Source: Promethearchaeota archaeon (GTDB lineage: Archaea; Asgardarchaeota; Heimdallarchaeia; Hodarchaeales; Hodarchaeaceae). From it: a stretch of DNA of 24,000 nucleotides. This document shows, in pieces, positions 1-24,000 of the stretch (its first letter is position 1; each line of letters begins with the position of its first letter). A model generated the notes under the pieces. That model was given only the letters and a program-made list of their open reading frames with translations, was not told where the DNA came from and searched no databases. Location: contig JBHLPQ010000005.1 in assembly GCA_048939265.1 (NCBI GenBank), forward strand, positions 24,736-48,735. The letters run 5' to 3'. A program made the position numbers and the translations under genes.

Positions 1-1
1 A

Positions 2-406
2 ATAGTGGATACACCTGGAATATTAGATCGGACTTTAGAAGAAAGAAATGAGATTGAATTACAGGCAATCGCAGCTTTGAAGACTTTAGCAACGGCTATC
101 GTATTTATATTTGATTTTACTCAAATAGATTCAATTATTTCCCAAAAAAATCTATTTAATCAGATTAATCAGAATTTCCAAGAGGTACCTACATTATTAA
201 TATGTAGTAAAGCAGACCTGTTTTCTGAGAATCAAAAAGCGGAACTTAAAATCTTCTTAGAACAAAACTTCGCACGATCTGGTTTTCAAATCTTGTCTAT
301 GAACGACAAGGAGGGAATTAAAAAGCTTCTGTTCGATTTTTATGAAGAATATCATTCTCAAATCCAAAAAATCATGAACAAGAGAAAGGTTGGAGAAAGT
401 AAATGA
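2..406 (+). CDS. NOG1/Obg-class GTP-binding protein, C-terminal part (5' end lies outside the window)
   Basis: The reading frame is open from the window edge. It shows a G3 motif DTPGILDR followed by ERNEIELQAIAAL, typical of NOG1-family GTPases, and a G4-like motif CSKAD. The GTG at position 5 used by the ORF track is probably internal. The stop overlaps the next gene's start (ATGA at 403-406). Confidence 0.7.
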   Translation: MVDTPGILDRTLEERNEIELQAIAALKTLATAIVFIFDFTQIDSIISQKNLFNQINQNFQEVPTLLICSKADLFSENQKAELKIFLEQNFARSGFQILSMNDKEGIKKLLFDFYEEYHSQIQKIMNKRKVGESK

Positions 407-1239
407 AGAGGTATGCGATTTGTTTGGGTTATTTACCTACACTTGACTATTCAGGATTCAGTAATCAATTACATGACCCTCAAAACATCTACACGATTGT
501 TTTCTCGGCATTTAAAAGAGCTCGATTAATCAATCTCAAGTTAGATCAACAAATACATTATTCAAGTCGTACTGATCGTGGTGTAGGAGCACTTAACCAA
601 GTTATAGCATTAAACGCTGAAAAAACGCCAATTCTATCTGAAATAAATTCATACCTCCCTGATTCAATTCGAGCATTAAGTTTCACTAATGTAAGTTCAA
701 AATTTCATCCGAGACGAGATGCACAATTACGGACTTATTCATACTTTTTAACTGTTGATGGCGATTTTAATCTCGCCCTCGCCCGTAAGGTTTTAAAAAT
801 GCTAGTAGGACGTCATGATTTTCATAATTTTGCCAAAAGAGATCCAACAAAAGAAATTAACACTGTGAAAAATCTAGAAACAGCTGATATTTCCATTGTT
901 GGTGAAGATATCTATCAAATTCGATTGTCCTCTAAATCTTTCCTCTGGCAACAAATACGGCGAATAGTTAATCATGTAATTGAAGTGTCGACAGGCATAT
1001 ACAGTTTAGAATACACCCGTCAATTACTAAGTCCAAAACCCGCAAAAATTAAACCGACTCCAGCCTCACCAGAAAATCTTATCTTAGAAGATATTCAATA
1101 TCAAGAGGTCAATTTTTATTATGACCAAAAAGCGCTTCAGTCATTTATTTACATTTTGAAAGAGCAGCTCCTGGTTGCTAAAGCGAAAACAGCGGTATTT
1201 AGTTTCATAAACAATCATTTAAAAGGTAAACTAGATTGA
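403..1239 (+). CDS. truA: tRNA pseudouridine synthase A (Psi38-40), TruA family
   Basis: It carries the catalytic-loop motif SRTDRGVGALNQV (RTDxGV with the catalytic Asp), a later GRHDFHNF motif and FLWQQIRRIV. At 278 aa it matches archaeal TruA in length. It has a 4-nt ATGA overlap with the upstream GTPase gene. Confidence 0.85.
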   Translation: MKRYAICLGYLPTLDYSGFSNQLHDPQNIYTIVFSAFKRARLINLKLDQQIHYSSRTDRGVGALNQVIALNAEKTPILSEINSYLPDSIRALSFTNVSSKFHPRRDAQLRTYSYFLTVDGDFNLALARKVLKMLVGRHDFHNFAKRDPTKEINTVKNLETADISIVGEDIYQIRLSSKSFLWQQIRRIVNHVIEVSTGIYSLEYTRQLLSPKPAKIKPTPASPENLILEDIQYQEVNFYYDQKALQSFIYILKEQLLVAKAKTAVFSFINNHLKGKLD

Positions 1240-1273
1240 ATTGATTTCAAAAGTATGTGTTAAAGTTCTTATA

Positions 1274-1552
1274 ATGCGACTCAGAGATGAAACTTGGAGA
1301 TTAAGTAGATTAGGACTGATTAAGGAAGATGAAACGACAAAATACCGCAAGTATTGGAGAATATCATCAAGTAAGGACTCAAAAACTCTGATTCAAGATT
1401 ATTTAAATCAGTATCAGGCAAAAAAGAGAGGAAGAAATGAAATACGGACCAAAGATGTTTATTACGTCCCTATACGCCAGCTTGAGAGATATTTTTTTTG
1501 CTCTGAAGTCAGTTTTTCAAGTTCAATCCCGAGGGCTTCACACTTGAGATAA
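1274..1552 (+). CDS. Hypothetical small protein, weak winged-helix-like segment; doubtful gene
   Basis: The ORF fills the truA-ahcY gap. The segment LSRLGLIKEDETTKYRKYWRIS resembles a recognition-helix-plus-wing of a wHTH. Its last ~90 nt run antisense through the 3' end of ahcY, and I recognise no conserved family motif. Confidence 0.25.
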   Translation: MRLRDETWRLSRLGLIKEDETTKYRKYWRISSSKDSKTLIQDYLNQYQAKKRGRNEIRTKDVYYVPIRQLERYFFCSEVSFSSSIPRASHLR

Positions 1553-2805
1553 GCCACGTCGTTATCGATGTCATCAGGAATTTGGACAACTTTTCCTCCA
1601 AGATCTCCTAACTCTTTTTTATGTTTAACGATATGTTCGCTAGCTAAAGCTTGTAAAGAGAAACTTAAATCCATCACACTTGGTGGATGTCCCTCAGCTG
1701 CAGCTAGATTAATTAATCGTCCTTCTCCTAACAGATTTATCTTCCGTCCATCTTTCAGAGTATACTGTTCAACAAACTGCCGAATCTGGATTTTATTGGT
1801 TGCTAAGGCTTCCAATGCGGGAATGTTAATCTCAACATTGAAGTGACCGGTGTTACAAGTAACTACTCCGTCTTTCATCACTTCAAAGTGTTCTTTACGC
1901 ACCACGTCTTTACATCCTGTTGCTGTGATGATAATATCTGCGATTTGCGCTGCTTCGTGCATGGGCATCACTTCCATTCCATCCATCACTGCCTGGAGTG
2001 CCGCGTGTGGCTCTACTTCGGTTACTATCACTCTGCGTGCCCCCATTCCTTTTGCTCGGGCCGCTACTCCTTTTCCGCAATGACCGTATCCCGCAACCAC
2101 AAAGACCTTCGATGCGATCAGGTCCGCAGTTGCTCTTAGGATCCCATCGATACTGGATTGGCCAGTCCCGTACACATTGTCAAACATATTCTTACAGGGG
2201 GAGGAGTTAGTAGCCATAATAGGGTATAGTAGAGCTCCGTCATCTGCCATGGCTTGGAGACGAATGATTCCTGTAGTGGTTTCCTCTGCTCCTGCCCAAA
2301 CTCCATCAATGATATCAGTTACATCACCAATGACCTTTCTAACTATTTCTACTTCCTCATCTGTTTCCCCTCGCTTCAGTTTGTGCAGAATTGAAACTAA
2401 ATCAGCCCCATCATCGATTGTAATATGCGGTCTTGCATTAATGACATGACCAATGGCACGATAATATCCTTCAGTGTTCATAAACTTCCAAGCATATACT
2501 TGGACACCCTTTGAGACAAGGGCCGCAGTGATCTCATCTTGGGACGATAATGGATTTGAAGCACAGAGGAAGACTTCTGCCCCCCCTGCGAGCCATGCTT
2601 CACATAATTGTGATGTTTCTTTGGTAACATGGAGACAGGCTCCAATGCGTACACCTTTAAGTGGTTTTTCTTCTTCAAAACGCTTCTTTATAAGCTGTAG
2701 AACAGGCATTCGACTTGCTGCCCATTCCATGGTTTTTAATCCTTCTTCTTTAAGCGAAAAATCTCTTATTTCGTATGTTTCACCTTTTTCTGTCTGAATT
2801 GCCAA
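1462..2805 (-). CDS. ahcY: Adenosylhomocysteinase (S-adenosyl-L-homocysteine hydrolase)
   Basis: The full-length 447-aa product has an N-terminus YEIRDFSLKEEGLKTMEWAASRMPVL, a NAD-binding GYGHCGKG Rossmann motif and HFNVEI and LLGEGRLINLAAAEGHP segments characteristic of AhcY. The start codon is TTG (caa at 2803-2805), with no in-frame ATG upstream. Confidence 0.95.
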   Translation of the reverse strand: MAIQTEKGETYEIRDFSLKEEGLKTMEWAASRMPVLQLIKKRFEEEKPLKGVRIGACLHVTKETSQLCEAWLAGGAEVFLCASNPLSSQDEITAALVSKGVQVYAWKFMNTEGYYRAIGHVINARPHITIDDGADLVSILHKLKRGETDEEVEIVRKVIGDVTDIIDGVWAGAEETTTGIIRLQAMADDGALLYPIMATNSSPCKNMFDNVYGTGQSSIDGILRATADLIASKVFVVAGYGHCGKGVAARAKGMGARRVIVTEVEPHAALQAVMDGMEVMPMHEAAQIADIIITATGCKDVVRKEHFEVMKDGVVTCNTGHFNVEINIPALEALATNKIQIRQFVEQYTLKDGRKINLLGEGRLINLAAAEGHPPSVMDLSFSLQALASEHIVKHKKELGDLGGKVVQIPDDIDNDVAYLKCEALGIELEKLTSEQKKYLSSWRIGT

Positions 2806-2952
2806 TATGATATCACCATTGGAATTTTTACTGAGGTCGTAACACAGTATAGTACTGATTTTATGAATTTAATAAGCTTTAAATAAAAATAATCGCTATT
2901 ATTTTCTGATGTTCAGACATAATTACTTCGAATTAATAACCGTTGGCTAAGC

Positions 2953-3903
2953 ATGAATCCATCTAATTTTAGAAAGTCTCAAGAACAAGTCTTATTTGGA
3001 TTAACTAAACGTAAAAATCCGTCTTTACGAGGGGTTGCAGAAGAGATAGGAGTATCTTCTTCATGGTTAAGAAAACAGACCCAGAGAATGCGAAAAGAAG
3101 GTATTATCAAATCATGGCAACTCGTACTGAATCCTAGATCTTTACAACAACAAATTTTCTTTTTTCTCTTGAAAACAAATCCAAATGAACCAGAAGTCAT
3201 TACCAAGTTATTGAAAATATCCGAATTGAAGACTGATAGCGAATTAAGCGCGTTAGAGGGAATCACTGGAGATTATTCGTTGATTGGCCGATTTCACTCC
3301 CCAAATGCATCAAAATTTCTAGATTCACTTGATCATTTGTACGAACTAGTTGGAAAAACTGGGTTTCAAAAATTTCAATTGGTTGAAGTTATTAAAGCTT
3401 ATAAAGAACATGGATTGCCCTGTCCAGAACCTAGTAGATTCTTTCAATCTCAAGATGGAGAATATAAAAAAATTAAAAGGATTCAAAAAATCGGAGAAGA
3501 TTCAGAGCTTCCTCTTTCATCTTACCAGATCGCTAAAAAGTTAGGAGTGAGTCAACCAGCCATTTATCGTCAATTAAAGAAATGGAAAGATGAAAAAGTG
3601 ATCATAGGTTATTCTTTATGTTCATCTTATTGGGAAAGTAATTTTTTACACACATATGTTCATGTGAAAGCACCATTAGGAAAATATCATTCTGTAATCG
3701 ATTATTGCCTCAAGAATGATCAAGTTCTACATGTCTATAGAACAAATCAAGAATATTCTTTACTCTTAAAGACCCGTCATTCAACATTATCAGAGCTAAA
3801 TACTTTATTAAAAAACTTATACAAGCACGCTGAAGTTGAGGACACTTTAACACGACTTGTATTGGAACCTTATGATATTTCAGGAATGATTAAAACAAAA
3901 TAA
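2953..3903 (+). CDS. Lrp/AsnC-like transcriptional regulator with two tandem HTH-plus-RAM-like units
   Basis: Unit 1 has an HTH around LRGVAEEIGVSSSWLRKQTQRMRKEGIIKSW followed by a beta-alpha-beta-like segment (IFFFLLKTNP...GDYSLIGRF...). Unit 2 has a second HTH, SSYQIAKKLGVSQPAIYRQLKKWKDEKVIIGY, followed by TYVHVKAP...VYRTNQEYSLLLKTR. The gene is divergent from ahcY. Confidence 0.6.
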   Translation: MNPSNFRKSQEQVLFGLTKRKNPSLRGVAEEIGVSSSWLRKQTQRMRKEGIIKSWQLVLNPRSLQQQIFFFLLKTNPNEPEVITKLLKISELKTDSELSALEGITGDYSLIGRFHSPNASKFLDSLDHLYELVGKTGFQKFQLVEVIKAYKEHGLPCPEPSRFFQSQDGEYKKIKRIQKIGEDSELPLSSYQIAKKLGVSQPAIYRQLKKWKDEKVIIGYSLCSSYWESNFLHTYVHVKAPLGKYHSVIDYCLKNDQVLHVYRTNQEYSLLLKTRHSTLSELNTLLKNLYKHAEVEDTLTRLVLEPYDISGMIKTK

Positions 3904-3911
3904 CAATTTGA

Positions 3912-4679
3912 TCACCCTTTCGAGTCACTTGTTACTTGTAAGTACATAGTAGGACCTAAAATAGTGTACAACAGTGAAATAAAAAGAATGGCACTTAGAG
4001 TTAGGGTATTGGGAAAAATAGCAAAAATCATAACAATTATCCCACAAATTCCTATGGCTACCATATCTGGAGTTTTACCCCTTTTAGGCGTTGGATATTG
4101 TACTGTTAATATCATTAAAACCCCTGTTATCAGTGTAATCAATGTAAGGGGAAAACCATTTGGCCAAAAAACCCAAGACATTTCAGGTTGTGTTGCTAGA
4201 ATTGCACTGGATCCTATCAAGAGTGCAGCTGCAGGGGAAGGGAGACCCTCAAAATAAACGTCTGTAGGTTTTGAGGCAAAACGCATTAATCGTCCCCATC
4301 CACACAAAGAATAAAATCCTGCAACCCCCAGAGCAATAAATAAGTCTATTCCAACAATTTCATTCCCAACTAGAGGTGAATTAAGCAGCATGAAGCCAGG
4401 AAGGATGGCAAAAGTAATGACATCACTAATTGAATCAGAATAAGCTCCTAATACAGAACTGCTTGGAGCCATTTTAGCTATTCTTCCGTCTAAAAAGTCA
4501 AAAATCGCACCAAAAATTAATAACTGCATTGGTAGAAAGGGTAATTCATTTGGATAAAATTTTGAAGCAAAAATTCCAATAACACCACATAATGCATTCA
4601 AACCAGTGAATAAGAAAGCAAGAAGAGTGAATTTATTTAGTGAAGACAAAATTCTCACCGTAAGATGGATCAACTTCAA
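3912..4679 (-). CDS. pssA: CDP-alcohol phosphatidyltransferase, archaetidylserine/phosphatidylserine synthase type
   Basis: It has an exact CDP-alcohol phosphotransferase signature D-G-x2-A-K-x8-G-x3-D-x3-D in DGRIAKMAPSSSVLGAYSDSISD. It is a multi-pass membrane protein sitting directly after psd. The TTG start overlaps the psd stop (TTGA). Confidence 0.85.
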   Translation of the reverse strand: MKLIHLTVRILSSLNKFTLLAFLFTGLNALCGVIGIFASKFYPNELPFLPMQLLIFGAIFDFLDGRIAKMAPSSSVLGAYSDSISDVITFAILPGFMLLNSPLVGNEIVGIDLFIALGVAGFYSLCGWGRLMRFASKPTDVYFEGLPSPAAALLIGSSAILATQPEMSWVFWPNGFPLTLITLITGVLMILTVQYPTPKRGKTPDMVAIGICGIIVMIFAIFPNTLTLSAILFISLLYTILGPTMYLQVTSDSKG

Positions 4680-5317
4680 TTTTCTTTTAATTTAGCAATA
4701 GGAGTTTGGCCTGCGACCATTTTATCTTTTTTATTGACTAAAATATGAAATTTTTCAGCAGGAAAATGGATGTCTACTTCACTCCCATAATATATGATTC
4801 CAAGGCGATCACCTTGTTGAACTTGATTATCCACTGAAAAATAGCACGTACAGTGTCGAGCTATCATCCCAACTATCTGAACAACTAGAAATTTACCTAT
4901 AGAATTTTCAATGCGAATTATTTGACGAGTATTCTCCCTTGTACCACGTTCAATGAAAGAAATGAATGGCCAATACTTACCTTCTTGTCTATCGATTGCA
5001 GTAATATTACCAGAGATGGGACTTCGGGTTACGTGAACATTGAAGAGAGACATCCGAATCCTTATGATTCCTTCTGAAGTATCAACCTCATAAATCGTTC
5101 CATCAGCAGGAGCAAAGATAAATTGGGAATCACGATTTATCTCACGATCAGGGTCTCTGAAGAAAAAGAGATGTCCACATAATCCAATAATTAAAATGGG
5201 GATAAAAATCAATAAGGAAGGGAAAACCATACCATAGAAACCAAAAACTAGAAAAAGTGTAATTATTGATAATGTGGTATTCTCATGCTCCGAAGCTAAA
5301 GGCAGTACAGGTACCAT
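4676..5317 (-). CDS. psd: Phosphatidylserine (archaetidylserine) decarboxylase proenzyme, short archaeal type
   Basis: It has an N-terminal membrane anchor, then FFFRDPDR, APADG, HVTRSPISG and a C-terminal YYGSEVDI segment containing the Gly-Ser self-cleavage/pyruvoyl site. The start lies 3 nt downstream of the atpA stop. Confidence 0.85.
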   Translation of the reverse strand: MVPVLPLASEHENTTLSIITLFLVFGFYGMVFPSLLIFIPILIIGLCGHLFFFRDPDREINRDSQFIFAPADGTIYEVDTSEGIIRIRMSLFNVHVTRSPISGNITAIDRQEGKYWPFISFIERGTRENTRQIIRIENSIGKFLVVQIVGMIARHCTCYFSVDNQVQQGDRLGIIYYGSEVDIHFPAEKFHILVNKKDKMVAGQTPIAKLKEN

Positions 5318-5320
5318 GTA

Positions 5321-7114
5321 TCACGCAATCCCAAAATTACTCGGTTCCATCTCATTTTGAATGAAATTCCGACACTTATCATATAAATTCTCAAATTCTG
5401 TATCAAAAGACCATTTTAGGCTAGCAATTTCAGCTAAAATGGGAAGAGAAGTCATTTTTTCAAGAGATACTCCGGTATAATGGTTTTCACGCATCTTTTT
5501 GTAAAATTGCATGATTATCTTAAGCATCTTGAACTGCTTGTCTAGACTGCAAAAAGAATCATCCGAGTAGGCATTTTGTTGTAGAAAGTCTTCTCGAATC
5601 ATTTTAGCCGCTTGTAAAATAATCTTTTCTGACTCAGGTAAAGCATCAGGGCCAATAAGCTGTACTATCTCTTGTAATTCTTTTTCCTTTTGAAGAAGAG
5701 CCATTGCTTCCTCTCTGTGTTTGTTGAAGTCTGGATCGACTTTTTCATGATACCATTTCGCCAAGGAATCAATATATAGACTATAACTTTCAAGCCATGA
5801 AATTGCTGGGAAGTGTCTCGATCGAGCTAAGGGATAGCTTAATGCCCAAAAGACTCTGACAGTCTTTAATGTGTTTTGAGTTACTGGTTCAGAAAAATCT
5901 CCTCCTCCAGGAGAAACGGCACCTACTGCAGATATGCTAGCTTTATGACCAGAAAGTGTTTCAACTCTCCCTGCTCTTTCATAAAATTCTGCTATTCTAG
6001 AAGCAAGATAAGCGGGGTATCCTTCCTCTCCAGGCATTTCTTCTAAACGACCTGAAATTTCACGGAGAGCTTCGGCCCAACGACTAGTTGAATCGGCCAT
6101 TAATGCAACATCGTAACCCATATCGCGATAGTATTCAGCAATGGTTATACCTAAGTAGATAGATGCTTCTCGCGCAGCAACTGGCATATTTGAAGTATTT
6201 GCTATTAAAACAGTGCGCTGCATTAGTTTTTCTCCTGATCTTGGATCTTCTAGATCTGGAAAATCCTTTAAAACCTCAGCCATTTCGTTTCCACGCTCTC
6301 CACAACCAATATACACGACAACTGTGGCATCAGACCATTTTGCAAGTTGATGTTGACTAACGGTCTTTCCTGTACCAAATCCTCCTGGGATTGCTGCCAC
6401 TCCTCCTTTTGCTATTGGGAAAAATGTGTCATATATTCGTTGTCCTGTTATTAAGGGAATTCCTGCCTCCAACTTCCGTTTAAATGGACGGGGTTTTCTA
6501 ACTGGCCAAGTTTGTTTCATTGTTAAAGGGAGAGCAAAGGGGAATTGGCCTTCAACATCGATTTGAGCGATTGTTTCAGTTAATGAATACTCCTCAGGGT
6601 CAGCAATAGAAGCTACTTTTGCCACAGCAATTTCTGGAGGTACAATGATTCTATGATTTACCATACGGGATTCTTTCACTTCACCAATGTGCGAACCCCC
6701 TATTATCTGATCTCCTTTTTTCACCAATGGTTCAAAAAACCATTTTTTATCCAAATCTAATGGAGCAGCTGTAAGTCCACGCGTGATGAAATCGCCTTCC
6801 TCCAACTGGAGGGCTGGTAAAGGCCGTTGAATGCCATCATAAATACGAGTTATTAATCCTGGCCCAAGCTCTGCGCTCAGAGGCTTACCTGTTGCAATTG
6901 CTTCTTCCCTAGGTTTTAAACCAGTAGTTTCCTCATAAACTTGTACTGTTGAGATATGACGAGTTCCAGATTGGTTGATTCGAATGATCTCTCCTATTAA
7001 TTGTTCCTCACCAACCTTAACAATCTCATATAATTGTGCACGATTCATGCCACTAATTTCTACTACAGGACCAGAAATTCTAACAATTTTCCCTGTTTGG
7101 AGTGTTGCTGACAC
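5321..7114 (-). CDS. atpA: A/V-type ATP synthase catalytic subunit A
   Basis: The 597-aa product has Walker A PGGFGTGKTV, Walker B VALMADSTSRWAEALREIS, and EMPGEEGYPAYLASRIAEFYERAG. The N-terminal beta-barrel plus the A-subunit-specific insert between it and the P-loop domain are present. The start is GTG (cac at 7112-7114). There is no intein. Confidence 0.95.
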   Translation of the reverse strand: MSATLQTGKIVRISGPVVEISGMNRAQLYEIVKVGEEQLIGEIIRINQSGTRHISTVQVYEETTGLKPREEAIATGKPLSAELGPGLITRIYDGIQRPLPALQLEEGDFITRGLTAAPLDLDKKWFFEPLVKKGDQIIGGSHIGEVKESRMVNHRIIVPPEIAVAKVASIADPEEYSLTETIAQIDVEGQFPFALPLTMKQTWPVRKPRPFKRKLEAGIPLITGQRIYDTFFPIAKGGVAAIPGGFGTGKTVSQHQLAKWSDATVVVYIGCGERGNEMAEVLKDFPDLEDPRSGEKLMQRTVLIANTSNMPVAAREASIYLGITIAEYYRDMGYDVALMADSTSRWAEALREISGRLEEMPGEEGYPAYLASRIAEFYERAGRVETLSGHKASISAVGAVSPGGGDFSEPVTQNTLKTVRVFWALSYPLARSRHFPAISWLESYSLYIDSLAKWYHEKVDPDFNKHREEAMALLQKEKELQEIVQLIGPDALPESEKIILQAAKMIREDFLQQNAYSDDSFCSLDKQFKMLKIIMQFYKKMRENHYTGVSLEKMTSLPILAEIASLKWSFDTEFENLYDKCRNFIQNEMEPSNFGIA

Positions 7115-7561
7115 AATAGAATCCTTCTAATTTAATTTTATCTAACTAGTAAATTTCTGATATGAATACTTAGGGACTAGGAGCTGTTCTAACGAAAAAG
7201 ATTGATACAAACATTATCAAAGGAATAAAAAGTCATATATTAAATTAATTACTACATTTCAACGATTAAGGATTAAGTTTGGGATTTTGAGAAAAAGGAT
7301 TCGGTCAAACAGAAACCCAATCTTCAAATTATCTTCGACCATACGTCCTTTAGTTATTATATCTTCCATGATCTTAGTAGACAAAGGTACAAATATGCAA
7401 TAAAGAGAAAATCATAACATAAACACCAAGATATAGACTCAAAATTGAATATATAAGGATAAAAAGCCTTTTAAGACTCGGTTTTATCCCCAAAAGAAAT
7501 CATTTTATTTAAGAAAAAATAGGGTAATTTGGATAACTTCTCTCCTGTGGTGATCCTCGAA

Positions 7562-8146
7562 ATGACGACTAATGAAATAGATATATCTCCAGAATCACTT
7601 AAAAAAGTAGTAAAAAAGATTAAGATAGAAGAAGATCTGAAAAAATTGGAGAAAAAGAAAGAAAAGCTTAAAATTCGTGCTGAAATCGAAGAATCAGATT
7701 TCAGTGAAGAAATAAATGAGCTTGATCTGAAAATCGCAGAATTAATTAAAGAAAAAGAGCAATACGGCACATTAGAGCATCCGTTATTTGATCTGGTAAA
7801 GAAACAGAAAATCTTACAAGAACGTATTAAGAAATTAGAGGATAAAAGGCCCACAATTCAAAACTCAGTATATGAATCTCTTAAGAATGAATATTTGGGA
7901 GAAAAAGAAGCAGTAACACAACAAATTGATCAGGTTATAGATCAATTAAAAGAATTAAATCGAGGAGCTTCGAAAGGTGCTCAATCCCTAAAATATAGTA
8001 TCGAAGAACTTACTGTCCGAAAAGAGATAGAAGAAATTCCAGAAGATGTATTCAATCAGAGGATTTCGGATTTGAAGAATGAGCTAACACAATCAGAGGA
8101 ATTACTGTCAGCCACAAAGTTCCTACTAGAAATGGTGAAAGAATAA
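7562..8146 (+). CDS. Hypothetical coiled-coil protein
   Basis: The 194-aa product from the first ATG is Lys/Glu-rich with heptad-like periodicity throughout (KKLEKKKEKLKIRAEIEE..., LKNELTQSEELL). I recognise no catalytic motif. The ORF track starts it at a TTG at 7529, and I prefer the ATG at 7562. Confidence 0.5.
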   Translation: MTTNEIDISPESLKKVVKKIKIEEDLKKLEKKKEKLKIRAEIEESDFSEEINELDLKIAELIKEKEQYGTLEHPLFDLVKKQKILQERIKKLEDKRPTIQNSVYESLKNEYLGEKEAVTQQIDQVIDQLKELNRGASKGAQSLKYSIEELTVRKEIEEIPEDVFNQRISDLKNELTQSEELLSATKFLLEMVKE

Positions 8147-8470
8147 TTGACTTCAGAATTCACAATCCGATTAAAAGAAGCAGAAGAATTAGTTGAGAAT
8201 AGTTGTGTTAAAAAATATTTAATCCGTTTGAAAAGTACCGAACACGTAGAACGATGGGTTGTTGTCGGAAACACACGAAATTACTTAATTATGGTGAATC
8301 CTTATTGGTGTCGCTGTTATGATTTTCAACATAGTGTATTGAATAACCGTGTTCCTCAATGCAAACACAACTTAGCTGTTCAAATCGCACTTCGTGACAA
8401 AAAATATGATACTTATTATCTAAATAAGGAAGAATATGATTTAATTCGTTCAGAATTCTTATTAACTTAA
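8147..8470 (+). CDS. SWIM-type zinc-finger protein
   Basis: It carries a CxCx(n)CxH signature: C-R-C-YDFQHSVLNNRVPQ-C-K-H, followed by NLAVQIAL. The TTG start immediately abuts the TAA stop of the coiled-coil gene (TAATTG), suggesting coupled translation. There is no in-frame ATG before residue ~49. Confidence 0.6.
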   Translation: MTSEFTIRLKEAEELVENSCVKKYLIRLKSTEHVERWVVVGNTRNYLIMVNPYWCRCYDFQHSVLNNRVPQCKHNLAVQIALRDKKYDTYYLNKEEYDLIRSEFLLT

Positions 8471-9468
8471 CCATCTCCTCTTTCAAGTACCAATATTTTC
8501 TCAAAAAGCTGAAAGAGGAAATTTTTAATAGTTTTAATTTCCAATAAGGGTGCGTTGTATCCTGCTGCGCTATCGTGTCCCCCTCCTGTCCCTCCAAACT
8601 GGTTTATTAATTCAGGGATAATATCTTTTCCAAGAGATATTCCTGTTTCTTTTGGAAGACTTGAAGTTGTACGTAAGCTGATTCGTGTTTCCTGTTTCCT
8701 ATTCGCTATGACAATAGTAATATCTCCTCCCAAAAAGATGAGTGAACGAGCTGCTGCTGCCTCAAACGAGCTCACATATGAAAATAATAAGATTTTGTCT
8801 TTAATGGTAACCCTCTTCATACGTTGAGCTGCTTTAATGCATGCTAACTTTTCTGATTGGGTACGAGAAGAAGTGAATAGTTTCATTGTATCAAGATAGA
8901 TATTTGGACTATTCTGGAGGAGAAAATTGACACAATCGAAAAGTTCGCTATCAGCGTTTAGAAATCGTCTTGTATCATAAATAATTCCTGCAAGAAGCCC
9001 TTTAATTACCTGTTTTGTAAGAGGGATTTCCTCATTGTAATACCATGATGCAATGATTTCAGTAGTTGAATAGAAAGAATTCAGTTGATAATCAAATATT
9101 ACTTCAACTTCTGGTGGTATAGGGACATGATGATCTATAATAGCAAATTGCCTTTTAGGAGTAATCAATTGAGGATCGATATAATTTGTATCAAGAAACA
9201 CAAATAATGCGGGAGGATTTACTTGGTTGACCTCAATGGTTTCTAAATGAAAATCAGAAAACTCTAATAGATTGTGTCCTAAAACGCTCAGTGTGGGTTC
9301 TAGAGTACGAATTATTAGATTAGGGTTCGTTATTTGAATTAAATGGGTTAAACCAATAGCTGCTCCAACAGCGTCAGGATCAGCTTGAGAATGCATTACT
9401 AAAACAATCATACCTTGAAAATTTCTAAGAAATTCTAAAAACATACTAGGAGAAGGAATGGGTCTCAC
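8467..9468 (-). CDS. DHH/DHHA1 family phosphoesterase (NrnA / small RecJ-like)
   Basis: DHH motifs appear in order: HSQADPDAVGAA, FLDTN, IIDHHVP and IIYDTRRF, followed by the DHHA1 motif GGTGGGHDSAAG. It is 333 aa long. Confidence 0.8.
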   Translation of the reverse strand: MRPIPSPSMFLEFLRNFQGMIVLVMHSQADPDAVGAAIGLTHLIQITNPNLIIRTLEPTLSVLGHNLLEFSDFHLETIEVNQVNPPALFVFLDTNYIDPQLITPKRQFAIIDHHVPIPPEVEVIFDYQLNSFYSTTEIIASWYYNEEIPLTKQVIKGLLAGIIYDTRRFLNADSELFDCVNFLLQNSPNIYLDTMKLFTSSRTQSEKLACIKAAQRMKRVTIKDKILLFSYVSSFEAAAARSLIFLGGDITIVIANRKQETRISLRTTSSLPKETGISLGKDIIPELINQFGGTGGGHDSAAGYNAPLLEIKTIKNFLFQLFEKILVLERGDG

Positions 9469-9481
9469 TTTTTTTCACCCA

Positions 9482-10012
9482 CTACTCGTTATTTAACATA
9501 GCTTCAATTTCTGTATGTAACAGGCGCACTCTCTTGAGAATCGGATGTGAGTTTTTGAGACGAGTACTGTATCTTTCAATCACTTCATCGATTGATAAGA
9601 GAGGTACGTTTTTTGAAATATTATCCGCATAGGTGATTATTTTTTCTTCTAGAGTTCTAGGGAGATAATCCTGAAAAGGTAATCCAAATTCTCTCGCTTC
9701 AATTTTTGTTATTCCGCCAAAAAGATGATTTTCAGCTACCTGAGCTACCTGCTCTACAATACCTTCTTTTCGCAGAATTTTAGCACCAACAATACCATGA
9801 TCTAAGCGATGAGATCGACAGCGACCAATATCGTGTAATATAGCGCCTGCCATAATAAGATGACAATCAATTGCTAATTTTTTATCTTTAAGAATTCCTG
9901 CAATGTTCAATGCCGTTTGCGCTGTTAATATTGAATGTGAAATAACATTTGGTGAAGTTGAGTAGTTTAGGAGTAATTGAATACATTCAGTATAATCTGG
10001 ATAAGATGCCAT
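9482..10012 (-). CDS. HD-domain metal-dependent phosphohydrolase (small archaeal HD protein)
   Basis: It has an H...HD signature (SHSILTAQ..., AILHDIGR) followed by HGIVGAKILRKEG and ENHLFGG. It is 176 aa and lies 13 nt upstream of the DHH gene on the same strand. Confidence 0.8.
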   Translation of the reverse strand: MASYPDYTECIQLLLNYSTSPNVISHSILTAQTALNIAGILKDKKLAIDCHLIMAGAILHDIGRCRSHRLDHGIVGAKILRKEGIVEQVAQVAENHLFGGITKIEAREFGLPFQDYLPRTLEEKIITYADNISKNVPLLSIDEVIERYSTRLKNSHPILKRVRLLHTEIEAMLNNE

Positions 10013-10150
10013 AGTTCAGGATCTCGTACAGATGTTTATTTTGATTCAATATGTACTTTGATTGTTTTCTGAAAAGTTCTCAAATATCCTATTTTTCACA
10101 ATGAAAGGAAGGGGTTTGAATCCTCGACACGGCCCTGTGCCTGAAAGATG

Positions 10151-10288
10151 TAGGGACGGGGGGATTTTCATTAGACGGCATATACTCATACTAATTTTGA
10201 ACCCCCGATCTCTTGGTCCCGAACCAAGAATCCTTTAGCCATCATATCTTCCTCAGATACAATTAAGACCAAACTAGACTACGTCCCT
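10151..10288 (-). tRNA. tRNA-Pro(CGG) with two non-canonical introns (D loop and T loop)
   Basis: Hand fold on the minus strand: acceptor AGGGACG/CGTCCCT, U8, D stem GTCT/GGAT, anticodon stem CTTGG/CCAAG, loop TTCGGGA (anticodon at 10219-10221), T stem GGGGG/CCCCC and discriminator A. The gene is 138 nt because of a ~29-nt insertion in the D loop (about 10238-10266) and a 31-nt insertion in the T loop (10165-10195). The T-loop insertion is framed by helix TTCA/TGAA and 3-nt bulges AAA and AAT. There is no intron at 37/38 and no encoded CCA. Confidence 0.85.
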
Positions 10289-10442
10289 TTTCTAATTTTG
10301 TATTCAATTGTATTCTAAGGATTTCAATTCTATAAAATCAAAGTTTGCGTATGATTTAAGCTTTTCTGGCTTAGGTATCCCTAAAAGAGGTATGATGTAT
10401 TTTGATGGTGAATTCATTCTCAAGCAAATTGAATGAAAAAGA

Positions 10443-10847
10443 TTAAAGATCTTCAAATCCTTCGTCTACTATTTCCTCATCTTCATCTGAGACTTCTTTG
10501 GCTTCTTTTGCCGCTGTTGCCGCTGCTAATGTAATAAATTCCGAATAACGTGTAAGAAGTTGACTGATTTTGTCATCTGATAAACGATCACCAGTTATCG
10601 CTCGGACATCAATCGGTTTTTTGGGATTTATATTCAGGATTTGGACAACAAGGATTCGAGGAAGATCAAATTCTTCTTTTAATGCTTGAATAGCTTCCTC
10701 CGAGAAAGCAGCATCACGTGATAATTTCTCAGCATGTTGTGCTGTGACCCGTTGTACATAATTGATACCTGTTTCCTCTCGAATTTTCAAAAGTTCATGT
10801 ACTTGCCCTAAAGTAATCGGTTTTTCATCCAGGACTTTTCTAACCAT
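10443..10847 (-). CDS. rpoF: DNA-directed RNA polymerase subunit Rpo4/F
   Basis: The N-terminus MVRKVLDEKPITLGQVHELLKIREE and the overall helical HRDC-like pattern resemble Rpo4/F. It sits immediately downstream of L21e, the gene order conserved across archaea. It carries an unusual Ala-rich plus acidic C-terminal extension. Confidence 0.8.
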   Translation of the reverse strand: MVRKVLDEKPITLGQVHELLKIREETGINYVQRVTAQHAEKLSRDAAFSEEAIQALKEEFDLPRILVVQILNINPKKPIDVRAITGDRLSDDKISQLLTRYSEFITLAAATAAKEAKEVSDEDEEIVDEGFEDL

Positions 10848-10879
10848 TTTTAACTACCATTCTACAAAAATGCTATTTA

Positions 10880-11176
10880 TCAGTGTAGTTGTGCTTTAAG
10901 ATGTTCAGGTCGGGCGATTATTTTCTTATAGCTATTTCCATCGGAAACTTGGATTAAGTACGATTGTCCACGTTTTTCTAAAACAACTCCGGTTTTCCCA
11001 TGAAATCTTCTATGGGGGCGTCCTTTTTGAACACTAGGTTCGATAACAATATTTACTTTGGAGTTCACCTCATAATTCGCTAATGTTCGGGATAAAGAGG
11101 GTAAACCACGTTTCCTCGGATGTTTAGAGAATATTTTCCGTGTCCTAAAATTCATACCTTTTGATTTCTTAACCAT
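10880..11176 (-). CDS. rpl21e: 50S ribosomal protein L21e (eL21)
   Basis: The 98-aa product has FRTRKIFSKHPRKRGLPSLSR, KVNIVIEPSVQKGRPHRRFHGKTGVV and ARPEHL, all hallmark eL21 segments. Confidence 0.95.
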   Translation of the reverse strand: MVKKSKGMNFRTRKIFSKHPRKRGLPSLSRTLANYEVNSKVNIVIEPSVQKGRPHRRFHGKTGVVLEKRGQSYLIQVSDGNSYKKIIARPEHLKAQLH

Positions 11177-11315
11177 TCTGTTCTTTCTCCAAGTGATTGT
11201 GCTCTTTTAGGGTTTTAAGTTAAGATAAGGGCTATTGGCTTCAGTAACACCACTAGAAAGGGTTTTTTTAAACATATTTTTGGATTTCTTTTGATAAATC
11301 CTTCAGACGAAGATA

Positions 11316-12671
11316 TCAAAAGGAGTCCTTCTCATTCAAAACTTCAATAACGTCAAGTTGAATAACCGCAGCATTAGTATTAAGACGATCTGAAAGATTC
11401 GGTTGAGTTCGTCCACCATCTCCACTGATTAACTCTTTCACATATAGTCCTCCCTCACAAACTACATATGCTGTCAATTGTTGTGGTTCCAATTTCTCAA
11501 TCTGGAATTTTTGAACTTTTCTTACCCGAATTTTATCAGCGCGACGATGAACTACTCGCAATGGGGTTCGCTGTTGAATAAGTGAGCCAGAAAATTCATC
11601 TACAATAGCTGATATTTCCGTTTCTTCAAGATGGATAGGGGGATCTAAAGAAATAATCATTCGATAACCTTTTGCATTCCTACTCGATCGTGTCTTAAGC
11701 TCTCGAACTTTAGCCCGGGTAGTTAGTCCTTCGATATCAATTTCAACTTTTCCTTTTGCTTTTTTATTTACCATTTCCTTAATTTGTTTGAGATTTAATT
11801 TTCTCTTTTTTGGTTCAGAGATTTCAAGAATAAACGGTCTTCCATTTCCTAGCATAAGGGCATCGATATCTTCTCGGCCTGAACCGTGAAATTTGCTGGC
11901 TCTTCCTTCAGCTTCAACACGGAAAGGTTCTGAAACGTATTCTTCCACTGATTCTTGGTACATCTTTCCCGTAAAATTACAATATTCACACCCCTTCCCT
12001 CTACATTTCCGACAAAACCATTTTGACTGTGGGATTCCCCGTTCTAATTTTCTGTATCGCCCCAATATGAAAAGAGGATTTGGTTTAATATGAATTTGAT
12101 TATTGAGAAGATCAAATGTTAATACAATATCTGGAGCTTTAAATTCTACAGTCGCGTAATCTATTCGTTCTTGTAACATTTTACCAATTTCACGGTTAAA
12201 CTCAGATTTAATCGCCTCTCCAAATTCAAGATTATAGGTACTTCGAATTGAATCTTCTTTATCGATTATTGAAGGAGAAAATTGACTTCCCACAAGAAAA
12301 GTAGAAAATTCATAGTCATCAAGAATTTTTAGAGCATCTTCAACAATTGTTTTCATATTTTGAGAAGAAAGAATTCCCTGACAAATTTCACAACGGGAAT
12401 CATTGGCTTGTATTTCTGGATGAAATCGTTGGATTGATCTTTCCCCAATTATAAAGTCTTCAGACAACAAAGAAGATATTTTTAGAGGCTCCATTTTTGA
12501 TAATCGGTACGTATTCTCCCATTCCATTAGAAGTAGTATCTTTAGTGCTTCACCTCGTTTTTTATTAGATAGTCCTGATAATAAATTACCAAATTGTCGA
12601 CCTAAGCATGAATTACAGCAATGTACATCCATAATTAGTTGCTTAGCCTTGTTTAAGATTGGTAATTCCAT
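11316..12671 (-). CDS. pus10: tRNA pseudouridine synthase Pus10 (Psi54/Psi55)
   Basis: It has an N-terminal zinc-ribbon CCNSCLGRQFGNL plus CEIC and CRKCRGKGCEYC, a THUMP-like middle region, and a catalytic segment GSGREDIDALMLGNGRPFILEI with the conserved Asp. I place the start at the internal ATG at 12671 (MELPILNKAKQL...), which matches the usual Pus10 N-terminus. The ORF track extends to 12737. Confidence 0.9.
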   Translation of the reverse strand: MELPILNKAKQLIMDVHCCNSCLGRQFGNLLSGLSNKKRGEALKILLLMEWENTYRLSKMEPLKISSLLSEDFIIGERSIQRFHPEIQANDSRCEICQGILSSQNMKTIVEDALKILDDYEFSTFLVGSQFSPSIIDKEDSIRSTYNLEFGEAIKSEFNREIGKMLQERIDYATVEFKAPDIVLTFDLLNNQIHIKPNPLFILGRYRKLERGIPQSKWFCRKCRGKGCEYCNFTGKMYQESVEEYVSEPFRVEAEGRASKFHGSGREDIDALMLGNGRPFILEISEPKKRKLNLKQIKEMVNKKAKGKVEIDIEGLTTRAKVRELKTRSSRNAKGYRMIISLDPPIHLEETEISAIVDEFSGSLIQQRTPLRVVHRRADKIRVRKVQKFQIEKLEPQQLTAYVVCEGGLYVKELISGDGGRTQPNLSDRLNTNAAVIQLDVIEVLNEKDSF

Positions 12672-12869
12672 CAACAGACTCCCTTCATTAGGAATGGATA
12701 GGAAGCGAAGAGTATTTGCCTCAATTTTGAGAGACAATTTGTTTTATAATCGCATATCTAAGAAATTTTTTTATTTTTTTTCTCCAGATCAAATAATTGA
12801 ACAAAAAACAGAACCCAATTGTAATTAAATGATTCAGTTTATCTAGATAACAGGAGCAGGTAAATTGTT

Positions 12870-13412
12870 ATGAGACGATTTTTTGTGATTTCAAACACTG
12901 TAGATACTTCTAAATCTTTATCTCTAAATTCCTTAACAGGATATGGCCGATTGGATGTTCTATGCCGCTGCATTAATGCAGCTTTCTTTCTTTCCAACGA
13001 TTTTCGAAAGAATGTTGTCCTCAGTATTTTTTTTAAAATTAATAATAAAATTTTAGAAATATGGGGAAATGAAGTTCGTGGGATAAATCCAGACGAACGA
13101 GCTATTGCAGGAGTACTTAAACGTGTCTTTAACGGTCATTCTCACCCTGGGACAAGATTTTATTCGTCTTCTTTAGAACAATATTTTCAAAAACGGAATT
13201 TTATTATTATTGATAGAAAAGGGGATCAATTATTAAATAAACTTAGCGAATATGATTCATTCATGCTTGGAGATCAGGTGGGTTTTCCAAAAGAGATTTA
13301 CTTTCTGTTTACACATCAACCAAAAATATCCTTAGGAATCCCTATATATTTAAGTTCGCAGGTGATAACAATCCTTAATTATCTCCTAGATAACATTGAA
13401 CTAGATGAATGA
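12870..13412 (+). CDS. trmY: tRNA (pseudouridine54-N1)-methyltransferase TrmY (SPOUT, DUF358 family)
   Basis: The N-terminus MRRFFVISNT...LTGYGRLDVLCRCINAAFFLSNDFRKNV and the C-terminal MLGDQVGF...LGIPIYLSSQVITILNYLLD (SPOUT knot region) fit the family, as does the ~180-aa size. It is divergently paired with pus10. Confidence 0.8.
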   Translation: MRRFFVISNTVDTSKSLSLNSLTGYGRLDVLCRCINAAFFLSNDFRKNVVLSIFFKINNKILEIWGNEVRGINPDERAIAGVLKRVFNGHSHPGTRFYSSSLEQYFQKRNFIIIDRKGDQLLNKLSEYDSFMLGDQVGFPKEIYFLFTHQPKISLGIPIYLSSQVITILNYLLDNIELDE

Positions 13413-13447
13413 CATTCTAAGTAGAAAAACATCGGAGTTTGATACGT

Positions 13448-14812
13448 ATGCTTGATTCTTTGAGCTCATCATTACGGAAAGCAATCATGAAAGTTCGTGG
13501 TGCACCTATAGTTGATGAGAAGTTAATTAATGCCTTAATCACCGATTTAGAAAATGCTCTTCTTGCTGCTGATGTTAACCTTGATTTGGTACTCACTGTT
13601 ACTGAAAGAGTACGTGAAAGAGCTCTCAAAGATATCTTACCCATGGCTATCAGTCGTAAAGACTATACTCTAAAAGTGATCTATGATGAACTAGCTAGTC
13701 TATTGGGGAAAAGACATACTCCATTACGTCTAAATCCTGATGATCTATCAATTTTAATGTTCATTGGTATCCAAGGATCAGGTAAAACAACATGTATCGG
13801 AAAAACTGCAAATTACTTTCAAAAAAGGGGATATTCTGTTGGAGTTATTGGTGGAGATACGTTTAGGCCTGGTGCTTTAGCCCAACTTCAACAATTTCTT
13901 TCACCCATAAATGTGGAAGTTTTTGGGGATGAAAAGGAGAAAAAAGCTTCTAAAATCATTAAAAGGGGATTAAAGCACTTTGAAGAGAAAAAAAATATCA
14001 ATCTTATTTTAGTAGATACAGCAGGACGACATAAAGAAGAAAAAGCTTTATTAAAAGAAATGCAAGAAATTGCTAAAATAGCTAAACCCACAGAAATTGT
14101 ATTAGTAATTGATGCTACAATAGGACAACAAGCTCAAGCACAAGCCGATGCTTTCAATCGTGCAACCCCTATTGGATCGATCATTTTAACAAAGATGGAT
14201 GGTTCAGCTAAAGGCGGGGGAGCAGTCTCTGCTGTTGCTGTGACAGGAGCAAAAATTCGATTCTATGGTGATGGGGAAAATATTCAAGATTTAGAGGAGT
14301 TCAACCCAACTCGATTCGTTGGATCTTTATTAGGGCTGGGTGATATAGAGGGTTTGATACAAAGTGTTAATGAAGCATTTGATGAGGAAGATACGGCCGA
14401 ACTTCGCGATGCATTCAAAAAAGGGAAGTTAACATTACGCCATTTCAAAATCCAGATGGAAAATGCTAGTAAACAATCATCAATTGGAAAATTGGTTTCA
14501 AAAATCCCTGGCGTAAGCACATTAACAGGTCAACAACCTATATTAGAAGCAGAAGGTCAAAGAAACATGAAACGCTTCATTGCGATTTGTAATTCGATGA
14601 CAGATGAAGAATTAGATAATGCTCGAATAATTAAAGGTAAACGTATTCAGAGAATAGCACAAGGATCAGGAACTTCCCCTCAAGAAGTGAAACTTCTTTT
14701 AAATCAGTTTAATCAAGCTTCAAAACAATTAAAAATGATGCGAAAGATGAGAGGACGACGGGGAGCTCCTCCAGGTGGGATCCCACCAGGCTTAGAAGGC
14801 TTACTCGGATAA
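13448..14812 (+). CDS. srp54: Signal recognition particle protein SRP54
   Basis: It has an N domain MLDSLSSSLRKAI, a G domain with GIQGSGKTT, DTAGRH and TKMDG, and an M domain with a Met-rich segment (LKMMRKMRGRRG). The ATG at 13448 is preferred over the track's TTG at 13439. Confidence 0.95.
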   Translation: MLDSLSSSLRKAIMKVRGAPIVDEKLINALITDLENALLAADVNLDLVLTVTERVRERALKDILPMAISRKDYTLKVIYDELASLLGKRHTPLRLNPDDLSILMFIGIQGSGKTTCIGKTANYFQKRGYSVGVIGGDTFRPGALAQLQQFLSPINVEVFGDEKEKKASKIIKRGLKHFEEKKNINLILVDTAGRHKEEKALLKEMQEIAKIAKPTEIVLVIDATIGQQAQAQADAFNRATPIGSIILTKMDGSAKGGGAVSAVAVTGAKIRFYGDGENIQDLEEFNPTRFVGSLLGLGDIEGLIQSVNEAFDEEDTAELRDAFKKGKLTLRHFKIQMENASKQSSIGKLVSKIPGVSTLTGQQPILEAEGQRNMKRFIAICNSMTDEELDNARIIKGKRIQRIAQGSGTSPQEVKLLLNQFNQASKQLKMMRKMRGRRGAPPGGIPPGLEGLLG

Positions 14813-14862
14813 GGTTGAAGCGATTAAAAATAAAATTCTTGTGTTATACAAAGAAAAAGAAA

Positions 14863-15000
14863 TGCTCCGACCGGGATTTTCCAACCACAAACAATGCGTT
14901 TAGGTTCTTTGAACCCGGGTCACAGGGGAGCTCCTGAAAGTCTGAGTAACAGACTCTCATTGAGAGCCCTGAATGATGGGCCGAGCTACACTATCGGAGC
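14863..15000 (-). tRNA. tRNA-Glu(CTC) with canonical intron plus T-loop intron
   Basis: Fold: acceptor GCTCCGA/TCGGAGC, D arm GTGTAGCTCGGCCCATCAT, anticodon stem CAGGG/CCCTG and T stem CCGGG/CCCGG. A 32-nt intron at 37/38 (14929-14960) has central helix CTCT/GGAG flanked by bulges CAA and CTC, giving the loop CTCTCAC. A second 31-nt insertion splits the T loop TTCAAA|..|T (14877-14907). The discriminator is A, followed by an oligo-T tract. Confidence 0.9.
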
Positions 15001-15023
15001 AAATCGTGAAAACCAAATCTCAA

Positions 15024-15032
15024 TAATATATA
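15024..15032 (-). promoter_or_regulatory. Putative TATA box for tRNA-Glu
   Basis: The minus strand reads TATATATTA about 24-32 nt upstream of the mature 5' end at 15000. It is supported by position and composition only. Confidence 0.3.
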
Positions 15033-15079
15033 GATTTTTTTGATACAATATTCTTGCATGGACTAACCTGAACTAATTA

Positions 15080-15300
15080 TGCTGGGGGGGGGCCTTTCGT
15101 GAGGTAAATCGCAATTTACCTGAATTCGAACCCCCGACTTCGGGATGTCTCGTCTGAAAGCGCGATCTGTGCCCTTAGAAGGTTATGAGTATTATTCTCA
15201 GATTATGAGTCCCGCGCTATCGGCCTTCTGACTATTGACAGTAAGATTATACCAGGCTTAGCCACGATATAATGATTATTATCGTTTAAGCCACCCCAGC
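15080..15300 (-). tRNA. tRNA(CAT), elongator Met-like (could be Ile2), interrupted by four inserted segments
   Basis: The exons assemble into a canonical 73-nt cloverleaf. Its parts are acceptor GCTGGGG/CCCCAGC, UG, D stem GCTA/TAGC, D loop AGCCTGG.A, G26, anticodon stem CGGGA/TCCCG and loop CTCATAA. These are followed by variable AAGTC, T stem GGGGG/CCCCC, T loop TTCGAA.G and discriminator A. The insertions are ~29 nt in the D stem (15260-15288), ~31 nt in the D loop (15221-15251), 57 nt at 37/38 (15147-15203) and 31 nt in the T loop (15094-15124). G1:C72 argues against an initiator. Confidence 0.8.
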
Positions 15301-15322
15301 AAATATAATTGGGGGTAATCAC

Positions 15323-15328
15323 CTTATA
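15323..15328 (-). promoter_or_regulatory. Putative TATA box for tRNA(CAT)
   Basis: The minus strand reads TATAAG at -28 to -23 relative to the mature 5' end at 15300. It is supported by position only. Confidence 0.3.
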
Positions 15329-15487
15329 CGGATGAGCATTCAGCAATACGCCTTGCAGTGGCTCTAGGATTTTAAGGTTATGCAGGAACATCTTTAAGAG
15401 AGGATCAATTTAAAAAATTGTGAAAGGAGGGACAGACTTGGACGTATAATTAACAATAAGGTTATAAACGCCTTTATTTAGTATCTA

Positions 15488-15595
15488 GCCCCGGTGGTGT
15501 AGTCTGGCCTAGCATTGATGGCTGTCAAAGGCTTATCACCTCTGATAGTCTGCCGAACCCATCCGACTCGGGTTCAAATCCCGACCGGGGCGCCA
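15488..15595 (+). tRNA. tRNA-Asp(GTC) with canonical intron; CCA encoded
   Basis: Fold: acceptor GCCCCGG/CCGGGGC, D arm GTGTAGTCTGGCCTAGCAT, anticodon stem GATGG/CCATC, loop CTGTCA|intron|C (anticodon 15524-15526), T arm TCGGGTTCAAATCCCGA and discriminator G. The 30-nt intron is at 15528-15557. CCA at 15593-15595 follows the discriminator; this is the only tRNA in the window with a genomic CCA. Confidence 0.95.
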
Positions 15596-15604
15596 AAAAT
15601 TCAA

Positions 15605-15709
15605 GGGCGCATAGCTCAGCCAGGTAGAGCGACAGGCTTTTAATGATTAAATTTTAATAGTTAAACTGAAGATACCTGTTGGCCGGGGGTTCAAATCCCT
15701 CTGCGCCCG
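15605..15709 (+). tRNA. tRNA-Lys(TTT) with canonical intron
   Basis: Fold: acceptor GGGCGCA/TGCGCCC, D arm GCTCAGCCAGGTAGAGC, anticodon stem ACAGG/CCTGT, loop CTTTTA|intron|A (anticodon 15639-15641) and T arm GGGGGTTCAAATCCCTC. The 31-nt intron at 15643-15673 has central helix CTTT/GAAG and bulges TAA and ATA. The gene lies 9 nt after the encoded CCA of tRNA-Asp (12 nt after its discriminator), so the two are probably co-transcribed. Confidence 0.95.
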
Positions 15710-15715
15710 CTGAAA

Positions 15716-15723
15716 TTTTGTTT
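15716..15723 (+). terminator. Oligo-T tract after the tRNA-Asp/tRNA-Lys pair
   Basis: TTTTGTTT begins 7 nt after the tRNA-Lys discriminator. Archaeal transcription commonly terminates at oligo-T tracts. Confidence 0.35.
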
Positions 15724-15740
15724 CTATTAACCTTGGCTTT

Positions 15741-17015
15741 CTAATTTTTTGGGGTGGCTCTCTCAACAGTTGTAAAGGTCATTGACAAAAGTAAAATAAT
15801 TGCTATGATTGTCATAATGCCTCCATAAATAAATGCAAAGGTAGGGGCTATATAATATAAAGATCCAGCAATGATTCCGCCAAGAATACCCGCAAATCCG
15901 ACAGAAGTCTGTAATAATCCTATTCCAGTTCCTTTAAGATCTTGGGGGAGTAAATCTACTGCGTATGCTTTTTGAATTCCATCAGTTGCAGCATTAAAAG
16001 CACCATATACTCCGAAAAATAGGAAAAGTAGGATAATATTTGTAGTAAATAGGAATCCAAAACATGTAATGGCATATAAAATTAGGCCAATTGCAAAAAC
16101 TTGTTTTCGACCATACTTATCAGACCAATCACCGAAAGGAATAGATAAAACCGTATAGATTATATTAAACCAAATAAAGATAATAATTGGAATTATTAAT
16201 AGCACTAGAGGGGTAGTCATTTCATTCATTCCTAAAACAGCTGTTTTTGAATGAAGAATAAACAAAAATATGGTAAAATTAGCTAATCCAAAGATTATTG
16301 AGACTAGTAGAAATTTATAATAGTTTTTAGGCAAATCTTTCAAATTTTGGATTAATGTAATTTTCAATTGCTCTCTTCTAGAACCATAATCAGCCGATTC
16401 TGAGATAAAAAATAATGGAATCAAAGCAAGTAGTGATATGAAAGCAGAAATGATAATAATAATCTTGAAAATTTCCAATTCACTGATTAAGATGTCGAAA
16501 AAGAGAAGAGCAATTATTAATGCTAGAAATGATCCAATAACAGCTCCTGCTGTGTCCATCATTCGATGAAAACCAAAAGCTTTTCCTCTTAAATTAATTG
16601 AAATTGAATCAGCGAGTAAAGAATCCCGTGGAGCACCTCGAATTCCTTTTCCTAATCTCTCAATCGGTTTCAAGATTAATATTTGTTCCCACGAGTTCGA
16701 TATACCAATTCCTAGTTTCGCAAAAAAAGGAATAAAATACCCTATAGTAATTATTTGTTTTCTTTTTCTTGTCTTATCAGATAAGTATCCGGAAAATACC
16801 TTGACAATATTTGCTACCGCGTCTCCTAAACCTCCAATGAATCCAATAACGATACTAGAGCCTCCTAACGCAGCGATAAAGAGAGGTAATACTGGAGTCA
16901 TCATCTCTCCTGATATGTCCGCAAAGAAAGAGACAAGACCCAGTAAAAGAACATTCCCTGAATACCATTTCACATGCTCCTTTTTTTTGATACCATTAGA
17001 AAGCTTCTGATTCAA
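15741..17015 (-). CDS. Major facilitator superfamily transporter
   Basis: The 424-aa product has about 12 hydrophobic spans in a two-halves organisation. It has MFS-like loop motifs (GYLSDKTRKRK after TM2, DKYGRKQVF after TM8). The substrate is not inferable. Confidence 0.8.
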   Translation of the reverse strand: MNQKLSNGIKKKEHVKWYSGNVLLLGLVSFFADISGEMMTPVLPLFIAALGGSSIVIGFIGGLGDAVANIVKVFSGYLSDKTRKRKQIITIGYFIPFFAKLGIGISNSWEQILILKPIERLGKGIRGAPRDSLLADSISINLRGKAFGFHRMMDTAGAVIGSFLALIIALLFFDILISELEIFKIIIIISAFISLLALIPLFFISESADYGSRREQLKITLIQNLKDLPKNYYKFLLVSIIFGLANFTIFLFILHSKTAVLGMNEMTTPLVLLIIPIIIFIWFNIIYTVLSIPFGDWSDKYGRKQVFAIGLILYAITCFGFLFTTNIILLFLFFGVYGAFNAATDGIQKAYAVDLLPQDLKGTGIGLLQTSVGFAGILGGIIAGSLYYIAPTFAFIYGGIMTIIAIILLLSMTFTTVERATPKN

Positions 17016-17153
17016 TAAATTCCACCCAGTCTCTTTCTTGAACTGACCTTTGATTGACCTGTACTTTTATTTAGCTTTTCTCTTCAGACTATCTAACTGT
17101 TATTTGCTGACAAAGATCTTAATCACAAAAGAGCTTTAGGAGTTTCTTTAATC

Positions 17154-18086
17154 ATGGATGTTATACTAATTGGAAACTCAAACTTTGCAGGTAAAATTGC
17201 AGAAGCATTACCATCTTCAGCCTACATTGGAATTGACGAAAGGATATTTTCTGATGGTGAAGTTTGTCCCCGCTTATTACTCTCTGAGGAGAACCAATTG
17301 AAAGGGGCCCACGTTGTTATTGCACTGCAATTGGAGCTGGATCAATCCAAAAACCAATATTTAGTCAGCTTACTCTGGACAATTTATAATGTTAAACGAC
17401 ATGATCCAGCACGAATTACATGTATAATGCCGTATCATCTCTATTCCAGACAAGATAGAGAATCTAGAAGGGGAGAACCTATTTCAAGCAGACATCTAGC
17501 TTCAGCACTAGAATCAGCTGGAATTGACGATTTTCTTACTATTAATTCACACACTTATGGAAAAGTAGATATTGCTCAATTTTTTACAAATTCTCAAGCT
17601 AACGATCTTTCTGCAATATCAATCTTAGGAACTGCTTTAAAATCACGTCTGTCATCCCCTCGAGAATGTATTTGTCTCTCCCCAGATGAAGGCGCTCTTT
17701 TTCTCGCAAAAGAGCTTGCGCAAGCAATGGACACACCTTATTTCGCTTCTATTCAAAAAACAAGGGATCCACAAACTGGTGAAATAACTCAAGAACTACA
17801 AACTCTTCCTTTCGAAATTAAGGATCAAACAGTGATTATTATAGATGATTTAGTTAGTTCTGGTAAAACGATGATTGGTGCTGCGAAGATCGCAAAAGCT
17901 AAAGGGGCTAAGGAAGTGATTTTTGCTTATATACACGCAGTTCATTCCCCCACTAGCTTTACAACAATGCTAGAAGTGAACCCCATTCTAACTATTGCTA
18001 CAGACACCATTAAAACAGATATCAGTGGACTTACCACTGTGAGTGTTATTCCTCTAATTTGTGACTGGATTAAAAAGAATAGCTAA
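17154..18086 (+). CDS. prs: Ribose-phosphate pyrophosphokinase (PRPP synthetase)
   Basis: It has FSDGEV near the N-terminus, PYHLYSRQDRE (the flexible-loop region) and a PRPP-binding motif IIIDDLVSSGKTM. Confidence 0.9.
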   Translation: MDVILIGNSNFAGKIAEALPSSAYIGIDERIFSDGEVCPRLLLSEENQLKGAHVVIALQLELDQSKNQYLVSLLWTIYNVKRHDPARITCIMPYHLYSRQDRESRRGEPISSRHLASALESAGIDDFLTINSHTYGKVDIAQFFTNSQANDLSAISILGTALKSRLSSPRECICLSPDEGALFLAKELAQAMDTPYFASIQKTRDPQTGEITQELQTLPFEIKDQTVIIIDDLVSSGKTMIGAAKIAKAKGAKEVIFAYIHAVHSPTSFTTMLEVNPILTIATDTIKTDISGLTTVSVIPLICDWIKKNS

Positions 18087-18121
18087 ATCAGTCACCCTGT
18101 GTTTATGCTTTAAAAACGATT

Positions 18122-18265
18122 TCAAGACTCCTGATATTTGTCTATAAGGTCACGGATGGCAGAACGTACAAATTCAGAACGATTTGGATATTTACCATTT
18201 CTGACTAATTCAGCCATGGCATCGATAAGCTCTTCCTCTACATAGAGAGTAACAGTTCGAATCAT
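18122..18265 (-). CDS. Ribbon-helix-helix (CopG/Arc/MetJ-type) DNA-binding protein, 47 aa; absent from the supplied ORF track
   Basis: My translation is MIRTVTLYVEEELIDAMAELVRNGKYPNRSEFVRSAIRDLIDKYQES. It shows the classic RHH pattern: an N-terminal beta strand (RTVTLYV), helix A, a G-x-Y/F-x-(N/S)-RSE turn and helix B. GAGGTG lies 3 nt upstream of the ATG. It is divergent from the methylthiotransferase gene, 68 bp away. Confidence 0.65.
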   Translation of the reverse strand: MIRTVTLYVEEELIDAMAELVRNGKYPNRSEFVRSAIRDLIDKYQES

Positions 18266-18333
18266 TTACACCTCTAGGGAAAAATCAAACACTTCAGTTT
18301 ATATCTCAGACATTAAAAAAAGGTTTTGCACAG

Positions 18334-19674
18334 ATGAATTGTTTGGATCATATTGCAATGAGAACTTTAGAAGAGAGTAAAACTTCTATTCATGTCTTAA
18401 ATTATGGATGTAGTGCTAATCGGGCTATTGCAGAAGGCTTAATGGGGATATTAAAAAGACATGGGTATACTCTCGCCAATTCTATAGAAGATGCTGAAGT
18501 AATAATTGTAAATACATGTGTTGTAAAGCAAAATACAGAGCATAGAATGAAGAGTAAATTACTATCTCTATATAAAACTAAGGAAATTATTGTGACTGGT
18601 TGTTTACCTGTTGTAATGCGTGATTGGATTTCAGAGAACTTACCCAATGCAAAGGTCCTCTTCCCAGAGGTTGCAAAGAACATTATAGAGGTACTTGAGA
18701 ATCGGCCTGTCTTAGAAACGAAGACTACTGTCCCTCACGAATGGTCACAGATGTATTCAGAAGAACGATTTCAATATAATCCTATCATTTCAACGATTGA
18801 AATATCTCGAGGATGTGTGGGAAATTGTGCTTTCTGTATAGTTAGAGATATTAAAGGAACAGTTCGCTCGCGTTCACAAGAATCAATCTTATCTGAAGTT
18901 CAGACCGCATTAGAACAAGGAAGTAGAGAAATTTGGCTTACCTCACAAGATAATGGTGCTTACGGCTGGGATTTCTCCCCCAGGATAAATATCTCAGATC
19001 TTATTAACTCTATCACATGTTTAAGAGGTAATTTTTTCATTCGAGTAGGAATGATGACTCCCATTGCAGTGAAAAGATTTTTCGATCCCTTGATTCAGCA
19101 GATACGGAATCCTAAGGTTTTTTCCTTTCTCCATTTACCGATTCAGGCAGGCTCTAATTCAGTTCTTCGAAGAATGAAAAGAAGAGAGACATATACATAT
19201 TTCATTGACCTTGTCCATCAATTACGCCATGAAATAGATGATTTTGTTCTAGCAACGGATATAATTGTTGGATTTCCAGGGGAATTGGAAGATGATTTCA
19301 AGGCGACTAAAGATCTTCTACAAAGAACAAAACCCGTAATTGTGAACATTTCGAAATATACAGATCGTCCTAATACACTAGCTTCAACCCTACCAAATAA
19401 GATCCCAACAAAAGTTAAAACTAGTAGAAGTCGAGAACTGACAAGATTAACTCAAGATCTAACTAAAAGAGAGCTAAAAAAATGGATTGGTTGGAAGGGA
19501 ATTGTATTAATTGACGAATATGGAAAATTTACTAATCAATATGTTGGAAGAAATCCCTCATATTTGCCAATAGTAATCGATGATAAAGATTTGTTACTAG
19601 GCCAGTTTGTTACAGTCTCTGTAACCGATCTTGGTCCAACATATCTTATTGGTGAAAGTGACAAGACCAATTAA
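18334..19674 (+). CDS. MiaB-like tRNA methylthiotransferase, archaeal/eukaryotic MtaB (CDKAL1) type
   Basis: It has an N-terminal UPF0004 domain (NYGCSANRAIAE...NTCVV), a radical-SAM cluster motif C-VGN-C-AF-C and a C-terminal TRAM-like domain (GQFVTVSVTDLGPTYLIGE). Confidence 0.9.
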   Translation: MNCLDHIAMRTLEESKTSIHVLNYGCSANRAIAEGLMGILKRHGYTLANSIEDAEVIIVNTCVVKQNTEHRMKSKLLSLYKTKEIIVTGCLPVVMRDWISENLPNAKVLFPEVAKNIIEVLENRPVLETKTTVPHEWSQMYSEERFQYNPIISTIEISRGCVGNCAFCIVRDIKGTVRSRSQESILSEVQTALEQGSREIWLTSQDNGAYGWDFSPRINISDLINSITCLRGNFFIRVGMMTPIAVKRFFDPLIQQIRNPKVFSFLHLPIQAGSNSVLRRMKRRETYTYFIDLVHQLRHEIDDFVLATDIIVGFPGELEDDFKATKDLLQRTKPVIVNISKYTDRPNTLASTLPNKIPTKVKTSRSRELTRLTQDLTKRELKKWIGWKGIVLIDEYGKFTNQYVGRNPSYLPIVIDDKDLLLGQFVTVSVTDLGPTYLIGESDKTN

Positions 19675-19684
19675 TCTTTCTATT

Positions 19685-19694
19685 AAAGAAAAAA
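19685..19694 (-). terminator. Oligo-T tract after tRNA-Leu
   Basis: The minus strand reads TTTTTTCTTT immediately after the discriminator base at 19695. Confidence 0.35.
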
Positions 19695-19890
19695 TGCGGG
19701 GGATGGGATTTTCGCCTGCTTAGTTTGAAGCTAAGCAATGTTTCGAACCCACGTACATCTATATGACTGGATTGCTTATCAAATGGCGATCTTAAGTCCA
19801 GCGCCTTTGGACAGCGCATTAATTTATGATATGTTAAGTTATCATCTAGCCCAATTAATGCTGCCTTTGACCTAGCTTGGCTACCCCCGC
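19695..19890 (-). tRNA. tRNA-Leu(TAA) interrupted by three inserted segments
   Basis: The exons give an 85-nt class II tRNA. Its parts are acceptor GCGGGGG/CCCCCGC, D arm GCCAAGCTAGGTCAAAGGC, anticodon stem CTGGA/TCCAG and loop CTTAAGA (anticodon 19792-19794). These are followed by a long variable arm TCATATAGATGTAC, T stem GTGGG/CCCAT and discriminator A. The insertions are 60 nt in the D-arm/position-26 region (19803-19862), 18 nt at 37/38 (19773-19790; helix CTTA/TAAG, bulges AGA and CAA) and 33 nt in the T loop (19709-19741; helix TTCG/CGAA, bulges AAA and AAT). Confidence 0.85.
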
Positions 19891-20048
19891 ATCTTAGAGA
19901 CATAGTCATATTGTTATGGGGGCAAGACTTGCTGGATGGGGATCAGTATTTATCTTTTTAAGGTATGACTATTAATTACCTATCTTAAGAAGCTCCTAAA
20001 AAAAAGAATGTACATCTTGAAATGGCTTAAATTGAATTCTCTAAGCTA

Positions 20049-20852
20049 ATGGATTATTTTTATTTAGAGATGATCAGATTGGTTGAAACTGATATATACA
20101 ATATATTAAAAAAGAATCCAACATGGGATTTTTCATCAGTTATTTTAGTAGAACCAAGTAAACCTCAAAATCTAGGTAATATCGCTCGCGTGATGATGAA
20201 TTTTGGCTTTTTAGACCTTGTACTAGTTAATCCTATTCTTAGCTTATCAGATCCCGAGATCAAGGTTATAGCTCGCCGTGCTGATATGATAATTAATCAA
20301 GCAAAGCTTTTTATGGATTTTCAGGAGGTAAGAGAGAATTTTGATTTCATAATTGGTACTACAGCTAGAGTAGGAGGTGATTACAATCTGAAAAGAATTA
20401 CTATCCCCCCAGAGCGGTTATTAGAGGAAGATTTTTCCTACAATAAGCTAGCAATCGTTTTTGGAAGAGAACAATCAGGTTTATCTAATGAGGAGATTAG
20501 TAGATGTGATTTATTGGTTACAATTCCAACTCACATCGCTTATCCTGTTTTGAACATTTCTCATGCAGTTGCTATTATTCTATACTACCTTTCTCAAAAA
20601 TTCCAAGAAATCTATCAAGTTTCAAAATCAAAATTAAAACACCGAGCGGCTTCATTTAGAGAACGCCAACAATTAGAAGGTTATTTTCAACAAGTGATTG
20701 AATCGACGGGTTATCACCCTGAAAAACATCACGTGGCATTACAAGCTTTTTCGAATATTCTCTCACGAGGATATGTCACAGGACGCGAGCTAACAACTTT
20801 AATGGGAGTAATGAAATGGATCAATCTTAAACTACAAAATAAAGAAAATTAA
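20049..20852 (+). CDS. trmJ: SpoU/TrmH-class (SPOUT) RNA 2'-O-methyltransferase, TrmJ-like
   Basis: It has SPOUT motifs VILVEPSKPQNLGNIARVMMNFG, AIVFGREQSGLSNEEI and LVTIPTHIAYPVLNISHAVAIILY, plus a C-terminal extension as in TrmJ. The true start may be the internal ATG at codon 8. Confidence 0.75.
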   Translation: MDYFYLEMIRLVETDIYNILKKNPTWDFSSVILVEPSKPQNLGNIARVMMNFGFLDLVLVNPILSLSDPEIKVIARRADMIINQAKLFMDFQEVRENFDFIIGTTARVGGDYNLKRITIPPERLLEEDFSYNKLAIVFGREQSGLSNEEISRCDLLVTIPTHIAYPVLNISHAVAIILYYLSQKFQEIYQVSKSKLKHRAASFRERQQLEGYFQQVIESTGYHPEKHHVALQAFSNILSRGYVTGRELTTLMGVMKWINLKLQNKEN

Positions 20853-20990
20853 ATTAGTTAACAATCTCAAGAAAAACCAAACTAAGGAAAACTCTAGAAT
20901 ATATAATAGAAAAAATTAATGAAAAGAAGAAAAAGGAAGATGTATTGCAGTCCTTATACTAATGAAGGCTTAAATTAAAGAAGAATCACA

Positions 20991-20997
20991 TATAAAT
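20991..20997 (+). promoter_or_regulatory. Putative TATA box for tRNA-Gly
   Basis: TATAAAT lies at -32 to -26 relative to the mature 5' end at 21023, in an AT-rich intergenic region. Confidence 0.35.
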
Positions 20998-21022
20998 TAG
21001 TTTCACAAAATCGTTACATCAA

Positions 21023-21095
21023 GCGCCGATAGTCCAGCCTGGTAAGACTCCTGTCTGCCACACAGGTGACCTGGGTTCAAATCCCGGTCGGCGCA
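21023..21095 (+). tRNA. tRNA-Gly(GCC), uninterrupted
   Basis: Fold: acceptor GCGCCGA/TCGGCGC, D arm GTCCAGCCTGGTAAGAC, anticodon stem CCTGT/ACAGG, loop CTGCCAC, T arm CTGGGTTCAAATCCCGG and discriminator A. It is 73 nt with no insertion. Confidence 0.95.
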
Positions 21096-21138
21096 TATCT
21101 TTTCTAAGGGGCAGATCTAATCACGAAATAGTACTTCA

Positions 21139-22140
21139 TCAGGAAATTTTCTTTCGGAAGGTATCCCATCCTTTCATTGGTATAGGAATTAATGTTTCAT
21201 TATGCGATACAAAAACGCCCTGAGAATCGGTACATTCGCCAATAACGAAGAATTGACAATTATTTTCAGTAAATATTTGTTCTAATTTTCCTAAATTGGA
21301 AGGTGGAATGGTAAAGACGAGTTCATATTCCTCACCACCAAACATAGTCATTTCTAAAATTGTGTCAAATGAATCTAATGAAGATTTCAGCTCAGGATGT
21401 ATAGGAAGGTCAGATAATATAATTCCAATGTTAGAAGCGTCTGCTAGCCAATGTAGTGAAATGGCTAATCCATCAGAGCTATCGATTGAGGATGTTGCTA
21501 AATCATGTTCACTAAGTAAAACCCCTTCTTTAAGTCTTGGTTGAGGTTCATAAAGAGATATAATGCCAATATCAAGAAGGTTATCTGGGATAGCGTCATA
21601 TTTTCTAGTTTCTGGAGATAAAAGGTAGTCTAAACACATCGAAGTTAATCCAAAATGTCCTGTGACACAGATTAAATCTTTTTGTTTAGCACTTCTTCTT
21701 GTTAATATTTTTCCATTTTCTATAGTCCCCACTCCTACCCCTGTTAGAACTGTTTCAACTGAAGACCCTAAATCGCCACCTAAATATTTCGCTCCATATC
21801 TATGGCTCGTTTTTTGGATCGCTGTAACTAATTCTTTGAGCTCACCCTCCTTCATTGTTTTTTCTAGAACTAAAGACGATATGAATAAATCAGGTGCTGC
21901 TCCTTTCGCTGCCAAGTCAGAGAATGTTATTGCTACTAGCTTTCCTCCTATTTGCTTCCACGTTTGGTTTGGGAGAAAGTCAGAATACCTAGTCATGGTG
22001 TCAATATTAACAAGGATATACGGATGGGTGTTACTGTGAAGGTACGCGTCCTCATTCTTCCCAATAAGGTTAGAAGAATCAATATATGTTTGTAGGAGAT
22101 TAATGATGTTAAATTCTCCCAAATTCTCAAGATCTTCCAT
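21139..22140 (-). CDS. thiL: Thiamine-monophosphate kinase-like protein (ThiL; AIR-synthase-related/PurM superfamily)
   Basis: It has LGEFNIINLL near the N-terminus, NEDAYL, LVNIDTM and AITFSDLAAKGAAP (the ThiL-type metal/ATP site), and a C-terminal PurM-C-like domain. I start it at the ATG at 22140 (MEDLENLGEF...). The track's 59-codon upstream extension overlaps the divergent protease gene and looks non-coding. Confidence 0.7.
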   Translation of the reverse strand: MEDLENLGEFNIINLLQTYIDSSNLIGKNEDAYLHSNTHPYILVNIDTMTRYSDFLPNQTWKQIGGKLVAITFSDLAAKGAAPDLFISSLVLEKTMKEGELKELVTAIQKTSHRYGAKYLGGDLGSSVETVLTGVGVGTIENGKILTRRSAKQKDLICVTGHFGLTSMCLDYLLSPETRKYDAIPDNLLDIGIISLYEPQPRLKEGVLLSEHDLATSSIDSSDGLAISLHWLADASNIGIILSDLPIHPELKSSLDSFDTILEMTMFGGEEYELVFTIPPSNLGKLEQIFTENNCQFFVIGECTDSQGVFVSHNETLIPIPMKGWDTFRKKIS

Positions 22141-22207
22141 TTGTATGAATAGATCTCGTTCCACTATTTTTATTTTCACTTTACATTTAGGTCTTTCGTG
22201 ATAGTAA

Positions 22208-23326
22208 ATGAGTGAAAACACAGCCAAAAGCCACGAAACTACTGAAGCGAAGTTACAAGCTTTTATACAGCCAATTGTTCTCGTAATCCTGATAGCCATT
22301 ATTTTATCATTATTCACTCTTGATCTCTATGCAGCAATTCAAGAAGAAAACCCAGACTACTCTCGTCCTGATATTTCACCAATTCCTGAAAATCCGGAGG
22401 ATCCAGGTGGCATAGCTTATGGAGCGATACTAAATATGATTTTTTATGTATCATTAGCTTTTATTGGTGGATTAATAGTTTTGATCATAATGAAGAAAGG
22501 GTTTATTCAGTTTTTAGCATATTTCTTTGCAGCGATGATGGGTTTTAGCTGGTTCGTCTTTGGCTACTTCTATGGAGTTGTCGTTTTAAACGGAGTTCTA
22601 AATCTATTCTGGACAGTCTTTCCTTCCTTCTTTCAACATTGGATTAATAATTTTTTTGACTGGAAGGTGATGTTTGGAGGACAATCGTTTTTCATAATAG
22701 AGATGTTGTTATATCTTTTTTCCATACTCTTAGCTTTACTAGGAGCCTTTTCATTTGGAATTCAGAATTTCGAAAAAATTTGGATCCGAAATGTAATGAT
22801 GATATTTTTTGGCGCAATGATTGGTTCAATGTTGGCAATACATCTTGGATTACTTACTACTGTACTCATTTTGGTAGGTTTATCAGTATATGACATTTAT
22901 GCTGTGTTTCGGGGCCCATTAAAAGGGATTATTGATCATGGACGTGAAACTGCACAACAATTCGAAAATAATATGGTTCCTATTGATGAAAGGGAATTTG
23001 AAAAAGTACCTTTGCTACCAGCTCTCCCCGTTTATTCTACTCCTTTGATAAATATTGGTTTGGGTGACTTTGCATTTTTCAGTATGTTAATCAGTGTTGC
23101 TGTAGTAATAGGTAGTGAATTAGGCACACCAATTCCCCTTATTGCAGCTCTAATTGGACTATTCACGGGAGCCTTTTTTACATTCAGATTATTAAGAAAG
23201 GATCGTGCTCTACCAGGTCTCCCTTTACCAATCTTTGGGGGATTGGGGTGTTTAGTTTTAGGGGTTTTAGGGAGCTTAGTACTTGGAATTATTACCCTAG
23301 ATATGATTGTAGCACTCTTTGTATGA
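22208..23326 (+). CDS. Presenilin/signal-peptide-peptidase family intramembrane aspartyl protease (peptidase A22, archaeal PSH-like)
   Basis: It is a polytopic membrane protein. The two catalytic motifs lie in adjacent TM helices separated by a hydrophilic loop: YD in LSVYDIYAVF and GxGD in NIGLGDFAFF. A degenerate PAL-like segment (PIPLIAAL) follows downstream. Confidence 0.8.
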   Translation: MSENTAKSHETTEAKLQAFIQPIVLVILIAIILSLFTLDLYAAIQEENPDYSRPDISPIPENPEDPGGIAYGAILNMIFYVSLAFIGGLIVLIIMKKGFIQFLAYFFAAMMGFSWFVFGYFYGVVVLNGVLNLFWTVFPSFFQHWINNFFDWKVMFGGQSFFIIEMLLYLFSILLALLGAFSFGIQNFEKIWIRNVMMIFFGAMIGSMLAIHLGLLTTVLILVGLSVYDIYAVFRGPLKGIIDHGRETAQQFENNMVPIDEREFEKVPLLPALPVYSTPLINIGLGDFAFFSMLISVAVVIGSELGTPIPLIAALIGLFTGAFFTFRLLRKDRALPGLPLPIFGGLGCLVLGVLGSLVLGIITLDMIVALFV

Positions 23327-23358
23327 TTACTCACTGGCTAAGAACTAAAGCTTGTAAA

Positions 23359-23646
23359 CTACATTGCGAAGAGCGCTTCTCTTTCAAGTTGGATAAGGTA
23401 TTCATTCACCTTTGTCTCGATATCAATGCCCAATTGTCCGGCTAAAATGATGGAATTCAAAAAAGTGGTAATAATTTCTTCAGCTACCTTTTCATTATTT
23501 AAAAGGTTGGGATCCACCATTTTTTGGAGTGAATTTACCAATCTTGGATTGAAAAAAGGTGATTTCACACTGTAACTTCCTGTGAAGTGATTAATCAATG
23601 TCTTAACTCTATCTTGAATCTCAGATACGCTCATATAATACTGCAT
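23359..23646 (-). CDS. Small all-alpha protein with MazG-like (NTP pyrophosphohydrolase) architecture; catalytic acidic motif not evident
   Basis: SEIQDRVKTLINHF at the N-terminus and EEIITTFLNSIILAGQLGIDIETKVNEYL near the C-terminus resemble the first and last helices of small MazG/YpjD-type proteins. I cannot find the central E-x2-E...E-x2-D metal-binding motif. Confidence 0.35.
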   Translation of the reverse strand: MQYYMSVSEIQDRVKTLINHFTGSYSVKSPFFNPRLVNSLQKMVDPNLLNNEKVAEEIITTFLNSIILAGQLGIDIETKVNEYLIQLEREALFAM

Positions 23647-24000
23647 TGGGGTTTCACCATATCCGAATTTTTACTTCATGTTCTAATTAGTTTTTTCTTA
23701 TTTATTAATGTTTTCTGGAAATAGTACAGAGATAATTAATCAGTGAGGAGCTTGTAAAGTGAATTTATTCTTCTTTTTTGTCGTTATTTCTCCTATAATA
23801 CACTCGAAATAAGGGGGGCGGGGGGGGTTGTCACGGTAACTTCAATAGAAGATGATACCAAAACTAGTATAACCATAATTTTTTAGCAGTTAAGTCAAAT
23901 CTCAGGACATTAAAAAAGATGGAGGTGTGTTTTCCAAATAGATTATATCACTAATATTTGTAAAGAAGAAAAAAATCAGAATTTGATCTCCAATGTAGCA

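Follow-up and report, generated by a model that had tools for sequence, protein, structure and literature searches.

Predicted bulge-helix-bulge introns in six of seven tRNA genes of a Hodarchaeales-like Asgard genome

tRNA genes of the window and their detection

The window (the whole stretch of 24,000 nucleotides that was analysed) carries seven tRNA genes between positions 10151 and 21095, and all of them except tRNA-Gly are interrupted by short insertions. The locus raises the question of whether these genes still function, the insertions being removed as introns, and, if so, which kind of splicing endonuclease they would need. The main reason for interest in the multi-intron tRNA genes here is that most of them escape routine tRNA finders: ARAGORN with default settings detected only Gly among the seven genes; when introns were allowed, it detected Asp, Lys and Gly but missed the other four, and Rfam detected the same three genes. 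The genes for Pro, Glu, CAU and Leu, all on the minus strand, were recovered manually. After splicing in silico, ARAGORN recognized all seven sequences as tRNAs with a complete cloverleaf and the expected anticodons (tRNA-Pro(cgg), tRNA-Glu(ctc), tRNA-Met(cat) and tRNA-Leu(taa) for the four manually recovered genes). The 13 insertions (Pro 2, Glu 2, CAU 4, Asp 1, Lys 1, Leu 3, Gly 0) were 18-60 nt long, mainly 29-33 nt. Genes and introns are listed below with the fit of each intron to the bulge-helix-bulge (BHB) motif: central helix, outer helix h and, where given, h'.

10151-10288, minus strand: tRNA-Pro(CGG) gene, 138-nt precursor, 77 nt after splicing, acceptor end A1-U72
10235-10264, minus strand: Pro intron 1, 30 nt, D-loop, directly 5' of A21 (about 20/21); central 4/4, h 5 bp, h' 9 bp, bulges UU/A and AA/A
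10165-10195, minus strand: Pro intron 2, 31 nt, T-loop 59/60; central 4/4 (U54-A57 with intron UGAA), h the 5-bp T-stem, h' 4 bp
14863-15000, minus strand: tRNA-Glu(CUC) gene, 138-nt precursor, 75 nt after splicing
14929-14960, minus strand: Glu intron 1, 32 nt, canonical 37/38; central 4/4, h 5, h' 10 bp
14877-14907, minus strand: Glu intron 2, 31 nt, T-loop 59/60; central 3/4, h 5, h' 4
15080-15300, minus strand: elongator-type tRNA(CAU) gene (Met or Ile2), 221-nt precursor, 74 nt after splicing, in five exons (14, 9, 15, 22 and 14 nt)
15258-15286, minus strand: CAU intron 1, 29 nt, at 14/15 in the D-loop, relaxed and lacking an outer helix; central 4/4 (GGCU/GGCU), h 0, h' 6 bp
15219-15248, minus strand: CAU intron 2, 30 nt, at 22/23 in the D-stem, relaxed, essentially the central helix alone; central 4/4 (UGGU/GCCG), h 1, h' requiring an offset
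15147-15203, minus strand: CAU intron 3, 57 nt, canonical 37/38; central 3/4, h 5, h' 7
15094-15124, minus strand: CAU intron 4, 31 nt, T-loop 59/60; central 4/4 (UUCG/CGAA), h 5
15488-15592, plus strand: tRNA-Asp(GUC) gene, Rfam tRNA 43.3 bits, ARAGORN with and without intron
15528-15557, plus strand: Asp intron, 30 nt, 37/38; central 3/4, h 5, h' 5
15605-15709, plus strand: tRNA-Lys(UUU) gene, 12 nt 3' of Asp, Rfam tRNA 60.1 bits, ARAGORN
15643-15673, plus strand: Lys intron, 31 nt, 37/38; central 4/4, h 7
19695-19890, minus strand: tRNA-Leu(UAA) gene, class II, 196 nt precursor, 85 nt spliced
19807-19866, minus strand: Leu intron 1, 60 nt, at about 21/22 in the D-loop, relaxed and lacking an outer helix; central 3/4 (GGUC/GUCC), h 0, h' of 3 bp, a bulged A and 10 bp
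19773-19790, minus strand: Leu intron 2, 18 nt, 37/38; central 4/4, h 6, h' 3
19709-19741, minus strand: Leu intron 3, 33 nt, T-loop 59/60; central 4/4 (UUCG/CGAA), h 5
21023-21095, plus strand: tRNA-Gly(GCC) gene, intron-free, ARAGORN, Rfam 60.8 bits

The number of insertions, their distribution among genes and the outer coordinates were exactly those given in a preliminary description of this DNA. The motif GGTTCRAA occurred eight times in the window (2.0 expected; none of 100 shuffles reached eight), and seven of these occurrences fell within the seven tRNA genes. An encoded CCA (15593-15595) follows the Asp gene, the only case among the seven, and the Lys gene immediately downstream is probably co-transcribed with it. 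In the flanks, inspected by eye, TATA-like A/T-rich elements were seen about 22-35 nt upstream of most tRNA genes, and T-rich tracts 3' of several.

SRP54, one of the three proteins (with L21e and AtpA) proposed in the preliminary description for placing the organism, was 79-94% identical to proteins of MAGs labelled Hodarchaeota, Hodarchaeum mangrovi, Heimdallarchaeota or Promethearchaeota, and about 50% identical to those of Thor and Odin. Gene order was conserved with genomes labelled Hodarchaeota/Hodarchaeales. Judged by SRP54 identity and synteny, the window is of Asgard origin, its best named matches being Hodarchaeota/Hodarchaeales.

Bulge-helix-bulge motifs and intron positions

The BHB geometry fitted all 13 introns, with a perfect central helix (4/4) in nine and a 3/4 helix in four; random placements are expected to give 4/4 in 2.2% and at least 3/4 in 15.6% of cases. 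The outer helix had at least 5 bp in ten introns; random placements reach both this length and a central helix of 3/4 or better with a probability of 0.0014. When precursors were scanned for BHB motifs, the splice sites of the model were the top candidates in every precursor with any candidate above the threshold. RNAalifold independently yielded the BHB for the Glu and CAU introns at 37/38 and for the pooled 59/60 introns; in Glu intron 1 the fold comprised the anticodon stem, a 3-nt bulge, the helix and an h' with GC/AU covariation. For Leu intron 1, RNAalifold favoured another local fold, involving an invariant intron motif.

Five introns were located at 37/38, one each in Glu, CAU, Asp, Lys and Leu. 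The other eight (two in Pro, one in Glu, three in CAU and two in Leu), and not seven as had been counted before, comprised four in the T-loop at 59/60 and four in the D-arm. Ten introns had the near-canonical hBHBh' form (h 5-7 bp), among them the whole 59/60 set and the one in the D-loop of Pro. Only three (those of CAU at 14/15 and 22/23, and that in the D-loop of Leu) were relaxed, with an outer helix of 0-1 bp.

We infer the splice events and the exact cut sites from the BHB rule. In each precursor the splice sites would lie in 3-nt bulges flanking a 4-bp helix, formed by the exon nucleotides that directly precede the 5' site and by the final nucleotides of the intron. In the four 59/60 introns the T-stem would serve as the outer helix, and U54-N57 would pair with an intron YGAA. 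By analogy with established archaeal tRNA splicing, EndA would cut both bulges and the RtcB ligase would join the exons. The three relaxed D-arm motifs would probably rely on relaxed recognition. Where sequence is repeated at a junction, several cut positions yield an identical product.

The two longest introns were also searched for other content. A box C/D guide RNA is known from a Haloferax tRNA-Trp-type intron, with a C box RUGAUGA and a D box CUGA. An intron-encoded guide of this type was rejected here, as neither the 57-nt CAU intron nor the 60-nt Leu intron contains UGAUGA, and no Rfam match at E up to 10 overlapped either of them. The AGAUGAU motif of Leu intron 1 is part of an ordinary covarying hairpin.

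Conservation, intron turnover and alternative explanations

The genes were compared with those of 13 syntenic genomes labelled Hodarchaeales/Heimdall. Exons were 92.8-99.2% identical, as against 63.9-88.0% for shared introns; by gene, identical exon positions amounted to 70-75 of 75 for Glu (11 relatives), 71-74 of 74 for CAU (10 relatives) and 73-84 of 85 for Leu (7 relatives). BHB helices were conserved among orthologs while the introns varied. The UGGU/GCCG helix of CAU intron 2 was retained in its 8 carriers, and the central helix of Pro intron 1, GGUC/GGCU here, was GGUU/GACC in L011 and L012. Compensatory changes affected the exon-intron pair G57-C of CAU intron 4 (A57-U in L004 and L006), a U.U of Leu intron 1 replaced by U-A (the central helix being perfect, GGUC/GACC, in L008 and L016) and the U33.C mismatch of the Asp intron (U-A in L008, L009, L012, L013 and L016).

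CAU intron 3 and Leu intron 1 were found in all genomes compared (11/11 and 8/8, respectively); other introns were missing from some relatives. Intron-less orthologs exactly matched the predicted junctions for Lys (absent in L013; junction CUUUUA/ACCUGU), CAU intron 1 (absent in L008 and L016; GGCUUA/GCC), CAU intron 2 (absent in L006, L008 and L013), CAU intron 4 (absent in L008 and L016), Glu intron 2 (absent in L003, L009 and L016) and Leu intron 3 (which the window shares with L007 and L016 alone; absent in L003, L004, L008, L013 and L015). The same held for Pro: the Pro(CGG) genes of L005, L007 and L015 lack Pro intron 2 and are free of any insertion, with the same exon layout and 66 of 77 exon positions identical. 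L016 also lacks Leu intron 2, and the L008 ortholog of tRNA-Gly, intron-free in the window, has a 32-nt intron at 59/60. Introns come and go among close genomes, and precise loss outweighs gain over short evolutionary time. The CAU gene of L013 has a 33-nt T-loop intron whose boundary was placed differently (CAT_57).

These data make it very probable that the locus comprises seven functional Asgard tRNA genes, six of them split by 13 BHB introns with the splicing and turnover proposed here. The insertions might instead be random, in decaying redundant copies whose work is done by intact intron-less isoacceptors elsewhere: four of the seven genes escape both ARAGORN and Rfam, and with the genome covered here by a 24-kb window, intron-less paralogs could sit outside it. 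We regard this as highly improbable, as exons are 93-99% identical to those of genomes that overall share 74-82% identity in alignable sequence, each insertion lies in a BHB whose pairing is kept or compensated, the spliced products fold as complete cloverleaf tRNAs, and the same loci are the only copies found across about 250 kb of syntenic sequence. tRNA genes are frequent integration targets, and integrases act at their 3' end. Integration at Heimdallarchaeum tRNA genes has been reported (PMC8813620), so the insertions might also be taken for what mobile elements left behind, whether MITE-like sequences or scars of an integrase, or for assembly artefacts. This explanation seems scarcely credible: an independent Logan assembly of SRR24270829 was 100% identical across window positions 880-14205, which include the Pro gene, and homologous insertions occur in 13 different MAGs. 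The insertions are 18-60 nt long and lie within the tRNA body at BHB sites instead of at the 3' end. They also have no sequence in common: in an all-against-all blastn of 103 introns, only matches of 8-14 nt were found between classes, with E of at least 0.05. On the sequence evidence, the genes are very probably working BHB-intron tRNA genes and not relics.

With the introns taken as real, an ordinary EndA of strict BHB recognition might suffice, because it would be the motif and not the position that is recognized; ten of the 13 motifs are near-canonical with outer helices of 5-7 bp, including the four at 59/60 and that of the Pro D-loop. The preliminary description had taken a position outside 37/38 as requiring a broad-specificity enzyme, which these five motifs contradict. 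A strict enzyme is nevertheless unlikely to suffice, since three introns (the first two of CAU and the first of Leu) lack an outer helix, four central helices contain a mismatch, and relaxed motifs have been linked to loop-bearing EndA, whose L1 loop is reported throughout Asgard (Kaneta et al., PMC5829648). Cleavage of the three D-arm motifs without outer helix therefore probably depends on the relaxed recognition attributed to such enzymes.

Splicing endonuclease and comparison with known systems

No EndA homolog was found in the window or in the 253,686 bases of the window plus syntenic relatives. A protein search with Methanopyrus kandleri EndA alpha as query returned 12 matches, none assignable to Asgard: they were Methanopyrus itself and unlabelled sequences, one of which (P0131) was traced to a methanogen-like contig. 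The PDB Sen2 and Sen34 chains matched M. jannaschii EndA, and the annotation of Atabeyarchaeia-1 contains two K01170 endonuclease genes. An (alpha-beta)2 EndA with the L1 (CSL) loop, the architecture predicted in the preliminary description, is known from four other Asgard genomes (Loki-, Thor-, Odin- and Heimdallarchaeota), in a survey that included no Hodarchaeales genome (Kaneta et al. 2018, PMC5829648). According to the same work, subunit architecture contributes least to the substrate range and inserted loops weigh more, and Asgard tRNA sets seemed incomplete because disrupted genes went undetected (PMC5829648). The enzyme reported from those four genomes agrees in direction with the prediction.

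Multi-intron Asgard tRNA genes, including some with four introns, are already published (2018, 2024). In Atabeyarchaeia and Freyarchaeia, introns interrupt 92-95% of tRNA genes and frequently sit at non-canonical positions; more than half of the genes are multi-intron, with up to four introns (e.g. Freyarchaeia Ile2-CAU and Arg-UCU), some of them overlooked by tRNAscan (Valentin-Alvarado et al. 2024, PMC11291895). The suggestion that the tRNA set is a case of uncharacterised intron proliferation was thus overstated. Those genomes share with the window an Asgard affiliation and multi-intron tRNA genes with up to four introns, but belong to another class from wetland soil, the genome studied here being Hodarchaeales-like; counts were reported for them (PMC11291895), whereas BHB anatomy, ortholog comparison and intron turnover are given here.

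A further parallel is found in Thermoproteales, which are Crenarchaeota, high-GC thermophiles with a heterotetrameric EndA. In 2008, Sugahara et al. reportedly described their tRNA genes as intron-rich, with BHB introns at many non-canonical positions and several per gene. Large-scale intron transposition, the introns of different genes being alike, is said to have been proposed for this lineage. BHB introns at non-canonical positions and several per gene are also present here; however, the introns of different genes lack common sequence, and transposition between tRNA genes on the Thermoproteales model was rejected on the blastn comparison. The catalytic subunits of the eukaryotic TSEN endonuclease are homologous to archaeal EndA, and the 37/38 site is common to eukaryotic nuclear tRNA introns and this locus. 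To our knowledge, tRNA introns of eukaryotes occur at 37/38 alone, one per gene, whereas 8 of the 13 introns described here are located elsewhere and one gene has four.

tRNA genes and introns of the window

Seven tRNA genes, carrying 13 introns in all, were modeled in the window:

10151-10288, minus strand: tRNA-Pro(CGG), 2 introns
14863-15000, minus strand: tRNA-Glu(CUC), 2 introns
15080-15300, minus strand: tRNA(CAU), elongator type (Met or Ile2), 4 introns
15488-15592, plus strand: tRNA-Asp(GUC), 1 intron
15605-15709, plus strand: tRNA-Lys(UUU), 1 intron
19695-19890, minus strand: tRNA-Leu(UAA), 3 introns
21023-21095, plus strand: tRNA-Gly(GCC), no introns

The introns summed to 443 nt and the exons to 533 nt; ten of the 13 introns were 29-33 nt long, and the other three were 18, 57 and 60 nt. 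With default settings, ARAGORN reported the tRNA-Gly(GCC) gene (21023-21095) alone, adding Asp and Lys when introns were allowed, and Rfam recovered Asp, Lys and Gly only. The Pro, Glu, CAU and Leu genes came to light when the intergenic gaps were read on the minus strand, and explicit exon/intron models were then fixed. Once spliced in silico, all seven sequences were called as tRNAs by ARAGORN with the expected anticodons, and the models agreed exactly with the coordinates and the number of introns per gene in the preliminary description. The T-arm motif GGTTCRAA occurred 8 times in the window (2.0 expected; 8 or more in none of 100 shuffles), and 7 of these occurrences were inside the seven genes. 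Three further candidates from relaxed ARAGORN searches (2822-2930, 4840-4954 and 16514-16603) lacked this motif and were rejected; the last two also lay within ORFs.

Five introns were located at 37/38 (Glu, CAU, Asp, Lys and Leu), four at 59/60 (Pro, Glu, CAU and Leu) and four in the D-arm (Pro ~20/21, CAU 14/15 and 22/23, and Leu ~21/22), giving 8 of 13 at non-canonical sites rather than the seven counted previously. Of the seven genes, Asp alone was followed by an encoded CCA (15593-15595, plus strand), which was kept in most orthologs; the CCA-adding enzymes of Hodarchaeales are reported in a 2026 preprint to be solely of the bacterial type. Asp and Lys (15592-15605, plus strand) probably form a single transcript, since they are separated by 12 nt with no TATA-like element in between in all relatives.

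Bulge-helix-bulge motifs and predicted splicing

Bulge-helix-bulge (BHB) motifs are cut after the second nucleotide of each 3-nt bulge, with a 4-bp central helix between the bulges; two more helices flank the motif, an outer one formed between exons (h) and one within the intron (h'). When this established geometry was applied to the gene models, all 13 insertions fitted it. The central helix was fully paired in 9 introns and carried a single mismatch in 4; the outer helix was 5-7 bp in 10 introns, and corresponded to the anticodon stem (37/38 introns), the T-stem (59/60 introns) or an alternative helix (Pro D-loop intron). The motifs of the Leu D-loop intron and of the CAU introns at 14/15 and 22/23 were relaxed, with no outer helix. 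Elsewhere in the window, randomly placed sites reached a central helix of at least 3/4 together with h of at least 5 at P = 0.0014, and a central helix of 4/4 at P = 0.022. When all position pairs were scanned blind, the model sites were the top BHB candidates in each precursor that had any candidate above threshold. Exon 2 of the CAU gene (within 15219-15286, minus strand) was 9 nt long (GCCUGGUAU) and lay between two relaxed-motif introns; the BHBs of CAU introns 1 and 2 can form simultaneously, because the exon nucleotides that they use differ.

These interrupted genes, whose cloverleaves were restored by intron removal, whose BHB motifs were conserved and whose exons were under selection, would be processed as expected from established archaeal biology: the splicing endonuclease EndA would cut both bulges, and the ligase RtcB would then join the exons. 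In the 59/60 precursors, U54-N57 would be held in the central helix and, because of this sequestration, T-loop modification would have to follow splicing. The modifiers concerned would include Pus10 and a PF04013 methyltransferase, both encoded in the window. Several genes for tRNA modification were interspersed among the tRNA genes: Pus10 (11316-12737, minus strand), the PF04013 (TrmY-like) methyltransferase (12870-13412, plus strand), a MiaB-family radical-SAM/TRAM enzyme (18334-19674, plus strand) and a SpoU methylase (20049-20852, plus strand). The Pus10 and PF04013/TrmY-like families act on T-loop positions 54/55, the same positions that are sequestered by the 59/60 introns in the models.

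Conservation and turnover among relatives

The phylogenetic placement recommended earlier was carried out with SRP54: the protein of the window was 76-96% identical to a series of proteins, of which all that bore a name were from Hodarchaeota, Hodarchaeales, Heimdallarchaeota or Promethearchaeota, and only about 50% identical to those of Thor- and Odinarchaeota. A scan with one genome per species gave 15 syntenic loci (L002-L016) from MAGs labeled Hodarchaeota, Heimdall or Promethearchaeota, a set that included the 4.94-Mb chromosome CP070695.1 and Ca. Hodarchaeum mangrovi. L004 (JBHLKY010000003.1) was labeled Candidatus Hermodarchaeota, a label that is probably inconsistent: its SRP54 was 88% identical to that of the window and its locus was fully syntenic with Hodarchaeota-labeled MAGs. 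A Logan assembly of run SRR24270829 was 100% identical over window positions 880-14205, so the Pro gene region has been assembled independently as well. The ORF at 22208-23326 (plus strand) matched Presenilin (PF01080); this family of membrane aspartyl proteases is most familiar from eukaryotes.

All seven tRNA genes had orthologs in the relatives. Identity to the window was 92.8-99.2% for exons, 63.9-88.0% for shared introns and 74-82% for alignable DNA overall, so purifying selection on the exons is strong and constraint on the introns partial. BHB pairing was kept by compensation: the pair between exon G57 and intron C was replaced by A57-U in CAU of L004 and L006 and in Leu of L016, the central U.U mismatch of Leu intron 1 became U-A in L008 and L016, and the U33.C mismatch of Asp became U-A in five relatives. 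For Glu 37/38, CAU 37/38 and 19 pooled 59/60 introns, RNAalifold arrived without the model at a stem, a 3-nt bulge, a helix and an inner helix.

Several introns were present in some genomes and missing from others. The 37/38 intron of Lys was missing from L013, leaving the predicted junction CUUUUA|ACCUGU; Pro(CGG) was intron-less in L005, L007 and L015; L003, L009 and L016 had no Glu 59/60 intron; only the window, L007 and L016 had the Leu 59/60 intron; and CAU introns 1, 2 and 4 were each absent from some genomes. Other introns had no counterpart in the window: a Glu D-loop intron (L006 and L016), a Glu variable-region intron replacing the 37/38 intron (L013 and L016), and T-loop introns in Lys (L013 and L016), Asp (L016) and Gly (L008). 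The Glu 59/60 intron was missing in L003 (SRP54 93%) and kept in L013 (SRP54 76%), and L007 and L015, both with 84% SRP54 identity to the window, differed in the Leu 59/60 intron; turnover is fast and, given these two patterns, clean losses must be frequent. Such differences between close genomes are material with which intron gains and losses could be dated.

Intron transposition has reportedly been proposed for Thermoproteales. No sign of it was seen here, since the cross-gene comparison found no sequence shared between introns of different genes, and transposition between tRNA genes was rejected on this ground. The Pro(CGG) gene of L003, L004 and L009, at the syntenic site (~6520-6680; 4893-5033 in L009), carried 37/38 and 59/60 introns and no D-loop intron; this different structure, together with just 63-65 of 77 matching exon positions despite L003 being among the closest genomes, suggests gene replacement or conversion, not simple intron gain or loss.

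A 59/60 intron was present in four of the seven window genes, and each of the seven gene families had one in at least one relative (for Lys in L013 and L016, for Asp in L016 and for Gly in L008). Across genes these introns had no sequence kinship except YGAA, which is required for pairing to U54-N57, and clean presence/absence differences were seen among genomes whose SRP54 was 84-94% identical to that of the window. We advance, as a speculative and rather improbable proposal, that 59/60 in the T-loop might be a hotspot at which BHB introns are repeatedly gained and precisely lost, with, as a second possibility, a function of their own for the two long, well-conserved introns (Leu, 60 nt; CAU, 57 nt). 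If the hotspot is real, this clade, which is commonly placed near the stem of eukaryotes, would be a tractable natural system for the birth and erasure of BHB introns.

Leu intron 1 (60 nt) carried GGGCUAGAUGA (19842-19852, minus strand), which was invariant in 7 of 8 genomes (the window, L003, L004, L007, L008, L013, L015 and L016) and had one substitution in L013; the surrounding intron diverged, and a covarying hairpin followed. RNAalifold paired GGGCUAGAUGA with exon sequence at the 5' splice site, a fold that differs from the BHB model and had no covariation; the BHB model was retained because of the U-A pair gained by its central helix in two relatives. CAU intron 3 (57 nt) contained AAGGGCA (15170-15176, minus strand) and CGCGC (15160-15164, minus strand), kept in nearly all eleven genomes. 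CGCGC was complementary to exon nucleotides 24-28 (GCGCG), and the anticodon-loop sequence ACUCAUAA recurred within the intron. A box C/D guide RNA or K-turn was rejected for both long introns (boxes or pattern absent, no Rfam support), as were nested or extra introns within them: a BHB scan of every precursor found none stronger than the models.

Splicing endonuclease and known Asgard tRNA introns

No EndA was found by Pfam among the ten window ORFs, or by tblastn in the window and the related loci L001-L016 (253,686 bases) with M. jannaschii, M. kandleri, S. tokodaii and P0131 (a protein match from the database search) as queries; a positive control on L076 succeeded, and the M. jannaschii query agreed with PDB 1A79. 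Methanopyrus kandleri EndA alpha gave 12 matches in a large protein database (65 candidates retrieved), none assignable to Asgard. P0131, the best candidate, was discarded: its contig carries a methanofuran-synthesis gene and is probably from a methanogen. The preliminary description had argued from intron position to a broad-specificity EndA; position proved irrelevant to this argument, because 10 of the 13 motifs were near-canonical wherever they were located, and what argues for relaxed specificity is the three relaxed D-arm introns and four mismatch-bearing helices. The CAU precursor combines in a single RNA two motifs that are relaxed and two that are near-canonical, and so offers a ready substrate panel for the range of Asgard EndA. 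Subunit architecture had also been taken as the determinant of broad specificity, which Kaneta et al. 2018 (PMC5829648) associate with inserted loops instead; for Loki-, Thor-, Odin- and Heimdallarchaeota they described an (alpha-beta)2 EndA that bears an L1 loop, and they noted that Asgard tRNA sets look incomplete owing to undetected disrupted genes. The Atabeyarchaeia-1 annotation includes two K01170 genes.

ARAGORN and Rfam missed four of the seven tRNA genes here; tRNA counts used for grading Asgard MAGs and assessing decoding capacity will therefore fall short if prediction is not intron-aware and checked by hand. Eukaryotic tRNA introns are confined to 37/38, and this restriction looks derived, because the present genome, with Hodarchaeales as named relatives, has multi-intron genes and non-canonical introns. 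Hodarchaeales are often placed nearest to eukaryotes (reference list of PMC12918454; 10.64898/2026.05.29.728689).

The literature search, in the library covered, found no paper on tRNA introns in Hodarchaeales specifically. In Atabeyarchaeia and Freyarchaeia, introns were reported in 92-95% of tRNA genes, often at non-canonical sites, with several introns in more than half of the genes and four-intron genes tabulated, e.g. Freyarchaeia Ile2(CAU) and Arg(UCU) (Valentin-Alvarado et al. 2024, PMC11291895). Multi-intron tRNA genes are thus already known in Asgard archaea; what the present analysis adds is the detailed BHB anatomy, the recurrence at 59/60 and the turnover seen as presence or absence of introns between close relatives.

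Follow-up and report, generated by a model that had tools for sequence, protein, structure and literature searches.

Probable bulge-helix-bulge introns in the T loop of four Hodarchaeales tRNA genes and their turnover among related genomes

Background

Position 59/60, in the T loop, is among the listed non-canonical sites of tRNA introns (PMC4090602), and the 59/60 intron of ARMAN-2 has been cleaved in vitro (PMC3239211, PMC5829648). The 59/60 introns of DPANN archaea have the same T-loop insertion point as those described here and, in their Pro case, the strict helix-bulge-helix-bulge-helix motif too; in vitro, broad-specificity endonucleases were seen to cut one such intron. The two sets also differ in that the DPANN introns belong to another superphylum with an epsilon2 endonuclease and appear as single cases per genome, and the DPANN Cys intron is 13 nt long with a relaxed motif, while the Hodarchaeales T-loop introns measure 29-33 nt and interrupt about 44% of the genes in the region compared.

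The multi-intron tRNA genes of Thermoproteales are similar in carrying several bulge-helix-bulge (BHB) introns per gene, at many non-canonical positions that include 59/60, and in the rapid change of tRNA introns between related species (PMC4033280, PMC4090602). The transposition model rests on sequence similarity between introns of different Thermoproteales tRNAs (PMC4033280, PMC4090602, summarising Sugahara 2008 and Fujishima 2010), but such similarity was not found among the seven tRNA families of the Hodarchaeales region. Among Asgard archaea, introns were reported in 92-95% of the tRNA genes of Atabeyarchaeia and Freyarchaeia, often several per gene and at non-canonical positions (PMC11291895), and many of the last introns in Supplementary Data 4 of that study stop 17 or 14 nt short of the end of the gene, which we read as T-arm sites. 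These are, however, different Asgard classes, and the study has no analysis of intron positions, structure or turnover; no equivalent account for Hodarchaeales was found in the literature searched.

The canonical 37/38 BHB intron has the same geometry. In both, the stem has 5 bp, loop bases 1 to 4 enter the central helix, and the cuts follow loop base 6 and precede loop base 7. The T-loop intron, however, lies in the T arm and uses the near-invariant UUCR as its exon strand rather than variable anticodon-loop bases. Ectopic T-arm introns with BHB-like junctions also occur among the T- and D-loop introns of red algae and nucleomorphs (Cyanidioschyzon, Guillardia; PMC4090602, PMC13578239), but these are in eukaryotic nuclear or nucleomorph genes, have sizes down to 3 nt, and give no evidence of common descent with the archaeal ones.

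Results and discussion

Reading the reverse-complemented sequence of our window (the whole 24,000-nt stretch of DNA that was analysed), we found four inserts of 31, 31, 31, and 33 nt in the genes for tRNA-Pro, tRNA-Glu, tRNA-CAT, and tRNA-Leu, at exactly the coordinates given in the initial annotation; each is flanked by TTC(A/G)AA and by the last T-loop base, followed by the T-stem 3' strand. All four genes lie on the minus strand, and all have further introns. The tRNA-Pro(CGG) gene (10151..10288) has two, the T-loop intron of 31 nt (10165..10195) and a D-loop intron of about 30 nt with approximate boundaries (10235..10264; intronless orthologues in L004, L006, and L014), and ARAGORN calls its 77-nt in-silico spliced product tRNA-Pro(cgg), which requires excision of the D-loop intron too. 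Two introns are likewise present in tRNA-Glu(CTC) (14863..15000; 75-nt spliced product, tRNA-Glu(ctc) by ARAGORN), namely the 31-nt T-loop intron (14877..14907) and a canonical 37/38 intron of 32 nt (14929..14960) that ARAGORN detects after excision of the former. The tRNA-CAT gene (15080..15300) carries four: the T-loop intron (31 nt, 15094..15124), a 37/38 intron of 57 nt (15147..15203) placed by in-silico splicing with a boundary that slides by one A, D-arm intron 2 (30 nt, 15220..15249), which must be excised to give a cloverleaf and is absent from the L005, L007, and L012 orthologues, and D-arm intron 1 (29 nt, 15259..15287), placed by in-silico splicing and absent from the L007 and L015 orthologues. 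Its 74-nt spliced product is tRNA-Met(cat) by ARAGORN, and may be Met or Ile2. Three introns interrupt tRNA-Leu(UAA) (19695..19890; 85-nt spliced product, tRNA-Leu(taa) by ARAGORN): the T-loop intron of 33 nt (19709..19741), a 37/38 intron of 18 nt (19773..19790; in-silico splicing, absent in L015), and one of 60 nt at the junction of the D arm and the anticodon stem (19803..19862), with a boundary that is ambiguous within the repeat TCAAAGGC/TCCAAAGGC.

For comparison, three tRNA genes on the plus strand have no T-loop intron. Those for tRNA-Asp(GUC) (15488..15592; Rfam 43.3 bits) and tRNA-Lys(UUU) (15605..15709; Rfam 60.1 bits) have a canonical intron only and an intact T loop, and tRNA-Gly(GCC) (21023..21095; ARAGORN and Rfam) has no intron. 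The 13 introns of the window are thus distributed as four in the T loop, five at 37/38, and four in the D arm. A length of about 31 nt was rejected as a signature of T-loop introns, since canonical and D-arm introns in the window also measure 29-32 nt.

The four split genes were detected neither by ARAGORN nor by Rfam, even at E<=1, and ARAGORN made no call when the T-loop intron alone was retained and the other introns were excised. Once all inferred introns had been removed in silico, ARAGORN made the four calls given above and each gene formed a clean cloverleaf. A structural scan recovered three of the four inserts, where 200 dinucleotide shuffles gave 0.12 on average, although its criteria are loose (0.12 matches per shuffled window) and it does not serve as the main significance test. 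Decisive support comes from the restored cloverleaf and from conservation and covariation across independent genome assemblies. That standard tRNA finders miss these genes might suggest that the inserts stay unspliced, in pseudogenes or as artefacts of assembly, but numerous independent MAGs contain these same structures, where the exons are almost identical, changes are compensatory, and synteny is conserved, and neither the window nor the syntenic loci showed a second copy of the four tRNAs. We consider such an origin extremely improbable.

The architecture first proposed for the inserts, a 4-bp helix formed by T-loop bases 54-57 with 3-nt bulges and an inner hairpin, is backed by orthologues, except for the reading of Glu as TGGA with a 4-nt bulge. 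Bases 54-57 pair with intron bases n-5 to n-2, which are TGAA in Pro (TTCA:TGAA, 4/4 pairs; inner helix TTAG:CTAA), CGAA in CAT and Leu (TTCG:CGAA in both), and GGAA in Glu (TTCA:GGAA, three pairs plus an A57.G mismatch; inner helix AACC:GGTT). For Glu, the mismatched helix with a 3-nt bulge is preferred because deep Glu orthologues show TGAA in the same register; both readings lead to an identical spliced product. The strict hBHBh' feature, a 4-bp central helix with two 3-nt bulges on opposite strands, is therefore present.

Across the 32 T-loop introns found in the window and its relatives, the central helix has four canonical pairs out of four in 25 and three in the remaining 7. Orthologue alignments give 100% pairing for the outer helix (T stem) and 83-90% for the inner helices, with pair changes on both sides. 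Pair 57:n-5 covaries in the CAT family (GC 5, AU 2, GU 1), where 94.7% of cells are paired versus at most 61% in slid-partner controls, and the Pro inner helix covaries across 7 orthologues; covariation is weak in the Glu helix, which has the A.G mismatch in the window's clade. Unconstrained RNAfold of T arm plus intron drew the 4-bp central helix in just 2 of the 32 and was replaced by constrained folding and by pair counting on orthologue alignments. The constrained fold, which had been suggested as a check, puts the BHB structure just 0.1-1.8 kcal/mol above the minimum free energy.

Taken together, we consider it highly probable that these are genuine archaeal BHB tRNA introns at 59/60 in four tRNA genes of one Hodarchaeales (Heimdall-group Asgard) genome, which evolved by vertical descent, precise loss, and new gains at the same site. 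The precursor would have the T stem for its outer helix, UUCR (T-loop bases 54-57) would form the 4-bp central helix with intron bases n-5 to n-2 (YGAA), bases 58 and 59 with the first intron base would make up the first 3-nt bulge, the last two intron bases with base 60 would make up the second, and the rest of the intron would fold into the inner hairpin. The T arm, with its 5-bp stem and 7-nt loop, resembles the anticodon arm, and the precursor would thus present an exact copy of the canonical 37/38 substrate. The tRNA splicing endonuclease would presumably cut and an RNA ligase rejoin the ends, and a normal T loop would form only after both steps. From the BHB geometry, which leaves six loop bases on the 5' side of the intron and one on the 3' side, the cut would fall between 59 and 60; runs of A let it slide by one or two bases, with the spliced product unchanged. 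UUCR is nearly invariant in the T loop of all tRNAs, so a BHB could be completed there by any hairpin with YGAA and two more bases at its end, which would explain why the 59/60 site recurs. No splicing endonuclease gene is present in the 24,000-nt window; Asgard archaea encode an (alpha-beta)2 endonuclease with an L1 loop (PMC5829648).

As the initial annotation stated, the window also encodes Pus10 (11316..12737, minus strand; Pfam Pus10_C, E=2.8e-65, and Pus10_THUMP_arc, E=1.6e-22) and a TrmY-family methyltransferase (12870..13412, plus strand; Pfam PF04013 Methyltrn_RNA_2, E=4.7e-26), both identified by Pfam matches. It is reasonable to suppose that splicing must precede modification of the T loop by these two enzymes. 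Their co-location with split tRNA genes looks coincidental, because relatives with and without the introns keep the same neighbouring genes.

We compared the same syntenic region in 16 related genomes (Hodarchaeota/Heimdall MAGs), in which synteny is conserved and SRP54 is 76-94% identical. The T loop is split in 32 of 72 tRNA genes (about 44%) in this region, by introns of 29-33 nt in seven tRNA families, with a patchy distribution; each genome has one to four T-loop introns among the two to seven tRNA genes captured, and in differing tRNAs. Pro orthologues were found in L001-L003, L008, L010, and L011, and full-length CAT orthologues in L001-L003, L006, L008, and L014. The T-loop intron is exactly absent from Glu in L002, L008, and L015, and it is absent from CAT in L007 and L015 and from Leu in L002, L003, L007, L012, and L014; these intronless Glu, CAT, and Leu alleles equal the predicted spliced sequence. 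The Leu intron is common to the window and L006 (28/33 bases identical), and the Leu gene of L015 is split at this site by an unrelated intron of 32 nt. Other T-loop introns occur in single lineages, in tRNA-Gly of L007 (32 nt) and tRNA-Asp of L015 (29 nt), and tRNA-Lys has one of 33 nt in both L012 and L015, the two being unrelated in sequence.

It had been proposed that simple vertical inheritance would show as the same introns at all loci of related genomes; their presence is instead patchy, but orthologous introns align across genomes, which argues for vertical descent within each tRNA family, probably with helices maintained by compensatory changes. The patchy presence and the T-loop introns of sister lineages in Gly, Lys (twice), Asp, and a different Leu show that recurrent gain at this position is real. 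Some T-loop introns have been precisely lost, and gain and loss between related genomes are quick. Precise deletion would have been frequent, and new introns would have arisen at the same site in other tRNAs. The single-lineage introns were mapped on a midpoint-rooted NJ tree of 12 proteins with missing data and with support below 65% at some deep nodes. One further pattern concerns the 5' half of tRNA-Pro, which has a D-loop intron in the window, L001, L009, L010, and L011 (with a CTTGG anticodon stem in all of these carriers except L009) and an anticodon-loop intron with a CCCGG stem in L002, L003, and L008. The two forms cut across the NJ tree; tRNA alleles may therefore have passed from one lineage to another, so that plain counts of gains and losses carry less weight.

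An alternative is that all T-loop introns are ancient, were present in most tRNAs of the Hodarchaeales ancestor, and became patchy through differential loss alone. The Pro, Glu, and CAT introns do reach deep branches (L007, L012, L010, and L011), and absences nested among carriers are clear losses, precise loss being frequent. Against this, the Lys introns of L012 and L015 are unrelated in sequence, as are the Leu intron of L015 and that of the window and L006, and Gly, Asp, and Lys lack the intron in nearly all other genomes, which would demand many parallel losses. Loss alone is thus unlikely to account for the pattern.

The initial annotation saw in the four inserts a pattern that transposition-like spread between tRNA genes would produce; on this reading they would be copies of one mobile intron, as proposed for Thermoproteales. 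Between tRNA families, however, intron cores resemble one another only as much as their shuffled counterparts do (median score 8 against 8, maximum 19 against 20; 399 pairs), and recent transposition among the four is accordingly unsupported. Each family's intron is also conserved across genomes, and any spread would therefore be old. Some observations do favor mobility, one being that sister lineages have gained introns at this position in further tRNAs. A weak hint is that the Asp intron of L015, whose Glu gene has no intron, matches the Glu-family hairpin core ATAAACG..GTTTAT at 14/17 bases, although its p of about 0.0013 as a single test does not survive correction for 399 tests. Introns of the 59/60 type are widespread in a metagenome scan, where a tRNA-Lys(CTT) in L103 and a tRNA-Arg(TCG) in L192 share near-identical T-loop introns, and six pairs with different acceptor stems score at least 20 where none was expected. 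The Thermoproteales-type signature of introns shared across tRNA species was thus found in the unrelated environmental L103/L192 pair only and not in the seven families of the region; that pair indicates that intron mobility exists somewhere, but an origin of the four introns as copies of one mobile intron seems improbable to us.

A further possibility is that the introns are kept by selection, since they break the attachment site of integrative elements in the 3' half of the tRNA gene; disruption of tRNA genes has reportedly been proposed by Randau and Soll as a protection from integration. The premise has some backing in that a 9.2-kb element of a viral contig (L077) has a tyrosine integrase and carries on either side an 85-nt repeat of the 3' part of tRNA-Leu, in which T arm and acceptor equal the spliced Leu sequence of the window. 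The intron sites of the window nevertheless have no bias toward the 3' half, viral contigs gave no match to the 3' ends of the spliced Pro, Glu, and CAT genes, and the introns are readily lost. Moreover, the 16 loci contain no att-like duplicated tRNA 3' ends, and intronless alleles carry no insertions, though this is a small sample. We regard protection as a very unlikely cause, and retain BHB introns with vertical descent, precise loss, and renewed gain as the preferred explanation.

Conclusions

The observation of four T-loop introns is correct and well explained, and it reveals no new mechanism: 59/60 BHB introns and broad-specificity Asgard endonucleases have already been published, and so has the abundance of tRNA introns in other Asgard classes. 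T-loop introns are known as a kind, and what stands out here is that they are unusually frequent and are quickly gained and lost between related genomes. It is conceivable, though quite unlikely, that ongoing gain and loss at 59/60 hold the number of T-loop introns in Hodarchaeales roughly constant, with UUCR as a docking site, common to all tRNAs, for a mobile hairpin that has a YGAA-NN 3' end as its sole fixed part. The source group is of the Asgard type, the archaeal group nearest to eukaryotes; were the docking idea true, the closest archaeal relatives of eukaryotes would offer a natural system that shows tRNA-intron gain in progress.

In practical terms, standard tRNA finders miss four of the seven tRNA genes in the window, and Hodarchaeales genomes will therefore seem to lack essential tRNAs unless BHB-aware tools are used. 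The comparison of 16 genomes, in turn, yields a concrete set of cases in which introns at a single site of defined structure were precisely lost or repeatedly gained.

T-loop introns in four tRNA genes of the window

On the raw sequence of the window, the only tRNA gene called by ARAGORN was tRNA-Gly-GCC (21023-21095). Rfam added two genes with canonical introns, Asp-GUC (15488-15592) and Lys-UUU (15605-15709), and returned nothing beyond these three even at E ≤ 1. Four of the seven tRNA genes, all on the minus strand, were missed by both tools: tRNA-Pro(CGG) (10151-10288), tRNA-Glu(CTC) (14863-15000), tRNA-CAT (15080-15300; CAT anticodon, called Met by ARAGORN), and tRNA-Leu(UAA) (19695-19890). 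The initial annotation had placed an insert in the T loop of each, and all four were borne out, position included: read on the reverse complement they measure 31 (Pro), 31 (Glu), 31 (CAT), and 33 nt (Leu). On the 5′ side of each lie a G-rich 5-nt stem and TTC(A/G)AA; on the 3′ side come a single base, the complementary stem, and the 7-nt acceptor strand. After the remaining introns had been bounded via intronless orthologues and all introns removed in silico, ARAGORN called tRNA-Pro(cgg), Glu(ctc), Met(cat), and Leu(taa), with cloverleaves appearing upon removal; when the T-loop intron alone was kept, it called none of the four.

In total, 13 introns were found across six of the seven genes (four in the T loop, five at positions 37/38, and four in the D-arm region), with two each in Pro and Glu, four in CAT (29, 30, 57, and 31 nt), and three in Leu (60, 18, and 33 nt). 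The splice site of the 60-nt Leu intron (19803-19862, minus strand) is ambiguous, because the direct repeat TCAAAGGC/TCCAAAGGC flanks it; such a boundary repeat is unexpected from the bulge-helix-bulge (BHB) structure alone and could be a footprint of intron insertion. The 57-nt intron at 37/38 of tRNA-CAT (15147-15203, minus strand) contains a second copy of ACTCATAA, the exon sequence of the anticodon loop.

Bulge-helix-bulge structure at positions 59/60

In the canonical archaeal substrate, the outer helix is the anticodon stem, and loop bases 32-35 pair with the 3′ part of the intron. One bulge is made up of bases 36 and 37 plus intron base 1, and the other of the final two intron nucleotides plus base 38. 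Stem (5 bp) and loop (7 nt) are of the same size in the T arm, which makes 59/60 exactly equivalent to 37/38. All four inserts match this scheme. The partners of bases 54-57 are intron bases n-5 to n-2 (n being the last intron base): TGAA for Pro, CGAA for both CAT and Leu, and, with an A·G mismatch, GGAA for Glu. Each bulge has 3 nt, and the inner helix begins at the second intron base. A comparative set of 32 T-loop introns from the window and 15 related loci was narrowly sized (29-33 nt, exactly 31 nt in 22). Unconstrained minimum-energy folding drew the short A/U-rich central helix in only 2 of the 32, yet the BHB-constrained fold was just 0.1-1.8 kcal/mol less stable than the minimum. Covariation was clearest in the CAT family, where the 57:n-5 pair is GC in five genomes, AU in two, and GU in one, 94.7% of cells are paired (versus at most 61% with slid partners), and the score was reached by no shuffle; in the inner helix of Pro, four pairs vary on both strands, and the signal in Glu was weaker. 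The architecture first proposed was confirmed, except for a 4-nt bulge in Glu. That bulge was rejected in favor of a mismatched 4-bp helix, which is supported by TGAA in deep Glu orthologues where the clade of the window has GGAA.

Position 59/60 is a listed non-canonical tRNA intron site (PMC4090602). ARMAN-2 carries a 13-nt intron there in tRNA-Cys, which was cut in vitro, and a pair of introns at 53/54 and 59/60 in tRNA-Pro (PMC3239211); the tRNA-Cys substrate was later reused in work that also reports an (αβ)2 endonuclease with an L1 loop in Asgard archaea (PMC5829648). Introns interrupt 92-95% of tRNA genes in Atabeyarchaeia and Freyarchaeia (PMC11291895), and in Supplementary Data 4 of that study many last introns stop 17 or 14 nt short of the end of the gene, distances that we read as T-arm sites. 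The literature searched yielded no paper on tRNA introns of Hodarchaeales.

Patchy distribution among related genomes

A search with SRP54 (13439-14812) recovered 15 syntenic loci (L001-L015) from Hodarchaeota/Heimdall-group MAGs at 76-94% identity, the other matches being bacterial Ffh. For twelve proteins of the window, orthologues occur at these loci, with gene order preserved. Two window ORFs lack a Pfam match (7529-8146, plus strand; 10443-10847, minus strand), and the 134-aa one of these two is conserved across the related loci at 57-92% identity. The neighbor-joining tree of concatenated proteins, in which some deep nodes are weak, has three well-supported clades: A ((window, L001, L002) + L003), B (L004, L014, L006), and C ((L010, L011, L013) + L015), with L008, L009, L012, L005, and L007 outside them.

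The T loop is split in 32 of the 72 tRNA genes of the region, and every genome with at least two captured tRNA genes has one to four split T loops, in differing subsets. Besides the window, the Glu-CUC intron is present in L001, L003-L007, L012, and L014 and absent from L002, L008, and L015; that of CAT is present in L001-L003, L005, L006, L008, L012, and L014 and absent from L007 and L015; and that of Leu-UAA is present in L006 and L015 and absent from L002, L003, L007, L012, and L014. T-loop introns also occur in genes that lack them in the window: Gly-GCC of L007 (32 nt), Asp-GUC of L015 (29 nt), and Lys-UUU of L012 and L015 (33 nt each, unrelated in sequence). In every case, the T loop of the intronless allele equals the predicted spliced sequence exactly.

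Mapped on the tree, this pattern requires several precise losses and several lineage-specific appearances, with Glu in L002, nested among carriers, as the clearest loss. The Leu introns of the window (clade A) and L006 (clade B) are identical at 28 of 33 bases, and L015 has an unrelated 32-nt intron at the same site. Because L002, L003, and L014 lack the intron shared by the window and L006, its distribution reflects either at least three losses or one allele exchange. Base 57 of Leu (in 19742-19747, minus strand) is G in the window and in L006, which bear the intron, and A in each of the five orthologues without one, and G57 of CAT is likewise confined to intron-bearing alleles; this may reflect selection for the central-helix G-C pair or linkage within a transferred allele.

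For tRNA-Pro(CGG), three gene forms occur among close relatives: one with D-loop and T-loop introns (window, L001, L010, L011), one with anticodon-loop and T-loop introns (L002 6528-6663, L003, L008), and one wholly intronless and inverted (L004 6464-6539, L006, L014), while L009 (3890-3995) has a D-loop intron only. The 5′ half with the D-loop intron has a CTTGG anticodon stem except in L009, and the one with the anticodon-loop intron has CCCGG. The distribution of these forms disagrees with the protein tree, suggesting that alleles were replaced or exchanged; as the two 5′-half forms cut across the tree, lineages have plausibly exchanged tRNA alleles, and the numbers of events are approximate. 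Overall, the evolutionary reading first proposed holds in part: introns were gained repeatedly and lost often at this one site, but sequence comparison gives no evidence that the four spread from one another.

Intron similarity within and between tRNA families

Intron cores were aligned locally, all against all, with the motif-constrained first base and last six bases excluded. Scores within families (median 13, maximum 48) exceeded those between families (median 8, maximum 19), which were close to the shuffled null (median 8, 99th percentile 15, maximum 20). The proposal that the four introns spread from one another therefore found no sequence evidence, and these Hodarchaeales T-loop introns lack the similarity across tRNA families seen in Thermoproteales; an older spread followed by drift is a possible reading. 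The Asp intron of L015 and the Glu intron of L005 share ATAAACG..GTTTAT (14/17 bases), which is only a hint, as p is about 0.0013 for this pair tested singly and is not significant once corrected for the 399 pairs compared. In L015, Asp (1511-1644, plus strand) bears the Glu-like hairpin core and the neighboring Glu (952-1089, minus strand) has no T-loop intron; transfer between these neighboring genes may have occurred.

Scanning metagenomes with GGGTTCRAAN{23,27}YGAAAATCCC gave at least 120 loci (L080-L199) and 121 listed matches. Among the matches listed, 89 of 121 have a perfect T stem and an upstream 7-bp acceptor partner, G+C of the loci ranges from 27 to 68%, and ARAGORN recognized about 18 isotypes once the insert was removed, these identities being dependable chiefly where a gene has no additional non-canonical intron. 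T-loop introns of about 30 nt at 59/60 thus appear widespread in uncultured environmental archaea. When the 89 listed introns were pooled with the 32 Hodarchaeales ones, six pairs with different acceptor stems scored at least 20, where none was expected. The best pair among the matches listed, from tRNA-Lys(CTT) of L103 (match 1717-1760, plus strand) and tRNA-Arg(TCG) of L192, on separate contigs, is almost the same (tgggcttttgatatatcaaaggctttgaaaa versus taggcttttgtcataaatcaaaggctttgaaaa). Near-identical introns in different tRNAs are the kind of evidence used for intron transposition. Judging from these metagenome contigs, intron sharing between different tRNAs does appear to occur somewhere.

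Integration, T-loop modification, and annotation

The initial annotation had also raised protection from integration. Spliced 3′ ends of Glu, Pro, and CAT had zero exact matches in viral contigs, and the Leu 3′ end matched three. One of these, the IMG/VR contig L077, carries the T arm and acceptor sequence of the spliced window tRNA-Leu, with two 85-nt direct repeats (97-181 and 9285-9369) around a 9.2-kb element; each repeat takes in the variable arm of tRNA-Leu, its T arm and acceptor strand, and a further 27 nt of downstream sequence, and a predicted tyrosine integrase gene (8316-9179, minus strand; PF00589, E=1e-27) adjoins one of them. These putative att sites confirm the premise that sites of this type span the T loop. 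That premise is not evidence of protection: duplicated tRNA 3′ ends are absent from the 16 loci, the window introns are evenly distributed over D arm, anticodon loop, and T loop, and introns are easily lost in the 16-locus comparison.

The Pus10 and TrmY genes are both present in the window, as previously noted. Since U54 and U55 would be paired in the central helix of the precursor and the T loop would not be formed, we can soundly infer that Psi and methyl modification of the T loop would follow splicing. Relatives whose intron sets differ have the same gene neighborhood, so no functional link between Pus10/TrmY and the introns is implied. These T-loop introns are of practical use to genome annotation, and they also provide a data set for comparative work.

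Follow-up and report, generated by a model that had tools for sequence, protein, structure and literature searches.

A tRNA(CAU) gene with four predicted bulge-helix-bulge-type introns in an Asgard archaeon of the Hodarchaeales/Heimdallarchaeia branch

According to the tRNAscan-SE 2.0 paper, archaeal tRNA genes carry up to three introns (PMC8450103), and genes with multiple introns, as at the locus described here, have been documented in the Thermoproteales Pyrobaculum, Thermofilum and Caldivirga (Sugahara et al. 2007/2008, summarised in PMC4090602 and PMC8450103). The introns of these organisms resemble the present ones in having bulge-helix-bulge (BHB) or relaxed hBH/HBh' motifs and in occupying both canonical and non-canonical sites, including 22/23 and 59/60; their lenient (alpha-beta)2 endonuclease is also of the kind reported for Asgard archaea. 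However, at most three introns per gene are quoted for that group, whose members are hyperthermophilic Thermoproteota, and their introns form paralogous families that suggest transposition, whereas no paralogous copies were seen here in roughly 150 kb—a blastn-short search with the four introns against the window plus about 150 kb of related loci returned orthologous positions only. Outside the archaea, Cyanidioschyzon merolae and the nucleomorphs of cryptophytes and chlorarachniophytes hold tRNA genes with up to three introns in the D and T arms and the anticodon loop, with BHB-dependent recognition as in archaea (PMC3728597, PMC4090602). These differ in being eukaryotic genes processed by Sen-type endonucleases, with some introns of 3 nt and some genes permuted. 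The split or permuted tRNA genes of Nanoarchaeum equitans, Caldivirga maquilingensis and Thermofilum share the same endonuclease/ligase machinery and junction logic (PMC4090602), yet the pieces of the present gene are colinear on one strand within one 221-nt unit, with no sign of trans-splicing or permutation.

Within the same superphylum, 92-95% of the tRNA genes of Atabeyarchaeia and Freyarchaeia contain introns, over half of them with several (Valentin-Alvarado et al. 2024, PMC11291895), and many of these introns are non-canonical, with some missed by tRNAscan-SE (PMC11291895). Four-intron genes are tabulated there for Freyarchaeia (Arg-TCT, Ile2-CAT and Leu-GAG) and Atabeyarchaeia (Trp-CCA and Lys-TTT; PMC11291895, Supplementary Data 4), and the premise of our first-pass annotation, that three introns are the maximum, has thereby been overtaken. 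The gene reported here comes from a different class (Heimdallarchaeia/Hodarchaeales), for which we found no tRNA-intron survey in the literature; the paper on the Heimdallarchaeum genome is silent on such introns. The extreme tRNA-gene fragmentation tabulated for Atabeyarchaeia and Freyarchaeia thus now extends to Hodarchaeales/Heimdallarchaeia. While the kind of element and the machinery are already known, the gene is documented more firmly than by prediction alone, the introns described below being backed by presence/absence alleles and covariation.

The window, i.e., the whole 24,000-nt stretch of DNA analysed here, carries on its minus strand (15300..15080) a 221-nt locus that we interpret, with high confidence on sequence grounds, as a functional elongator-type tRNA(CAU) gene with four BHB-type introns at positions 14/15, 22/23, 37/38 and 59/60. 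The gene consists of five exons (74 nt) and four introns (147 nt), all on the minus strand, and its mature sequence, as fixed by 16 orthologous alleles, is the 74-nt GCTGGGGTGGCTTAGCCTGGTATAGCGCGGGACTCATAATCCCGAAGTCGGGGGTTCGAAGCCCCCCCCCAGCA. Exon 1 (15287..15300, GCTGGGGTGGCTTA) covers positions 1-14, comprising the acceptor 5' strand, U8, G9, the D-stem 5' strand and A14, and exon 2 (15249..15257, GCCTGGTAT) covers positions 15-22, with the D loop including G18 G19 U20 A21, followed by U22; neither exon varies among the 16 alleles. Exon 3 (15204..15218, AGCGCGGGACTCATA; positions 23-37) supplies the D-stem 3' strand, G26 and the anticodon-stem 5' strand, and ends with C32 U33, the anticodon CAU and A37. 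Exon 4 (15125..15146, ATCCCGAAGTCGGGGGTTCGAA; positions 38-59) contains the anticodon-stem 3' strand, the variable loop and the T-stem 5' strand, with T loop U54-A59 at its end, and exon 5 (15080..15093, GCCCCCCCCCAGCA; positions 60-73) holds G60, the T-stem 3' strand, the acceptor 3' strand and discriminator A73. CCA is not encoded; A73 is followed by TAATTAG. The spliced sequence displays the expected core nucleotides (U8, A14, G15/C48, G18 G19, A21, U33 and A37) as well as the T-arm core (G53-C61, U54 U55 C56 and A58).

In its unspliced form, the DNA at 15080-15300 gave no match with ARAGORN or with Rfam (gathering thresholds; E <= 10), and the gene becomes visible only after splicing or through its orthologues. 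The first-pass annotation had proposed that cutting four blocks from this strand leaves a 73-nt cloverleaf with anticodon CAT, and ARAGORN, while making no call in the genomic sequence, indeed reports tRNA-Met(cat) once the blocks are removed. The program assigned the same label, with a canonical cloverleaf, to both the 73-nt and the 74-nt spliced versions. The orthologous alleles settle on 74 nt, and the insertions accordingly add up to 147 nt rather than 148, still about two thirds of the locus. The exons are also distinguished by base composition, with a G+C content of 65% as compared to 39% in the introns and 36% in the window.

The allele set consists of the window plus 15 other loci (designated by L numbers): 10 genome loci anchored on the neighbouring SRP54 gene and 5 metagenome loci retrieved through an exon-4 pattern. 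All 10 anchored loci show the five exons in the same order downstream of SRP54. Synteny is lost downstream of SRP54 in L009, and the contigs of L004, L010, L011 and L013 stop before the gene. Introns 1, 2, 3 and 4 are all present in eight alleles (window, L001, L002, L003, L006, L008, L014 and L076), introns 1, 3 and 4 in two (L005 and L012), introns 1 and 3 in one (L075), introns 2 and 3 in three (L015, L077 and L078) and intron 3 alone in two (L007 and L079). Few substitutions aside, all 16 reduce to one and the same 74-nt product, and for inserts 1, 2 and 4, orthologues lacking the insert show exactly the joined sequence. Moreover, the one-intron alleles L007 and L079 match the Rfam tRNA family (RF00005) with 50.6 bits and the same coordinates—a tool-based confirmation that is independent of any choice of blocks. 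The comparison directly supports the gene itself, the precise points at which it is interrupted, purifying selection acting on exon sequence, covarying junction structures and the gain or loss of single introns among relatives. It upholds the original proposal of one tRNA(CAU) gene with four endonuclease-type introns, recognised by nearly invariant exons, present or absent inserts, and compensatory changes in stems and intron helices.

Two sceptical readings can be weighed against this comparison. The first takes the locus for a decaying pseudogene, disrupted by insertions and out of use, and would account for the absence of a call by standard finders, for an insertion content of two thirds and for the poor splicing motif of intron 2. 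Exons are nearly invariant and introns diverge, however, in lineages that are up to 24% apart in SRP54: among the seven equal-length four-intron alleles, 4/74 exon columns vary, against 66/147 intron columns (Fisher p = 2e-10). Those few changes that the exons do show are compensatory. Pairs 28:42 (three alleles) and 50:64 (two alleles) both switch from G-C to A-U, the former through G28 to A matched by C42 to U, and both span introns; the remaining stem changes are G-C to G-U, and 100% of cloverleaf-stem cells across the alleles are standard pairs. Together with the covariation of the intron helices, the precise loss or gain of insertions and the synteny kept in 10 genomes, these data make a pseudogene highly improbable. 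The second reading regards the cloverleaf as the chance outcome of four free deletions in an arbitrary 221 nt. A choice of four blocks does offer many degrees of freedom, and the one first made was not unique in the window, but the same five exons recur in order at 15 independent loci, the Rfam tRNA model matches the two alleles that have just the canonical intron at 50.6 bits, and exons contrast with introns in G+C content (65% against 39%), so that chance is next to impossible. Exon selection combined with compensatory stem changes excludes both readings.

The alleles also decide on the registers of the two D-arm introns. The first-pass boundaries were exact for blocks 3 and 4 and off by 2-3 nt for blocks 1 and 2, as the intron-poor alleles demonstrate; their 5' end reads GCTGGGGTGGCTTAGCCTGGTATAGCG. 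Since the junctions in the window carry short repeats (block 1 has GGCT and TA/AA, block 2 has ATA), several block choices yield a cloverleaf there. Block 1, first placed at 15288..15260, is corrected to 15286..15258, within the D loop at position 14/15; the earlier register, shifted 2 nt upstream, is viable in the window solely owing to a repeat of TA/AA at either end. Block 2, first drawn as a 31-nt segment at 15251..15221, becomes a 30-nt intron at 15248..15219, the older version having deleted U20. Thus, of the insertion sites originally assigned, 37/38 and the T loop stand, while the D-stem and D-loop assignments had been swapped. Under the corrected registers, the predicted exon-exon junctions are GGCTTAGCCTGG, CTGGTATAGCGCG, CTCATAATCCCG and TTCGAAGCCCCC, as compared with GGCTAAGCC and CTGGATAGC expected under the earlier ones, and the mature tRNA would contain GGCUUAGCCUGGUAUAGCG in the 74-nt reading versus GGCUAAGCCUGGAUAGCG with the original blocks.

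If those original blocks were nevertheless exact, the introns would lie at 12/13 and 19/20 and the product would be 73 nt long, with A13 and without U20. The window taken by itself accommodates such an arrangement—it gives a cloverleaf whose D stem (GCUA/UAGC) has 4 bp, with a GCCU/AGGC helix of equal length at the D-loop junction. The same block 1 register read in L003 and L005, however, puts U in place of the universally conserved A14, and alleles without the introns read GGCTTAGCCTGGTATAGCG, retaining both U13 and U20. The GCCU/AGGC helix, moreover, has an internal mismatch in 8/9 alleles; it forms 4 bp in the window alone and was rejected as a junction motif, in contrast to the 37/38 and T-loop motifs, which hold as first described. 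We therefore consider the original registers very improbable and retain the junctions given by the alleles.

Intron 1 (15258..15286, minus strand, 29 nt) lies between A14 and G15 in the D loop. It is missing in L015, L077, L078, L007 and L079, where GGCTTAGCCTGG is restored exactly. Its motif is compatible with a relaxed HBh', in which helix H pairs G9-U12 with GGCU through three conserved pairs (G10-C, C11-G and U12-G), the fourth pair being usually broken. A clean 3-nt 5' bulge (U13 A14/a) is followed by an 8-bp hairpin as h', and the 3' site (aa/G15) is without the outer helix h. Pairing is observed in 89% of cells, with three compensatory pairs in the inner hairpin. The local minimum-free-energy (MFE) fold of this intron in the window instead produced a helix between exons 1 and 2, which was set aside as not conserved in orthologues.

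Intron 2 (15219..15248, minus strand, 30 nt) interrupts the D-stem 3' strand, and its absence in L005, L012, L075, L007 and L079 restores CCTGGTATAGCG. With ATA repeated on either side, sequence alone confines the junction to the range from 20/21 through 23/24. The sole helix that places the cut within this range is UGGU/GCCG, pairing U17a-U20 with GCCG through an invariant, 100% paired H that includes two G-U pairs, and 22/23 is the best position on this basis. A 4x2 internal loop, which contains the 5' site, separates H from a 9-bp hairpin (80% paired, two compensatory pairs), and there is no outer helix; judged from sequence, intron 2 appears to have the poorest BHB of the four, a weak motif.

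The remaining two introns have predicted splice sites after nucleotide 2 of 3-nt bulges around a central helix, with outer helices present. Intron 3 (15147..15203, minus strand, 57 nt) occupies the canonical 37/38 site in all 16 alleles, with a length ranging from 49 to 59 nt. In its BHB, the anticodon stem serves as h, C32-A35 pairs with CGAG as H, the bulges are UA/a and ac/A38, and h' is UCUGA/UCAGA; within H, an A35.C mismatch in the window corresponds to A-U in 6 alleles. RNAalifold applied to 14 alleles recovered the anticodon stem, a central helix of 3-4 bp, a 3-nt 3' bulge and the UCUGA/UCAGA helix of the intron, and the local MFE fold agrees with this structure. Four blocks of the intron are invariant in all alleles, namely AUCUGAGA, CUCA, AAGGGCA and YGCGCU. 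The last of these is complementary to exon positions 23-28, and the three alleles with A instead of G28 have U in place of its C. A possible role as a box C/D guide RNA was also considered, prompted by CUGA at the 5' end and the conserved antisense stretch; no C box is conserved among the 16 alleles, and the assignment was rejected for this reason.

Intron 4 (15094..15124, minus strand, 31 nt) interrupts the T loop at 59/60, as supported by absence alleles and covariation: it is missing in L075, L015, L077, L078, L007 and L079, where TTCAAAG is restored. It displays a full hBHBh', with the T stem as h, UUCG/CGAA as H, bulges AA/u and ag/G60, and an h' helix of 10 positions with 8 contiguous pairs. 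Pairing is found in 94.7% of cells, compared to 36-62% in slid controls, and the covariation score was reached by 0/500 shuffles. In addition, the exon and intron bases of one pair in H, position 57 and the first base of H', covary: G-C becomes A-U in L003 and L005.

For all four introns, we applied one cleavage rule—a cut that follows nucleotide 2 of every 3-nt bulge beside a 4-bp helix—which matches the described placement of the first two anticodon bases in the central 4-bp helix (PMC4090602). Applied to intron 4, it yields the T loop UUCRAAG seen in the alleles that lack this intron. Two of the non-canonical positions, 22/23 and 59/60, are known intron sites (PMC4090602). We infer transcription, cleavage, ligation and splicing order from the sequence, following the standard scheme of tRNA splicing in archaea. 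One precursor would be transcribed from the whole 221-nt region, the splicing endonuclease EndA would cut at eight sites, each after nucleotide 2 of a 3-nt bulge, and an RtcB-type ligase would join the five exons and probably circularise the introns. RNase P and tRNase Z would then trim the ends, followed by addition of CCA, since CCA is not encoded. The four junction structures use non-overlapping sequence, implying that all can form simultaneously. A fold constrained to the four motifs has a free energy of -64.7 kcal/mol, about 7 kcal/mol above the -71.8 kcal/mol of the MFE fold, and the D-arm junction motifs are absent from the whole-precursor MFE fold. The Asgard EndA has been described as a heterotetrameric (alpha-beta)2 enzyme whose L1 loop is tied to broad specificity and tolerance of relaxed motifs (PMC5829648). 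Neither EndA nor RtcB is encoded within the 24-kb window, so that the type of EndA is taken from the literature on other Asgard genomes; by analogy, the enzyme of this host would be of the reported (alpha-beta)2, relaxed-motif type.

The incomplete BHBs of introns 1 and 2 could be taken to favour a route that does not involve EndA, i.e., self-splicing group I or group II introns, expansion segments retained in the mature RNA, or trans-splicing. A group I or group II ribozyme core takes up no less than about 200 nt or 400 nt, respectively, whereas the inserts measure 29-57 nt, far below such a size, and match no Rfam intron family even at E = 10. If the segments stayed in the D loop, D stem and T loop, the G18/G19-U55/C56 core would be lost, and trans-splicing is at odds with five colinear exons on one strand within 221 nt and with the lack of any obvious internal promoter by eye. 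Considering also the textbook BHBs at introns 3 and 4, we regard these routes as exceedingly improbable and removal by EndA as the preferred reading.

Regarding the identity of the product, the CAU anticodon is common to initiator tRNA-Met, elongator tRNA-Met and tRNA-Ile2 (PMC8450103). The gene has G1-C72, and A31-U39 as the last anticodon-stem pair. The hallmarks of archaeal initiators are A1-U72 and three G-C pairs at 29-31/39-41, and an initiator was rejected on these grounds. The product would then be either an elongator tRNA-Met or an AUA-reading tRNA-Ile2, and we lean towards Met. The acceptor stem GCUGGGG is, as we take it, closer to the GCCGGGG-type stems of archaeal elongator tRNA-Met than to the GGGCC-type stems of archaeal tRNA-Ile. 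The alternative keeps the gene and its four introns as real and assigns the product to an AUA-decoding tRNA-Ile2, with C34 converted to agmatidine by TiaS, instead of elongator tRNA-Met. Several observations lend it substance: a four-intron gene of Freyarchaeia was typed Ile2(CAT) by tRNAscan-SE (PMC11291895), and its exon lengths, which we parsed from the table as 15/16/7/22/17, would put three introns at or beside the D-loop, 37/38 and 59/60 positions seen here; besides, a genome as AT-rich as this one (36% G+C) requires AUA codons to be read efficiently. The ARAGORN label of Met speaks against it, though this label derives from the anticodon alone. We found no usable identity rules for archaeal Met versus Ile2 in the literature, and treat Ile2 as a serious but somewhat less than even prospect, keeping elongator Met as the favoured assignment.

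A rough neighbour-joining tree of SRP54 groups the four-intron alleles in one clade. Outside this clade, introns 1 and 4 occur in L005 and L012 and intron 2 in L015, and the introns shared between alleles inside and outside it are recognisably homologous. Given this distribution and homology, clean loss of introns on several occasions, starting from an intron-rich ancestor, is no less likely than their serial gain. Two linked and bolder proposals, which we consider rather unlikely, go further. In the first, the locus records active, site-precise intron gain and loss in the order of archaea regarded as nearest to the eukaryotes; the four-intron state may be old, given that L012, the most distant allele, shares introns 1, 3 and 4 and that L015 shares intron 2, and repeated clean removals of single introns would then imply a mechanism of the cDNA or gene-conversion type. 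In the second, the universally retained 57-nt intron 3 is more than a passive spacer: with its YGCGCU block, which changed once together with the exon positions it complements, it could work in cis by guiding the folding of the precursor or the order in which the other introns leave, or it could work in trans as a stable circular RNA. The series of 16 alleles, with one, two, three or four introns at identical sites, pins the splice junctions from DNA alone and lends itself to studies of the gain and loss of endonuclease-type introns.

The surroundings of the gene identify its host. Neighbouring genes encode Pus10, a PF04013 RNA methyltransferase, SRP54, the A subunit of an A-type ATPase, L21e and S-adenosylhomocysteine hydrolase. 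The SRP54 protein is 76-94% identical to proteins of Hodarchaeota, Heimdallarchaeota and Promethearchaeota metagenome-assembled genomes, including the closed chromosome CP070695, and on account of these matches we place the window in the Hodarchaeales/Heimdallarchaeia branch of the Asgard archaea and not in the Thermoproteales. This is the Asgard group usually placed nearest to the eukaryotes.

Introns are also found in nearby tRNA genes, with two in tRNA-Glu and one each in tRNA-Asp and tRNA-Lys, and the two-intron tRNA-Glu gene, located 80 nt away, was likewise missed by ARAGORN and Rfam. For annotation, this means that an essential CAU tRNA goes unseen by these tools and that genomes of the lineage will seem short of tRNAs. 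Spurious ORFs will also be called across such genes. The ORF at 15203-15391 had already been suspected of being an artefact, and the orthologues bear this out: in L003-L014, its ATG is missing and an in-frame TAG stands ahead of the ATG position.

The end of SRP54 and the tRNA(CAU) gene are 268 nt apart, and a TATA-like TATAAG is located at -28..-23 upstream of the latter. The spacer towards the divergent tRNA-Asp gene includes about 110 nt that are better conserved than the introns. The segment 15301-15445 gave no covariation as a structured RNA on either strand, and no small ORF is conserved within it. Inside this spacer, at 15406-15420, lies the palindrome CAATTTTTTAAATTG, which we infer to be a candidate bidirectional promoter element.

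We found that the exon segment AGCGCR of the tRNA(CAU) gene (tRNA positions 23-28; 15213-15218) is exactly complementary to a conserved block, YGCGCU, in intron 3—the 57-nt intron at the canonical 37/38 site (15147-15203)—in 14 of the 16 alleles, i.e., the window copy and its 15 orthologous loci. In three of these loci (L015, L077 and L078), the intron block is altered jointly with a G28-to-A change in the exon. This pairing would form a pseudoknot with intron 3's own h' helix. The same gene is overlapped on the minus strand by an ORF of 62 amino acids (15203-15391), which reads through exons 1-3 and takes its stop codon from the TAA of the anticodon loop. In loci L003-L014 the ATG is missing and an in-frame TAG lies ahead of its site, which bears out the first-pass annotation in treating this ORF as an artefact.

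The window has five tRNA genes, of which tRNA-Gly(GCC) (21023-21095) alone is uninterrupted; the other four hold eight introns between them. A second hidden gene, tRNA-Glu(CUC) (14863-15000, minus strand), was missed by both ARAGORN and Rfam. It carries two introns, one of 32 nt at 37/38 (14960..14929) and one of 31 nt at 59/60 (14907..14877), and the 75-nt sequence left after splicing out both was called as tRNA-Glu(ctc). The intron count varies among orthologues of this gene between one, two and three, and L005, L015, L077 and L078 have one located in the D loop.

On the plus strand, tRNA-Asp(GUC) (15488-15592) and tRNA-Lys(UUU) (15605-15709) each have a single canonical intron of 32 nt, which is absent from the tRNA-Lys orthologue of L075. 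The tRNA-Lys intron (15643-15673, TGATTAAATTTTAATAGTTAAACTGAAGATA) displays a sequence resembling a C box, AUGAUUA if the exon A just before the intron is included, with a CUGA separated from it by 16 nt. This pair may represent a mini box C/D element or may have arisen by chance in AT-rich sequence.

The divergent tRNA(CAU) and tRNA-Asp genes are separated by a spacer (15301-15445) in which a block of ~110 nt is more strongly conserved than the tRNA introns across seven genomes. Neither strand of the spacer showed covariation, and it contained no conserved ORF and matched nothing in Rfam. It includes a perfect palindrome, CAATTTTTTAAATTG (15406-15420), possibly a bidirectional TATA element common to both tRNA genes.

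Genes for tRNA modification are grouped around these tRNA genes: a TruA/Pus1-type pseudouridine synthase (403-1239), Pus10 (11316-12737), which makes pseudouridine 54/55, an adjoining methyltransferase (12870-13412) of PF04013—the family that includes TrmY, an enzyme methylating pseudouridine 54—a MiaB/MtaB-like radical-SAM enzyme (18334-19674) and a SpoU-type methylase (20049-20852). Separately, a protein of 372 amino acids (22208-23326) has a Presenilin match (PF01080, E = 9e-13) at its C-terminus.
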